This document shows positions 1 through 64,000 of a stretch of DNA of 64,000 bases, one piece after another. The stretch lies in the NCBI GenBank assembly GCA_039815185.1, contig JBCBZT010000009.1, positions 32,001 to 96,000 of the forward strand, read 5' to 3'. This DNA comes from Cyanobacteria bacterium P01_A01_bin.123 (GTDB lineage: Bacteria; Cyanobacteriota; Cyanobacteriia; Phormidesmidales; Phormidesmidaceae). The notes under the pieces are model-generated. The model was not told where the DNA came from. It was given only the letters and a program-made list of their open reading frames with translations, and did not search any database. Position numbers and translations under genes: made by a program. The first letter of the stretch is position 1. The number at the start of each line of letters is the position of its first letter.

Positions 1-1065
1 GATCTCGAACAGGAACTCGCGCGTAAGGGTCCCTTTAGCCAAACCAAAATGATAGAAGTGCTCGTGTCGATGGCCAAGGTGTTGACCTTTGTGCATCAAA
101 ACAACACGATTCACCGGGATATTAAACCGTCAAACATCATGCGACACCGCAACGGCAAGCTGTTTTTGCTTGATTTCGGTGCAGTCAAGCAGGTAGCCCA
201 ACAGTCGGGCAAAGCTCCAGGACAATCAACGGGTATCTACTCTATGGGGTTTGCCCCACCAGAGCAGATGAGCGGCGGCACTGTATATCCTTCTACCGAT
301 TTGTACGCCCTGGCGGTCACCTGCCTTTTGCTGATCACGGGCAAATCTTCGACAGAACTCTTCGACGCCTACAACAACACTTGGAAATGGGAGTCGTACG
401 CCCAGGTGCATCCCAAGATTGCCGCGATTCTCAATCGCATGTTGCAGTCTACGCCGAACCAGCGCTACGCCTCAGCAGAAGACGTCTTGGCAGCCTTGCA
501 GCAAGCGGTCAATAAGTCCTCCACTAAGACTCAGCCGTCGAACCCAACTGGATCGTCCACGGCGCTTCAATCGCCCCCAGCCGCAAAAGCTGCTGCCCCC
601 CAGCCTAACGCCCCCCCTTCAAAACAAGGGGCAAAACAAGGGGCAGCAGCAGGTTCGCCGCCCGCTGCCCGCCCAGCGGCGAAACCCGCCCCAGCCAATC
701 CTTCATCGCCAACCTTGTTTGCCTCAGTTTCATTGCCAGAATTTCTAGGGGGGGCCGCATTTACGGGGTTTCAGGGGGGGCTGTTGGCGATCGCCCTAGT
801 CAGCTTCCTCGGTACCACCCTAGTCAGCAGTAGTGCCTGGTTGGTCTTGATGGCGCTGCTGGTGTTCCTACAAGTCCGCCGAGTGATTGAGCGGGTTGAC
901 TTGGTGATTATTGCCGCTGTTACCCTGGGCATTGTGCTGTTTTTGGGCAGTCAGGGCTTTGGGCTGCAAACGATCCTGACGGTAGCTGTGATGGCAGGAT
1001 TAATTACGGTAGCGATCGCGACATTCTTTCGGTTGTTGTATCAACTGCTGACTAGAATCTTTTAA
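1..1065 (+). CDS. Ser/Thr protein kinase (5'-truncated by window) with Pro/Ala linker and C-terminal membrane segments
   Basis: HRDIKPSN, DFG, GFAPPEQ and DLYALA kinase motifs. The frame is open from base 1. The C-terminus is hydrophobic. Confidence 0.93.
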   Translation, partial: DLEQELARKGPFSQTKMIEVLVSMAKVLTFVHQNNTIHRDIKPSNIMRHRNGKLFLLDFGAVKQVAQQSGKAPGQSTGIYSMGFAPPEQMSGGTVYPSTDLYALAVTCLLLITGKSSTELFDAYNNTWKWESYAQVHPKIAAILNRMLQSTPNQRYASAEDVLAALQQAVNKSSTKTQPSNPTGSSTALQSPPAAKAAAPQPNAPPSKQGAKQGAAAGSPPAARPAAKPAPANPSSPTLFASVSLPEFLGGAAFTGFQGGLLAIALVSFLGTTLVSSSAWLVLMALLVFLQVRRVIERVDLVIIAAVTLGIVLFLGSQGFGLQTILTVAVMAGLITVAIATFFRLLYQLLTRIF

Positions 1066-1175
1066 GGTACGCCCGATGTGAAAGCTTGATTCTTTAGTTT
1101 AGGGAAAAACTCTGAATCTGGATGTAGACGAGATTTAGATAGCATTAGCAGCAGTCATTGCAAAAAGGCTAAGTC

Positions 1176-2249
1176 ATGGCACAAAAGAATGAACTCCCCG
1201 CGCTAGTGGCCGCCCTAGGGGTGACCGTTGCCTTAGTTGCCGGTGGGGTTTGGTGGCTAACCCGTGACGACGGGTTGAATTTAGGCGGCTTGCTGGGTAA
1301 CGATTCATCTGGTGATACGACGGGTACGACAACAACAGGCAACACAACGGCGACGCCTGAAAATACTGGGGAAACCTTTGCCCAGGTCAATGCCACTATC
1401 CCTGCGGGCCAGTTTAACTATGGTGGCAGTACCACTTGGGCACCGATTCGCGGCAGCGTGGATGGGGTGATCCAGTCGGTCTGGCCTAATTTTCAGTTAA
1501 CGTATGCTGATCCGGCTAGTGGGCCGCCAGGATCGGGGGCTGGGATTGAAATGCTGATCAATAACCAACTTGCCTTTGCCCAATCGTCTCGGAGTCTCAA
1601 TCCAGGAGAACGGGAAGCGGCTCAGCAGCAAGGCTTTGAACTCCAAGCGGTGCCAGTGGCTTTAGAAGGCATCGCGATCGCGGTTAACCTTGATTTGCCT
1701 GTTGAAGGGCTGACCCTGGCCCAACTCCGTGATATCTACACCGGACAGATCACCAACTGGAACCAGGTCGGGGGTCCTGATTTACCGATTCAGGCCTACT
1801 CACGGGCGCTTAATGGGGGGACTGTCGAGTTTTTCGTGGATGTGGTGTTGGGGGGGCAAAACCTAGCCAGTTCGGTGCAGTTTATCGACGAAACCACGAC
1901 TGCCCTGCGTCAGATCTCAGAAAATCCGGGGGCAATTTACTATGCCTCGGCTCCAGAAGTGGTCGGTCAATGCACCATCAAACCCCTAGCTCTAGGGCGT
2001 GATGCGAACCAGTTGGTTGCGCCTTATGCTGACCCCTATGTCCCTCCTGAGAACTGCCCCAATCAGCGCAACCAAACCAACACTGAAGCTTTCCGGAGTG
2101 GACAATATCCCCTGACTCGCCAGATGTTTGTGATTGTCAAACAAGATGATCAGGCTAATCAACAGGCTGGGGAAGCCTACAGCAGCTTACTGCTCACCGA
2201 GCAGGGCCAATCCCTGCTGGAACAGGCCGGATTCGTTCGCATTCGCTAA
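1176..2249 (+). CDS. PstS-family phosphate-binding protein (membrane anchored)
   Basis: YGGSTTWAPI, GSGAGI, AQSSR, LRDIYTGQITNWNQVGGPDLPI and YPLTR motifs; N-terminal TM helix. Confidence 0.85.
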   Translation: MAQKNELPALVAALGVTVALVAGGVWWLTRDDGLNLGGLLGNDSSGDTTGTTTTGNTTATPENTGETFAQVNATIPAGQFNYGGSTTWAPIRGSVDGVIQSVWPNFQLTYADPASGPPGSGAGIEMLINNQLAFAQSSRSLNPGEREAAQQQGFELQAVPVALEGIAIAVNLDLPVEGLTLAQLRDIYTGQITNWNQVGGPDLPIQAYSRALNGGTVEFFVDVVLGGQNLASSVQFIDETTTALRQISENPGAIYYASAPEVVGQCTIKPLALGRDANQLVAPYADPYVPPENCPNQRNQTNTEAFRSGQYPLTRQMFVIVKQDDQANQQAGEAYSSLLLTEQGQSLLEQAGFVRIR

Positions 2250-2285
2250 ATTTCGCCACCCTACCGATGCTTTGGCATCCTGTCC

Positions 2286-2305
2286 AGACGCGATTAATCG
2301 CGCCT
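2286..2305. repeat. REP-like palindrome (ACGCGATTAATCGCG core), copy 1
   Basis: AGACGCGATTAATCGCGCCT lies just after the stop of the PstS-like gene. The same core recurs at 44711-44730. Confidence 0.65.
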
Positions 2306-2426
2306 CTATCACCCATTGCTGACACAATAGGAAAATTGTTCAACCACATCTGATTTGCAACCGTGACATTGCTCATTGATGGCAAAGCCATGGATCTAGA
2401 TGTGGATCAGGTTGACTGGTGCCACC

Positions 2427-4034
2427 GTGTCTGACTCACCCAAACCCGCCCGTTCCCTAGCGGGTATTGCCGGGATTGTCGCTGCTGCTACCTTGCTCAG
2501 CAAAGTGGTAGGGCTATTGCGTCAGCAAGGGATTGCCGCCGCGTTTTCGGTAGGGCCAGTGGCTGATGCCTACGGTCTGGCCTACGTGATTCCAGGGTTT
2601 CTGCTGGTATTGTTGGGGGGCATCAATGGGCCGTTTCACAGCGCTATCGTCAGCGTCATCGCTAAACGCAAAAAAGAAGACATTGCGCCGCTGATCGAAA
2701 CCCTGAATACCCTCACCGCGATCGCGCTGTTTACCTTAACCGTGGCGCTAATTGTGTTTGCCGACCCAATTATTAGCTTGGTGGGCTATGGGGTAGATCC
2801 GTCGGCAGTCAGCCACGCGATCGCCGTGCGGCAGCTGCAAATTATGGCCCCAATGGCGATTTTTGCCGGACTGATTGGCATTGGCTTTGGCACCCTCAAC
2901 GCCGACGATCAATATTGGTTACCTTCGGTGAGCCCGTTATTTTCGAGCCTGGCAGTGTTGGTAGCGCTAGGTGCCTTAGCGCTCACCCTGGGCAGGGATG
3001 TCACTGCTCCTGAATATGCTCTGCTGGGCGGCTCGGTGCTGGCTTTGGGGACATTGTCGGGAGCGATATTGCAGTGGTTGGTGCAGTTGCCTGCCCTATG
3101 GCGATCGCGTTTGGGGAGTCTGCGGCCCCGGTTTAACTTTCAGGATCCGGGGGTGCGAGATGTCTTGAGGGTTTTGGCCCCGGCGACTTTTGCCTCTGGC
3201 ATGATGCAGATTAATGTCTTCACCGATCTGGTTTTTGCCTCTGCGATTCCCACCACCATTGCTGCCCTCAACTACGCCAATTTACTGGTGCAAACGCCGC
3301 TGGGCATTGTGTCCAACGTCATTTTGGTGCCCTATCTACCGATTTTTGCCCGCCTTGCCGACCCGCAAAACTGGCCCGAACTCAAACAGCGCATTCGCCA
3401 AGCACTGATGCTAACAGCCCTGACGATGCTGCCGTTGAGTGCCTTGATGGTGACCCTAGCGTTACCGATTGTTCGCGTGGTTTATGAGCGGGGAGCTTTT
3501 GACCAATCGGCATCGCAGATTGTGACTTCAGTGCTGATGGCCTATGGCATTGGTATGTTTGTCTACCTGGGTCGAGATGTGATGGTGCGGGTGTTTTATG
3601 CTTTGGGAGATGGCCAAACCCCGTTTCGTATCAGCCTGTTTAACATTGGCCTCAATGCTCTACTCGACTACATCCTGATTAATTTATTTGGGGCGCCGGG
3701 GTTGGTGTTAGCCACCGTTGGGGTCAATGTGGTTTCACTGGCGCTGATGCTGATTTTGTTGAGCCGTAAACTTAACGGCTTACCTTGGCTTGACTGGAGT
3801 CGCCCGATTATTGCTTTGACGCTGAGTAGCGGACTGGCTGGTGTGGTTTGTTGGGTCGCCCGTCATGGGTTAGAACGGGTATTAGGAACGGAAGGGCTTG
3901 GGGTGCAGTTGATTCAGCTAGCGATCGCGGCAGCGTTGGGCCTAGGAACGTTTGCCCTATGCACAATTATGCTGCGAATCCCTGAAGCAACATTGTTGGT
4001 GAATCGATTACGACAGAAGTTTCTGAGACGTTAA
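2427..4034 (+). CDS. murJ: Lipid II flippase MurJ (MviN)
   Basis: ATLLSKVVGLLRQ, GGINGPFHSA, YERGAFD and RVFYALGDGQTP motifs; polytopic membrane protein. GTG start at 2427 chosen; the ORF is open from 2400. Confidence 0.93.
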   Translation: MSDSPKPARSLAGIAGIVAAATLLSKVVGLLRQQGIAAAFSVGPVADAYGLAYVIPGFLLVLLGGINGPFHSAIVSVIAKRKKEDIAPLIETLNTLTAIALFTLTVALIVFADPIISLVGYGVDPSAVSHAIAVRQLQIMAPMAIFAGLIGIGFGTLNADDQYWLPSVSPLFSSLAVLVALGALALTLGRDVTAPEYALLGGSVLALGTLSGAILQWLVQLPALWRSRLGSLRPRFNFQDPGVRDVLRVLAPATFASGMMQINVFTDLVFASAIPTTIAALNYANLLVQTPLGIVSNVILVPYLPIFARLADPQNWPELKQRIRQALMLTALTMLPLSALMVTLALPIVRVVYERGAFDQSASQIVTSVLMAYGIGMFVYLGRDVMVRVFYALGDGQTPFRISLFNIGLNALLDYILINLFGAPGLVLATVGVNVVSLALMLILLSRKLNGLPWLDWSRPIIALTLSSGLAGVVCWVARHGLERVLGTEGLGVQLIQLAIAAALGLGTFALCTIMLRIPEATLLVNRLRQKFLRR

Positions 4035-4042
4035 ACCAGTCA

Positions 4043-5293
4043 TTACCTCGTGACGGGACGGCCCGTGACCATAACTTGAACAGTTTCCCCAGCGGAAATT
4101 TTTCGGGTGCCGATAGGCACAACGGCGAGGGCGTTGGTCGTACCCAGGTTGACTAGGTTGCCGGAGCTGTGCCCCCCGCCGGCGATCGCAAACTCATACC
4201 CCACGGCTGTGAGATGCAGTTGTCCCCATAGATAGGTTTCTCGGCGTCCCCCAGATTTGAGGTCGTGGCGCGATCGCGCACGGACAAACACGGGAGACCA
4301 ACCGTGGCCCAAACCCGATCGTTTGCGTAGCGCAGGTTCAACAAAGCGCCAAAAGCTTACTAAAGCTGAAACCGGGTTGCCGGGGAGTCCAAAATAGAGC
4401 ACAGGGGCAGCTTGAGGGACAGTGGCTACCGTTAAGGGCTTGCCCGGTTTTACCGCCACGGCCCGGATGTGCAGGGTTGCCTGTAATTCGTTGAGGATGC
4501 GATCAACATAGTCATAGTCACCCACGGAAACTCCACCTGAAGAGAGGACGACGTCAGCTTGAGCAACTGCCGCCGCAATTTTGGCTTTCAATATTGTGGG
4601 ATCATCCGGCACTATCCCTAAACTAATTGGCGTTGCCCCTGCCTGGGTTACCAAGGCCGCCAGGGCATATTGATTCGAGTCGACAATTTGCCCCGGTGCT
4701 AAGGGTTGGTTGGGTTCCACTAGCTCGTCCCCGGTAGAGAGAATCGCCACCCTCAGCCGTCGATATACCTTGACTTGGGGACATTGAGCCGCAGCTAAAA
4801 TCGCAATTTCTGGGCCGTTCAAAACCGTGCCTAGGCGCAGCAGCGGTTCGCCTGCCTGGTAGTAACTGGCCTTGTGCCGGACGAAGGCTTGGTCATCTGG
4901 CTGGCTCAAAATCTTGACCTGATCGCCCTGACGCTCAGTATTTTCTTGAATCACGATGGTATCAGCTCCAGAGGGCACCATCGAACCTGTCAGGATGCGA
5001 GCTGCCTGCCCAGACTGGAGAGATCTTTGGGGGCGCTTACCTGCCGGGATATCTTCGACCACTTTAAGCCACACAGGTGCCTCACTCGAAGCTCCTTGCA
5101 CATCGCTAAAGCGCACGGCATAGCCGTCCATGGCAGAGTTATCCCAGTGGGGAAAGTCTAAATCGCTAGTCACATCGGCCGCTAAAATACGTCCTAATGC
5201 TTGGGAAAGCTCAACCGATTCACAGTCCTGGATAGGGTTTAGGGGGTGAACCAAGTTCAAAATCAAGGACTCGGCATCTAAAGCAGGCAGCAT
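4043..5293 (-). CDS. moeA: Molybdopterin molybdotransferase MoeA
   Basis: WDNSAMDGYAVR, STGDEL, SSGGVSVGDYD, KPGKP and GLPGNPVS motifs. Confidence 0.96.
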   Translation of the reverse strand: MLPALDAESLILNLVHPLNPIQDCESVELSQALGRILAADVTSDLDFPHWDNSAMDGYAVRFSDVQGASSEAPVWLKVVEDIPAGKRPQRSLQSGQAARILTGSMVPSGADTIVIQENTERQGDQVKILSQPDDQAFVRHKASYYQAGEPLLRLGTVLNGPEIAILAAAQCPQVKVYRRLRVAILSTGDELVEPNQPLAPGQIVDSNQYALAALVTQAGATPISLGIVPDDPTILKAKIAAAVAQADVVLSSGGVSVGDYDYVDRILNELQATLHIRAVAVKPGKPLTVATVPQAAPVLYFGLPGNPVSALVSFWRFVEPALRKRSGLGHGWSPVFVRARSRHDLKSGGRRETYLWGQLHLTAVGYEFAIAGGGHSSGNLVNLGTTNALAVVPIGTRKISAGETVQVMVTGRPVTR

Positions 5294-5404
5294 CGGCAAT
5301 TCAGGGGTTAACGTTATCCTTAGTAATCATAATGACTTGATGTGGACGAGGTGCTAGTACTGTCCCCCTATATTGTTCATGAAACTGCTAGTTGGGAAAT
5401 TAAG

Positions 5405-6775
5405 ATGCAGAGTTTAGCCGCACCGACTCATGCCCATGCTTTAGCCGCGACGCTTAAAAATCGCCGCGATCGCTTGTCTCAACGCATTGATTTCCCCGTG
5501 GTGTTGTGGTCTGGGCAGCCCCATCCGCGCAATTTTCCGGCTAATGTTTATCCCTTCCGAGCCAATAGCCATTTTTTGTATTTTGCCGGATTGCCCTTGG
5601 TAAACGCGGCAATTCACCTGGCGAAAGGCAAGCTGACTCTATTTATCGATGAAGCCACCCCTGCTGAAGCCCTGTGGCATGGCCCTACCCCTTCACGCCA
5701 AGACCTGGCCGAAACGATGGGGGCCGATAATGCTTTGCCCTTAGGTGATTTGTCCCGTTACCTCGGGGAGGCTGTTACGTTAGCGGGACAAAATTCAATT
5801 CGGGGGGTAGCCTCAGCAAATCAGGCTGAGCCAGACCATCAGCGGACTTTGGCCGAAGCGATGATTCAATTGCGATTGAGTCACGATACCAGCGCGATCG
5901 CAGCCATTCGCCAAGCGGCAACGGTTAGCGTTGCGGCTCACAAAGCGGGTTTGGCCGCTACCGCCAGCGCCCTCACGGAAGCCCAGGTTAGGGCAGCGAT
6001 GGAGCAGGTAATTTTGGCGGCAAATATGACCTGTGCCTACAACAGCATTGTTACCGTTTGTGGTGAAGTCCTACACAATGAGCACTACCACCACACCCTT
6101 CACCCCGGTGATTTATTGCTGGCCGATGTGGGCGCTGAAGCGCCCTCTGGTTGGGCCTCAGACATTACCCGCACGTGGCCGATTACGGGGCAATTCTCAG
6201 CCACCCAACGGGCTATTTACGATGTGGTGCTCGCTGCCCACGATGCTTGCATTGTCCACGCAAATCCTGGCGTAGAATATCGTGACCTACACCTGCTGGC
6301 CTGTCGGGTATTGACTGAGGGGCTGGTGGATATTGGAATTCTCAAGGGTTCCCCAGATAGTTTGGTAGAGCAGGATGCCCATGCCCTGTTTTTCCCCCAC
6401 GGTGTCGGTCACCTCTTGGGCTTAGACGTGCATGACATGGAAGATTTAGGCGATCTTGCTGGCTATGCCCCAGGCCGAACTCGCAGCGATCGCTTCGGGC
6501 TCGCCTATCTACGGCTTGATCGCCCCTTGCAAATGGGTATGGTGGTCACCATCGAACCCGGCTTCTATCAGGTGCCTGGTATTTTGCAAAATGCTCAAAC
6601 GCAAGCCACTTACCAATCAATGGTGAACTGGGAGCGGCTGACCCAATTTGATGATGTCCGTGGCATCCGCATTGAGGATGACGTGCTGATTACTGCCTCC
6701 AGTTGTGAAGTGATAACCGCAGATTTACCAACCCAGGCTTCAGAAATTGAGACATTGGTTATCCATTCCGCTTAA
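5405..6775 (+). CDS. pepP: Xaa-Pro aminopeptidase (M24B)
   Basis: DVGAE, ASDITRTWP, FPHGVGHLLGLDVHD, TIEPGFY and GIRIEDDVLIT motifs. Confidence 0.92.
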   Translation: MQSLAAPTHAHALAATLKNRRDRLSQRIDFPVVLWSGQPHPRNFPANVYPFRANSHFLYFAGLPLVNAAIHLAKGKLTLFIDEATPAEALWHGPTPSRQDLAETMGADNALPLGDLSRYLGEAVTLAGQNSIRGVASANQAEPDHQRTLAEAMIQLRLSHDTSAIAAIRQAATVSVAAHKAGLAATASALTEAQVRAAMEQVILAANMTCAYNSIVTVCGEVLHNEHYHHTLHPGDLLLADVGAEAPSGWASDITRTWPITGQFSATQRAIYDVVLAAHDACIVHANPGVEYRDLHLLACRVLTEGLVDIGILKGSPDSLVEQDAHALFFPHGVGHLLGLDVHDMEDLGDLAGYAPGRTRSDRFGLAYLRLDRPLQMGMVVTIEPGFYQVPGILQNAQTQATYQSMVNWERLTQFDDVRGIRIEDDVLITASSCEVITADLPTQASEIETLVIHSA

Positions 6776-7288
6776 ATTGGCTTGCAAGCAAGTTTATTCT
6801 GAACAGGAATAGACTCAATGACGATATAAGCTACAGCTAAATAAGTAATATGCTCAATACTTTCAGGGTAAATACTGATAGTTTAGGCAGAATACTTAGG
6901 ATCTACTTAATTCTTTTTAAGGGTTGCATTTTCCACTTTTTCTCAGGTTGTGAGAGTTCTCTTTAAGGCCCCGAAAAATAGCCGGGCTACAGGTTCTACC
7001 CTACAATCAACTTTGCTGCAAACTTGATAAGAGCGGCCTTGATAAGCAAGCAGTGCAGATCCATTCTGTACTTAGCGTTTTCCTTAGCAACCGTGCCGTA
7101 GCCAACTTTCATGAACTCAGTTTGTTGTATGATCCTTGGGTTCCCTGGGAAAAATAGATTAGAGGTATTAGACCTTTTGCATAAATCGAAAACCACAACG
7201 TAACCACAAGGGTTTCAGCCTTCAGATTGGGGTTTGTGCAAGGAGTCTATTGATCTCAAGCCAACTCAATTAAATAGACTGGGGTATT

Positions 7289-10200
7289 ATGGCAAGTCGC
7301 GTTGAAACGAGTATCAGCGTTCAGGGATATACACTGCACAATCAGCTTTATTCTGGTAGCCGAACGGTTGTATATCGCGGCATTCGTGATAGCGATGGCC
7401 AAGCTGTTGCGATTAAGTTGCTTAAACAAGAGCACCCTACCCCCGTAGAGATTACTCAGTTTCGCAACCAGTATGCGATCGCCCAAAAGCTCAACATCCC
7501 TGGCATTGTCAAACCCTACAGCCTAGAGTATTGGCAAAACCGATATGCCTTCGTCATGGAGGACTATGGTGGTGTGGCGCTGTCTCAATATCTGCACCAA
7601 TTGGTGGATAGTACTCACGCAGCGCCAACCCAAACTTTTGAGTCTCCCACACAGGCTGAGCCTCTCAACCTGTTGCATCAAGTCGAAAAACCACCCCTTG
7701 ACTTGGCTGATTTCTTTACAGTTGCGATCCAGATCGCCACGATTTTGGATGGGCTATATCGACACCAGGTGCTGCATAAAGATATTAAGCCCGCCAATAT
7801 TCTGATCCACCCTGAAACTAAACAGGTCAAGCTGATCGACTTTAGCATTGCCTCTCTGCTGCCACGGGAAACCCAAGATGCCCAAAGCCTGACTCTATTA
7901 GAAGGCACGCTTAGCTACATGTCCCCAGAGCAAACAGGGCGGATGAATCGGGGCATTGACTACCGCACCGATTTTTATTCCTTAGGCATTACCTTCTATG
8001 AGCTGCTGACGGGGCAACTGCCATTCCAAAAGGACGATCCGCTCGATTTGATCTACTGCCACATCGCTAACCAGGCTGTTCCTGTCCACCAGGTCAACGC
8101 TGACGTTCCTGGGATGCTCTCGCACTTGGTGGCCAAACTGATGGCGAAAAATGCAGAAGACCGCTATCAAAGTGCCCTGGGGCTAAGGCACGATTTGCAA
8201 CGCTGCCAGGATCAGTGGCTGGCCACTGGTACCGTTGAAACCTTCGAGCTGGGGCAGCGAGACGTTTGCGATCGCTTTTCGATTCCAGAAAAACTCTATG
8301 GTCGCGGTGCAGAAGTAGCGGCATTGCTAGCGGCATTTGAGCGCGTCGCTGGCAGCCCAAGCGTGGCAGCAGGGGGGCAGCGGAGCAATGCTCGAAGCGA
8401 ACTACTCTTGATCGCAGGCTACTCCGGGGTGGGCAAAACAGCCGTAGTCAATGAAGTTCATAAGCCAATCCTGCGACGGCAGGGTTACTTTACCCAGGGT
8501 AAGTTCGACCAGTTTCAGCGAAATGTGCCACTGTCAGCATTAATCCAAGCGTTACGGGGCTTGATGGGGCAACTGCTCGCCGAGAACCAAGCCAATGTTA
8601 ATACTTGGCGCGATCGCATCTTGGCGGCTGTGGGCGACCAAGGCCAAATTATTGTTGACGTGATTCCAGAAGTGGAATGGCTGATTGGCGAGCAGCCCGC
8701 TGTTGAACCCTTAGACCCTGGTGCCAGCCAAAACCGATTTAATCGCGTCTTGCAAAAATTCATCCAGGTTTTCCCCAGTGCCGATCATCCTCTGGTGTTA
8801 TTCATAGACGATTTGCAGTGGGCCGATACCGCCTCCTTAAACTTACTTCAGGGGCTTTTAGGGCAGACAGAATCTCTACATTTATTGGTGATTGGAGCCT
8901 ACCGTGACAATGAAGTTAGTCCGACTCATCCGCTGAATCTGACGCTAGATGAAATTCGCCAGAGTGGGACAAAAGTCAACACGATTGCGCTGTTGCCATT
9001 GGAGCATAACGATCTCAACTGTCTGGTAGCCGATACGCTTAACTGTGCAGCAGCGGATGCACTTTCGCTGACCCAGTTGATTTTGGCCAAGACCCAAGGC
9101 AATCCTTTTTTTACGACCCAGTTCCTCAAGACACTGCACCAGAGTGAGCAAATTTGGTTTGATTTCGACAACCGGTGTTGGCGTTGGGATCTCGATCAAA
9201 TTAAAGCGCTATCACTAAGCGAAGACGTGGTGGAATTTGTAGTGGCTCAGTTACAGCATCTGTCTGTCTCTACCCAGGAGGTGTTGACTCTGGCCGCCTG
9301 CATTGGCAATGAATTTGATTTGAAGACACTCTCAACAGTCTCTGAACGGTCGGCAGAGATGTTAGAAGCTGAACTGTGGGAACCCCTGCAAAATGGGTTG
9401 TTGCTTATGGGGAGTCGTTCTGCCCCGAAGGAACTTCAGCCTAAACCATCAGCATCTGCCCCCTTTGAGGCTATGGGATTTGCGTCTGCCCCCATTGGTA
9501 CAGGACAAAGCACCTATTCTCAAGGAATGGTCTACAAGTTTTTACACGACCGAGTACAGCAGGCAGCTTATGTTCTAATTCCGGTAGATCAAAAACAGGC
9601 ACTCCATCTCAAAATTGGCCGTTTGCTACTGCAAAAAACACCTGCCGAACAACGGGAATCACATTTGTTTGAAATCGTCAGCCATCTCAATCAAGGGGTA
9701 AAGCTGATTAGCGATCGCGATGAGCAAGTCTCCGTCGCGCGAATGAACTTGGCAGCAGGGCAACAGGCAAAATTGTCAGGTGCCTATGGGGCTGCTTTTG
9801 ATTACCTGCACAGGGGAATTGAGCTAATCGGGCAAAATCACTGGCAAGCTGAACTGGATCTGATGGTGGCACTCTATGAGGCGATCGCAGAAGTTGCCTA
9901 TCTCCAGGGCAAGTTTGAAGCCATGGAAAAGTATGCTGATCAGGTCTTGACCCATACCCAAGATTTGCTGAGTCAAGTCAAAATTTACGAAATTAAAATT
10001 GTCGCTTATCAAGCCCAGGGGCGTAGTCAAGCTGCGATTACTACCGGCTTGCAAGTGCTCAAAGCGTTTGGATTGAACTTCCCAGAAAACCCAAACAAGG
10101 GTCAGGTGATGCTAGCACTAGCCAGGACTAAACTGGCCCAGCTCAATATCACGATCGAAGACTTGGCCGAGTTGCCAGTCATGACTGACCCAAGTCAGCT

Positions 10201-12952
10201 AGTCATTATGGGCATTATCGCTAAGTTGTTGCCCATAGCCTACACCAGTCGTCCGCTTTTGTTTGCGCTAATCGTGCTCAATCAGGTGCGGCTTTCAATC
10301 AAGTGGGGAAACTGTCCTCAAGGCACCATAGCTTACCTGGCTTATGCCGTCAGTTTGTGTAAGCTATTTGGTGATATTGATTCAGCTTATCGGTTGGGGC
10401 AGGTTGCTTTATTGCTGTCGGATAAATTCGGTGTACGGGCCATGCAAGCTTCTGTTATCCAGGTGGCAGCGGCCTTCACACAGCATTGGAAGCAATCCCT
10501 ACGCGATACTGTGTCGCCGTTACTACAGGCCTATGCCGTATCGCTGGAAGTCGGGGAGCCTGAGAATGCCGCCAACTCAGTTTATTTTGCCTGTGGGCAT
10601 CGATTTTGGTTAGGCGAGTCGCTGCCGGCGTTGGCTCAAGCGATGGCTAACTACTACCAAGAGATTGATGCGCTCAATCAAGACGTAGCCCTACAGCTGC
10701 ATGGGATTAATTGGCAAACCGTAGAGAATTTGCTGGGTGAAGCGACTAATCCATGTGCTTTAGATGGCAAGATTTATGTTGCAGACACTATGCGGTCTGT
10801 ACATCAGCGCAGCGGTAATCTTCAGGCGATTTTTGTAGCGCACTTTCAACAACTCTTTCTGAACTACTTGTTTGGCAATTATACTGACGCGATCGCCCAA
10901 GCCGAATTAGCAGAGGCTTATCTAGATGTCGTACCAGCTCAGGTCGTGTTTGCGACTTATCATGTTTATCGAGCATTAACCTGTCTGGCACTGATCGGGC
11001 TGGGTCAGTCAACGCAGAATAAAGAACGGCTAGCGCAGGCGAATCGTGATCTGAAAAAGCTGACAAAATGGGCGCACCATGCACCCGAAAATTACGCCCA
11101 CCGAGTTGCCTTAATCCAAGCGGAGAAACATCGGGTTTTGGGCAACCGCCTTGCTGCGATGGAGGCCTACGACCAAGCCATCACGTTGGCGCAATCAAAT
11201 CAATATTCACAGGAAGCAGGGCTAGCCCAAGAACTCGCGGGTAGATTTTATCTGGATTGGGGCAAAGCTGCGATCGCACAGACTTACTTGGTCAATGCTT
11301 ACTACAGCTACGAACACTGGGGTGCAAAGGCCAAATTGGACGATTTCAAACAATGTTATCAAGCTCATTTGCCCACGACCCTATGGGAAGCCTCAGAGAT
11401 GAACCCGGAGCAAGTTGCTGCGCTGCAAAATTTACCTGGCAGTGACGGACTAATGAAGCATGAAACCACTAGTTTATCTCGCAGCACTAGTCTGTCTCAA
11501 ACCCTTGATGCCACCACTGTAGTCAAAGCTTCCCAGGCATTATCCAGCGAGATTCAGCTCGACCAGCTACTTGAAACTCTGATGCAGGTGCTGTTGGAAA
11601 ATGCTGGCGCCCAACAGGGAGCACTGCTGCTGTTGCGCAACAACAATCTAGTCATTGACGTGGAAGCTCGTCGCCCTCAGCATCTCAATCAACCGTTCGA
11701 CATTGTGACCTTACAGTCCATACCGCTAGCTGACAGTGAAACCGTTCCGATCAGTTTGATTAACTACGTGGCCCGTACTAATGAAACCCTGGTATTGCAA
11801 GACGCTACTGATGAAACTCAATTCACAGCCGATCCTTATCTGTTGCAATATCAACCCAAGTCATTACTGTGTGCACCCATTCGCAATCAGGGCAAGCTGC
11901 TGGGTATTGTGTACCTAGAAAATAACCTGGCCCGGGGTGCGTTTACCCGCGATCGCTTGGAAGTCTTGCAGTTATTAACCACCCAGGCTGCCATTTCCCT
12001 TGAAAATGCCACACTTTATGACACCCTAGAGCAAAAAGTTATCCAGCGTACCCAAGCCCTCCACGAAAAAAATTACCACCTCAAACAAGCCCTAGATGAG
12101 TTAAAGCGCACTCAAACCCAGCTTATTCAAACCGAAAAGATGTCAGGGTTGGGCCAAATGGTAGCGGGGTTAGCCCACGAGATCAATAACCCAATTAACT
12201 TTATCCACGGCAACATCAACCACATTAGAGCCTATGCAGACGACCTGCTGTTGCTGATTGAAACCTATCGTCAGGAATACCCCCAACCTACTAGCGCCAT
12301 TGATACAGTCATTGGCGATATTGATTTGGATTATCTGATCGAAGATTTGCCGGCCCTACTGCGATCCATGCGAACCGGCAGCGATCGCATTCGAGACATT
12401 ATTCTCAGTCTGCGTAACTTTTCACGCCTAGACGAGGCGGATATGAAACCTGTGGATATCCACGAAGGTATCGATAGCACCCTGATGATCTTGCACCATC
12501 GCCTGCGTGAGAAATCGGGCCATGGCGTCATTCAAATCGACAAGCACTACAATCAATTGCCCCAAGTCACCTGCTATGCCAGTCAACTCAATCAGGTCTT
12601 CATGAATGTTTTGGCCAATGCCATCGATGCCCTGAATGAGTATCGCACCCAATCTCCGCTAGTCGTGTCGACTGGATTTGCAGCAAAAATCTCTATCCAC
12701 ACCGAAAGCGTTGGTAATAATCGAGTCCGGATTCGCATTGCCGACAACGGCCCTGGCATTCCTGAATCCGTCCGGGCCAAAATCTTTGACCCCTTCTTTA
12801 CCACCAAACCCATTGGCAGCGGTACTGGGTTGGGGTTATCCATCAGCCATCAAATCGTGGTGGAGAAACACAAAGGTCAATTCATCTGCGAGTCTATTCC
12901 TAATCAAGGTACGGTTTTTGTAATTGAAATTCCCATCCAGCCGGAGATTTAA
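7289..12952 (+). CDS. HstK-type multidomain kinase: Ser/Thr kinase + AAA ATPase + GAF + histidine kinase
   Basis: HKDIKPAN; Walker A GYSGVGKT; Walker [13 protein letters not shown] motif YLENN; H-box AHEINNP; DNGPGI...FDPFFTTK...GTGLGLS. Confidence 0.95.
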
Positions 12953-13026
12953 ATAAGGGGCACACGACTCAAGTCAATGCAATTAGCAACGCAACAGGTT
13001 GTCACGGATATTCACAGGAAAAGTGT

Positions 13027-14442
13027 ATGTTACCAAAACGTGATAGCCAGCGTCAAAGGCATAAATCTAAAGCGTCTAAAAGCTTGTCGAGCCAGTCTCC
13101 GATTGGCAATGTGCCACTAGTTGAACTAGCCGTTGTATTAGCCGTCTCTATTAGTTTTTATTTAATTGCATCGGTTCTGGATTTGAATGAACGATGGATT
13201 GACTGGTCAGCGCAGTATGAACAATATGAACTAGACGAACTCCCTTTAGGGTTTGGTATCATTGCCGTGGCTTTTGCTTGGTTCTCTTGGCGAAGATGGG
13301 TTGTCTTAAATAAGACCAATTCAGAGCTTTCTCGCATTCAAACATCCTTGCTAGTTGAAATTAGACAGCGAGAAAAAGCAGAGAAAATTGGAGCAGATAT
13401 TCGCCAAAAGCTTGAGCAAAATATTTTGGTTCAAAAGAAACGTACTGAACGGATTCAATCTATTCAAGAAATGGGAGAATTGCTGATATTCGCCCAAAGT
13501 AAACCAGAGATTTTTAACATCGCGATTCGATACGCGCAAAAGATTATACCGTGCTCATCCGGAGCCATCTATGAATCATACGATCACTCACTAAAGCATA
13601 TTCAAGGATGGGGAAAACTTACCAACTTAGATTTTGAGGTCACCACTGACTATGTGTGTTGGGCTACTCGGCAAGGGAAATCTTATCGGGAAACGCCTAC
13701 CCCTTCTGGGCAATCTCTATGTGCCCATGCAACTGGTAGTCAGTACATTATCTGCGTGCCGATTCTGACACCTAGAGGAGTTTGGGGAGTTTTGCATTTT
13801 CGCCAAGGTCATTCTTTCGCTGAGACCGAACAGACCGCTAAGTTTGACAACATCGAATTAGAGAGCTTAGCTAAAACCATTGCAGACAATATTGGCTTGC
13901 ATATTCACAGCCTTTTTCTAAAGGAGCAGCTTACCCTAGAATCAATTCGAGATCCGCTGACAGGTATTCTCAATCGCCGTGGCTTATTAAAACTGATTCA
14001 AGAACGAGACCTGTTACAAAACCCAGATTCTCATTGCTCTGTACTGCTGCTAGATATTGATTACTTCAAGCAGCTAAATGATCAGTTTGGCCATAATACT
14101 GGAGATGCTGCGTTAGTATCCATCTCAGAATTAGTTGCCAAGCTGATTCGCCGACAAGATATTTTCTGTCGATATGGCGGCGAAGAATTCTTGCTAATGT
14201 TAATCAATATAGATAAATCTACTGCGCTTTTGCGAGCGGAAAGTATTCGACAGTTTGTTGAACAGCATGTCCTCAAAATAGGCAGCCATCAGGTTGATCA
14301 GCTAACAGTTTCTATTGGAGTTGCAACCTACCCTGAAGATGCCGATGCCTATGAGGAGTTAATCCAAAAAGCAGATAAGGCATTATATCGAGCCAAGGAA
14401 CTGGGGCGAAACAGGGTGGTTGACTGTGCCATGGCTGGATAA
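13027..14442 (+). CDS. Membrane-bound GAF-like + GGDEF diguanylate cyclase
   Basis: DPLTGILNRR, DIDYFKQLNDQFGH, RxxD I-site (RRQD) and RYGGEEF; two N-terminal TM helices. Confidence 0.92.
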   Translation: MLPKRDSQRQRHKSKASKSLSSQSPIGNVPLVELAVVLAVSISFYLIASVLDLNERWIDWSAQYEQYELDELPLGFGIIAVAFAWFSWRRWVVLNKTNSELSRIQTSLLVEIRQREKAEKIGADIRQKLEQNILVQKKRTERIQSIQEMGELLIFAQSKPEIFNIAIRYAQKIIPCSSGAIYESYDHSLKHIQGWGKLTNLDFEVTTDYVCWATRQGKSYRETPTPSGQSLCAHATGSQYIICVPILTPRGVWGVLHFRQGHSFAETEQTAKFDNIELESLAKTIADNIGLHIHSLFLKEQLTLESIRDPLTGILNRRGLLKLIQERDLLQNPDSHCSVLLLDIDYFKQLNDQFGHNTGDAALVSISELVAKLIRRQDIFCRYGGEEFLLMLINIDKSTALLRAESIRQFVEQHVLKIGSHQVDQLTVSIGVATYPEDADAYEELIQKADKALYRAKELGRNRVVDCAMAG

Positions 14443-14486
14443 TCTGACTTTAGATTGGGGCATTAAAGATTGGGGCATTGACTGAC

Positions 14487-16016
14487 TTACGGTAGCCAAA
14501 GCTGGGGCAAAAGTTGATTACCAAACTGCCTGATCGTGCGATTGAGGGTGCGGGCGATCGCGATGTGGGGTTCATCCGCTTCAATTGGCAGCACAACAGC
14601 ACTGCGACCCAATCCCAGGGTTTCGATAACTTGATTGGCCGCCTCTAACCCCGTAACATAAGCTTTTTCTTGAGACCAAGACCCGTGACGAGTGACAATC
14701 CAATCACCGCTCATGACTAGATTCGATACGCTGGTGCGACTCGGCAGCAAATATTGATAGCTGCCGGGGGCAAAGTGGCTGACGGCTTGGGGCAATCGAA
14801 TTACGCTGTGATCCACAATCTGGGCATTGCTAAAACCAGAAATACAACCTGCTAAATTAGACTGCACCAGGGGCAAGATTTGGGCATCATCCAGAGATAA
14901 GAACTGATTAGCGTGGTAGTAGTCCACCTCAATTACTGAACCGGGTACATTTTGGTATTCATCGTGCAAAGCATTGAGATCGAAGAACGTCCACCCCGTG
15001 GTGTTGTGGAAACCAAAGCAAGCGTTTGAAGGCAGGGGGATGTCAATTTTCTGGTCGAACCAGAGGCGGGTGGCTAGCACATCAACGGCCTTAAGGTTGC
15101 TCAAGTTGCGAAATTCGGCCCGCTCTCGCAAAGCAGGGCTATTCGCCACGATCTTTTTCATCCCGGTGATGCCCGTGGCAAAAATTACGGCATCGGCGTC
15201 AAAGCGTTGATCGCCGCAGATGACTGCCGTAACGCGATCGCCGTCGAGCACCACATCACTCACCCGATGCTTCGGCAAAATCTGCCCTCCAGCTTTTTCA
15301 ATCGCTGTCGTCCAGGGTTTGAAGATTTGCTCACCTACGGTGCCACGACACCATTTCACGTCAAAGTCGCTTTGGTGGGCCAGAATGAAGTAATAGAGCA
15401 TCCCCAACGCCGCCGCTGCCGAACACTGCTCTCCGGGGGCAAACAACCCTACCAGCAGCATCGGTTCAAAGGATTCTTTATAAAGCCTTGCCGACACGCC
15501 AAACTGCTTAAACAACTCGCGCGCCGTCACCCCGTCATAGCGCTGCCAAGCCTCGTGAGAATTGTCAAAGTCAATCAGGGCGTAGAGTAGGGGCAGGGCT
15601 GAGAGGCGATCGCTTAGGGGTAAGCGCTTAAATCGCGTGTAGAGAAACGTACCTAAGGGGCTAGGTAGCCGAGGCTCGTCCTGAAAAATTGGCGACTCCA
15701 CCTCCAACCCCGCCGGAGAATATTGAGACGACCGGGTAAATGGCGTAAACGGATCCAAGCCTAAGCGATCGATTAGGGAAAAAATGTTGCGATAGGGATG
15801 CCAAAACCCGTGAATTCCCGCTTCAACCGATCGCCCCTGGGCTGTTTGCCACCCAGCGACCAGACCCCCTGGATAAGCCCCGGCTTCGAGTAACGTCACG
15901 TCATAACCTTGGGTGGCGAGATGGTGAGTTGCACCTAATCCGGCCCATCCTGCTCCAACGACGACGACTTTGGGGCGATCGCCCCGAATTGACTCCATTG
16001 ATGTTGCGGTTGTCAT
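14487..16016 (-). CDS. FAD-dependent oxidoreductase, amine oxidase/carotenoid desaturase-like family
   Basis: VVVVGAGWAGL Rossmann motif, EAG..GG, GIHGFW, SGDW and QEKAYVTGLEAAN. Confidence 0.85.
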   Translation of the reverse strand: MTTATSMESIRGDRPKVVVVGAGWAGLGATHHLATQGYDVTLLEAGAYPGGLVAGWQTAQGRSVEAGIHGFWHPYRNIFSLIDRLGLDPFTPFTRSSQYSPAGLEVESPIFQDEPRLPSPLGTFLYTRFKRLPLSDRLSALPLLYALIDFDNSHEAWQRYDGVTARELFKQFGVSARLYKESFEPMLLVGLFAPGEQCSAAAALGMLYYFILAHQSDFDVKWCRGTVGEQIFKPWTTAIEKAGGQILPKHRVSDVVLDGDRVTAVICGDQRFDADAVIFATGITGMKKIVANSPALRERAEFRNLSNLKAVDVLATRLWFDQKIDIPLPSNACFGFHNTTGWTFFDLNALHDEYQNVPGSVIEVDYYHANQFLSLDDAQILPLVQSNLAGCISGFSNAQIVDHSVIRLPQAVSHFAPGSYQYLLPSRTSVSNLVMSGDWIVTRHGSWSQEKAYVTGLEAANQVIETLGLGRSAVVLPIEADEPHIAIARTLNRTIRQFGNQLLPQLWLP

Positions 16017-16311
16017 AATCCCTTTTTCAAGTCTCTGCTTTAGCATGACACGATGTGCGGGTGAGAAACCGGGTTGCTGAACCTGGTGCCAATCCAGCAA
16101 CATGCCAAATGAGTTCTATAGAACAGGGCAGCAACATTCCCCCTTGATTTTAATTTATCCAACCTTCATATAGCTTGTTTAAAGGACTCATCAAGAATAC
16201 GCAAAACACATTACTAAGTTAGCTAGCCAGCTGGGGATTTTAACTATAATATCTACAACTAAAGTTTAGGTGCTCTACACATTAAAAGCTTCCTTTTAGC
16301 CAATCGCTTCA

Positions 16312-16472
16312 GTGGTGCAGAAAACCTTTTTCGAATCTCATAGTGGATAAATTTGACAGTCAAAAAAACAACTAAAACGTCATTATCCTAGTTCATTTTC
16401 CCGAGAAATTCAAAATCAATATCTCTTTGAGAATCCTTTATTTATAGAGGTTTCAAGAGTTTTCTGCATCAC
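16312..16472. mobile_element. Putative MITE/IS remnant (~161 bp) with 14-bp terminal inverted repeats
   Basis: GTGGTGCAGAAAAC (16312-16325) and GTTTTCTGCATCAC (16459-16472) match at 13/14 positions as an inverted pair. The interior is AT-rich and non-coding. Confidence 0.45.
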
Positions 16473-16595
16473 CAAGATCAATCGCTATAAAGCTCAGAGC
16501 TGAGTGTCTCGTTCACATCTACACCCAACTGTGCTCATAGCGTTATTCAGTAATGCTAGACAACATAATAAAGTTATATTAGGAGTTTAAAACTA

Positions 16596-18257
16596 ATGGT
16601 TACTCAATTAGTTCCGAAATTAGCTTCTGGCAGTCAAAAAATCAGCCAAACATTCAAATTTAACCTGCGATTTTTATTTATCGTTTTACTCTCCTTAGGA
16701 ATAGCTCTTCGCTGTGCGAACATTGATGGAAAAGTTTATTGGTTTGATGAATCCTTCACGTCATTGAGGATCTCTGGTTATACGGAAGAGGAGGTTATTC
16801 AGCACATTTCAGATCAAGAGATATTGACTGCTAAAGATTTTCTTAGATACCAGCAGATTAATGATGAGAAAGGTTTGGCAGATACAATTAAAGGGTTAGC
16901 TATTGAAGAACCTCAACTCACACCGCTTTACTTTATCGCCGCACGATTGTGGGCACAATGGTTTGGCAATTCTATTGTAGTAGTAAGAAGCTTATCTGTT
17001 CTGTTCAGTCTACTCATATTTCCTGTAGCTTATTGGCTTTGCTTGGAATTATTTAATTCAAAGCTAGTGGGATGGGTGGCAATTTCAACAATAGCAATTT
17101 CACCTTTACATTTGCTCTTTGCCCAAGAAGCACGTCCTTATAGCTTGTGGGTTCTTACCCTATTAATATCTAGTACTGCTCTTTTGAGGGCAATCCGACG
17201 ACAAACAAAAGTTGCTTGGATAACCTATTCGATCAGTGTTGCAATCGGGCTATATTCCTTCTTATTCTTTGGGCTCGGCATAATTAGTCACGGCATCTAT
17301 ATTTTAATCGCAGAGAGGTTTCGTTTTCGGAAAACGCTTCTAAGCTACCTGTTAGCCATATTAGTGGGCGTGATTATTTTTTCCCCTTGGATTATAGTGA
17401 TCTTGACAAATCCAAACCCCATGGTGAGTTTGGGTTCAAGAGGGGTTGAGTTGTCATTATTAGTTAAAGCGTGGATTCATAATCTGAGCCTTACTGTCTT
17501 TGACTTTGATCTAGGTTGGTGCTTTCCTATTGGCAGTTCGTATTGCCGATCTGCTTTAACCTTGAGGAATGTTTTATTATATTTGATGCTGCCCGCTTTG
17601 TGTCTAGCGGGCTATTCAATTTATTTCCTCTGTCGTCACACTCAAAGACGAGTTTGGGGCTTTGTCGTAACGATGATAGGAACTACGATAGCTTTTTTAG
17701 CCGTGCCGGATGTAATACTAGGAGGTCATCGTTCTAGTATTACCCGATATTTGTTCCCAATTTTCTTGGGCATTCAATTATCTTTTGCCTATCTTTTGTC
17801 TAGTCAAGCTTTTTCAGCTTCAGCTAATACTAAAATTCGAAAATTCTGGAAGCTTGTAGCAGCACTTTTAATCTCATTAGGAGTTTTATCCTGTATGAGG
17901 ATATCTCAAGCAGACTCTTGGTGGAACAAAGCACAGAATTATCATGTTATTCCGATGGCTCATGTGCTCAACAGTGTTGAAGCACCTTTTTTGATTTATC
18001 CAGTTTCACCTGGTATCGGTTTTGTAGGACGAGTAATGCCGCTGTTTCACGAGCTTAATCCAGAGACAAAGATTCAGTTTGTGCCTCAATCTATTGAAAC
18101 TATTAAAGTCCCGAATGGTCTTGAAAATATTTTCATATTTAACCCTTCGCAGCCAGTGATTGAGCAGTTTCAAAAGATCGATGATTACAGCATAGAGCTC
18201 GTTTTCATTAACCCGATTCATCCCAGTCCGAGACTTTGGAAAATAGAAAAGACTTAG
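16596..18257 (+). CDS. GT-C fold glycosyltransferase (GT39/ArnT/PMT-like)
   Basis: YWFDE acidic motif after TM1, PLYF, RSLSVLFS and AQEARPYSL; many TM helices; AT-rich. Confidence 0.85.
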   Translation: MVTQLVPKLASGSQKISQTFKFNLRFLFIVLLSLGIALRCANIDGKVYWFDESFTSLRISGYTEEEVIQHISDQEILTAKDFLRYQQINDEKGLADTIKGLAIEEPQLTPLYFIAARLWAQWFGNSIVVVRSLSVLFSLLIFPVAYWLCLELFNSKLVGWVAISTIAISPLHLLFAQEARPYSLWVLTLLISSTALLRAIRRQTKVAWITYSISVAIGLYSFLFFGLGIISHGIYILIAERFRFRKTLLSYLLAILVGVIIFSPWIIVILTNPNPMVSLGSRGVELSLLVKAWIHNLSLTVFDFDLGWCFPIGSSYCRSALTLRNVLLYLMLPALCLAGYSIYFLCRHTQRRVWGFVVTMIGTTIAFLAVPDVILGGHRSSITRYLFPIFLGIQLSFAYLLSSQAFSASANTKIRKFWKLVAALLISLGVLSCMRISQADSWWNKAQNYHVIPMAHVLNSVEAPFLIYPVSPGIGFVGRVMPLFHELNPETKIQFVPQSIETIKVPNGLENIFIFNPSQPVIEQFQKIDDYSIELVFINPIHPSPRLWKIEKT

Positions 18258-18407
18258 TAAACAAGTATGACGGAACTGAGAATTTCAGATATATAAATTC
18301 TAATAAAGCGATATATCTGACAACCCGTGGAGATTTTCATAAACGTAAAGGGGATCGTTGTGTCTACCGCTAAAAGCTTAGATTTTCTATAAACTCCCTT
18401 TAAGGAT

Positions 18408-19985
18408 ATGAACTATATTTATTCTAGGAAAATCATTTTCTCTTTGTCGATTATCATTCTGATTGCTGCTCTATTGCGGATAACTTTTCTGTCAGAAGTT
18501 CCTGGTGGCTTTAACTGCGACGAAGCACTTAATGGATATGAAGCTTATTCAATTCTAGAGACATCACGGGATCGCTATGGAAAGCTATTGCCACTGTTTA
18601 CCAGGGCATTTAATAGCTATCGCCCAACCTTATACATATTTGCAGCAATTCCATCTGTCAAAATCTTTGGGCTTAATGAATTTGGCGTTAGGTTCCCATC
18701 TGCATTTTTTGGAGTTTTGACTGTTTGGATGGTGTTCCTTATTGTCAAGCATGTTTTCAGCCCTAAATGGGCCTTAATCTCTGCATTTATGCTTGCGATT
18801 AATCCTTGGCATATTCATTTTAGCCGAAGTGCTTATGAAGCTAGTTTGCTACCGTTTCTTTTTTGCTTAGGATATTGGCTATTCTTAAAAAGCTTTAAGA
18901 AGCCAACATATCTAATTTTCAGTGCCATATTTTTTTCGATGAGCTTGAATACTTATCATGCGGCAAGAGTTTTTGTGCCCTTGTTTTTGATGGGTTTAAT
19001 CATTATCTATAAGAAACATATTATAGATAATTTCAAGCAGTCAATTGCTGCTTTCATAGCTTTCAACACAATTTTTATTCCCATCTTTAAATTTTGGATT
19101 TCACCACAAGGAATGGCTAGAGCAAGCCAAGTAGGTATAGAGACTAGCTTATCTAAAATTATTATCAATTACATTTCGTTTTTTAATCCGAAATACCTAT
19201 TCTGGGATGGATTTGAAGACTTGTCTTTAAATCCTGTTGGCATAGGATGTTTTTACTATTTTGAATTCGTCACAATTGGACTATGTGCATTATTTCTTGC
19301 AAAAAGAGGTAACAAGAATCAGAAAACCTTGCTATTTTGGTTGTTTCTATATCCAATACCTGCAGCATTAGTTGATACTGTAAATCCGCTAAGAACACTC
19401 GCTGGAGCACCTATATTTGCTATTCTTTCTGGGTGTGGAGTTGCAATAATTAAAAATTATTTAGAAGCCATCTTGAATCGTTCAGCCTTCAAGTTAGCAT
19501 GCATCTTTTTGGTGTCATTTATGATGTCAGGTTTTACCTACTTTTTTACTCATTATTACACCAATTATCCTCCTGAAGCATTATTTTCTTGGAAGTATGG
19601 CTTACGTGAAGCTATACAATATGCAGAAAATCACTCCTATAGCTGCGTGATTATGAGCAGCGATCGCAATAGTAATTGTTATGCGATTCATGATTTTATT
19701 TCTCATGTGCCGTTCTATACCCAGTATCCACCTGAAAAATATCAAAGATCGCCAATTTCACCATTGGTTGGGGACTCTCAAGCTAACATTTATTCCCTAG
19801 GGAAATATAGCTTAGCCTCTATTGAAAACCAAACAAAATTGAATGAAAGATGTCTCTACATCATTCGCCCAGATGAGTTGATTACCTTAGATTCTAAGGG
19901 ATATGCTTGGAAAGAGGTTTATGCTATTGAAGATAACCGCAATATTACTTATTTCAAACTCGTTGAGATTTATGATTTGAGTTGA
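18408..19985 (+). CDS. GT-C fold glycosyltransferase (ArnT/PMT-like)
   Basis: PGGFNCDEA, GLNEFGVRFPSAFFG and NPWHIHFSR motifs; polytopic; very AT-rich. Confidence 0.85.
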   Translation: MNYIYSRKIIFSLSIIILIAALLRITFLSEVPGGFNCDEALNGYEAYSILETSRDRYGKLLPLFTRAFNSYRPTLYIFAAIPSVKIFGLNEFGVRFPSAFFGVLTVWMVFLIVKHVFSPKWALISAFMLAINPWHIHFSRSAYEASLLPFLFCLGYWLFLKSFKKPTYLIFSAIFFSMSLNTYHAARVFVPLFLMGLIIIYKKHIIDNFKQSIAAFIAFNTIFIPIFKFWISPQGMARASQVGIETSLSKIIINYISFFNPKYLFWDGFEDLSLNPVGIGCFYYFEFVTIGLCALFLAKRGNKNQKTLLFWLFLYPIPAALVDTVNPLRTLAGAPIFAILSGCGVAIIKNYLEAILNRSAFKLACIFLVSFMMSGFTYFFTHYYTNYPPEALFSWKYGLREAIQYAENHSYSCVIMSSDRNSNCYAIHDFISHVPFYTQYPPEKYQRSPISPLVGDSQANIYSLGKYSLASIENQTKLNERCLYIIRPDELITLDSKGYAWKEVYAIEDNRNITYFKLVEIYDLS

Positions 19986-20120
19986 AATGTAACTGATTAT
20001 ATTTATCTGAGATAACTGATGATGATGTAACGAACTTTGCCCACGGGAATGGACTTGATCTAGCTTTGCGAATTGGAATAGCCATTGTTCTAGATGTAAT
20101 CTGAGTTGGTTCGCGTAGAA

Positions 20121-21611
20121 TTACTTGAATTTTCTGCATTCTCCAGGACGCTTCAGAATACAGGTGTTGCCAAAGCAGGTTTGCAGTCTATAGTTTCCGT
20201 GCCGCGCTATAAACGCTTCATCGACAATCGCATTATCGGCAATCACATAGTTAAACTCTGCATTGCGCGCGTCAAATCTGGTCTGATTGTGCTTGAGGTC
20301 AGTTACCACGGTGATGTCTTGATGGAGATGGGTGTAGCCGCCATAGAGCCAGGTCGCATTCCAAAGGCCTAACCCACAGATGTCGTCTGTTTGACTCAGT
20401 ATTTTCAGAGAAATCAGCATATTGGCGTCAGTCGTCCAATGGGTCTGGCTGGGTCGATAGATCAAGATTTCAGGAAATCCTAGCCTGTCAGCATCACGGG
20501 TTTCAAATCGAGTTGCCAAAACCGTTGAGGTTGCTAAGCAAAGGATAAGACCGATGACCAGGGCCGTTGATGGGTATCGCCGCACCCAAGTGTTGTGCTG
20601 CTTCAGCCTTTCAAGCAGTTCAGCCAGCCCAATGCTGGCCAGAATTAAGCTGCACACGATCACTGGATAAATAAAGCGATATTCTTTATGGGACAACAGA
20701 CTATGGGAGCCCAAAATGACCAATGAAAATAGGGCCAATTGTGGACTTTTCAGCGACCCGATTAGGGTCAAGCCAGCCATGGGAATAATCGCCCATGACC
20801 AAACCCGGATCAAGAATTTGAGATAGCCATACCAGGGCAAAATGCCAAATTCCAGACTCTTTTCTTCAACGACATTAATCCAGAAGTTCTTGAGCATAGA
20901 TTGAAAGGGATAGTCCCAGGTGAGGGCATCCACTGCCCCAAATATCAGCACTGGCCCAATAAAACCAATCAACAGGGGTAGCCATCGCTTTCTAAAATCC
21001 CCCTTACCAATCGCAACCAGACACACCAAAATACCGGGTAGAAAATGAAAGCGTAGACTAAAGGCAATCCCCAGCAAAACACCCGCCCAAAACAGTCTGC
21101 GCTCATCTGGAAATCCTTTGTAGTCAGCGTTGTGCAGTCCCAAGTAAAATCCAGGCAGCAAAACATGGGTGGCAACCACCTCAGTAAATGCCTTGGGAGC
21201 AAAGAAAATCAGTTCGAACCAAATACATGACGCGATCGCCGCAATAAACCCTGCGTTGACGCCGCTGACTCGTTTGGCCCACTGGAAGCTCACCCAAATA
21301 CAGGTCAGCGACAGCGCACTTAACAGCACGTTAATTGCAAATAAATAGTCTACAGAACCGGGCAATACCCAGTCGCTGAGACGCATGACGATCGCGAGCA
21401 CGGTGGGGAATATCCACGAGCGAATCCCTTCCCGAAATTCCCATGGCGTAATGCCGTAACCAAAGGCTAGTCTATGGGCCTGTTCTTGGGTTTGAAAAAT
21501 CTCATCGGCTAGGAGGATGTTGGGTAGTGCAAACCCCAGACCCACTCGCAGCAGAAACCCTAGCAGGAGGATGCTAATTAATAAGTGCTTTCGCGGGATT
21601 TTCAGCTCCAT
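20121..21611 (-). CDS. Alg9/PIG-B-like (GT22) mannosyltransferase
   Basis: DEIFQTQEQAHRLAFGYGITPWEF...IRS and HKEYRFIYP match the PIG-B/Alg9 signatures. Confidence 0.82.
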   Translation of the reverse strand: MELKIPRKHLLISILLLGFLLRVGLGFALPNILLADEIFQTQEQAHRLAFGYGITPWEFREGIRSWIFPTVLAIVMRLSDWVLPGSVDYLFAINVLLSALSLTCIWVSFQWAKRVSGVNAGFIAAIASCIWFELIFFAPKAFTEVVATHVLLPGFYLGLHNADYKGFPDERRLFWAGVLLGIAFSLRFHFLPGILVCLVAIGKGDFRKRWLPLLIGFIGPVLIFGAVDALTWDYPFQSMLKNFWINVVEEKSLEFGILPWYGYLKFLIRVWSWAIIPMAGLTLIGSLKSPQLALFSLVILGSHSLLSHKEYRFIYPVIVCSLILASIGLAELLERLKQHNTWVRRYPSTALVIGLILCLATSTVLATRFETRDADRLGFPEILIYRPSQTHWTTDANMLISLKILSQTDDICGLGLWNATWLYGGYTHLHQDITVVTDLKHNQTRFDARNAEFNYVIADNAIVDEAFIARHGNYRLQTCFGNTCILKRPGECRKFK

Positions 21612-21625
21612 AGGGCGGTGGGTTG

Positions 21626-21690
21626 AGAAACCGGGTTTCTGTGTCTGTGTTTGAGCATTCTAAACATTGTGCTAAAGAAACCCGGTTTCT
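21626..21690. repeat. Inverted doublet of a 15-bp REP-like palindrome (REPIN-like)
   Basis: AGAAACCGGGTTTCT (21626-21640) and its exact reverse complement AGAAACCCGGTTTCT (21676-21690). A degenerate copy lies near 16064. Confidence 0.65.
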
Positions 21691-21918
21691 GGGAGTGGAG
21701 CTAGACAACATGCTTGGCCACCAACGACCCTAGGGCGTCGCCCATAGCCAATCCCACACATCTGTCCGTTGGAGCTTTAGTTTTGACTTGATCTATGGCG
21801 ACATCTCAAACCGTATCTGTCACCTTACCCACTGCCCAGCCTGCCACTGGAGTCAGGAATTCCAAAACCATAGCCATCCAGTCGTGTAGAGGTTGCCGCC
21901 ATTATGACAAGCAAACCT

Positions 21919-24729
21919 TTAATTCGTCTCGCCCATCAGCGTAAACGCTGCCCAATCGCGCGGGTGGGGATAGCGATCGCGGGTAATCAACATCGCCTGC
22001 CGCAACGCTTGGGCCTTATCTTGCCCCTGGCTCAACTGCTGGTAAAATTCAGTCATCAACTCCGCCGTCGGCGCATCCGGTACCGACCACAGCGACACCA
22101 CCACACTGGGCACCCCAGCCGCCACTAAAGATCGTGACAGGCCCACCACCCCGTCCCCCACAATCCTCCCCAACCCAGTATCGCAGGCGCTGAGCACCAC
22201 TAAATCGGCCTGTAAATCGAGCTGCAAAATTTCAGCCGCCGTCAGCAACCCATCGTCGCCATTGCCAGGCGTAAGGGCGATCGCTCCTGGTAAGTCTTGC
22301 ACCCCAGAAGCGGCTACCTGGCCATATTCCAACAGACCGTGGGTCGCCAGATGAATCACAGTGGCATCGGTGGCCTGTTGCTTGACCTGAGATTCTGTGG
22401 CTTGATTGCCGATGAGGGCTTGCAGATTAAATAGAGACGCGATCGCTTCGGCTTCTTGCTGGGCACCGGGTAGGGGAGGTAGCGGGGTGAGGCTATTGGT
22501 TTCCGGTGACCACACCTGGGGCATGGTGGGGTTGCCCACAACCAAAAACTCCGCCGGATTGACGTTGGCCAGCGTTGTCGAGTCGTGTTGGCTCAGCTGT
22601 TGAGTTAGCCCCAAAACTTGGATTGACGGCACCGTGGAAAGGGTATGGTGCTCAATTAAAACCTCGCCCGATGGGTTTTGCAGGGCCGCAAACGGCACCA
22701 GAAATAGGCTGTCTCGGGGGATAAAAATGACGCGATCGCCGGGGTCATCAGGCAAAAACTCGGCAATCGGGGCAATCAAAAGCTGGTGAAGCTGTTGGTA
22801 AATGGCTGCATCATCCCCTTGGGGACTGTTCCCAGCAACATTAGCGACGACCCCTACCCCCCGCCCGCCAACATCGAGGCGAACGGATTCAACTAAAGCA
22901 TTGAGCCAGGTGTCGGGTGCCCGCGTTGCTGCTCTAGTCTGGTTGGGTGCTAAGGCCTGGAGTGATACCGAGCGGAAGGCAATGTCACCATCGGGTTGCA
23001 CAACCCAAATGTGTAGGGCCGGGTCGCTCAAATCATCTTCTGCCAAGGAATATTCCACCAGGGTGGCATTTTGAGTGTGGGCGATTTGGCGAATTTGAGC
23101 CACATCCGGGGGCACAAGTTCAACCTCGGTGGCCAACTGCTCAGACAAATTAGCAGCAATCAGGTCTGCAAAGGCGCGGGTACGACCCTGTTCGCTCGCC
23201 ACCAGTGCATCTTCTGGGCGATCGGCTAACACCAACACCTGCTCTAGAGTGCGATAGATATTTTGCTGGGTTTCCAGCAGAGCGATTTTTTCGGCGTCGC
23301 TGAGATCAGCCGCCCGCACTTGATCAAGCAGCACCAGCGAACGACGGAGTTGAGATTCGGCCTCATCCAAGCGGTTTTGCTGGGCTGAAATCAGGGCCAG
23401 GTTGCGGCGGATGCGGGCTTCTCCTTGGGGATCTTCTAGGGTTTGAAAGATATCAAGGGCCTGGTTATAAAGGGCGATCGCGTCGTCATATTGCTCCCGC
23501 CGAGCGTAGATCAAGGCAATATTGTTGAGACTGCGGGCTTCGCCAAATCGGAACCCCGTTGCTTGAAAGAGCTCCAATGCCGCCGTGTAATAGGGCAGGG
23601 CTTGGTCGTCCTGCTGCTGGTTGTAGAAAACGGAGCCCAGGTTATTGAGGGTCGTGGCTTCTCCGCCGCGATCGCCCGTTTCCCGGTGAATGGCTAAGGC
23701 TTCCTCGTAGCTTTGTTGGGCAGCGGCATACTGCTCTAGGGACTCTTGAATGCCGCCGATGTTGTTTAAGGGGTAGCCCTGGTCGAAACGGTTACCAACA
23801 GACTGGAGAATCGCAACCGATTGTTGGCAGTGGTCTAAGGCGCGTTCATATTGCCCCAGTCGATAGTAGGTGAGGCAAAAGATATTCAGGGTAACGGCTT
23901 CTCCACTGCGATCGCCAACAGTGCGTCGCTTTTCTAGGGCGGATTGCAGTTGGGTCAAGGCTTGGGGATATTCGCCGAGGCGCACATAAATCAAACCCAG
24001 TTGGGTCAACGTGTGGGCTTCAGTCGCAAGATCATTCTGCGATCGAAAAAGTGTCAGCGCTTCCTCAATCACCTGAATAGCGGATTGATAATCGCCCAGC
24101 GACTGATGGGTTGACCCCAGGTTTGCCAGCACCTCTGCGGTTTTCCCCGGTTCGTTGAGGGTGCGATTGAGCGCCAATGCCTGTTCAAGATAGTCTAGAG
24201 ACGCCTCATAGTCACTGATGTCATTAGCGATGACGCCCAAATTGTTGAGGCTATCCGCTTCTAGCCTGGGGTTACCCAAGGTTTCTGCAAGGGTTAGGGC
24301 TTGGGTATAGCGATCGCGGGCCTGTGTCGCTTGTCCTAAAAACCGATACACCTGCCCCAAATCGATCAGCGTAAAACCTTCCCCAAGCGAGTTTCCGCTA
24401 TCGCGATAGGCTGCCAAAGCCTGTTCAAGCAGGGACAGCGCAGCTTCGTAATTATTTTGGTTCGCCTGCTCGATGCCCTGCATTCTAAGGCGATCGGCCT
24501 CGTTTGAGCCGAAGTTGCCCTGAGCAATGAATGGGGGACTGATTAGCGGAGCGGTCAGGGTAATGGGCGATTCATTAGAAATTCTAGGGACGATTGATTG
24601 ACTTGCTAAGGCAGGAAGGGGCGCGATCGCAGTCAAAATTCCCACCAAGAGGCTGTGTATCCACCGACTTTTCTCACCAGTATTCCGGACAGTGTTGCAG
24701 AAAAATCTAAGGAAAAAGCTAACCATCAA
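21919..24729 (-). CDS. TPR-repeat + CHAT (caspase HetF associated with TPRs) domain protein
   Basis: About 40-aa TPR repeats (LNNLG...Y..AL). The CHAT dyad HLATHG / LSACDTG is intact; VVSLWSV and WAAF are present. N-terminal signal-like segment. Confidence 0.93.
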   Translation of the reverse strand: MMVSFFLRFFCNTVRNTGEKSRWIHSLLVGILTAIAPLPALASQSIVPRISNESPITLTAPLISPPFIAQGNFGSNEADRLRMQGIEQANQNNYEAALSLLEQALAAYRDSGNSLGEGFTLIDLGQVYRFLGQATQARDRYTQALTLAETLGNPRLEADSLNNLGVIANDISDYEASLDYLEQALALNRTLNEPGKTAEVLANLGSTHQSLGDYQSAIQVIEEALTLFRSQNDLATEAHTLTQLGLIYVRLGEYPQALTQLQSALEKRRTVGDRSGEAVTLNIFCLTYYRLGQYERALDHCQQSVAILQSVGNRFDQGYPLNNIGGIQESLEQYAAAQQSYEEALAIHRETGDRGGEATTLNNLGSVFYNQQQDDQALPYYTAALELFQATGFRFGEARSLNNIALIYARREQYDDAIALYNQALDIFQTLEDPQGEARIRRNLALISAQQNRLDEAESQLRRSLVLLDQVRAADLSDAEKIALLETQQNIYRTLEQVLVLADRPEDALVASEQGRTRAFADLIAANLSEQLATEVELVPPDVAQIRQIAHTQNATLVEYSLAEDDLSDPALHIWVVQPDGDIAFRSVSLQALAPNQTRAATRAPDTWLNALVESVRLDVGGRGVGVVANVAGNSPQGDDAAIYQQLHQLLIAPIAEFLPDDPGDRVIFIPRDSLFLVPFAALQNPSGEVLIEHHTLSTVPSIQVLGLTQQLSQHDSTTLANVNPAEFLVVGNPTMPQVWSPETNSLTPLPPLPGAQQEAEAIASLFNLQALIGNQATESQVKQQATDATVIHLATHGLLEYGQVAASGVQDLPGAIALTPGNGDDGLLTAAEILQLDLQADLVVLSACDTGLGRIVGDGVVGLSRSLVAAGVPSVVVSLWSVPDAPTAELMTEFYQQLSQGQDKAQALRQAMLITRDRYPHPRDWAAFTLMGETN

Positions 24730-24852
24730 TCGGCAATTCCTAACAGTTGAAGCAATGAACGAGGTTTAAACCGTTGACTACACCCAGATCTATAGTTTCC
24801 CCCTTACTCTACTTTTTAAGTAGTTGAGTCATAATCCAGAACTCGAGTTCGT

Positions 24853-25788
24853 CTAGGTAGTTAATGCGGCTAAAAGCTGGGCCGAGACGAAGGGCAAGAT
24901 GGCCTTGTTTTGGCTATTGTCTATGCCCTCTGTAAACACGACTAGCAAGTAGGGGGCACAGTCTGGAACTTCAATGTAAGCAGCATCGTGACGCACTTTA
25001 CTCGTCCACCCCGCCTTTGACCACACAGCTGAATTGGGAGATAGCCCCTCTGCCAAAAAACCTACGATCTGATTTTCGGGATCGTTAGCATAGTCTTTAG
25101 GATCGAGGCTGCGTTGCATAAGTGACATCATCGCCTGCGATCGCGCCGCTGTTACTGACACCCCACCCACAATGCTGTGAATCAATCTCGCCACCGCATT
25201 CGTGGTCAACCCATTACGATTTTCATAGGTTTCGCCCAAAAACAAGCGCTCCCGCCCGTAGGGGCCATCGCACCAGGTCTTTTGGTTCACATTGATGGTT
25301 TGCAGTTCCGGCCACTTCAAGCCTTGGAAATAGCGATTGACCAAGTTGCGCTGATTTTGCCAAGTCACAAACGGCCCTTCTGGTAATGCGGGGCCGCTAG
25401 TCGTTCCAGTCAGCACATCGATAACGAGACTGGTGGCATCGTTGCTAGAGTCCACAATCATGTCTCGTGTAGCCCGCATCAACTCGTCTGAGGGTTGAAT
25501 CATGCTTTGCTCTAGCCACTCTTGCACCGCTACGAGATAAAACAGCTTGACCACACTGGCCGGATAAATGGTTTCTACGCCGCGATAGGCGACTCCCCGG
25601 GGCCGATGCTGCCAAAACGCTTCTGGGCTTAGCGCCCCCCCGGTGTTGACGATTACGGGCGGATCATAAACTACCCAAGTCACCGCGATTTGGTTTTGAG
25701 CCAACCCCGGAAAAGCCTGCCAGGTTTGGGCTAGAACTTGATCTAAACTCTCTTGCAGTGCCCCATCGGTTTGAAAGAAGGTCATCAT
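24853..25788 (-). CDS. Serine hydrolase, class A beta-lactamase-like / PBP-A family
   Basis: PASVVK (SxxK), SSNDAT and SKAGWTSKVRHDAA motifs. Confidence 0.85.
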   Translation of the reverse strand: MMTFFQTDGALQESLDQVLAQTWQAFPGLAQNQIAVTWVVYDPPVIVNTGGALSPEAFWQHRPRGVAYRGVETIYPASVVKLFYLVAVQEWLEQSMIQPSDELMRATRDMIVDSSNDATSLVIDVLTGTTSGPALPEGPFVTWQNQRNLVNRYFQGLKWPELQTINVNQKTWCDGPYGRERLFLGETYENRNGLTTNAVARLIHSIVGGVSVTAARSQAMMSLMQRSLDPKDYANDPENQIVGFLAEGLSPNSAVWSKAGWTSKVRHDAAYIEVPDCAPYLLVVFTEGIDNSQNKAILPFVSAQLLAALTT

Positions 25789-25970
25789 CGCCGCGATCGC
25801 ATCATCAACAGTTTCCTCAGCTAGGATAAGCGGTTTCTAGCGTTTTGGGCTTTTACTTTATGATGAGTTGACTCGATTGATAAAGCGTGTCATTGGTACC
25901 CCCGATGCCCCTGAACACACCCCAATTCCCCGCGCGATCGCCACATTGCTAGCTGTTTTTTGAATCAAAA

Positions 25971-26999
25971 ATGCAAAAGCTTACCCTTACCCAACCCGAT
26001 GACTGGCATCTGCATGTCCGTGATGGTGCAGTGCTGAAGGCGGTTTTGCCCCATACGGTGCGTCAGTTTGCCCGCGCCATCATTATGCCGAATTTGAAGC
26101 CCCCCGTGCGCTCAGTAGCCGATGCTGCGGCCTATCGCGATCGCATCATTGCTGCAATTCCGACTGGCAAACGGTTTGAGCCACTGATGACGCTCTACCT
26201 CACTGACAACACAACTCCCCAAGACATTATCGCAGCCAAAGCCTCCCAGTTTGTCAAAGCGGTTAAGTACTATCCCGCCGGGGCAACCACCAATTCAGAC
26301 TCCGGGGTGACGAACATTCATCGCTGCGACCCGGTCTTTGAAGCGATGCAACAGGTCAACATGCCGCTATTGCTACACGGGGAAGTGACCGATCAAGCGG
26401 TTGATGTGTTCGATCGCGAGAAGGTCTTTATCGAGAAACAGTTGATCCCCCTCAAACAGCGATTCCCCAATCTGCGCATTGTGCTTGAGCACATTACCAC
26501 CTCAGATGCGGTGCAGTTTGTCTTAGCGGCTAACCACATCGCTGCCACGATCACGCCACAGCATCTCTTGTTTAACCGAAATATCCTATTCAAAGGGGGG
26601 ATCCGCCCCCATTTTTATTGCCTGCCAATTTTGAAACATGAGGTGCATCGTCAGGCAATTTTGCAAGCGGCCACCTCTGGGAATCATAAGTTTTTTCTGG
26701 GCACCGATAGCGCCCCCCATACCCGCAATAGCAAAGAAAATTCCTGTGGGTGTGCGGGGTGCTATTCGGCTTTGCATGCTCTGGAGCTATATGCAGAAGC
26801 GTTTGAAAGCGTTGATGCCCTCGATAAGCTTGAAGCGTTCGCCAGTTTTCATGGCCCAGACTTTTATCAACTTCCCCGCAATACGGAACAAATTACCTTG
26901 ATCAAAACCCCTTGGCGCATTCCTGACGAAGTGCCATTGACTGAATCCGGACTTGTGCCTTTGCGGGCAGGGGAAGAGATGACGTGGCAAATGGCATGA
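25971..26999 (+). CDS. pyrC: Dihydroorotase (homodimeric type)
   Basis: [29 protein letters not shown] and GTDSAPH motifs. Confidence 0.97.
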
Positions 27000-27082
27000 T
27001 ACTGGTGCACCAGGGGGCAAAGCTTTTACGGCTCTGAATCTGTAGGGTAACGCAGCGATTTCAAAGTGCGATCGCTCTATAT

Positions 27083-28000
27083 CTATCTTGGCTCCTGACT
27101 CAAACTTGGCGGCAATGCTGGCGGTGTTTGAGGCACTGTAAAGTAAGTGGGTTGCTGCCCATGATCGCGATTGGGCTCAGAAAATAGCATTGGCGTTTGG
27201 ACAATCTGAGACTCATCACTAAGGGCTTGAACTTCTGACGCGATCGCCTCTATAGCCACCTCAAACGACTGATCCTCAGACTGTTGCCAGAGATAACGGG
27301 TCAACACATACGTAAATACCCCCGCATGAACGCCATCAAACATAGATTCGTCCGCCAACTGTTCAGCAGCAGAGGCTGCCAGCAATACGCCCTTGGCAAA
27401 GCCCGTTTCTGTCGCAAAACTACCGCCACCCATCACATCCAGCACGACGGTCAGTTGATCGGTTGCCAATCTACCCAGGATATCTGCGAGTTCCGGACGT
27501 GAAATGCTGCCCTCTGGCGGTGAGGGCACTGCGGATAACCAGTCTTCCCTTTCTGGAAAAGCGCCATCCACAGGCATCAGCACCCCCATCAAACAATCAT
27601 CCATCCCACAGTTTGGCTCTCTAACGAAGACGGTATGCCCCGAAAAGTGCAGCACAACAATGTCACCAGGACTTGCCTGCTGGATCAAGTGCGTTTCAAT
27701 GGCGTTCAAAATTCCGTCCCGGGTGGCTTCGCCATCAAGCAACGTGAGAATATCGGCTGGCTGGAACCCATAGCGATCGCGCAGCAATTGTTCTTGCAGT
27801 CGAACATCCGTAATGCACCCCTGAAGCGGAGTAATGTTCTCGTCTTGATAATCATTGATGCCAATTAACAGGGCTAACTTTCGGGGGGTAGGCTGGGCTG
27901 AAGCGTAGGGCACATGGAGTGGGTTGTATTGTCCCCAGCCTAGGGTAGCTAGGGTAGCCAGTGTGCCTCGTAAAAGTTGACGGCGGTATATTCGAGTCAT
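27083..28000 (-). CDS. Caspase-family (peptidase C14) protein, probably catalytically inactive, with Tat-like signal
   Basis: KLALLIGINDY, LQGCITDV, ATRDGI, HFSGH and GVFTY. The D-x-C-x-S-G motif is replaced by LDVMGGG. N-terminal RRQLL. Confidence 0.8.
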   Translation of the reverse strand: MTRIYRRQLLRGTLATLATLGWGQYNPLHVPYASAQPTPRKLALLIGINDYQDENITPLQGCITDVRLQEQLLRDRYGFQPADILTLLDGEATRDGILNAIETHLIQQASPGDIVVLHFSGHTVFVREPNCGMDDCLMGVLMPVDGAFPEREDWLSAVPSPPEGSISRPELADILGRLATDQLTVVLDVMGGGSFATETGFAKGVLLAASAAEQLADESMFDGVHAGVFTYVLTRYLWQQSEDQSFEVAIEAIASEVQALSDESQIVQTPMLFSEPNRDHGQQPTYFTVPQTPPALPPSLSQEPR

Positions 28001-28233
28001 AGTTACAGATGAGAGAGACTACCTTTCTCGATGCCAATCACCTGGTTGTCTAGGGAGACGATGCAAGCGTGGGTTATGTTGCATCTGTCGTCCGGCAATC
28101 TGCCAACGTTATAATTTCTCTAACCTGAATAGATAAGGATTCTGTCGATGATCTTGCGGAGTACGGTTGAGCATGGCCGTAGCGATTTTAGGGCTTTTTG
28201 GACTGTGCTGGCTGGTTTTAGATAGGGGAACCG

Positions 28234-28983
28234 ATGGTTGATCAACTAACTATCACGGATGAAATTACCTTTCCCGATGCCAATCAACTGGTCACCGAGG
28301 ACGATACGCCAGTGGATAATTTTGCATCTGCTAAGCAACAGCGGCTTTTAGTCAGTTCGCTCTACAGTTCCTTGACTGAACAACGCTTTTTAGCCGAAGC
28401 CAATGTCGGTATTTATCACACTGTCAATCAACCGGCGATTGTCCCCGATGCCTTTGTCAGCTTCAATGTGCAGGTACCTGAAAACTGGTGGGAAAAGCAG
28501 AATCGCTGCTACCTGGTGTGGAATTTTGGCAAACCGCCCGAGATTGCGATTGAAATTGTCTCCAACAAGGTCGGTGGTGAACTAACGGACAAGCTTAAAA
28601 TCTATGAGCAGATGCGAGTGAGCTACTACGGCGTCTATGACCCTAGCCAACAGTTGGGCGATACCATACTGCGGCTCTACGAAATTAGAGGAATACATTT
28701 CACTGAAATGCAAGAACCCTGGCTAGAGCAGGTGGGCCTAGGTTTAACGACTTGGCAGGGTGACTTTGAAGGGCGGCAGGACACCTGGCTCCGCTGGTGT
28801 GATCAGAGTGGCAACATTTTGTTGACGGGTGACGAGCGAGCCGAACAAGAAAAACAGCGAGCTGAACAAGAAAAACAGCGGGCTGAACAAGAAAAGCAGC
28901 GGGCTGAACAAGAAAAGCAGCGGGCCGATCGCTTGGCGGATTTTTTGCGATCGCAAGGCATCAACCCTGATCAATTACCCTAG
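28234..28983 (+). CDS. Uma2-family (DUF820) endonuclease with C-terminal coiled-coil repeats
   Basis: EDDTPVDN, PDAF, KPPEIAIEIVS, YDP and WLRW motifs; (RAEQEKQ)x4. Confidence 0.9.
   Translation: MVDQLTITDEITFPDANQLVTEDDTPVDNFASAKQQRLLVSSLYSSLTEQRFLAEANVGIYHTVNQPAIVPDAFVSFNVQVPENWWEKQNRCYLVWNFGKPPEIAIEIVSNKVGGELTDKLKIYEQMRVSYYGVYDPSQQLGDTILRLYEIRGIHFTEMQEPWLEQVGLGLTTWQGDFEGRQDTWLRWCDQSGNILLTGDERAEQEKQRAEQEKQRAEQEKQRAEQEKQRADRLADFLRSQGINPDQLP
28837..28926 (+). repeat. 21-bp coding tandem repeat, about 4 copies
   Basis: CGRGCYGAACAAGAAAARCAG repeated at 28837, 28858, 28879 and 28900. Confidence 0.9.
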
Positions 28984-29006
28984 TATCAGTCAAATAGTAT
29001 CAATCA

Positions 29007-29267
29007 ATGAAAATCCCCGATCTAGACGCCGACACGATCAATCGCGTGATTGAAATGGCCTGGGAAGATCGCACTCCCTTTGTCGCCATCGAACGTCAAT
29101 TTGGCCTCAAAGAAAAAGACGTGATTGTCCTCATGCGTCGGCAAATGGAAGCCTCCAGCTTTAGGATGTGGCGCAAGCGGGTGTCTGGTCGCAAAACCAA
29201 GCACCTCAAACAGCGAGACTTCCTGTCGGGACGGTTTAAGTCCAGCAACCAGAAGGGCTCGTTGTAA
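29007..29267 (+). CDS. TIGR03643/DUF2805 family protein
   Basis: RVIEMAWEDRTPF...QFGL.E...WRKRV.GRKTKH signature. Confidence 0.88.
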   Translation: MKIPDLDADTINRVIEMAWEDRTPFVAIERQFGLKEKDVIVLMRRQMEASSFRMWRKRVSGRKTKHLKQRDFLSGRFKSSNQKGSL

Positions 29268-29296
29268 GATCAAGATGAGTATTGAGGGGCGATCGC

Positions 29297-30079
29297 CTAA
29301 TGAAGAATCTGCGACAAGAACTTCTGCGACCGTTCTTCTTTGGGGTTGTTGAAGAACTCTTCAGGCGTACCTTCTTCAACCAAAACGCCGTCAGCCATTA
29401 GCACCACCCGGTCAGCCACTTCACGGGCAAAGCCGACTTCGTGGGTCACACAGACCATGGTCATCCCTTCACCCGCCAGCTCACGCATCACGTCGAGCAC
29501 TTCGCGCACCATTTCGGGGTCGAGGGCAGAGGTGGGTTCGTCGAACAGCATCGCTTTGGGTTGCATGGCAAGTGAGCGGGCGATCGCGACCCGTTGCTGC
29601 TGTCCGCCAGAGAGCTGGCCTGGAAACTTGTGGGCCTGCTCTAAAATACCAACCCGCTCTAAGAACTGCATGGCAACCTCAGTGGCTTTGGCCTTGGGCC
29701 ATCGCCGTACCCAAATGGGGGCCAGGGTGACGTTTTGCAGCACAGTTAAGTGGGGAAACAGGTTGAAATGCTGAAACACCATACCCACTTCTTTGCGGAC
29801 TTGCTCAATATCTTTCAGGTCATGGGAGATTAAAATGCCATCAATTTCAATGCTGCCTTTTTGGTAAGGCTCTAGGGCATTGAACGTGCGGATAAAGGTG
29901 GATTTACCTGAACCCGATGGCCCCATTACCACCACCACCTCACCTCGATTCACTGTCAGACTAACGCCTTTGAGCACATGGAAGCCGTTGTCGTACCACT
30001 TTTCCACATCCTTGGCGATGATAACGGGTTCTGTCCCCATCTGATCGGTTGGTGTGGTCTCGGTTTGATACTGTGTCAT
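29297..30079 (-). CDS. Polar amino acid ABC transporter ATP-binding protein (AapP/BgtA-like)
   Basis: [33 protein letters not shown] and VTHE motifs. Confidence 0.94.
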
Positions 30080-30292
30080 TACCTAATCTCTCCTGCTGAT
30101 CTAGCCCAGCGCGATCGCTCAATTTTCAATACTTAAACAAAAGGATGCCGCTGTGGAATTATCCAGCCCCTATCCCTATATTTGTCTATTTTGGCACTAA
30201 CCTAAAAGGTCTTACGGTTTCTGTCTGTCAACTGTTACACGCAGAACGTATAATTCTTCCAGCCAGTGACCTGCAAATCAGCGGCGTTCAAA

Positions 30293-31573
30293 TTAATGAG
30301 TCGTATTTAACTTCTCCTCAATCTTGCGACTACCCAAGGACATGGCGTAGCAAAAGAACCAATACATCACCCCAATAAATAGGTAAACCTCCGCATAACG
30401 ACCTAGATAGTTTGGGTTCGCCAAGATAGATCTACTAATACCCAAAAGTTCCGCCAAGCCAACAATAGAAAGCAGCGTCGTGTCTTGAAACAAACTGATA
30501 AACTGCCCGACAATTGCCGGAATCGCAATTTTCAAAGCCTGGGGTAGTACGATGAACAACATCGTCAGCGGCTTATTAACCCCCAGAGACGCAGCCGCTT
30601 CGCTTTGACCACGCGGGATTGCCTGTAGTCCGGCCCGCACGTTCTCGGCCAAATAGGCCGCACTGAACAAGGTCAGACCAATCACTGCCCGCGCTACCCG
30701 TTCCGGACGCATACCATCGGGTAAAAACAGCGGAATCATTACTTGTCCCATAAACAAAATTGAAATTAGCGGAACGCCACGGACTACCTCAATGTAGGCC
30801 GTAGAGAGCCATTTAACGGCAGGCAGTTGACTCCGCCGTCCCAAGGCTAGCAGTAGACCCAACGGGAAGCACAGGGAAATCCCCGCAACGGCTACCAACA
30901 GAGTCAGCACCAATCCTCCCCAGTCGTTAACCGGGGCTGCTGCTGGCGTAGCCCCGAAAAAGAGATAGCCAATGCCCCCTAAAATCGATCCCGGCACCAA
31001 TGGGATATAGGGGATCGGGTTGAAGATCAGGGGATAAAGAGGAACCAGGCTAATCAGCCAAATTAAAGAGAGCCAGGTGCCAAGCTTAGGAATCTTTTTC
31101 CCTAAAGCCCGTCCGATCCAGGCCATGCCTGCAACGATAGCGACCATCGGCAATAACTTAAGCGTACTGGGCCGAGTTGCCGGAAACACGACAATGGCCG
31201 CACATATCACGCCGATGCCAATCAAGACATTGCGGTTAAACAGGGTAGAAAGATTACGCCCTAGCACGCCCCAAGATAGGCCACCCATAAGGCAGACAAA
31301 TCCCAGTAGCACCCAAACTCGCCAGTACAAATCACTGGGATACAGCCCAGTCATAAACAGGCCAATATTATTGGGAATCACCTCCCACTGGGCCACGGTG
31401 AAAGCCCAGGTACCTAACCCATAGGCCGCATAAGCCAAGATTGCCACGACGACAATTGTGAGAGCGCTATTGAATAAATCGCTAAACAGATTCTTCCGCA
31501 TCCAGGCAACTGGGCCAACCTGGATAACCTCAGGGGGCAGAGAACTGGAAGCCGTTGGGGTAGTCGTCGTCAT
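30293..31573 (-). CDS. natH: Amino acid ABC transporter permease (AapM/NatH-like)
   Basis: WGGLVLTL, RGVPLI, AENVRAGLQAIPRGQSEAA and FQDTTL motifs. Confidence 0.88.
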   Translation of the reverse strand: MTTTTPTASSSLPPEVIQVGPVAWMRKNLFSDLFNSALTIVVVAILAYAAYGLGTWAFTVAQWEVIPNNIGLFMTGLYPSDLYWRVWVLLGFVCLMGGLSWGVLGRNLSTLFNRNVLIGIGVICAAIVVFPATRPSTLKLLPMVAIVAGMAWIGRALGKKIPKLGTWLSLIWLISLVPLYPLIFNPIPYIPLVPGSILGGIGYLFFGATPAAAPVNDWGGLVLTLLVAVAGISLCFPLGLLLALGRRSQLPAVKWLSTAYIEVVRGVPLISILFMGQVMIPLFLPDGMRPERVARAVIGLTLFSAAYLAENVRAGLQAIPRGQSEAAASLGVNKPLTMLFIVLPQALKIAIPAIVGQFISLFQDTTLLSIVGLAELLGISRSILANPNYLGRYAEVYLFIGVMYWFFCYAMSLGSRKIEEKLNTTH

Positions 31574-31576
31574 CGA

Positions 31577-32752
31577 TTAGCGCTCCTTAAACTGGACGGC
31601 CTGGTTGACTTGGTTCATCACCAGGGAAATCAACAGGTTAATGACTAAGTAGGTGGCCATCAACACCAAAAATACCTCCACCGGGCGGCCCGTTTGGTTA
31701 TACGTGGTGTTGGCAATGGCATAAATCTCTGGGTAGGCCACCGCAAAAGCCAAACTGGAGTTTTTGGCCAGGTTCATAAATTCACTGTTGAGCGGGGGGA
31801 CGATGACCCGCATTGCTTGGGGAAAGACCACCAGTCGCATCACTAGGCCGTTGTTAAAGCCAACTGAGCGTGCGGCTTCCCATTGGCCTTTGGACACAGA
31901 TTGAATTCCGGCCCGAACAATCTCTGCAATGAAGGCACCCGTATAAAACACTAGGGCTGAGAGAGAAGCCACATATTCACGAGACAGCCTCATGCCCCCA
32001 GTAACGCCGCCCCCTTCCATACCTTCGGGAAATCGCCAACCCAGACCCAAAATCAGCACAACCAGGGCGGCGGCACCAATCCCGCCTATGATGTAGAGCT
32101 GGTTTTGACCCGGTTCGCCCCGTTCAACCATGGCCTTGGTACGATTACGCCAGACAAAAAATGCTGCGATCGCAGCCACAACTATCAGCCCGAGGCCAAT
32201 CCAAGCCCGGGGCGTATTTTCAGGCCAAAACAGGTAGATGCCACGGTTATTCAGGAAGGCTAACCTGCCAATGCCAATTTGCTCTGCTGGCTGGGGCAAA
32301 CCGCCATAGACCGCAAAGTACCAAAAAAAGAGTTGCAACAATAGGGGAACGTTGCGCACTAACCCGACATAGGCGCGGCTAATTTTGTACACCAACCAGT
32401 TTTGAGAAAAACTAGCAACGCCAGCGGTTGTTCCTAGCAAGCTCGCCAGGACAATCCCTGCGGCTACTAACACTAGCGTATTGACTAAGCCCACAAATAG
32501 CGCTTTGGCATAGGCATCTTGCGGCTGATAATCAACTGCACTTTCGCCAATGCTGAAGCCCGCTTGATTGCTCAGAAAAGCGAAACCGAAGTCAATGCCC
32601 TGACTGGCTAAATTACTGCTGAGGTTGCCGATTAAAAAAGCAAACAATCCCACAACAATGGCGACAACAATCACCTGAAAGGCAATCTTCCAAAACCGCT
32701 CATCGCGCAGGAGTTTCCCTAAACTAAATCCGTTGCTGCTACTACTTACCAT
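31577..32752 (-). CDS. natG: Amino acid ABC transporter permease (AapQ/NatG-like)
   Basis: AGFSIGES, RNVPLLLQL, AEIVRAGIQSVSKGQWEAA and KNSSLA motifs. Confidence 0.88.
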   Translation of the reverse strand: MVSSSSNGFSLGKLLRDERFWKIAFQVIVVAIVVGLFAFLIGNLSSNLASQGIDFGFAFLSNQAGFSIGESAVDYQPQDAYAKALFVGLVNTLVLVAAGIVLASLLGTTAGVASFSQNWLVYKISRAYVGLVRNVPLLLQLFFWYFAVYGGLPQPAEQIGIGRLAFLNNRGIYLFWPENTPRAWIGLGLIVVAAIAAFFVWRNRTKAMVERGEPGQNQLYIIGGIGAAALVVLILGLGWRFPEGMEGGGVTGGMRLSREYVASLSALVFYTGAFIAEIVRAGIQSVSKGQWEAARSVGFNNGLVMRLVVFPQAMRVIVPPLNSEFMNLAKNSSLAFAVAYPEIYAIANTTYNQTGRPVEVFLVLMATYLVINLLISLVMNQVNQAVQFKER

Positions 32753-32951
32753 AAATCAGTCCTGAAGCCATGTTTGAAGCCACTTTATACAACGGCTGTC
32801 CGTAAATATAACCAAAAGTGTGGAGTTACTTTAAGTCCAGTGGCTCAATATTTGATAGAACAATAAGCTAAAACCGTACCTTGGAAAAGTTTCACCTGTT
32901 ACAAGCGTTACATCTTCTCAGAGAATAGTTCACAAGTGTACGCAGCTATAG

Positions 32952-32989
32952 CAAAACGGAGCAGAGAAAACTAACTCTACCCCGCTTTG
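32952..32989 (-). terminator. Stem-loop between the substrate-binding gene and the permeases (partial terminator or mRNA stabiliser)
   Basis: On the minus strand CAAAGCGGGGTAGAG-8nt-CTCTGCTCCGTTTTG forms a 15-bp stem that is fully paired using G-U. This works only on the transcribed strand. Confidence 0.65.
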
Positions 32990-33053
32990 TGGTGAACCTA
33001 TTGCCTACGAATTGTTCGATTTGACTCCGAGCAATCCTTGGCTAGACCAGGAT

Positions 33054-34139
33054 TTAGCGGAAAGGAGGCGCATAGAGCAAACCACCTTCGGTCCAAAGCG
33101 CATTTTGCCCGCGCTCTAGGTTGAATTCAGAGTCGGCGCCCAAGTTAGCATCAAAGATTTCGCCGTAATTGCCAACGTGGGTAATTACCCGGGCCATGAA
33201 GTCATTGGGCAAGCCCATGTCAGACCCCAGCGTGCCTTCTTCACCCAGGAAACGAGCGATGTTTGGATCGTCGCCGCCCTGAAACTCGGCAAGATTTTCA
33301 GAGGTGATGCCAAACTCTTCGGCTTGAATCAAGCCGTAGGTCACCCACTTAACCGTGTCAAACCAGGCAGAGTCGTTGTTAACCGTCACTGGGCCTAGGG
33401 GTTCCTTCGACATGGTGACCTCTAATAACACATGAGCATCAGGCTCAGGTAGAGTACTCCGACGGGCAATGAGCTGAGATTTGTCGGAGGTCATGCCTTC
33501 GCAACGACCTTCGTCGTAGGCTGCATAGGCCGCATCTGCATCCTGGAAGACCACAGGTTCAAACTCAACACCAAGCTTGCGCATTTGGTCAGTGAGGTTG
33601 AGCTCGGTGGTGGTACCAGTTTCAACACAAACCGCTCTGCCTGCAAAGTCTTCAAGTGTTTCGATGCCAGCATCTGTACGCACCAGCATGCCCTGACCAT
33701 CAAAGAAGGTAGTCGGTGCAAATTCTAGCCCTACCGACGTATCTCGGCTGACCGTCCAAGTGGTGTTACGGGACAGCATGTCCACTTCTCCACCGGAAAG
33801 AGCCGTGAAACGCTCGGTCGAATCAAGCCGACGGTATTCAACCGCCTCTGGATCGTCAAACAACGCAGCAGCGACAGCACGGCAGACATCTACGTCGATC
33901 CCAGAGTAAGCACCGCTCTCATCCACAAAACTAAAGCCAGGGATGCCACCATCAACACCACAAACCAGCTGGCCCCGATCTAAGACCGTTTGTAAAATGC
34001 TGCCGCCAGAACCTGAAGCGGCAGTTTCACCCCCATCAGTAGCACCATCATCAGACCCTGTCGTTGCCGGCTGGCCACAGGCTGTCAGGGGGACAGCGAT
34101 CGCGATCGCTGCCGCTAAATAAAGACCCCATTTACGCAT
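33054..34139 (-). CDS. natF: Amino acid ABC transporter substrate-binding lipoprotein (AapJ/NatF-like)
   Basis: Lipobox LTAC; RGQLVCGV, RNTTWT, SKEPLGP, VGNYGE and GGLLYAPPFR motifs. Confidence 0.92.
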   Translation of the reverse strand: MRKWGLYLAAAIAIAVPLTACGQPATTGSDDGATDGGETAASGSGGSILQTVLDRGQLVCGVDGGIPGFSFVDESGAYSGIDVDVCRAVAAALFDDPEAVEYRRLDSTERFTALSGGEVDMLSRNTTWTVSRDTSVGLEFAPTTFFDGQGMLVRTDAGIETLEDFAGRAVCVETGTTTELNLTDQMRKLGVEFEPVVFQDADAAYAAYDEGRCEGMTSDKSQLIARRSTLPEPDAHVLLEVTMSKEPLGPVTVNNDSAWFDTVKWVTYGLIQAEEFGITSENLAEFQGGDDPNIARFLGEEGTLGSDMGLPNDFMARVITHVGNYGEIFDANLGADSEFNLERGQNALWTEGGLLYAPPFR

Positions 34140-34247
34140 AGTCAAACCTCACGGTTACACACACAGTTCAACAAGAAGACACACTACTACAACTAGATGT
34201 TAAAGCGTTATCTTGCTTAACATTCCAATGCATTGGGTTTTATTTTT

Positions 34248-34300
34248 GCATTAAACAATACAATTTTGCGGAAGGTGACGGAGTTCGTTACGGTTTGTAC
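34248..34300 (-). promoter_or_regulatory. Possible NtcA-like sites upstream of the amino-acid ABC operon
   Basis: Minus-strand GTA-N8-TGC (34248-34261) and GTA-N8-AAC (34287-34300) each match 5/6 of GTA-N8-TAC. Confidence 0.3.
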
Positions 34301-34321
34301 GGATAATTTAATCGCAATGAT

Positions 34322-35605
34322 ATGAAGATTTTGTGCATCAGCAATGGCCACGGTGAAGATATCATTGCGCTACAAATCCTGAAATCGCTACAGAAAGCTG
34401 ATCCCACAGTAGCCATCAGTGCGCTGTCAATTGTGGGTGAAGGCCATGCCTATCGACAGGTCAATATTCCCGTAGTCGGCCCCACCAAAACCTTGGCTTC
34501 TGGCGGCTTTCTCTATATGGATAGTCAGCAGTTAGTCCGAGATATCAAAAGTGGACTGATTTCTCTCACGCTGGGACAACTGCGGGCGATTAAACGCTGG
34601 GTTACGACTGAGGCAGGCTGTATTCTAGCGGTCGGTGACATCGTCCCTTTGTTATTGGCTTGGTGGAGTGGAGCACCCTATGCCTTTATCGGGACGGCTA
34701 AATCTGAATACCATTTGCGCGATGAACAGGGCCCCTTGCAGCGAGAAAACTGGTGGGATCAGCAAGAAAGTGCCGCCGCCTCTGTTTATTTTCCCTGGGA
34801 ACGCTGGCTGATGGCCCGACGACGTTGTCGAGCAGTTTTCCCACGCGATCGCATCACGACTGAGCGGCTATTGCGCTGGCCGATCCAAGCCTTTGACTTG
34901 GGCAACCCAATGATGGATGATTTGATGCCGACTCCAGCTTGCCTGGCAGCCAAAGCGACTCATCTTGAAACATCAGGCCGATCACACAAACCGCTAACGG
35001 TAACCCTATTGCCGGGTTCTCGTCCCCCAGAAGTCTATAAAAACTGGCAAATTATCCTCACGGCCTGCACCTGTTTGGTCGATGCAGACGCGACGCAACC
35101 CTTACGGTTTCTTGCTGCGATCACGCCTAGCTTAGACCTAAGAGCGTTTGAGTCATGCCTTGCCCAGGCTGGGTGGCAGCCTGCAAATACGCCGCTACCG
35201 GTTCTCCACGAGGGTGAAACCTACGTTACCTACACCCGAGAAGCAGCCGTACTAGCGCTAATTTCCGATGCCTATGCCGACTGTTTGCACCAAGCCAATT
35301 TGGGAATTGCTATGGCAGGCACTGCCACAGAACAATTGGTGGGCTTGGGCAAACCTGTGATTACGCTTCCCGGTCAAGGTCCCCAGTTTACCCCCACCTT
35401 TGCCCAAGCCCAGTCTCGTTTGTTGGGGTGCTCAATCGTTCATGTTGAAGATGCCAAAATGCTCCCTGGTGTAGTTAAAGACTTGATGGGCGATCGCGAA
35501 CGGCTCGACCAAATTCAGGCCAATGGCCTCAAGCGGATGGGGCGTCCAGGGGCGGCTAGGCGAATTGCAGATCGGTTGCTGGAGGTCTTTGAGGATGAGC
35601 AATAG
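34322..35605 (+). CDS. Lipid-A-disaccharide synthase-related protein (TIGR03492)
   Basis: SNGHGED, PTKTLASGGF, AVGD, GTAKS, GNPMMD, LLPGSR and MAGTATEQ motifs. Confidence 0.88.
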   Translation: MKILCISNGHGEDIIALQILKSLQKADPTVAISALSIVGEGHAYRQVNIPVVGPTKTLASGGFLYMDSQQLVRDIKSGLISLTLGQLRAIKRWVTTEAGCILAVGDIVPLLLAWWSGAPYAFIGTAKSEYHLRDEQGPLQRENWWDQQESAAASVYFPWERWLMARRRCRAVFPRDRITTERLLRWPIQAFDLGNPMMDDLMPTPACLAAKATHLETSGRSHKPLTVTLLPGSRPPEVYKNWQIILTACTCLVDADATQPLRFLAAITPSLDLRAFESCLAQAGWQPANTPLPVLHEGETYVTYTREAAVLALISDAYADCLHQANLGIAMAGTATEQLVGLGKPVITLPGQGPQFTPTFAQAQSRLLGCSIVHVEDAKMLPGVVKDLMGDRERLDQIQANGLKRMGRPGAARRIADRLLEVFEDEQ

Positions 35606-35694
35606 GGGGTAGAGCTTTACGATTCTCGAAGCGTTGGCGTGGATGGAGAGCTTTCCGAATCAGTCAAGGATGAGACAATACACTGCCCAACCGC

Positions 35695-36936
35695 TTAAAA
35701 CACCGTGCCATCGCTTTCGATTTGAATGGGGGGTAAGCCGTTCCTTAACTGCTGGGCCAGTTGGCGTCCAGCACTCCAGGTGCCCCCTTGCAGGACTTTC
35801 ACCAGGGGCAACTCAGCGGGGCTGAGGTTGAGCGTTTGGCGTAGGGTGTCGGCAATTTGGTCAAGCAACACCAGGGTCAGTGCCCGCCACTCGACGATCA
35901 CTGGGGATTCGGGGCGATGGGATTGGGTCGTGATATTGGGCTGCTTAGGTTGGAGCAACCCGATGTCGAGGCAAAGGCCACCGTTACGATATTCAGCCAG
36001 GCCCGTGAGTTGATCTAAGTCGGTCAGCGTTAGCCCCAGATCTTGAAGCGGTTCTAGCAGTGAATAGGTCAACCATTGGGACAGCTTGTGGAACGGCACC
36101 AGTTGGCTGCCTAACCCCGTATCGGGGAGTTGGGGGTGGGGCCAAACGTCGCCCAGGTTGACGCCTGCGATCGCGATTCGACCGGGCCAAATCGACCCCA
36201 ACCCTTTCAAGACAGCTTGCAATACCGTGACGGCAGAGAGTTCCCCCCCAACGGCTTGAGCCCTGAGGTAGTCCACCAAATACCCCGGACGCGGGGTCGC
36301 CTGCCCAAAATAGGATGGCTGAGCGGCTAACGCCTGACCCAGCTTTTGCAGCAGTTCAACTCGCCCTGCTAGCCCCACCAGCGGATTATCGGCACTGACC
36401 TGAAAGCCTGCGGCGAGGCGTTTTGCTGTCAGTGCCGTCAAGCCCTCAGCATCCGCCTGCCAAGGATTTTGTGGATTGCTGGAAAATAGCCCCTGCTTGA
36501 AGCTATGAAAGCTGGCGATCGCGAGGCCTTCTGAACGCGTAAACACTTTCCCGGTGTTGGGTTCGACATAGTGCCAAGCAGCCCCTGCCCCAGCATCTAG
36601 CAGCACACTGGTAATCGCCAAATCAAACTTCATTCGGGCCAAGTCCAGATCGGACCAGCCTGCAAAAGAGGTCGCAACCCGCTCCAATTGTGACTGCCCC
36701 TCGACTTCAAAATGTCGCCAACGGGAGTGAAATGGCACGTCCAAATTGGGATAGGCCGATTGAATCACCTGCAATACAAAATCAGCAGCGGGTTCCAGTT
36801 GCTCAAGATCGACTCGAAAGTGAACGAGTTTATCGGCACAACCCAACTCAAATAGATGGGTGGCGCGATCGCGGATAGCTTGGGGACTTTGGAGATACGC
36901 GATCGCGTCTCGTTCACTGTTGCTAGGGTTCCACAT
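35695..36936 (-). CDS. URC4/urg3 family protein (DUF1688)
   Basis: PFHSRWRHF, SVLLDAGAG, RSEGLA, FHKLSQWLTYSL, TGLAEYRNGGL, GGTWSAGR and SDGTVF motifs. Confidence 0.92.
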   Translation of the reverse strand: MWNPSNSERDAIAYLQSPQAIRDRATHLFELGCADKLVHFRVDLEQLEPAADFVLQVIQSAYPNLDVPFHSRWRHFEVEGQSQLERVATSFAGWSDLDLARMKFDLAITSVLLDAGAGAAWHYVEPNTGKVFTRSEGLAIASFHSFKQGLFSSNPQNPWQADAEGLTALTAKRLAAGFQVSADNPLVGLAGRVELLQKLGQALAAQPSYFGQATPRPGYLVDYLRAQAVGGELSAVTVLQAVLKGLGSIWPGRIAIAGVNLGDVWPHPQLPDTGLGSQLVPFHKLSQWLTYSLLEPLQDLGLTLTDLDQLTGLAEYRNGGLCLDIGLLQPKQPNITTQSHRPESPVIVEWRALTLVLLDQIADTLRQTLNLSPAELPLVKVLQGGTWSAGRQLAQQLRNGLPPIQIESDGTVF

Positions 36937-37067
36937 ACTCCACCTGAGGCGCGGTTCTAGTCTACCGGCAATTTTGAGCCCCAAAACCGCGATCGCTGAT
37001 ATTTCTTTGTACCAGCAAATTCTCAAGATATTGCGTAAGATCTTACTTTCCGCCAAAAAGGGTGATC

Positions 37068-38396
37068 ATGACTGAACCGACGATTGCTGACTCCCCCACT
37101 CCCCCCCTTGCCCCTTCCCCCGCTTCCCCCCCGGAGCGGGCCCCATCGCCCCCCCGCACCCGCCACATCATTCTCACCTCCCACCCCAGTAACTTTGGTT
37201 CTAAAGCCTTGCCGATTCAGTGGGGTGCTGCCGATCCCTTGGTGCGGGGCCCCATTGTCGCCACAGTCAGCGATCCAGATCATCGCAACGTGATTGGTAC
37301 CCACTCTGGTTCTTACGCGGTGTATCGTGCCTTAGCCGTGGCCAGCGGTGCCCTGCAAGCTGATCATCGCCCGGATTTGACCAATACCTCCCCAGTCAAC
37401 GCCATCGGCCCCCATCCCAGTTGGGGCGACGGCAGCAAAATCGTTTCCTTTGATCCTTTTGGGGCCATCGTCGGAGATATCTATCAACCGTTGATCCAGC
37501 AGGGCTACGACATTCGTCCCACAATTGCCATCACCAAAGCCCATATTCAAATGCCCGAACTGCAAGAGGCAGTCGCCAAAGGACGGATCCAAGAAGATGG
37601 CACGCTGATGAAACCGGGGGGCGATTTGGTGGTGACTAAGGCCGCTATCGAACCTGCCTGGCACCTGCCGGGCATTGCCCAGCGGTTGGGTATTGACGAA
37701 GGGGAGTTGCGCTACGCTTTGTTCGAACAAACGGGGGGGATGTTTCCAGAACTGATCACCCGCCACGATTTGCAAGTATTCATGCCACCCATCGGCAGCA
37801 TCACGGCTTATCTGGTGGGTGATTTGGCTGCCATTACTGATCCGCATCGCCCGCTGGCCGTGCGAGTCCACGATGAGTGTAATGGATCAGACGTGTTTGG
37901 GTCAGATATTTGCACCTGCCGTCCCTACCTCGTTCATGGCATCGAAGCCTGTATTCAAACCGCCCAGCAAGGCGGGGCCGGGGTGATAGTCTACTTCCGC
38001 AAAGAGGGTCGGGCCTTGGGTGAAGTCACCAAATTTTTAGTCTACAATGCTCGAAAACGCCAGGAAGGCGGCGATCGCGCCGATGCCTACTTTGCCCGCA
38101 CCGAATGCGTGGCCGGGGTGCAAGATATGCGGTTCCAAGAAATGATGCCTGACGTCCTGCACTGGTTAGGCATTACGCGCATCGATCGATTTGTCTCCAT
38201 GAGCGATATGAAGTACAACGCCATCGTCAACTCCGGTATTGAAATTGTAGAGCGGGTGCCGATTCCCAACGAACTCGTGCCCGCCGATGCCCAAGTGGAA
38301 ATTGAAGCGAAAAAAGCGGCAGGCTATTACAGCGGCGATCGCGTCGCGATGTCCAACGCCGACTTGAAGCAGGTGCAGGGAAGGGGGTTGGACTAA
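37068..38396 (+). CDS. URC1-like GTP cyclohydrolase II family protein
   Basis: Extended N-terminal domain (HRNVIGTHSGSYAVYRALA); RVHDECNGSDVFGSDICTCR; RKEGRALGEVTK. Confidence 0.92.
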   Translation: MTEPTIADSPTPPLAPSPASPPERAPSPPRTRHIILTSHPSNFGSKALPIQWGAADPLVRGPIVATVSDPDHRNVIGTHSGSYAVYRALAVASGALQADHRPDLTNTSPVNAIGPHPSWGDGSKIVSFDPFGAIVGDIYQPLIQQGYDIRPTIAITKAHIQMPELQEAVAKGRIQEDGTLMKPGGDLVVTKAAIEPAWHLPGIAQRLGIDEGELRYALFEQTGGMFPELITRHDLQVFMPPIGSITAYLVGDLAAITDPHRPLAVRVHDECNGSDVFGSDICTCRPYLVHGIEACIQTAQQGGAGVIVYFRKEGRALGEVTKFLVYNARKRQEGGDRADAYFARTECVAGVQDMRFQEMMPDVLHWLGITRIDRFVSMSDMKYNAIVNSGIEIVERVPIPNELVPADAQVEIEAKKAAGYYSGDRVAMSNADLKQVQGRGLD

Positions 38397-39205
38397 TGGC
38401 GTCAAATTTTTCAGGTCAAAGACCCCCGGGGCAACCCCGGAAACGCTCAACCCCGTATATCCCCTGGCGCGACGTGCTGGACTGGCTAGCCCTACTCGCC
38501 TGGGGCACAGTACTGCTCAAGTATTGGCTGACGGGCAAGATTTTTGTGCTGCTCCACCCCGATTACATGTGGCTGTCAAACTCGGCAGGCTTTGCCCTGT
38601 TGTTTATGGCGGCTATCAAGGGCGGACAGTTGATTCGCAAAATACGCTCCCCCCACCGCCTTACTGCCCCACCACCTCACTTTTCCCTACTGCCAAACGG
38701 TATCGGTAGCGCCTTGCTCCTTGCCGTCGCCGTATTTGGCCTGATCTATACCCCCCGCGCCTTTGCCAGCGATACGGCCCTGCAGCGGGGCATCACCGAT
38801 ACGCTGAATATGACGCGATCGCGCCCCCAAGAATTTCGCTTGGGCAACACGCCTGAAGACCGCACGATTATCGACTGGGTACGGACGCTGAATGTGTATC
38901 CCGAACCCGACGCCTACACGGGTCAAACAGCTACGGTAACCGGGTTTGTGATTCATCCCCCCGGTTGGCCCGAGGACTACCTGATGATTTCTCGATTTGT
39001 GCTCACCTGCTGTGCAGCAGATGCTTACCCGGTGGGGTTGCCCGTCAAGGTAGCGGCGGGCGATCGCGCTGACTATCCCCCCGACACCTGGCTCGATATC
39101 GAAGGAACCATGGTTACCGATACCCTAGACGATCGTCGGCAACTGGTGATTGAACCCACCACCCTGACCGCCGTGCCCGAACCCCGCAATCCCTATGAGT
39201 ACTAG
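38396..39205 (+). CDS. TIGR03943/DUF1980 putative permease subunit
   Basis: Three TM helices, LLHP, SRFVLTCCAADAYPVGL and C-terminal NPYEY. TAATG overlap with the upstream gene. Confidence 0.88.
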   Translation: MASNFSGQRPPGQPRKRSTPYIPWRDVLDWLALLAWGTVLLKYWLTGKIFVLLHPDYMWLSNSAGFALLFMAAIKGGQLIRKIRSPHRLTAPPPHFSLLPNGIGSALLLAVAVFGLIYTPRAFASDTALQRGITDTLNMTRSRPQEFRLGNTPEDRTIIDWVRTLNVYPEPDAYTGQTATVTGFVIHPPGWPEDYLMISRFVLTCCAADAYPVGLPVKVAAGDRADYPPDTWLDIEGTMVTDTLDDRRQLVIEPTTLTAVPEPRNPYEY

Positions 39206-40772
39206 CTTGAAACGACCCCGAAAATTTTGGGCCACGCAGCCAATTGATAAAGTCGCGATCGCCTTGATGGCGGTTTTGACCGTGATCGTGGTGGTGCTAA
39301 TTGCCTTAGGGGGCTATGCGGCAGCGCGGGTGCGCGAATTTAGCTGGCACGAACGCCAGGTAGGAGCAGAAGACACGGCTTTTTTGTTTACCTTCAGCCG
39401 TCCGATGGATCACGTCAGTGTTGAAACCAACCTCAAAGTCAACCCCCCCTTGCAAGGCAAGTTTAGCTGGGCCGGACGCCGCATGGCCTTTACCCTAGAC
39501 GCCCCTGCCCCCTACGGTGAGTTTTATCAGGTGAGTTTGGAGACTGCACGGGATAGATACAGCGCTCAGAATCAGGGCGGTGTTCGCTTTGCCAGTTTTA
39601 AGAGCCAGTTTCAGTCCCGCGATCGCGCCCTGGTCTACATCGGTGTGGACGGTGAAGAACAGGGTCGGCTAGTCCTCTTCAATCTGACCCAACAGGACAA
39701 AGTCATCCTCACCCCGCCAGATTTAGTGGTGCTTGATTTTAAGCCTTATCCCGCAGGCGATCGCGTTTTGTTCACTGGCATTGATGCCCAATCCTATCAG
39801 CAGGGCACCCTCCAACAAGCACTTTACAGCGTCACCACTGGGATTACCGCCAACTCGCCAAAAGCACCCGGAAGTCGGACCGGACTCTTTGACTTTAACC
39901 GTGAAGCTACCGCCGCCAAACCTGCGGGAGAGATTGAGCTAATTCTTGACAGCGACCCCTACCAGAACTTCAAGTTTGATCTTTCTGCCGATGGCGAGGT
40001 GATTATCGTGCAGCGGGTTAACACCGACGACCCCACCGATTTTGGCCCCTGGATCATCCACAATGGCAACGCCGCCCCGCTCAACACCGAACCTGGTGGC
40101 GACTTCGCGATCGCTCCCGATAGCCGCACCTTAGTGATGCTGCAAGGGCAAGGCACAGCCATTATTCCCCTCCCCCTTGACGATGACGCTCCCCCATCAA
40201 ACGAACCCCTAGACTTTTTACCCAACTATGGCCGGGTGCTTGATATCAGCGCCGACGGCAGCGCTGCGGCCATGGTCAACTTCAACCAAAACAACCCCGA
40301 CGAACGCTACACCGAATCCCTATTTTTAGTGACCAACCAGGGGGAAGAAAAGAACCTGCTGACTGCCACAGGCACCATCCTATCGGCCCAGTTTGATACC
40401 ACCGGACGCAGCCTCTACGTCCTCTCCACCGAACTCCTCGACACCGAAAACTACGTAGAGCAACCCATCCTATCTGCGATCAACCTGGAGCAGGACGTCT
40501 TAAAAGATTTGCTCGCCCTCCCTCCTCAACCCACCATCAACATGAGCCTCGCCCCCGACGGCTTAGCCCTACTGTTTGATCGCATGGTGCCTGCCGATAG
40601 CCCCGACGCGGAGGGACTTCGCAGTGGTGATGGCCGAGTGTTGGAGACCAGCCAAATTTGGTTGCTACCTCTCTATAAAACGCCAGCGGAACGGTTGGCA
40701 GGTTTGCCCACCAGTGAAATTGAGCCGCAAACGTTGCCATTTACAGGGGTGCAGCCCACTTGGTTGCCGTAG
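39195..40772 (+). CDS. Membrane-anchored Ig-like (SbsA/Big_5) + beta-propeller-like protein
   Basis: N-terminal TM, FTFSRPMD...PPLQGKFSWAGRR, and repeated D/S-x-DG turns. Overlaps the previous gene by 11 bp. Confidence 0.72.
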   Translation: MSTSLKRPRKFWATQPIDKVAIALMAVLTVIVVVLIALGGYAAARVREFSWHERQVGAEDTAFLFTFSRPMDHVSVETNLKVNPPLQGKFSWAGRRMAFTLDAPAPYGEFYQVSLETARDRYSAQNQGGVRFASFKSQFQSRDRALVYIGVDGEEQGRLVLFNLTQQDKVILTPPDLVVLDFKPYPAGDRVLFTGIDAQSYQQGTLQQALYSVTTGITANSPKAPGSRTGLFDFNREATAAKPAGEIELILDSDPYQNFKFDLSADGEVIIVQRVNTDDPTDFGPWIIHNGNAAPLNTEPGGDFAIAPDSRTLVMLQGQGTAIIPLPLDDDAPPSNEPLDFLPNYGRVLDISADGSAAAMVNFNQNNPDERYTESLFLVTNQGEEKNLLTATGTILSAQFDTTGRSLYVLSTELLDTENYVEQPILSAINLEQDVLKDLLALPPQPTINMSLAPDGLALLFDRMVPADSPDAEGLRSGDGRVLETSQIWLLPLYKTPAERLAGLPTSEIEPQTLPFTGVQPTWLP

Positions 40773-40788
40773 ATTAGGATGGGTAGTC

Positions 40789-40821
40789 AGATCCCAGGGT
40801 TTTTCAAAAACCCTGGGATCT
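40789..40821 (+). repeat. REP palindrome (RAYT-associated), copy 1
   Basis: AGATCCCAGGGTTTTT-C-AAAAACCCTGGGATCT with perfect 16-bp arms, preceded by GTAG. Confidence 0.9.
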
Positions 40822-40900
40822 TGGGCCAGACAAGAAACTGATGCAATAGTAACGTCCAGGGGAATTTTAGATTTGGGGACGCTACGGAATCGAATCATTG

Positions 40901-41473
40901 ATGCCACGTCGGAAGACAACCTTTGAGCCAGGGCGCTACTACCACCTTTACAATCGGGGCAACAATCGCCAAAATATCTTCTTCGAGCGAGACAATTATC
41001 TGTTTTTTCTGCGGCAACTGCGATGTTATTTGGTTGAAGACACGCTTCATGTCATCGCCTATTGCTTGATGCCCAATCATTATCACTTGCTGGTTTATCT
41101 GCGGAAAGAGAACTTGTCTGCGCGGATGGGATTATTGTCGTTGTCTTACACCAAGGCAATGAATCAGCGGCATGAGCGATGTGGAGCATTGTTTCAAGGG
41201 CCATTCCAGGCAATTCAGGTTGATCAGAAAGCATATCTGCTGAATTTATCTCGATACATTCATCTGAATCCAGTTAAGGCTGAGTTGGTAGAACGAGCTG
41301 AGGATTGGGAGTTTTCTAGCTATCCAGACTATGTGGAGTTACGTCGGGGGACTTTGCCCAGGTTTGCTGAGGTGCGTCGGCATGTGGGAACGGCGCAGGA
41401 TTATGAAGCGTTTGTGGGGGCGAGCGATTATCGGCAGCAAACCGCGATGCAACATTTGATGTTTGATGAGTAG
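40901..41473 (+). mobile_element. REP-associated tyrosine transposase (RAYT, Y1 HUH)
   Basis: YHLYNRGNNRQNIF, HUH motif YCLMPNHYHLL, YIHLNPVKA and WEFSSY; flanked by REP palindromes. Confidence 0.9.
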
Positions 41474-41485
41474 CTGCGGGGTGTT

Positions 41486-41519
41486 AGATCCCTGGATTTT
41501 TCGGAAAACCCAGGGATCT
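41486..41519 (+). repeat. REP palindrome, copy 2
   Basis: AGATCCCTGGATTTTTCGGAAAACCCAGGGATCT, 12 bp after the RAYT stop. Confidence 0.85.
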
Positions 41520-41583
41520 TGGTCTAGTCAAAACTTTTGAGGCTGTCTTTGCCCACACCATTTATTGAGTCTTGGTGGGGGAT

Positions 41584-41689
41584 GGATTTCAGATAACTGT
41601 GGGGTGGAAGATCCTGGTTTGGGGGGATTTCAGATAACTGTGAGGTGGGAGATCCCGGTTTGGAGGATTTCAGATAACTGTGAGGTAGC
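41584..41689 (+). repeat. 40-41-bp tandem repeat x3, each unit ending in a REP half
   Basis: GGATTTCAGATAACTGTGRGGTRG starts at 41584, 41625 and 41665, each followed by AGATCC..GGTTT. Confidence 0.85.
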
Positions 41690-41722
41690 AGATCCCAGGG
41701 TTTTTGGAAAACCCTGGGATCT
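41690..41722 (+). repeat. REP palindrome, copy 3
   Basis: AGATCCCAGGGTTTTTGGAAAACCCTGGGATCT, preceded by GTAGC. Confidence 0.9.
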
Positions 41723-41733
41723 TGGGCTAACGT

Positions 41734-42591
41734 TTACCCAAGAAAGCTAACCACTGCCTGATTAAACGCCTCCGGCTCAACCAAATGGGGCCAGTGATTA
41801 CCCGGAATTGAAACCGTTGTCAGATTCGTCAGATATCGCTGATAAGGCTTTAACTGCCAAGCCCTACGATTAAGGCCTTGTTCCGGCAGCATCAAACACG
41901 TAGGCGTAGACAAAGGTTCCGTCAACCCAGCGAGTCGCAACACATCTTGAAAGACCCCATTTCGAGCCGCGATCGCGAACTTACTACCCCACCGACCATC
42001 TGACTTCTGCTCCATTCCTGCTTGAAAAACCGCTGCTTGCAACGCACTCCAGCCCCGGTATTGTTTTAGGCCACGGGCCACATCCACCGCCGCCTCATAG
42101 CTTTCAAACGGCCCCATCACCTTAAGAAACGGCAGAACCCGATAAAAAATTGGTAATGTCGGTCGAAATAATTGGGGCAGTCGGTTCACAAAAAAGGGAT
42201 CCACCAATACCAAGTTGCGAATCCGCTGGGGTTGCTGCCGCGCCCAAATCAGTGCCACTTTCGTAGCCCAAGAGTGCGCCACTACATCCACCTGTTGCAG
42301 ATTGAGATATTGCGCCAATGCCTCTAAATCCGCCGCTAACAAATCGGCACTGTAGTCTGTTTCAGCGGGCTTGCTGCTCTCCCCATGGCCTCTTAAATCA
42401 GGCGCAATGCAAAGGTAAGGTGGGTGACTATCTGCTGTTGAAGCATCACTCAACGCCTCCGCCAAGCTTTGCCACACCAACCCGTGATCCGCCAATCCAT
42501 GCAACAACATCACAGGGTTTCCCGTGCCCCACGTCAGGTAAGACAGGTGTAACTCAGCCGATAGGGTTAACGTCTGACGAATTGCGTTCAT
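41734..42591 (-). CDS. Alpha/beta fold hydrolase
   Basis: LLHGLAD, APDLRGHGES, nucleophile elbow AHSWA and PGNHWP motifs. Confidence 0.88.
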   Translation of the reverse strand: MNAIRQTLTLSAELHLSYLTWGTGNPVMLLHGLADHGLVWQSLAEALSDASTADSHPPYLCIAPDLRGHGESSKPAETDYSADLLAADLEALAQYLNLQQVDVVAHSWATKVALIWARQQPQRIRNLVLVDPFFVNRLPQLFRPTLPIFYRVLPFLKVMGPFESYEAAVDVARGLKQYRGWSALQAAVFQAGMEQKSDGRWGSKFAIAARNGVFQDVLRLAGLTEPLSTPTCLMLPEQGLNRRAWQLKPYQRYLTNLTTVSIPGNHWPHLVEPEAFNQAVVSFLG

Positions 42592-42634
42592 CAAATAATT
42601 GTAGATGTATCCCTCGTGACTCCCAAACGTTCTC

Positions 42635-42667
42635 AGACCCCAGGGTTTTTGAAAAACCCTGGGGTCT
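42635..42667 (-). repeat. REP palindrome, copy 4 (inverted orientation)
   Basis: AGACCCCAGGGTTTTTGAAAAACCCTGGGGTCT followed by AACACCCC, the reverse complement of the GGGGTGTT flank of copy 2. Confidence 0.88.
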
Positions 42668-42764
42668 AACACCCCTAAACCCTACCCTCAGCATTCGACT
42701 TTCGTCGAATAGTTCAGCCGTCTCCCCTTGCCTACACTGATGGGATTCAAAACCTTGGGGCACT

Positions 42765-44702
42765 ATGGCAACTGCGATTCCCTACATTGCCCAACCCATC
42801 CTCAAAATTGATGGCAAGTCTGCGTCCGACACGCTGGTGCAAGACATTTTGCAAATCTCCGTCGAAGAGAGTTTGCATTTGCCCAGCATGTTTACCCTGG
42901 TGATTAAAAACGATCGCTTCCCCGGTCGCGATGACGACGCCGTTTGGACACACCAAAGCAGCTTTGCCATCGGTAAATCGATTGAAATTGGCTTTGTCAG
43001 CGCCGCCACCGAGTCCGACGAATTTGATGATGCCAACCAAGGCACGGTGCTGAATGGGGAAATCACCGCTATCGAAACCCACTTTACCCGCCAGTCCCAA
43101 GCACCGATTATCATTCGCGGCTACGACACCTCCCACCGCCTGCACCGGGGTCGCCAAAGCCGCTCCTTTCAAAACAAATCGGACTCCGACATTGTTAAAG
43201 AAATTGCCAAAGAGGTTGGCATCTCGACCAATACCGTGGACAGCACGGGCGGGCCATACGGCTACAACGACATCAGCGATTCTAGCGGCTACGTGTTTCA
43301 GCAAAACCAAACCAACATGGAGTTTTTGCGCCAGCTTGCCGCTCGTAATGGCTACGAGCTGTTTGTGCAAGACGACAAACTCAACTTTCGCAAACCCGCC
43401 AAAGGTGACACCCTCACCTTAGAGTGGCTAAAAGATTTGCATAGCTTTCGGGTACGGGTCAGCAGCGCCGAACAGATTAAAAGTGTGGAGGTGCGCGGTT
43501 GGGACTACAGCCAAAAGAAAGTCCTCTCCGAAACCATCAGCAGTGCCAGCAAAGTCCACACCAGCACGGACAACACCAGCACCAGCAGTGTGGTCAGCAG
43601 CCTGAAGCCCACATCGCCGTCTATGGTGGTCGTCAACCACCCGTTTGCCAAATCGACTGAGGCCAAAACCATCGCCCAGGGTCTCTATGATGAGCTTTCG
43701 GGTGAATATGTCTCCGCCGATGCTACAGCTGAGGGCAACCCCAAAATTCGCCCCGGCAAGGTGGTGAAGCTGTCAGACATGGGGAATTACAGCGGCACCT
43801 ACTACGTGACTGAAACTCGCCACCTCTTCCACGAGCGCATTTACACCACCGAATTTAGCGTGCGGGGGCTACGAGGCGGCGACTTGCTGCAAACCCTGTC
43901 TCCCCCAACCCGACTGCAACCCGGACAAACTTGCCTAGTGGGCATTGTCGCTGACAACAACGACCCTAAGGGTTGGGGGCGCGTGCGGGTGAAGTTTCCC
44001 ACCCTTACCGAAGATCACATGAGCTATTGGGCTCGGGTGGTATCGGCTGGCGCTGGCGCCAGTCGGGGGTTAGATTGTCTACCTGAAATTAACGATGAAG
44101 TCCTCGTCGCCTTTGAACATGGGGATATCCATCGCCCTTATATCGTCGGTGGCGTTTGGAACGGTAGCGATGCTCCACCGGAAAAACCTGAAAAGTCAGT
44201 CGCCGATGGGAAAGTGCGGCTGCGTACATTTAAAACCCGTACGGGGCATTCCCTGCAATTTATTGAAGAAGATAAGGACAGCAGCAAAAAAGGGGTGTAT
44301 GTTGACACCGTTTATGGCCATCAAGTTGATCTCAATGACAGCGAGAAAAAGTCGCAGATCAAAACCAAAGAAGGCCACTATATTTTGTTTGACGATAGCA
44401 ATAAAAAAATAGAAATCAAAACTAATGGCGGCCATAAAATCTTGTTAGACGAAGGCTCTAGCAAAATAGATGTAATTTCCAAAGGCAGCATAAATGTAAA
44501 ATCAGGCTCTAGCGGTAATTCTGAAAACATTGCCATTAATGGAGGAAATATTACCCTCAAGGGCAGTACTGGAATTACCCTGCAGGTGGGCAGCACATCG
44601 ATAAAGTTGACCAGCACAGGGGTCACCATTTCAGGGGCGACCATTTCGGTCAAAGCGACGGGCATTAATACCATTTCTGGCAGTATGGTCAAATTGAATT
44701 AG
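42765..44702 (+). CDS. vgrG: VgrG/Afp8-like spike protein of a contractile injection system
   Basis: Gp27-like N-terminus (GYD.SHRLHR, QQNQTNMEFL, VEVRGWD); Gp5 OB-fold DPKGWGRVRVKFP...WARV...PEINDEVLVAFEHGD; beta-helix C-terminus ending VKLN. Confidence 0.9.
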   Translation: MATAIPYIAQPILKIDGKSASDTLVQDILQISVEESLHLPSMFTLVIKNDRFPGRDDDAVWTHQSSFAIGKSIEIGFVSAATESDEFDDANQGTVLNGEITAIETHFTRQSQAPIIIRGYDTSHRLHRGRQSRSFQNKSDSDIVKEIAKEVGISTNTVDSTGGPYGYNDISDSSGYVFQQNQTNMEFLRQLAARNGYELFVQDDKLNFRKPAKGDTLTLEWLKDLHSFRVRVSSAEQIKSVEVRGWDYSQKKVLSETISSASKVHTSTDNTSTSSVVSSLKPTSPSMVVVNHPFAKSTEAKTIAQGLYDELSGEYVSADATAEGNPKIRPGKVVKLSDMGNYSGTYYVTETRHLFHERIYTTEFSVRGLRGGDLLQTLSPPTRLQPGQTCLVGIVADNNDPKGWGRVRVKFPTLTEDHMSYWARVVSAGAGASRGLDCLPEINDEVLVAFEHGDIHRPYIVGGVWNGSDAPPEKPEKSVADGKVRLRTFKTRTGHSLQFIEEDKDSSKKGVYVDTVYGHQVDLNDSEKKSQIKTKEGHYILFDDSNKKIEIKTNGGHKILLDEGSSKIDVISKGSINVKSGSSGNSENIAINGGNITLKGSTGITLQVGSTSIKLTSTGVTISGATISVKATGINTISGSMVKLN

Positions 44703-44710
44703 TGGGGCAG

Positions 44711-44730
44711 GGACGCGATTAATCGCGTCC
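44711..44730. repeat. REP-like palindrome (ACGCGATTAATCGCG core), copy 2
   Basis: GGACGCGATTAATCGCGTCC is a perfect palindrome between vgrG and the DUF4280 gene. Confidence 0.7.
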
Positions 44731-44759
44731 GTACAGGGTAGATAGCAGGAGAGACAGGG

Positions 44760-45152
44760 ATGGGATTTCAGGTGGTGATGGGAGCGGTGTTGCAGTGCAG
44801 TTTTGGTTCAGCACCGACTAGTTTGATTGTGATTCCCAAGGGGCTCCCGGTGACGGCAGTAGGGCCGTTTGCAGCTACCATCATGGACTATGCCCCGATT
44901 GTGAATATTCCCACTTTTGCCATGTGCAGTTCTTTGGCGAACCCAACGGTCGCTTCGGCAACCGCAGCCGCTAGTGGGGTGTTGACACCTATGCCCTGTG
45001 TCCCTGTGATTCCGGCTCCATGGAGTCCAGGATGTTCCAAGGTGCAAATCAATAATTTCTTGGCCCTCAACGATTCGTCAAAGTGTTACTGCACGTGGGG
45101 GGGAACAATTTCGATTACCAGCCCTGGACAATATACGGTTCAAATTCCCTGA
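44760..45152 (+). CDS. DUF4280 PAAR-like spike-tip protein
   Basis: GAVLQCSFG, NIPTFAMC, PMPCVP, W.PG and C.C.WGG.I motifs. Confidence 0.9.
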   Translation: MGFQVVMGAVLQCSFGSAPTSLIVIPKGLPVTAVGPFAATIMDYAPIVNIPTFAMCSSLANPTVASATAAASGVLTPMPCVPVIPAPWSPGCSKVQINNFLALNDSSKCYCTWGGTISITSPGQYTVQIP

Positions 45153-45175
45153 TGCTTCAATCTGAGCAGATACAA

Positions 45176-45847
45176 TTACGGCCAAATTCTTTGCCACAAA
45201 CTTCTGAAGCATTGTGTCACTGAAGATTCTTCGCTTACAGGGGGTTCAGTATTTTCTTGCTCCACTGAGACTTTCCGCCAAGCGTCAAAACCTTCACCGT
45301 TTTTGAAGTAATAACCGTTTCTGAAGTAATAAACGTACTCATCATCTTCGTAGAACTGGCTGTAGCGATCTGAAATGTGAGTTAGCGGTAAAACCCCAGC
45401 CATATCTTGTATCGTCTTCTTTTGGATTTCCTGTGCTTTATGTAAATCCCATTTTAAGTTTTGGCTGTTGAGGTAGTTATCCTGTAGGAAAAACATCTCT
45501 GGTGATTCGTTGATTGGCCCTGATAAATCATAAATTACACAATTTTCATCGATGTAAAAGGCATCTTGGGGATTGATGTCGGCACAGTTTATAAGAATGG
45601 ATGGTGCGCCTTCCTCGTCTTCAAACAGATCAGTTTCAACGCATATTTTCCCTGGTTTAAACCAAGCTGGGCGCTCGTGAACAAGACCGAACCTGACAAG
45701 CTCAAGACCATTTCGATAAATCCTACCGCCAAATTTTCTTTGAAAATCCAACAGTTCTTCGGGATGCTGAATCCCGGCTTGTTCTAATTGTTGCTTCAAA
45801 TCTGCATAGTCAACCATAAGTCCATACCCTGCCAATTTGAGTGACAT
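45176..45847 (-). CDS. Hypothetical protein, possibly immunity-like
   Basis: 223-aa acidic, aromatic-rich ORF, AT-richer than its neighbours. LLDFQRKFGG loosely resembles SUKH-type motifs. Confidence 0.55.
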   Translation of the reverse strand: MSLKLAGYGLMVDYADLKQQLEQAGIQHPEELLDFQRKFGGRIYRNGLELVRFGLVHERPAWFKPGKICVETDLFEDEEGAPSILINCADINPQDAFYIDENCVIYDLSGPINESPEMFFLQDNYLNSQNLKWDLHKAQEIQKKTIQDMAGVLPLTHISDRYSQFYEDDEYVYYFRNGYYFKNGEGFDAWRKVSVEQENTEPPVSEESSVTQCFRSLWQRIWP

Positions 45848-45975
45848 TGGTGGCTACCTTAGGCCTTATTTCTGATGCCTCACCTCTTATACAAACTAAC
45901 AACATTAACGACTCCCTTGACCTGGGTGGACTGCGAAGCTATGCTTGGAACTGATTGACCCGTGTCCGCTAACGT

Positions 45976-46062
45976 ATGGTGTTTGTGAATCCGCAGCGAT
46001 CGCTCCAAGTGCTCCCCGGCCTTAGCCTGGGACTGCTGCTGCTGCGCCTTGAGCGCAAATAA
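45976..46062 (+). CDS. Putative leucine leader peptide MVFVNPQRSLQVLPGLSLGLLLLRLERK
   Basis: 28 aa with 9 Leu, including four consecutive CTG codons. It ends 264 bp upstream of leuA on the same strand. Confidence 0.7.
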   Translation: MVFVNPQRSLQVLPGLSLGLLLLRLERK

Positions 46063-46171
46063 TTTTTCATCACACCCCGAATCTATAAAGCTTTTTGATT
46101 CCTAAATAGCCCCAAGCTGACTCCCGCCTTCGAGACGAGGAATGCCTTCAAGATGGGGATTTGTTGGGGTT
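46023..46171 (+). promoter_or_regulatory. Putative attenuator (mutually exclusive pairings) in the leuA leader
   Basis: 46023-46035 can pair with 46107-46119. Alternatively 46108-46115 pairs with 46164-46171, closing a long hairpin with a short T run. Confidence 0.5.
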
Positions 46172-46326
46172 TGAATACGCTACAGATTTCCCCTGCCCCC
46201 TTACCGAGGTATGGGGGTGGCGCAATCGGGGGAGCTCACCACAAATGGAACATTCCACAGGGATGAGGCGCCTCTCGTCCCTACAAAAATTCGTCGCCAA
46301 TCTACCCTCAATTATTAAACCGAACC

Positions 46327-48039
46327 ATGTTGAAAAATCCTGCCACTCGCTACCGTCCCTTCGCTCCGGTTGATTTGAGCGATCGCACCTGGCCCAACCA
46401 AACCATCGACCATCCCCCGATCTGGCTGAGTACCGACCTGCGTGACGGTAACCAAGCCTTGATTGAACCGATGAACCGCGATCGCAAGCTGCGCCTCTTC
46501 CAACTTTTGATTGACATTGGCTTCAAGGAAATTGAGGTAGCCTTTCCCTCCGCCTCTCAAACCGATTTTGATTTTGTCCGTACGTTGATCGAGCAAGACC
46601 TGATTCCCGATGACGTTACCATTCAGGTGTTGACCCAAGCCCGCGATCATCTGATTCGCCGGACGTTTGAAGCCCTACACGGAGCAAAGCGAGCGATCGT
46701 GCATGTGTACAACGCCACGGCTCCTGTATTTCGGCGGACGGTCTTCAATCGCGATCGCGCCGCTACTGTTCAACTTGCCGTAGATGCAGCCACTTTGATC
46801 AAAACCTTGGCTGCTCAGCAGCCAGAGACCGATTGGCGGTTTCAATATTCCCCTGAAACCTTTACGGCGACGGAGCTAGATTTTGCCAAAACCATCTGTG
46901 ACGCGGTGTTGGATGTGTGGCAACCCACCCCTGACCATAAAGCCATCATCAACCTACCCGCCACGGTAGAAGTCTCTACCCCCAATATCTTTGCCGATCA
47001 GGTGGAGTGGATACACCGCCATCTCGCCCGCCGCGACAGCGTCGTGCTGAGCGTCCACAACCACAACGATCGCGGGTCAGGCGTTGCCGCTGCTGAGTTG
47101 GGTCAACTGGCGGGGGCAGATCGGGTGGAAGGTTGCCTGTTTGGTCACGGTGAACGCACAGGCAACGTGGACATCGTCACCCTGGCATTGAACCTCTACA
47201 CCCAGGGGATTCACCCCGGTTTGGATTTTTCTGACATTAATGAAGTGGCCCGCATTGTTGAAGACTGTACTCAATTGCCCATTCATCCCCGTCACCCCTA
47301 TGTTGGTGATTTGGTGTTTACGGCATTCTCCGGGTCTCACCAAGATGCGATCAAGAAAGGCTTAGCCGCGCAGTCTGCCAATGGACTTTGGGAAGTCCCC
47401 TATTTGCCCATCGATCCGGCTGATGTGGGGCGCACCTATGAGTCAGTGATTCGGGTTAACAGCCAGTCGGGTAAAGGCGGAATTGCTTATCTCCTAGAGC
47501 GTGACTTTGGCTTGAGTTTACCCCGACGGTTGCAGATTGAATTTAGCCATGTGGTGCAGCGAGAACTCGATGCCCACGGCAAAGAGATGAACGGTGATGC
47601 ACTCTATAGCCTGTTTGATCGAGAATATGTACAGGCTAAGGAACCCTTTGCATACCTGAGTTATCAGTGGGATGCAGACAAAGGCTTGCTCGTTCTCAAT
47701 CTCCAACTCAACGGCCAACCTTGCCGCCTTTCTAGCCAAGGCCCAACGCCCGTGGCTGCATTACTCACCGCGTTGAATCTAGGGATTCGTATCCACCATC
47801 AATCCAATCAGCTTGTGGTTACTCGTGGGGGGGAACAACCTGATGCGATCGCTTACATTGAATTAGCGATCGACGGCTTCCACGGCACCCACTATGGCGT
47901 TGGCATCCACCCCGATGGCACTATTGCTGAATTACTAGCCGTGTTGAGCAGTCTCAACCGCGCCCTCCGCCGTGTCGATGCGGAAGCCCAAGCTAAGCTG
48001 CTAAAGCAGGGATTGTCTGACCGCCATTTGGTCTACTAA
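46327..48039 (+). CDS. leuA: 2-isopropylmalate synthase (type 2 / yeast-actinobacterial type)
   Basis: [57 protein letters not shown] and [11 protein letters not shown] motifs. Confidence 0.95.
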
Positions 48040-48100
48040 TCAGAGGAATGAAAAGGGGGCATCGGTGGGTTATTTCATCAGAAATACCAGGTAAGAAACG

Positions 48101-48190
48101 GGTAGATGCTCCCTTAAAAGCTCCCTAAAAATAGGCTGGCAGATACTCCCTTAAAAGCTCCCTAAAAATAGGATAGTAGGTGCTCCCTTG
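48101..48190. repeat. 37-bp tandem repeat, about 2.4 copies
   Basis: GGYAGATRCTCCCTTAAAAGCTCCCTAAAAATAGG at 48101 and 48138, plus a partial third unit at 48175. Confidence 0.85.
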
Positions 48191-48217
48191 GTCGTCTCCA
48201 TCAAACGTGTCTTTGTA

Positions 48218-48322
48218 TATAGCGCTGGCCAGATTGATTAATGCACCGAGTATCGCCAGGATGCTGAGTCCACAAGCAATCTGGCTCTCGATAGCGCACA
48301 AAGCTTTGTGGCTACCGCTATA
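48218..48322 (+). mobile_element. 105-bp structured dispersed repeat / MITE-like element, copy A
   Basis: Ends are TATAGCG...CGCTATA. Internal hairpins GCCAGATTG..CAATCTGGC and CACAAAGCTTTGTG. Homologous to 49606-49710 in inverted orientation. Confidence 0.75.
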
Positions 48323-48412
48323 CCTTAAGACCTGAGGAAACAACCTAAATAAAAGTACCGCGAATAGCCTCAGAAGCAGTTCAGTAATCTGTGAATTCAC
48401 ACAACCTTTACG

Positions 48413-49435
48413 CTATGGGGTGGCGTAGAACGCCGGATACACAAAGGCAAACGCGGTAGTACTGGGCATAACCGTTCCATCCAGTTCTTTGACAACCACA
48501 GTAGACAAGGACGCATCCCAGCGCGCCCGGATTGTCCGCCCAGCAAACTCAACTTCCTGGCTGCCTAACTGCTCTAGCTCTGTATGGACAAACTGATGGC
48601 TGTCTCCCGAAAATTGATTAAACGGGGTTTGACTATCTGGCTCCCACACGTAGCTCACAATCGTTTTGGGATGCAGGTCTCGCTGCGCTTGATTGCGTAC
48701 CGGAAAAATAATCTGTTCGTCGGTGTAGTAGGTGCCGTAGGGGTAGCGCTGATAGTCGCGGTTGTGCCCGGTGCGTGTTGAGAGAATCTGACTGTTGGGG
48801 TGCTGGGCTAGCCAGTCGTCTAAGGTTGTTTTCACCGCGGGTATCCTGTCTAGGGTTTGATTCACGTTGGCACCCACGACACCCGTCGCCCAAGGTTGGG
48901 CATACAATGTGTCGTCTGCCCGGTCATACATGATCAAACAGCTCTGGTAAAGCTTGCCCGACACCCCAAAGGTTGTGTTGCCCCGCTCGAAGGCCACAAT
49001 TGTGTCGCAGAGTGGGCAATAAGACACAGTTACATTGACGCCCCCGACGGTGTCATTCACAATCTCATGCCAGTCCATCACCCTAAAGGGGTAAGCTTTC
49101 GCTTCGCCATTAATCACAACGCCAATCACAACGGCGTCTCCATCAAATGGGGTCGTTTCAGCAGTATCAAACTGAGGCTCGTCGATACTCGGGATACCGT
49201 CTTTGGGCGGGCCACCATTTAGCAGTTCACTGAGATCGATCCGGGTCGCCGATTCAAGGTCAACATTCTGTTTTCGCAGATCATCCAATTCTTGGCCTTG
49301 ATCATGGAAAACTTGCGCTAACACTGCATACTGGAGCTTAAAATTATCCCACCCCCCAGCTTGGACGATGGCAGCACCCACGATAATCGCGGCGGTAGAT
49401 AGGGCACCAATGGCAACTCTTCTCACAAGCTTCAT
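48413..49435 (-). CDS. DUF3179 family exported protein
   Basis: GGPPKDGIPSIDEP, AKAYP...WHEIVND, YCPLC and FGVSGKLY..L.MYDR motifs. Confidence 0.9.
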   Translation of the reverse strand: MKLVRRVAIGALSTAAIIVGAAIVQAGGWDNFKLQYAVLAQVFHDQGQELDDLRKQNVDLESATRIDLSELLNGGPPKDGIPSIDEPQFDTAETTPFDGDAVVIGVVINGEAKAYPFRVMDWHEIVNDTVGGVNVTVSYCPLCDTIVAFERGNTTFGVSGKLYQSCLIMYDRADDTLYAQPWATGVVGANVNQTLDRIPAVKTTLDDWLAQHPNSQILSTRTGHNRDYQRYPYGTYYTDEQIIFPVRNQAQRDLHPKTIVSYVWEPDSQTPFNQFSGDSHQFVHTELEQLGSQEVEFAGRTIRARWDASLSTVVVKELDGTVMPSTTAFAFVYPAFYATP

Positions 49436-49605
49436 GGCCGTTTCCCCAGATGTTCAACGCTCTAGACTCGCTTGAAGCAATCTTCCTAAAAATCGAGCTT
49501 CTACACCGATGTAATTACCTTGAAGGATTAAACCGTTATCCAGGTTAGGATTCTCTGAGAAAACGCTGAAAATTCTCGGTTAGCGACAGGCAAGGCAGGG
49601 GTTAA

Positions 49606-49836
<231 letters not shown>

Positions 49837-49841
49837 CTAAT

Positions 49842-50447
49842 TTATCGTCTGCGCCCGCCAGACACTGGAATGGGTGGGCCGGCGATCGCGTTTAGATTCT
49901 GACACCGCAACACGTCGTTAAAACTCATACTCCGCCGACCTTCAATCCGGGCAACCGTTTCGATCGCGCTAGCCAAATGTTGGGCAGCTTCGGCTCGACT
50001 GTAGCCCCGTCGGGCTGCGACTTGAATCGCAGTTTCATCGGCGGTAATAGCGTCGCTGGGACCTCGGCTGTCACGCCACACGCGCGTGGCTGCGATCGCA
50101 GTTACGCCCCCGGCCATTAGCATGCCGACCGCATTGCCCTGAAAGGTTTCAAATAGGGTAGCTGCCACCCCCGCGATCGCCACCCCACGCGGCACATCAA
50201 GTTTAAACGGGTTGGTTCCTGTCACCCAGCCAATTTGCTGCAAAAACAGCAGATCCCGTTCTGGAATAGACAGCCTGCCCCACAGGTCGAAATTAATCGA
50301 AATCGGATAGGTTTGCTTCCAAGGTCGGCGAGATTCAGTAGTAATCACTTGAGGTTGAGCCTGGTTGCTGCGGATACGGGTTTTCATCCAGCCTGAAGCA
50401 GGCATCAGCTCTCGCAGCCGAGGAATTTCTTGATCGGGATTAACCAT
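49842..50447 (-). CDS. DUF3318 family cyanobacterial membrane protein
   Basis: EI.RL..LMPASG.M, INFDLW, ADE.AI..A.RRGY and RCQNL motifs. Confidence 0.85.
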   Translation of the reverse strand: MVNPDQEIPRLRELMPASGWMKTRIRSNQAQPQVITTESRRPWKQTYPISINFDLWGRLSIPERDLLFLQQIGWVTGTNPFKLDVPRGVAIAGVAATLFETFQGNAVGMLMAGGVTAIAATRVWRDSRGPSDAITADETAIQVAARRGYSRAEAAQHLASAIETVARIEGRRSMSFNDVLRCQNLNAIAGPPIPVSGGRRR

Positions 50448-50469
50448 GGCAAACAACGAACGCTCCAGC

Positions 50470-51675
50470 TCATAGCAACAGGGTAGCAGGGGAATCATCA
50501 AAAAACTTTTCAATGATCCTTTCGTAAACACTGCAAAGCTCGTGAATATGAGCGATGGGAATATGCTCACCAATCTGGTGCATCGTATTGTCTAAAGGCC
50601 CATACTCAACCGTGACGCAATGGGGCACGATAAACCGAGCATCGGTGATGCCACCGTCGGTGCTGAGGCGGGGGCGGCGGCCAGAAACCTCTTCAACAAC
50701 CCCCTGGACTAGGGCAACAAATTGATCTTCAGGATTAGTACGAAAGGCTTCACCACTCACCCGGAAGCGGATGTCGTATTCAGTGCCATATTCGTGGGCA
50801 ATGGGCTCAATTGTGTCACGGATCAACTGTTGCAGACCCGCCCCGGTTTGCTCGTCATTAAAGCGGATGTTGAAGCGCAGATTAACGTGAGCTGGAATCA
50901 CATTTTCCGCACAACTGGCGGTTTCAAATTGGGTGATTTCCAGGTTAGAGGGTTCAAACCACTCATTGCCATTATCCAGCGGTAAATTCTGCAACGCCGT
51001 TGCCATGGCCACTGCTGCCGGGACTGGATTCAGCACGTTGCGCTGATAGGCAACGTGTCCTTGTTTTCCCTTGACGGTGATAAAGGTGTTGATACTGCCC
51101 CGGCGACCAATATGCACACAATCGCCCATTTCAGACGGATTAGTCGGCTCACCAACAATGCAGGCATCTATTGTTTCGCCGCGCTGTGCCAAATATTCCA
51201 TCACGGGTTTAGTCCCATTGATGGCCTCATGTTCTTCATCGCCAGTAATGATGAAGCTGAACGATCCCTTGAGGTTATCCTGCCGTTTCGCCAGCCAAGC
51301 TGAAACAGCGGCAATAAAGCAACCGATGCCCGCTTTCATATCGACAGTGCCCCGCCCCCACAAAATACCGTCTCTAATTTCAGCTTTATAGGGATCTATA
51401 TCGCCCCAACGCTGGCGATCGCCCTCTGGGACGACATCAGTATGTCCGGCAAAAGCCAGGTTTGGGCTTGCGGTTCCTAACCTGGCGTAGAGATTATCCA
51501 CTTCATAACTGCCAGGGTGATTGTGAAATTTCAAACGCTCACAGGTGAAGCCCAGTCGTTCTAGGTGACGTTGAACAACATCCAACCCGCCTTCTCTGTC
51601 CGGTGTCACGCTTGGCCTTTGGATCAGTTCTTGTGTCAACGCAACTGGATCAAGCACACGAATTTCAACAGTCAT
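50470..51675 (-). CDS. dapE: Succinyl-diaminopimelate desuccinylase (M20)
   Basis: RPSVTP, NLYAR, FAGHTDVVP, GRGTVDMK, TGDEE, GEPT, GRRGS, GKQGHVAY and FNIRFND motifs. Confidence 0.92.
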   Translation of the reverse strand: MTVEIRVLDPVALTQELIQRPSVTPDREGGLDVVQRHLERLGFTCERLKFHNHPGSYEVDNLYARLGTASPNLAFAGHTDVVPEGDRQRWGDIDPYKAEIRDGILWGRGTVDMKAGIGCFIAAVSAWLAKRQDNLKGSFSFIITGDEEHEAINGTKPVMEYLAQRGETIDACIVGEPTNPSEMGDCVHIGRRGSINTFITVKGKQGHVAYQRNVLNPVPAAVAMATALQNLPLDNGNEWFEPSNLEITQFETASCAENVIPAHVNLRFNIRFNDEQTGAGLQQLIRDTIEPIAHEYGTEYDIRFRVSGEAFRTNPEDQFVALVQGVVEEVSGRRPRLSTDGGITDARFIVPHCVTVEYGPLDNTMHQIGEHIPIAHIHELCSVYERIIEKFFDDSPATLLL

Positions 51676-51702
51676 GGCCAACTCTCCTGAAGGACTTTAT
51701 AT

Positions 51703-52605
51703 TTAGGCCGCCTGCGTTGCTGCGGTCTGTTCGGTAACCAGATGTTTATAGGCGTCAATCAGACGCGTCGTGATCGGGCCAAACGGTTCAAACTGAACTT
51801 GATCAACCCGACTAACCGACTCAATTTCACAGGTGGTACCCGTTAGAAACACCTCTTGAGCCTGGGCCAGTTCTTCCAGTTTGATTTGACGCTCGAAAAC
51901 TGGGATACCTAGTTTTTCAGCCAGTTTAATGATGGTTTGCCGAGTAATGCCGTTTAAGAAACAATCCGGTATTGGCGTCAGCAACGCCCCATCAATCACC
52001 AGAAATACATTGGATGTTGTCGATTCTGCAACCAGCCCTCGATAGTCCAGCATGAGGGCGTCATCAAACCCTTGTTTGATGGCTTCATCCTTGCTCATAG
52101 TACAGATCGGGTAGAGGCAGGCGGCTTTGCTAACCGTCGGTGCCGTCGTTGGATCCGGTTTGCGCCAGGTGACCTGACTGGTGAGTTTCAGTGGCTTTTT
52201 GGCGGTATTGGTAAACAGCGTTGTGGGGAATGACCAGGCGGCAATGCCGAGGCAAATGGCGGTATCGGGTGCATAGACTCGCAACTTTTCACTGCCCCGC
52301 CAGGCAAAGTGGCGAATGTAGCCCACCTCGATAGGGTCTTTGTCCAACAGATCGTAGGTGGCCCCGACAATAGCGTCTGTCGAATACGGAATCTCAAAGC
52401 CAAGGATATTTGCCGACTGATGCAAGCGCTGAAGATGCTCGCTCAGTAAAAACGGTTTGCCATTATAAATACGGATCCCTTCAAACACACTGCTGGCGTA
52501 GTGCAACCCGTGGGTCAGCGGGTGAATTGCGGCGTCTTTCCAAACGGTAATGTTGCCATTCAGCCACAAAAATCCCTCTTTTTGATCAAACGGTAGTAGG
52601 GACAT
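51703..52605 (-). CDS. Class IV PLP aminotransferase (BCAT/IlvE-like, diverged); candidate DapC replacement
   Basis: THGLHYASSVFEG, HLQRL, PLP Lys in SKAACLY, ALMLDYRG.VAE, FLNGITR and FLTGT motifs; located between dapD and dapE. Confidence 0.85.
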   Translation of the reverse strand: MSLLPFDQKEGFLWLNGNITVWKDAAIHPLTHGLHYASSVFEGIRIYNGKPFLLSEHLQRLHQSANILGFEIPYSTDAIVGATYDLLDKDPIEVGYIRHFAWRGSEKLRVYAPDTAICLGIAAWSFPTTLFTNTAKKPLKLTSQVTWRKPDPTTAPTVSKAACLYPICTMSKDEAIKQGFDDALMLDYRGLVAESTTSNVFLVIDGALLTPIPDCFLNGITRQTIIKLAEKLGIPVFERQIKLEELAQAQEVFLTGTTCEIESVSRVDQVQFEPFGPITTRLIDAYKHLVTEQTAATQAA

Positions 52606-52683
52606 AAAAACTTCCGATGCCATCGAGATCTGTACACACCAAAACTCAAAGGGAGAAGGAATGAGGGAATATTCCTACCTCCC

Positions 52684-53556
52684 CTAATCCCGCAACAGCT
52701 CATTAATAGAGGTTTTGGAACGCGTTTTGTCATCAACCGTTTTCACAATAACATTGCAGTATAGGCTGGGGCCGGGGGAACCATCTGGCAGCGGTTTGCC
52801 GGGTAATGTGCCGGGCACGACAACGGCATAGGGCGGAATCTCGCCGTAGAAAATCTCACCCGTCGCACGATTCACAATTTTTGTGGATTGGCTGAGGTAA
52901 ACGCCAATGGCAAGCACTGCCCCCTCGCGCACAATCACGCCTTCGGACACTTCGCTTTGCCCACCGACAAATACATTGTCTTCAATGATGACGGGGTTAG
53001 CCTGTAGCGGTTCAAGCACCCCCCCAATCACAACACCCGCAGACAGGTGACACCCTTTGCCGATTTGGGCGCAGGAACCAACAGTCACGTAGCTATCAAC
53101 CATGGTGTCGGTATCGACATAGGCGCCAACGTTGACAAAGCTGGGCATCAACACAACATTGCTTGCCACGTAGGAACCCCGGCGCACCACACAATTGGGC
53201 ACTGCCCTAAACCCGGCATGGGCATAGTCAGCTTGGGTCCAGCCCGAAAACTTGGAGGGCACTTTGTCAAACCACGGTGCATCCCCCAGTTTGGGATCTT
53301 TCAGGCCACTGGCAATGATGGCCGAGTCGTTTAACCGGAAGGATAACAACACGGCCTTTTTGAGCCACTGATTGACAACCCAGTCGTTGCCCGATTTCTC
53401 GGCAACGCGATACTGACCGCTGTCGAGACCGCTGACAGCGGCTTCAATCGCATCACGCGTTTCGCCTGATGTTTCGGCGCTGATGGTGCTGCGGTTTTCC
53501 CAAGCTGTATCAATAATGTTGATCAGGCTTTGCGTGTTCGTAGCTTCTGTGCCCAT
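52684..53556 (-). CDS. dapD: Tetrahydrodipicolinate N-succinyltransferase
   Basis: [53 protein letters not shown] and [10 protein letters not shown] motifs. Confidence 0.96.
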
Positions 53557-53753
53557 TAATCTTATGCTGTTTACCCGTGCAAACCGAGAGATGTCAATCT
53601 TTAAGATGGTATCGCTAACGGGGAGTCGGGGGAAGGGGCTGCGATCGCTCATCAAAGCCGCAATATCGAGAAAACATACGGTGGATTGGGCTAGCTACAG
53701 AAGATTGGGTTAGCTACAGAATAAGACGGCTTGAATTTTCTGCGCCATTAGGC

Positions 53754-54659
53754 TCATCCTTGTCCAAACAACAACCAAACGCCCCCCAAAGCCACCAAAA
53801 CCCCTAAGATGGCTCGCAAACTAATGCGATCGCCCATCAACGCCGCAATCGGCAACACAAACAGCGGACTTGTTGCCGCCAACGCCTGGGCGATGCCCGT
53901 CGCCGCATATTTCAACGCAGTCTGCTGCAACCAAATCGCCAAATAAGTGCCCAAAACCGCCGCTACAAGTATCACCGCGACCAGTCGCAATGACCGCAAG
54001 GGTTGAAAATCAGCGTTTAGCCTGCCCCGCCACAGCAATATCCCCAACAGTACGGCAATTCCCCCGGCTAACCGCAGTAGCGTACTCCACAATGGATCAA
54101 CAGCGGTCTCAGCCAATGCTGCCCGCGACAGCACTGCCCCTATCGCCTGACCCATAGCCGCCAGTAACCCGAAGACGATCCCCTGCAACGACCGGGGGCG
54201 ATCGCCAAGTACCGCTGGCACCCGTTCTGAAATCACCCAGCCGACCCCGGTCAACGTTAACGCAATCCCTGCCCAGGTGTTAAGTGATAGGGTCTCACCT
54301 AAGAAAATACCCGCTAAAAATGCCGCAATCGGTGGGGCCAAAGACTCCATTAACAACACTCGACGGGGGCCTAGCTGATTTAATGCTGCAAAGTAGGCTG
54401 TGTCTCCCAGGCCAATGCCAATGGCCCCGCTGAGTAACAACAGCATCATGGTATTGCCATCTATCCCGACCGGACGGTTACTTTGCAGCCATAGGGTGAG
54501 CAAAATGAATGCGATCGCAAAGCAGCCTTTTGCAAAATTCAGCACTGAGGGAATGAGATGTCGTCCCAGTTTGCCAAAAATCACCGTCGAAACTGCCCAC
54601 AAAAAAGCGGCTGTCAACGCCGCAATTTCTCCCCGAAATGCCACAAATGGTTCAGCCAA
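53754..54659 (-). CDS. DMT/EamA family transporter
   Basis: Ten hydrophobic segments; GEIAALTAAFLWA, GIGLGDT and SPLFVLP motifs. Confidence 0.88.
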   Translation of the reverse strand: MAEPFVAFRGEIAALTAAFLWAVSTVIFGKLGRHLIPSVLNFAKGCFAIAFILLTLWLQSNRPVGIDGNTMMLLLLSGAIGIGLGDTAYFAALNQLGPRRVLLMESLAPPIAAFLAGIFLGETLSLNTWAGIALTLTGVGWVISERVPAVLGDRPRSLQGIVFGLLAAMGQAIGAVLSRAALAETAVDPLWSTLLRLAGGIAVLLGILLWRGRLNADFQPLRSLRLVAVILVAAVLGTYLAIWLQQTALKYAATGIAQALAATSPLFVLPIAALMGDRISLRAILGVLVALGGVWLLFGQG

Positions 54660-54926
54660 CTGAGCGACTCCTGCTTGATTTCCCTTTAGATATTTTCATG
54701 TGCCCCCTCGATCCGACAAACTACAGTGGATGAAGACTAATTGCCATTGGGCGATTGCACGGCTAACAATTTTGGGTTTTAGACTTCGTCGTGAGCGTTC
54801 AGCCGCCCCAGAGGGGCTACGATTTGCGATGTCGAGATAGATCAGCATTAAATTTTCAACAACTTACGGCTAGGACACTATTAGGCGTCTGTAGCATTGG
54901 GAAGTAACTCCGTTGGAGCGTTGACA

Positions 54927-55487
54927 ATGGATTTCCCTATTCGTTCGAATCGACTCTATTTTGCTGTGTTGTCAGTCGTATTCTCATTGGTTGGCATTAA
55001 GTCTGCGGCTGCCACAGAATCCTTTCACCCAACTCCGTTATCCTCCGATGCTCAATTCAAGGCATCACTGATCGCTCAAGAAGCCTGTCCCCGCGAGTAT
55101 CAAGAACGTCAACCCTATGCCCGCGTGATCACTGAAGATGACCCGCTGTTAGTCCGGGCGACACCAAATGGAAGCGTTATCGGTGCGATTCCTAAGGGGT
55201 GGGCAGTCGTCACCCTAGAGCTTAACAGTAATGGTCAGTGGATACGCATCACCAGTCACTGGGGTGAGGTAACCGAGTCTGATGGCACGCTTTTTGGCAG
55301 CGCTCCTGATTTCCGGAGTGGTTGGGTAGCAACCCGCTATCTAGAAGATTTGGGCGAATTTTGCGAAAAGCCGATGGCCATGTTGGAAAGTTCTCTCGCT
55401 GCAAGTGCCCAGGCTCAGCAATACATTGCCAATGAAGACTGGCTGCGATTGGGCGATCGCATTGCGTTAGTCCAACCCCAAGCCTAG
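54927..55487 (+). CDS. Secreted SH3b-like domain protein
   Basis: Signal peptide; L.VRATP...VIG.I..G, W.RI and GWVATRYL SH3b pattern; two flanking Cys. Confidence 0.65.
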   Translation: MDFPIRSNRLYFAVLSVVFSLVGIKSAAATESFHPTPLSSDAQFKASLIAQEACPREYQERQPYARVITEDDPLLVRATPNGSVIGAIPKGWAVVTLELNSNGQWIRITSHWGEVTESDGTLFGSAPDFRSGWVATRYLEDLGEFCEKPMAMLESSLAASAQAQQYIANEDWLRLGDRIALVQPQA

Positions 55488-55490
55488 GCC

Positions 55491-57725
55491 ATGGCAAATC
55501 GGTCTATTGCTTACCATGAAAGCCGACTGGCGGCGATTCTGCGAGCGGCAGCAAAAGCTCCAGGTAATCGAGCCCGGTTTCAATCCGCAGGGCTGATGGT
55601 GCCGAGTTCAGGTTCTGGTATGGAACTGGTGACGGATTGGATGCAAAAGTTTAATGCCCTCGAACCGTTATCTAAAGCAACGGTTCGACGCAACCCTGGG
55701 GCGTTTTTAGCTGGGGTGTCTGATATTGTCTATCGCGGCAGCACCAGTGGTAGCCAAGACCGGGCCTATATTTACTTCGCAGATCAGCTCTGGAACCAGC
55801 AGCGGCAATGGTCTCGGGATCATTTTTTATCCTGGTGGGGTATTGATCAGCACACGCCCATTGTGACGGTAGCCAGTCGGTTACAGCCGACACGGTTAGG
55901 AGACCTTGCAATTGTAGGCCCCATTAATGCCACCCTAATTGATCGGCTGATGGCGGCGCTATCGGGGGATAAACCTGTGGCCCTGCGGGGGTATCCCAGT
56001 CGATTGGTCGAAGTCGCGAGTTTGTTAGTGGGGAAACCGTTGCCCGCGATCGCAGCTGTCATTTGTACGGGGGAACTGCTCTTTGATCAACAGCAGACTC
56101 TACTAGCGCGGGTCTTCAACGCCCCTGTGATCAACGAGTATGGCTGCCAGGAAACCGGCATCTTTGCCATGACTTGCCCAGAGCAGGGGCGACTCCACTT
56201 AGACGATGAACGCTGTTTTTATGAAGTGATTGGGGGTCATTTAGTCACAACCGATTTGTGGAACGAAACTATGCCCTTGGTGCGTTATCAATGCGGCGAT
56301 ACTCTCATCCTCCACGAAGACGCTTGTCCCTGCGGACGCCCTAGTCTGACGGTAACCCTACTGGGTCGAACAGACGATCAGATTCAAACCATGGCAGGGG
56401 CGGTACCCATCGGTAGTGTCGCCATGCCTGCGATACCGGGACTGTTGAGTTACCGGGTGCAGCGCCAAACAGCAGATAGCATCACTGTCTGGGTACGCCC
56501 CGATCCAGAAACGCCTCAGTTTTCGCCCCAACCCCTAGAGCATTGGGTCAAGACGACGCTGGGTGATCTGGCCGTTGATCTGCTGATTGAAGAAGACGCC
56601 CCCCGTAATGAAATCACCGAAGGCATTCGGTGGGATAGCGAAACCTGGTTTCGAGCTGTCACCCAAGGGCAGATGGGGAGTCGCTTAGCCATGAATCCTC
56701 TGCCGCACGGGGATGGCCAGGAAACGGCCCGTGTGTTGGTTGAGTTGTTAAATCCGGCTGTGATTGCAGTCGGGGCGCTACCCCCATCAACTCAGGCGCT
56801 GGTTGATCATCTGGCCCAAAGCCCCGTCATCGGTAATGTGGCCATTGAGCAGATGAAGAATCGGGTGCTGCTGTTAGCGAGTAGCTGTATGGCCAATGGC
56901 AGTCGCGCCCAAGCCCTCTACGACCGAGCGGTTGAACGACTGAGCATGTTGGGCGTACCTATGCCTGCGTCGATACAAACAGACCTGCTGATTCCCACGT
57001 TGCATTTACCGTCTACATCAGCCAGAGCGATTTGGTCTCGGGTGATGACGCTACATACCTCGGTACAGCTAGATCGGTTCAACGTTCATCATCTGCTAGC
57101 GGCGTTTGAAGGGGCGTTAAAGGTGCGATCGCCCCAGGATCGGGCGCCCTTAGCGCGATCGCTGTCGCCTGTGCTAGCGGTTCTGGTTGGGGATTTGACG
57201 TTTTGGGCACCCCAGTTTAGCTACGGCATCTTGGCCCACTGGGTAGAATTGATGCAGGGGCTTGATTTGCTGGAGCCGATCAAGCAGCCTCAGAACTTTG
57301 CCCAGGTTTGGCAAAATTGGCGTTGGAGTCTCCATCGGGGACGGTCGGATAGTGCTGAATGGTTGACTGAATTGAAAGCTAGGGCAAAATCGTCTGAAGA
57401 GAAAACGCGCTGTCAAATTGAGCAGGGCTACAAGGCTACGGCCAGCAGACACCCCTTGAACCCTAGTCCCTGGCTTGAGCGGATTGAAACCCATGCTCAA
57501 GTTCCGCTTAGTTCCCTTGAGCAAGATAAACCATCTGCCGATTTAACCTCCTGGATGCCGATTGTGCGTGCCCTGGTGGAACCGCTCTATGAAGATCAGC
57601 AGCCTGAACTGGCTTATCGCTGTTTGGTAGCTGCCTCGGTTGCGTCTCGACAGGGTTCGGCTTTTGATCGGCTAACGGAGACTGTTAACCGTAAGCAAGC
57701 GGTTTTGAAGGATTATTGTCATTAA
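55491..57725 (+). CDS. Phenylacetate-CoA ligase/CapK-like adenylate-forming enzyme with long C-terminal extension
   Basis: GSTSGS, GYPS, TGE, EYGCQETG, TDLWNETMPLVRYQCGD, CPCGR and GRTDD motifs, followed by about 370 unassigned helical residues. Confidence 0.75.
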   Translation: MANRSIAYHESRLAAILRAAAKAPGNRARFQSAGLMVPSSGSGMELVTDWMQKFNALEPLSKATVRRNPGAFLAGVSDIVYRGSTSGSQDRAYIYFADQLWNQQRQWSRDHFLSWWGIDQHTPIVTVASRLQPTRLGDLAIVGPINATLIDRLMAALSGDKPVALRGYPSRLVEVASLLVGKPLPAIAAVICTGELLFDQQQTLLARVFNAPVINEYGCQETGIFAMTCPEQGRLHLDDERCFYEVIGGHLVTTDLWNETMPLVRYQCGDTLILHEDACPCGRPSLTVTLLGRTDDQIQTMAGAVPIGSVAMPAIPGLLSYRVQRQTADSITVWVRPDPETPQFSPQPLEHWVKTTLGDLAVDLLIEEDAPRNEITEGIRWDSETWFRAVTQGQMGSRLAMNPLPHGDGQETARVLVELLNPAVIAVGALPPSTQALVDHLAQSPVIGNVAIEQMKNRVLLLASSCMANGSRAQALYDRAVERLSMLGVPMPASIQTDLLIPTLHLPSTSARAIWSRVMTLHTSVQLDRFNVHHLLAAFEGALKVRSPQDRAPLARSLSPVLAVLVGDLTFWAPQFSYGILAHWVELMQGLDLLEPIKQPQNFAQVWQNWRWSLHRGRSDSAEWLTELKARAKSSEEKTRCQIEQGYKATASRHPLNPSPWLERIETHAQVPLSSLEQDKPSADLTSWMPIVRALVEPLYEDQQPELAYRCLVAASVASRQGSAFDRLTETVNRKQAVLKDYCH

Positions 57726-57798
57726 GCAAAGCTCTTTTGCCAGCACGATCGCTTGCCCTTGTAGATCGGATTGAAGGATGAAACCCGGCTCAATAACG

Positions 57799-57828
57799 TT
57801 TGTAGACTGCACATTTGTAGACTGCACA
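57799..57828. repeat. Perfect 15-bp direct tandem duplication
   Basis: TTTGTAGACTGCACA x2. Confidence 0.8.
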
Positions 57829-57910
57829 ACTGTTAAAGATATAGATACGAAATTACCTTAATTGATGGGTTACCCTTCGAGAAGGCAAAGCCTACGTTCC
57901 TCAACTCACC

Positions 57911-58897
57911 CTACGGCGAGGGGCGATCGCACTTACTTTCGACGTGAGCCAGATCGGTCGCGTGTCTCGCCAATGCCTCACGGGCAGTTTCCCAGACGGC
58001 ATCTTCGTCATAGAGAGCCGAATGTAGATAGGCCGCCGTCATCCGTTGGACAATGGCCAGACGGTCCGGGTTTTCGTCGCCGGTTTCCTTTGCATCATAT
58101 CCCGCGATCCCGCCAAGCCCGTGCATTCCGCCTATCAGCGTCAAAAGGCTGTCGCAGCCGGGGCCATCGCGATAGGCAGCGGTATACCATTCTGGCCCGC
58201 GCACAGTCATGAACGGGTTCGCATCCGCATCGCCGACAACCACGAGAGATTTCGTGATCAAATGCGAGTAATCTGGGTTCAGTTCCGTGAAGTTCTCACG
58301 TGCAAAGTCACTCAGTTCATCTCCGCCATTGCCGGGAGGGGCTAGGAGAACTCCGACCTTGATCCGGGGTTCGATCACGCTGACGTCGTGGTCGGCGTCT
58401 CGCCTGGAGTCCGTCAATCGTGCACCGAGCAACATACCGACTGTCTGCCCCCCCATCGAGTGACCAACTGCAGCGATCTTTCCATGATCCAACCGTCCTG
58501 AAAGAGTGGGAATCATCCGCTCGATTTCGGGCAGATTATCCAGAATCAGTTTCATCTCGTCGACCCGCGATCGCCAGAACAGCGGTGCGCCCGGAAGATC
58601 ATGAGACAGGCCTGCGACTTTCGAGTTGGCATGTGTGGGCTGAATCACTGCGAAGCCCTGTTCGGCATAGAAGTTTGCGAGCGGACCGTACCCATCCTTT
58701 GAGGGCAGATACAGGGACGGACCATCGCCGTGAGACAAGAGGATGATCGGGAGTTCGCCCCCCTCCAAAGGGGCCGTAATTCGCATTTCGAGCGGTTGTC
58801 CGCGTTGCGGTGCGGACAGCGTTACGGGACTGATCGAGATCGTTTGGCGGGTCTCACCAACCGGAAGGTGCCGCGACTTGTCGAGAAGTTTGTTCAT
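57911..58897 (-). CDS. Alpha/beta hydrolase (chlorophyllase-like family)
   Basis: LLSHG, GFAVIQPTH, nucleophile GHSMGG and HGLGGIAGYD motifs; GC-richer than the host. Confidence 0.85.
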   Translation of the reverse strand: MNKLLDKSRHLPVGETRQTISISPVTLSAPQRGQPLEMRITAPLEGGELPIILLSHGDGPSLYLPSKDGYGPLANFYAEQGFAVIQPTHANSKVAGLSHDLPGAPLFWRSRVDEMKLILDNLPEIERMIPTLSGRLDHGKIAAVGHSMGGQTVGMLLGARLTDSRRDADHDVSVIEPRIKVGVLLAPPGNGGDELSDFARENFTELNPDYSHLITKSLVVVGDADANPFMTVRGPEWYTAAYRDGPGCDSLLTLIGGMHGLGGIAGYDAKETGDENPDRLAIVQRMTAAYLHSALYDEDAVWETAREALARHATDLAHVESKCDRPSP

Positions 58898-59052
58898 TCT
58901 TCACTCCGAAAAGATGTTGGAAGGCTACATTGGACGGGAGCGCGTCAAGATTTTGTCAGAGAAGAAGATAATTATTTGATTGGTTTTCAATGATTTTTGT
59001 TGGGTTATGCTGTCGCCAATCCAACCTGCGAAGCGAGCAGTCGCATTAAAAA

Positions 59053-59655
59053 TCAATTTTGTTCAGCTTCGGTTTTCCACTGCGTCTCAGGCACACGCCA
59101 ATACTGACTCGCTTCCCGCTGCATCATATTGTATCCAACCAGCTCCCGGCGCAGCGTCGCCACATCTGGGTGAAACTGCTTCAGCAACTGATTCACCGCT
59201 TTCTCTGGGTAGTGCCGATCTTCGTCAAACTGATTCACCAACCACTTCAAGACTACCCAACGCTTCTTACGACTCGCAGGTAACTCCCGCAGGCGACCCC
59301 CATCAAAATAGCTGCGCAGGACTTTTGTCTCCCACGCATCCATATCTAAATCTGCCGTCAGCCCCGCCATCTGCTCAGACGTGAACATTGCCTTGCTCAT
59401 CGACTGCAACACCTCCTGATTGAGCCGATAAAAATGCGTGTTCTTATCCTGCCGCATCTCCACGAGATCAAGTTGCTTGAGCTTCGCCAAATGGTGAGAA
59501 ACCGTCGGCTCCTTAAGTTGCAACAGAACCGCCATTTCCTCCACACTATGCTCCTGCTGTGCCAGCAGCCCCACCAACTTCAAGCGGCTTTCATTCGCCA
59601 AAGCTTTAAAGAACGCCAACAGCGTCTCAAATTGCGGCACCGTCATCGCTAACAT
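59053..59655 (-). CDS. ArsR/SmtB transcription factor fused to DUF2087
   Basis: FKALANESRLK...TVSHHL wHTH; LPASRKKR...Y.EK.VN...HPDVATLRRELV (DUF2087). Confidence 0.9.
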   Translation of the reverse strand: MLAMTVPQFETLLAFFKALANESRLKLVGLLAQQEHSVEEMAVLLQLKEPTVSHHLAKLKQLDLVEMRQDKNTHFYRLNQEVLQSMSKAMFTSEQMAGLTADLDMDAWETKVLRSYFDGGRLRELPASRKKRWVVLKWLVNQFDEDRHYPEKAVNQLLKQFHPDVATLRRELVGYNMMQREASQYWRVPETQWKTEAEQN

Positions 59656-59665
59656 CACTCACCCC

Positions 59666-59709
59666 TTTTAATTAGATTGGGATCTAATTAGATTTATATC
59701 TAATTAGAT
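59666..59709. promoter_or_regulatory. Phased palindromic operator array ATCTAATTAGAT (16-bp period)
   Basis: Perfect palindromes at 59682-59693 and 59698-59709, plus a partial TAATTAGAT at 59669-59677, directly upstream of the ArsR RBS. Confidence 0.7.
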
Positions 59710-60038
59710 TAGAGGCGTCAACAACCCGCCAGCAGTCTCGCCATCAAAATAGCGCCGCAGAACTAGAACGCCTGTCGGGTAGGTAGAGACACCTGGATAA
59801 CGTTGAAAATTGCTTAATGACTCTGCCTGCTTCTGCTTTGACTGGATAGGATGAAGATGTCTTCAACCCAGAGGATCCTATGGTTCACACTCAAGAGAAC
59901 AGGATTTTACGCCGGTCATGCCCCTAAATTTGCCGTGGGTTTCAAAGCAAGCCTGTGGGGCGATCGCCTCTCCTCGGAGTCTAGCCGTTAATGCGATCGC
60001 TAAAAAAAATCTGGATTCGTGTTTTTGAGTAAAGATAG

Positions 60039-60845
60039 GTGCAGAAATTGATCACATATCATACTTACAAACCCAATAAGTACTTATCGAATTTTGTTAA
60101 ATATTATTGGCAGCTTGAACTTAATTCAAACTTGCAAACAGCTCATGCCGAAAGGGTGATTCCCTCTGGCGAACTGCAAATAATATTTCACTACAGAACC
60201 CCGTTTAGAGAAATTAGCAAGCACAATCAAAGCCTCATCCAGCCACAGTGCTTGATTTGTGGACAGCAAACGGAATATAAAGACGTCATCACTGCACCGG
60301 GCTCGGTGGGAATGCTTGCTGTCGTATTTTACCCCTATGCACTCAGCGCTTTTTTCCCAAATCCGGTTAGTGAATTTACTAATCAAAGTATTGCCCTGGA
60401 TAATTTCTTTCAATCAGAAACTAAAGAACTTCAGGAACGTATTATCGAGGCTGATGATATTCGTTTACGCATTCTGCTAGTCGAAAACTTCTTGCTTAAT
60501 AGATTATCTATACCTAATCGCTTCTCTATTGCCAGGGAAGCCGTTAATATGATTGCCGGAGCAAACGGACAAATTACTATTAGTGAAGCAGCTCGCAAGC
60601 TAAATATCAGTAAACGGCAGTTCGAAAGAATATTTTTGGAAAATGTCGGGGTGTCGCCAAAGAAGTTTGGTCGTATTATCAGGTTGAATACCGCCATCAA
60701 ACTTTTCAAGAGGGCTGACTCTTTAACAACGCTTACCTATGAGGCTGGATATTTTGATCCATCCCATTTGATTCGCGACTTCAGAGAATTTACCGGTTTG
60801 TCTCCCAAAGCGTTTTTTAGATTCCCTTGCCAGATACCAGAATAA
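60039..60845 (+). CDS. AraC-family regulator (DUF6597-type N-terminal domain)
   Basis: P..YL..FVKYYW, VIPSG, S.RQFER.F...VGVSPK and GYFDPSHLIRDFREFTGLSP motifs. Confidence 0.9.
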   Translation: MQKLITYHTYKPNKYLSNFVKYYWQLELNSNLQTAHAERVIPSGELQIIFHYRTPFREISKHNQSLIQPQCLICGQQTEYKDVITAPGSVGMLAVVFYPYALSAFFPNPVSEFTNQSIALDNFFQSETKELQERIIEADDIRLRILLVENFLLNRLSIPNRFSIAREAVNMIAGANGQITISEAARKLNISKRQFERIFLENVGVSPKKFGRIIRLNTAIKLFKRADSLTTLTYEAGYFDPSHLIRDFREFTGLSPKAFFRFPCQIPE

Positions 60846-60922
60846 CGTCGCGTTCTTACAATTTTCTTTAGCAGGCTTGAGATACATTGCAGACATACGC
60901 CTCATCGACCAAGGATTATGTC

Positions 60923-62125
60923 ATGCGAATCAAAAATGAACTACTCAAGCAAATTAAACACCATATCTATGAATTATCTGTGAATATCGGCGAAAGGCCA
61001 ACCGGCTCAGCGGCAAATCACAGCGCAGAGAATTATATTAAGCAGGTCTTTGTCCAAAACGGGTTTCAGGTCAAATTACAGAGATTTAACTGCATCGATT
61101 GGGAGAAAAATGAAGCGACCTTAAACGTTGGGAATACTGAAGTGTCTGTTGAACCTTCACCATATTCGTTGCCCTGTGATATTCAAGCTGACATCGAGGT
61201 GATAGAAACCCTTTTTCAACTGGAGAAAGCTGATCTGGTGGACAAAATCGCTGTATTATGCGGTGAACTAACCCAAGAGTCACTAATGCCGAAAAACTTC
61301 AGGTTTTATAATCCTGAATACCATCAAAGAATCATTAATCTGCTTGAAGAAAAGACCCCTGCAGCAATACTAACGACTAGCTTGAATGACAACCACCTGA
61401 CGCCTGTATTTGAAGATGGTGACTTCAATATTCCATCTGCTGTATTTTTTGAAAATGATAAAGACAGGGTTAGACAAAGCGACTTGCCGATTCATTTAAA
61501 GATCAGCAGCAGCAGGCATAAAGCAGTCGGCGCGAATGTTATTGCTCGGAAAAATCAGACTAATGAAAATAAATTTGTTATCACTGCCCACTTTGATACT
61601 AAGCCAGGAACACCGGGTGCGCTGGATAACGCTGTAGGTGTTGCTGTATTGCTGACGCTATCAGAGATGTTGAAAGATACGATGCCGGTACATGTTGGCG
61701 TTGAACTAGTTGCTTTCAATGGTGAAGATTACTTCTCTATTCCGGGACAAATGGCTTATCTTGATACATACAGCAGTGAATTTAATAAGATTAAGCTTGC
61801 CATAAACTGCGATGGATTAGGATTGAAAAATAGTACAACGGGTGTATCTTTGATGGAATGTTCGGAAAATTATGTTGCCCATATTGAATCAATCAATCAG
61901 TCTTTTAGCAATATTGAAAAACTATCCCCTTGGTATCAAGGAGATCACATGCTATTTGCCTCGGCACAAGTCCCGACCCTTGCGATAACGTCCACCGGAA
62001 TATTTGAGCTGATGGATACTATTATCCATACCCAGAACGATAAACTAAACTTGGTTGATCCAGAATTGATTGGTGAAGTTTGCCTCTTCTTACAGCAGAT
62101 TATAAATTCGAGCAATTTAGACTAA
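60923..62125 (+). CDS. M28-family metallopeptidase with PA-like insert
   Basis: IGERPTGS, TAHFD, PGALDNAVG, FNGED, INCDG, GDH and HTQND motifs. Confidence 0.88.
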   Translation: MRIKNELLKQIKHHIYELSVNIGERPTGSAANHSAENYIKQVFVQNGFQVKLQRFNCIDWEKNEATLNVGNTEVSVEPSPYSLPCDIQADIEVIETLFQLEKADLVDKIAVLCGELTQESLMPKNFRFYNPEYHQRIINLLEEKTPAAILTTSLNDNHLTPVFEDGDFNIPSAVFFENDKDRVRQSDLPIHLKISSSRHKAVGANVIARKNQTNENKFVITAHFDTKPGTPGALDNAVGVAVLLTLSEMLKDTMPVHVGVELVAFNGEDYFSIPGQMAYLDTYSSEFNKIKLAINCDGLGLKNSTTGVSLMECSENYVAHIESINQSFSNIEKLSPWYQGDHMLFASAQVPTLAITSTGIFELMDTIIHTQNDKLNLVDPELIGEVCLFLQQIINSSNLD

Positions 62126-62199
62126 CCCTTCAACACGTCTGTATTACCGTAATCTGTAATTGAAGGAAATTGGTATATAGGTTTCAGTTGAGTAGATTT

Positions 62200-62242
62200 T
62201 GTCAGACATATTTCGTCCAATTTGAACGAAATATGCCTGACA
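62200..62242. terminator. Long hairpin between convergent genes (likely bidirectional terminator)
   Basis: TGTCAGACATATTTCGTCCAA and TTGAACGAAATATGCCTGACA match at 19/21 positions as an inverted pair. Confidence 0.55.
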
Positions 62243-62319
62243 CGATAATCTCGAATGTATGACAACTGCGCATTGAGTTGCCGTAGAACCTACATTTGTA
62301 GATTGAGTCGAGTCAGAGA

Positions 62320-63819
62320 TTACAAAGCGTGCACCTTCTGCTGTACTTCCGCAAACGCTTGTTCAGGACTCAAGGGTTTGTAAGTCAGATTCGACACCAC
62401 AATAAATACCACCAGGCCAATCACTGGACTAATCATTGTGGGGAGCCCATCAAACGCAGCGGTAAAGAGCGAATTGGGAATATACAGCAGTGTGTTGTCC
62501 ACCCCAAACATTGTCGGCATCAGCACAAATAAAGAAAGTCGAGTCAGTGACCCAATAATGATGCAAGCTAAAGCACCCTGCCAAGTCGCACGACGCCAAA
62601 ATAAACCCCCTGTTAAGGGCACCACTAGCCCCGCAAATCCGAGATCAAAAGCTAACAATAACAGCACCCCCGTCTGCGGTACCCGAATGGCAAAAAATAC
62701 CCCCAGCAAGGTGATAAACACCGCCATGAGTCGGGTAATCAGCAGCAGTCTATCCCCACCAGCGCCATGGGCATTACTATGTCGAATGCCTAAGACGTTA
62801 TGGGCAATGACGGATGAGGTTCCTAAAATTGCCCCATCAGCCGTGGACAACGAAGCTGACATAATCGCCGCAATCACGATCAAACTCAAAACAGGGGGCA
62901 CCACATTTTGCAGCAATGCAAAGAGCACTGGCCCATCAGCAGTTACCCCCACCTGTTCTAGGATGCGGTTGGCAGATAGGGCAATGACAGAAAAAGGAAT
63001 CCCAATGATCAATGTGCCAGCAAAGCCGATAAAGCAGGCTCTTTGAGCCGTTTCTGGACTTTCAGCTGCAAACACTCGGGCCATAAAATCAATGGCAACA
63101 ATGTCGCCTAACCCCAGTGCTAGGATGGTGGCCCAGTTAATCGTGGCTCCAGCATCTGCAACGGTGAGCTGCTCAAAGTCAAAGGGACCCATGCCCGCAG
63201 GCACCGTCAAGCCAAAGGTTGTGCCGATAAAGCCAATCAGCAACAAAGACCCCACTAAGGCAATCAAGACCTGAATCGCATCAGTGTAGGCCACGGCAAA
63301 CAATCCCCCAGAAACCGTGTAAACAAACACCAAGGAAGCAATCAGCGTTATTCCCCCGATATACCCAATGCCCAGGAAGGCTTCAAACAAATATCCCCCC
63401 GCGACTAAGTTTCCTGCAAGTAAAAATGAAAAGCTCAACACCATAATTACGGCAGCGACGAACTCTGTCGTGCGGCCATATTTGACTCGGTAAAAATCAG
63501 GCAGGGTAATTAAGCCCATTCGATTCAAAGGCTTAGCGTAGAACAGCCCCGTGAGCAGTAGACAAAGGGCGAGTCCAATGGGTAATGATGCGCCAGCCCA
63601 AAAGCCAAACGCTGCTGACAAATCGGTGTTACCTAACGTCGCGTTAGAATCCACTGACTGAGCCATCAATGTCGCCGCCGCCAGGGGTAAGGTCAGGCCC
63701 CGACCCGCTACCAAAAAATTAACGCTATCGCCTTTAATTTGCTGAGATGCCCAGACACCAACACCTAACGTGCCTAAGAGGAATACGATAATTCCCCAGG
63801 AATAAATCGTGTTTTCCAT
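62320..63819 (-). CDS. Sodium:solute symporter (SSS) family transporter, putative guanidine importer
   Basis: FLVAGR, TLPDFY..KYG, YTVSGGLFAVAYTD and SASLSTADG motifs; about 13 TM helices; downstream of a guanidine-I riboswitch. Confidence 0.88.
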   Translation of the reverse strand: MENTIYSWGIIVFLLGTLGVGVWASQQIKGDSVNFLVAGRGLTLPLAAATLMAQSVDSNATLGNTDLSAAFGFWAGASLPIGLALCLLLTGLFYAKPLNRMGLITLPDFYRVKYGRTTEFVAAVIMVLSFSFLLAGNLVAGGYLFEAFLGIGYIGGITLIASLVFVYTVSGGLFAVAYTDAIQVLIALVGSLLLIGFIGTTFGLTVPAGMGPFDFEQLTVADAGATINWATILALGLGDIVAIDFMARVFAAESPETAQRACFIGFAGTLIIGIPFSVIALSANRILEQVGVTADGPVLFALLQNVVPPVLSLIVIAAIMSASLSTADGAILGTSSVIAHNVLGIRHSNAHGAGGDRLLLITRLMAVFITLLGVFFAIRVPQTGVLLLLAFDLGFAGLVVPLTGGLFWRRATWQGALACIIIGSLTRLSLFVLMPTMFGVDNTLLYIPNSLFTAAFDGLPTMISPVIGLVVFIVVSNLTYKPLSPEQAFAEVQQKVHAL

Positions 63820-63862
63820 GTCCTATTCTCCTAAGTTATGAGCTGTAACCTCTAAATAGGTA

Positions 63863-63928
63863 GCAACAACAAAGCCCGAGAGAAATTGGCGATCTCTTAA
63901 CAAGATCAACCAATATCTCCCGGGCTTT
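63863..63928 (-). terminator. Riboswitch expression-platform intrinsic terminator
   Basis: Minus strand AAAGCCCGGGAGAUAUUGG...CCAAUUUCUCUCGGGCUUU followed by GUUGUUG. The 5' arm overlaps the aptamer 3' tail. Confidence 0.75.
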
Positions 63929-64000
63929 TATCCCTCCGTGAACCAAGGTAAATCGCACTTAATGCATTTACCCTAGCTGTATCTCTTGGACCAGACACTC
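63914..64000 (-). ncRNA. Guanidine-I (ykkC-yxkD) riboswitch aptamer, 5' end beyond the window
   Basis: Minus strand reads GUCUGGUCCAAGAG...P2 hairpin GGUAAAUGCA-UUAAG-UGCGAUUUACC...CACGGAGGGAUAAAAGCCCGGGAG, the conserved ykkC core. Confidence 0.88.

Follow-up and report, generated by a model that had tools for sequence, protein, structure and literature searches.

Three adjacent cyanobacterial genes, dapD, a class IV aminotransferase gene and dapE, are predicted to encode an N-acetyl route to LL-diaminopimelate (LL-DAP) which is assembled from succinylase parts, replaces dapL and relies on a fold-type IV enzyme for the DapC step. We assign this reading a probability of roughly 0.58, judged from sequence. 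The genes are located in a window of 64,000 bp, the whole stretch of DNA that was analysed (positions 32,001 to 96,000 of contig JBCBZT010000009.1 from Cyanobacteria bacterium P01_A01_bin.123). There is little doubt that the cassette serves lysine and diaminopimelate synthesis, and it very likely replaces DapL, the enzyme which cyanobacteria are described as using for the LL-DAP step in the available text of PMC7133116. A literature search at the level of titles and abstract openings returned no description of the system.

The cassette and its surroundings

As originally predicted, three co-directional genes occur between an EamA gene and the native DUF3318 gene, all on the minus strand (Table 1). 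EamA and dapD are 197 bp apart; the aminotransferase gene is separated from dapE by 27 bp, and dapE from DUF3318 by 22 bp. For the aminotransferase, a start at 52623 is possible while that at 52605 is likelier. DapD and DapE exceed the curated cut-offs of their models (382.2 bits versus 375.4 for TIGR00965; 393.9 versus 361.8 for TIGR01246). The best model for the aminotransferase is PRK07544 (372.4, under its cut-off of 396); the protein is also under the cut-off of PRK06606 and narrowly over that of TIGR01122 (ilvE; 248.7 versus 245.55). A contig from run X5, which belongs to another study, covers 50104-55500 at ~96% identity and thus the gene order does not represent an assembly chimera. 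EamA and DUF3318 are outside the cassette unit, as checks of 24 further carrier loci found neither of them adjoining the cassette.

Table 1. Features at the cassette locus (positions within the window).
Feature	Position	Strand	Remarks
DUF3318 gene, native flank	49842..50447	-	PF11780
dapE (DapE-family M20 deacylase)	50470..51675	-	401 aa; TIGR01246
class IV aminotransferase (fold-type IV, IlvE-derived, PLP; predicted N-acyl-diaminopimelate aminotransferase)	51703..52605	-	300 aa from likely start; PF01063
dapD (DapD-family tetrahydrodipicolinate N-acyltransferase, predicted acetyltransferase)	52684..53556	-	290 aa; TIGR00965 and residue map
12-bp promoter-like motif (function inferred), upstream of dapD	53606..53617	-	conserved pattern
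EamA gene, flank on dapD side	53754..54659	-	

The 12-bp motif occurs once in the whole 8.09-Mb genome. Ten of the 12 examined carriers have the exact pattern upstream of their dapD, whereas none of 29 dapL upstream regions contains it; the motif travels with the cassette, possibly in a promoter-like role. A riboswitch was rejected, as Rfam gave no match at 48-56 kb. A candidate upstream element common to the cassette and dapL was rejected, as the comparison had matched flanking genes only.

The single HIP1 site of the original prediction was counted correctly, but with 3.5 sites expected in the 3.1-kb cassette at the genome rate the depletion is not significant by itself (P(<=1)=0.14). When 11 other carrier loci are pooled, which are related and hence non-independent, the cassettes have 6 sites in 35.9 kb versus 88 in 123.9 kb of flanking sequence.

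Cassette and dapL exclude each other

With dapL called by TIGR03542 scores above cut-off, the gene was found in 134 of 173 genomes from the family, related members of this sample being non-independent. Cassette genes are carried by 23 of the 173 (aminotransferase in 20, dapD in 22, dapE in 22, one of these a 64-aa fragment), and none of the carriers has dapL as well. Exactly one of the two systems is present in 115 of 116 high-quality genomes (dapL in 101, the cassette in 14); the exception, G162, is 94% complete and has neither. The genome studied here is 99.99% complete and lacks dapL: its best TIGR03542 score is 154.9 versus a cut-off of 364.7, and neither a dapL remnant nor Ddh was found in it. 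It does have dapF, as do 22 of the 23 carriers, the remaining carrier being 76% complete.

On the RpoB tree, carriers are scattered over four separate positions. A genus-level group has dapL in 0 of 22 genomes, and three other lineages also carry the cassette. Three genera have the cassette next to a gene which adjoins dapL in sister genomes. A nitroreductase gene is followed downstream by the cassette in all three g14 carriers and by dapL in 4/4 g3 genomes, G005 and G013. A HAD gene adjoins the cassette in G163 and dapL in five of six g18 genomes, the sixth starting at a contig end. DUF3318 adjoins the cassette here and dapL in G001 of the same genus (locus L051), the cassette being inverted. 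No dapL remnants were found around the cassettes.

The gene order is conserved. The aminotransferase gene directly follows dapD in all 18 family genomes where this DNA is assembled, including three in which dapE has moved elsewhere. An apparent truncation of dapE in G092 proved to be a scaffold gap. G192 shows a frameshift, in an assembly that is 68% complete. Neither the aminotransferase nor dapD was found in 361 genomes sampled outside the family; proteins of the clade do occur in named records elsewhere.

The original prediction had also considered a secondary metabolite as the product, which is unlikely because cassette and dapL exclude each other. LL-DAP would then come from native DapL2-like paralogues, and two class I/II paralogues indeed pass NCBI models for LL-diaminopimelate aminotransferase (PRK09276, 515 versus 507; PRK07366, 707 versus 486). 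However, at least one such paralogue is present in 30 of 30 genomes, carriers and non-carriers alike, which fits poorly with the near-absence of high-quality genomes lacking both systems, and the surroundings of the cassette show no conserved biosynthetic cluster genes. We regard this division of labour as highly improbable.

The acyl group

In the available text of PMC10403215, Gly163, Arg187 and Glu189 are the succinyl determinants of DapD. A residue map in E. coli numbering, with three DapH-type acetyltransferases and E. coli DapD as references, covered 40 clade and 81 outside sequences. The triad reads Val/Gln/Glu in all 40 clade sequences, and G163V with R187Q occurs in none of the 81 alphaproteobacterial-type relatives. 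The acetyltransferases have V/I and N at positions 163 and 187 and Val at 189; compared to the acetyl triad Val/Asn/Val, the Val of the cassette enzyme matches, its Gln resembles Asn, and E189, the third succinyl determinant, is kept and has no match. G160A is a further change, and A186G and M204I are fixed. The DapH model TIGR03532 gives 91.5, far under its cut-off of 231.75. Residues R104, R112, M124, D141, S148, G166 and E169, which we take to bind the ring substrate, are found in 40/40 clade and 81/81 outside sequences.

Sources of succinyl-CoA were searched in carriers. SucC exceeded its cut-off in 0 of the 22 family carriers tested, SucA was found in 0 of 3, methylmalonyl-CoA mutase and CoA transferases in 0 of 5, and the alpha chain of 2-oxoacid:ferredoxin oxidoreductase was over cut-off in none of 9. 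G534, a carrier outside the family sample, has SucC and yet the same V/Q DapD. Control searches found no SucC in Synechocystis or Synechococcus elongatus.

Because two of three succinyl residues have been lost and no succinyl-CoA source was found in the tested hosts, an N-acetyl substrate is likelier than an N-succinyl one. The acyl group is likely to be acetyl and the 'succinylase' label of the original prediction is probably wrong. A conventional succinyl route in which the class IV enzyme serves as N-succinyl-DAP aminotransferase would agree with DapD and DapE scoring over succinylase cut-offs, with the retained E189 of DapD and R177/R178, H193 and Y196 of DapE, and with SucC in G534. The invariant double replacement in DapD and the empty search for succinyl-CoA sources in family carriers make it quite unlikely. 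Another short acyl group, such as propionyl or malonyl, is very improbable: the V/Q/E pocket fully matches neither reference triad and the fixed A186G and M204I might be read in its favour, but Val163 is an acetyltransferase residue, loss of Arg187 speaks against an anionic acyl group, and acetyl-CoA is the most available acyl donor.

The class IV aminotransferase

The AlphaFold model of the enzyme (pLDDT 90) resembles branched-chain aminotransferases (BCATs; Foldseek TM 0.88). It matches class IV models only, with no fold type I match (class I/II or III). Pocket positions were assigned from Table 2 of PMC8320979. Equivalents of Y31, F36, R40, Y95, R97, K159 (the PLP lysine), Y164 and also E193 are kept, and the changes are G108R, N110Y, W126F/V, Y129T, A258T and A259C. 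The motifs quoted in the original prediction are present in the sequence, and its view that the pocket is unlike that of typical BCATs extends to the whole clade: in 51 of 51 sequences the GTAA beta-turn is GTTC (GTSC in one), the MGV loop of the O-pocket is LR(V/I)Y, and W126/Y129 of the interdomain loop are F/V and T/S/A. A signature of 13 sites is complete in all 51, while none of 220 outsiders has more than 5. L-specific BCAT residues are retained, whereas the side-chain pocket is remodelled and fixed.

The fixed, altered pocket makes the class IV enzyme a good DapC candidate, as proposed originally, albeit for a substrate that is probably N-acetyl rather than N-succinyl. A separate canonical ilvE lies on contig C23 of the genome. 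A sole ilvE at this locus, or a gene order not conserved elsewhere, had been named in advance as speaking against the idea; we observe neither.

We consider it quite likely that the class IV enzyme is the transaminase of the route. The cassette might instead make DAP with native ArgD or another aminotransferase carrying most of the flux, leaving the class IV enzyme redundant or in a side role. ArgD is present in the genome, nonspecific transaminases are common (available text of PMC7311316), and DapC goes unrecognised in many genomes that run an acyl route (PMC5615194, likewise from the text available). We nevertheless regard this as unlikely, given the strict position after dapD, a fixed, remodelled pocket in a clade with a long stem branch (0.88 changes per site, SH 99), purifying selection (dN/dS 0.025-0.057 in the four more distant pairs computable, 0.24 in the closest pair) and an enzyme not needed as IlvE. 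A D-specific enzyme leading directly to meso-DAP, with DapF bypassed, is hardly credible. Its ESTxSN and GTTCE motifs presumably resemble those of D-amino-acid transaminases, but the L-specific BCAT residues R40, Y95, R97, F36 and Y31 and the BCAT P-pocket are kept, and TIGR01121 gives 124.5 versus a cut-off of 277.45; the shortcut was rejected as dapF is retained in carriers. A DapE-aminotransferase fusion was also discarded: the six longer relatives scanned are LeuA, AlaS or other-domain fusions, or give a class IV match alone, with no DapD or DapE model match.

The DapE-family deacylase

DapE residues were counted in 29 clade and 109 outside sequences (E. coli numbering). The metal ligands and R177, R178, H193, Y196, N244, R257, S180 and S289 are kept wherever covered. 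K174 is His in 29/29 clade sequences and Lys in 109/109 others, and loop V changes from TTGGTSD to T(D/E)GGITD in 27 of 27 covered clade sequences; Ile at 324 also occurs in 9 of 109 outsiders. For T325, at which T325A/S lower kcat of the H. influenzae enzyme 25-50-fold (available text of PMC4012986), the cassette DapE has Ile instead, which counts against the proposed reading. The metal site is retained, and fixed changes lie close to it.

Origin and spread

The nearest non-cyanobacterial relatives of DapD and DapE are, where named, alphaproteobacterial (~70% and ~52% identity). No donor with the same gene order was found in 79 metagenome loci of alphaproteobacterial-type ilvE, with dapD or dapE nearby in 0/79 (full flanks in 28 of 80 loci), nor among the 220 outside proteins compared at the signature sites. 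No DapD relative was confirmed on viral contigs. The G163 cassette falls within the g4 cassettes (98/99). This does not prove horizontal spread, because g4 monophyly is still compatible with the AU test (p 0.187) and the between-genus ratios of distance for the cassette (1.4-2.1) are only somewhat below those of a control enzyme (2.0-2.3).

Proposed route and implications

We propose that tetrahydrodipicolinate would first be acetylated by the DapD-family enzyme at the expense of acetyl-CoA. Glutamate would then serve the fold-type IV enzyme as amino donor for the product, and deacetylation by the DapE-family enzyme would yield LL-DAP. Native DapF and then LysA/MurE would complete lysine and peptidoglycan. 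Loss of dapL may have followed soon after arrival of the cassette, because DapL, much faster in reverse, would form a futile cycle that burns acetyl-CoA; its reverse Vmax is 17-63 times the forward value in 8 orthologues (PMC4176475, Table 2). Our most far-reaching proposal is tentative and has somewhat less than an even chance: a mobile cassette, in which a complete proteobacterial succinylase route is re-engineered for acetyl-CoA and includes the first fold-type IV N-acyl-DAP aminotransferase, would have displaced the essential dapL in situ on several independent occasions, the hosts being cyanobacteria unable to make succinyl-CoA.

One genus-level group and three other lineages of cyanobacteria appear to use an acyl route and not DapL. 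If the proposed route is correct, it represents a natural switch of acyl specificity within the succinyltransferase family, a direct test of a structural rule dating from 2002, and a three-enzyme pathway co-adapted to the CoA pool of its host. The DapC step would gain a new enzyme class, with a transaminase fold not linked to it before, and the public names 'N-succinyltransferase' and 'branched-chain aminotransferase' would be wrong for these proteins. The DapC gap noted in 360 genomes in the available text of PMC5615194 is left unexplained by the aminotransferase clade itself.

Comparison with known systems

Cyanobacterial DapL (TIGR03542, Synechocystis sll0480 type) fills the gap between tetrahydrodipicolinate and LL-DAP that is predicted for the cassette and occupies the same position in three genera, but it needs one step where the cassette needs three, and the two never occur together in the 173 genomes. 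Alphaproteobacterial IlvE (PRK07544) shares with the class IV enzyme ~55% identity, the fold, the PLP lysine and the alpha-carboxylate site. In contrast to IlvE, the cassette enzyme is under the family cut-off, has a different, fixed O-pocket loop, interdomain loop and beta-turn, and is tied to dapD in hosts that retain another ilvE.

The proteobacterial succinylase branch (DapD, DapC/ArgD, DapE) has DapD and DapE of the same families, with catalytic and ring-substrate residues kept in the cassette. It differs in that two of three succinyl determinants are changed in the cassette DapD, in that the cassette hosts have none of the succinyl-CoA sources searched, and in its transaminase, which is fold type I and not fold type IV. 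The Firmicutes acetylase branch (DapH, PatA/DapX, N-acetyl-DAP deacetylase) has the chemistry predicted for the cassette, and DapH has, like the cassette DapD, Val163 and Ala160 together with an amide residue at position 187. The cassette, however, is composed of a proteobacterial-type DapD (under the DapH cut-off, with E189 kept), a class IV aminotransferase and a DapE-type deacylase, and its likeness to the acetylase branch would be convergent.

The dapD-aminotransferase-dapE cassette

The trio that the original prediction had placed between an EamA gene and a DUF3318 gene is present in that arrangement, and a contig from a separate study, which reaches from DUF3318 to past the EamA gene, spans it as well. 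GC and GC3 of the cassette resemble those of the neighbouring genes. The reported scarcity of HIP1 holds in part: the single site in the cassette of this genome is not significant by itself (P 0.14), but HIP1 is about fourfold depleted when 11 related carrier loci are pooled.

Features of the cassette and its surroundings (positions in the window)
Feature	Position	Strand	Remarks
dapD	53556-52684	-	over curated model cut-off
class IV aminotransferase	52623-51703 (likely start 52605)	-	best match is alphaproteobacterial IlvE (PRK07544), with a score below the model cut-off
dapE	51675-50470	-	over curated model cut-off
dispersed repeat, about 105 bp	49605-49710		strong hairpins, MITE- or REP-like; 216 BLAST matches in the genome, 174 of at least 80 bp
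2-isopropylmalate synthase (LeuA, "yeast/proteobacterial" type)	46327-48039		TIGR00970 over cut-off; lies 2.4 kb from the cassette and may also be a borrowed amino-acid gene
VgrG-like spike/baseplate gene and DUF4280 gene	42765-45152		suggests a contractile injection system locus
low-GC regions	16001-20000, 60001-62000		34-41% vs about 51%

Cassette and dapL exclude each other

In the host genome (completeness 99.99%, contamination 5.99%) neither Ddh nor dapL was found. The top score with the DapL model TIGR03542 was 154.9 vs a cut-off of 364.7, and a DapL of the same genus used as query retrieved only paralogues with 22-25% identity. The genome also encodes two DapL2-like paralogues (class I/II) that score over the cut-offs of NCBI models named LL-DAP aminotransferase; such paralogues are common to carriers and non-carriers of the cassette (at least one in 30 of 30 genomes). 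dapF and argD are present, and the separate housekeeping ilvE, a canonical one with GTAAK, is found on contig C23, apart from the cassette.

Among 173 genomes of the family Phormidesmidaceae, which are related and thus not independent samples, dapL scores over cut-off in 134 and cassette genes occur in 23 (dapD in 22, dapE in 22 including one fragment, the aminotransferase orthologue in 20), none of which has dapL. Exactly one system is found in 115 of the 116 high-quality genomes. Neither was detected in 16 genomes, among which only G162 (94% complete) is of high quality, representing an assembly gap or a third solution. Genus g4 is devoid of dapL (0 of 22) and has cassette genes in 18 genomes, the remaining four being 65-86% complete. 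In the RpoB tree, carriers occur at four separate places, each beside dapL-bearing genomes. Neither the aminotransferase nor dapD was found in 361 genomes sampled outside the family, and named homologues are exclusively cyanobacterial (Leptothoe, Adonisia, Leptolyngbya, unclassified bins). The cassette is conserved and probably essential; set beside its occurrence in genomes free of dapL, a role in secondary metabolism is highly improbable.

Gene order and history

Conservation of gene order was borne out: in 15 of the 20 family genomes having the aminotransferase the trio is in order on a single contig, in three dapD and the aminotransferase are together with dapE elsewhere, and in two the cassette is interrupted by contig ends. 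At loci L238, L239 and L242 (genomes G074, G085 and G078) the split in the cassette follows the aminotransferase, and dapE has been relocated but kept.

In three genera the cassette lies at the dapL position, with a different flank in each. It follows a nitroreductase gene in g14 carriers, where g3, G005 and G013 have dapL; it adjoins a HAD gene in G163, where other g18 genomes have dapL; and it adjoins DUF3318 in the genome studied here, where G001 has dapL in an orientation inverted relative to the cassette. For the g4 and G534 cassettes, no dapL-bearing genome with a matching flank was found. A motif of 12 bp lies upstream of dapD and moves along with the cassette. The DapL tree tracks the genera, which suggests vertical inheritance of dapL. 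The simpler history is that the cassette repeatedly replaced dapL in place; ancestral linkage of the two systems followed by reciprocal loss may also account for the pattern (AU test, p 0.187).

The acyl group

In E. coli DapD the residues recognising succinyl are Gly163, Arg187 and Glu189; their counterparts in S. aureus DapH are Val, Asn and Val (PMC10403215, citing Beaman 2002). All 81 nearest DapDs outside the cassette clade have the E. coli residues, together with Gly160. All 40 clade members have Val163, Gln187 and Glu189, with Ala (39) or Ser (one) at position 160. Three acetyltransferases compared have Val/Ile, Asn and Val, and Ala at 160. Use of an acyl group other than acetyl or succinyl is very unlikely. 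Ring-substrate residues are unchanged in the clade, and Glu189 may have been retained as the base that was proposed to act on the substrate amine (PMC3281039).

SucC scored over cut-off in none of the 22 family carriers, and did so in G534, a carrier outside the family sample, and in one of 14 non-carriers. SucA was not found in the three carriers and two non-carriers searched, methylmalonyl-CoA mutase and two CoA-transferase families were not found in five carriers, and 2-oxoacid:ferredoxin oxidoreductase alpha did not exceed the cut-off in nine. A weak Ligase_CoA match in the host genome is a 922-aa protein, presumably of the acyl-CoA-ligase/GNAT type. The acyl group is thus probably not succinyl, and the "succinylase" label is probably wrong: with Val163 and Gln187 invariant, a succinyl route is quite unlikely, although the retained Glu189 speaks for it.

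The class IV aminotransferase and DapE

The aminotransferase has a predicted type IV fold, is under purifying selection, and forms a clade of 51 sequences (stem length 0.88) among alphaproteobacterial-type IlvE in a quick tree. Its pocket was mapped by alignment with solved BCATs and Table 2 of PMC8320979. Residues of the L-specific carboxylate site and of glutamate binding are kept (Y31, F36, R40, Y95, R97, K159, Y164, E193), and a D-specific shortcut is most improbable. The side-chain pocket is altered (G108R, N110Y, W126F/V, Y129T, A258T, A259C). Every one of the 51 clade members has all 13 signature sites, which were picked from the same comparison in which they were counted; no outsider among 220 has more than five. 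Judged from these residues, the larger pocket with its new arginine would suit an extended substrate carrying a carboxylate at its far end, for example N-acyl-2-amino-6-oxopimelate. The predicted IlvE-like origin and changed pocket stand, but an N-succinyl substrate is not favoured. The native ArgD is available for this step; that it carries out the transamination is unlikely, given the conserved enzyme within the cassette. Fusions of other class IV aminotransferases with LeuA, with ATP-grasp-like domains (as read from sequence) or with AlaS (P0242, P0262, P0275, P0291) each form a single-member cluster.

Clade DapE keeps the metal ligands and the residues binding the DAP part (PMC5919655, PMC4012986) save T324I. 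Fixed changes include K174H, P197Q, N243E, T321D/E and S325T; speculatively, the acidic loop V residue could replace the missing succinyl carboxylate. Changes at T325 of H. influenzae DapE lower kcat 25-50-fold (PMC4012986), and this points to either a changed substrate or a lower efficiency of clade DapE.

Proposed pathway and comparison with known systems

Most likely, the DapD-family enzyme would acetylate, the class IV enzyme would transaminate and the DapE-family enzyme would deacetylate, with native DapF and LysA/MurE completing the pathway. The reverse reaction of DapL far outpaces the forward one (PMC4176475, Table 2), and alongside the cassette DapL would return LL-DAP and waste acetyl-CoA; such cycling could explain why none of the 173 genomes has both systems.

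None of the titles and abstract openings retrieved by our literature search describes this cassette system. An alternative DapE has been reported in PMC13759103, a paper whose main text mentions neither dapC nor cyanobacteria. In the cassette the acyl-DAP pathway takes a new form, with two predicted and testable novelties: a switch of the acyl group, and the filling of the DapC slot by an enzyme of fold type IV.
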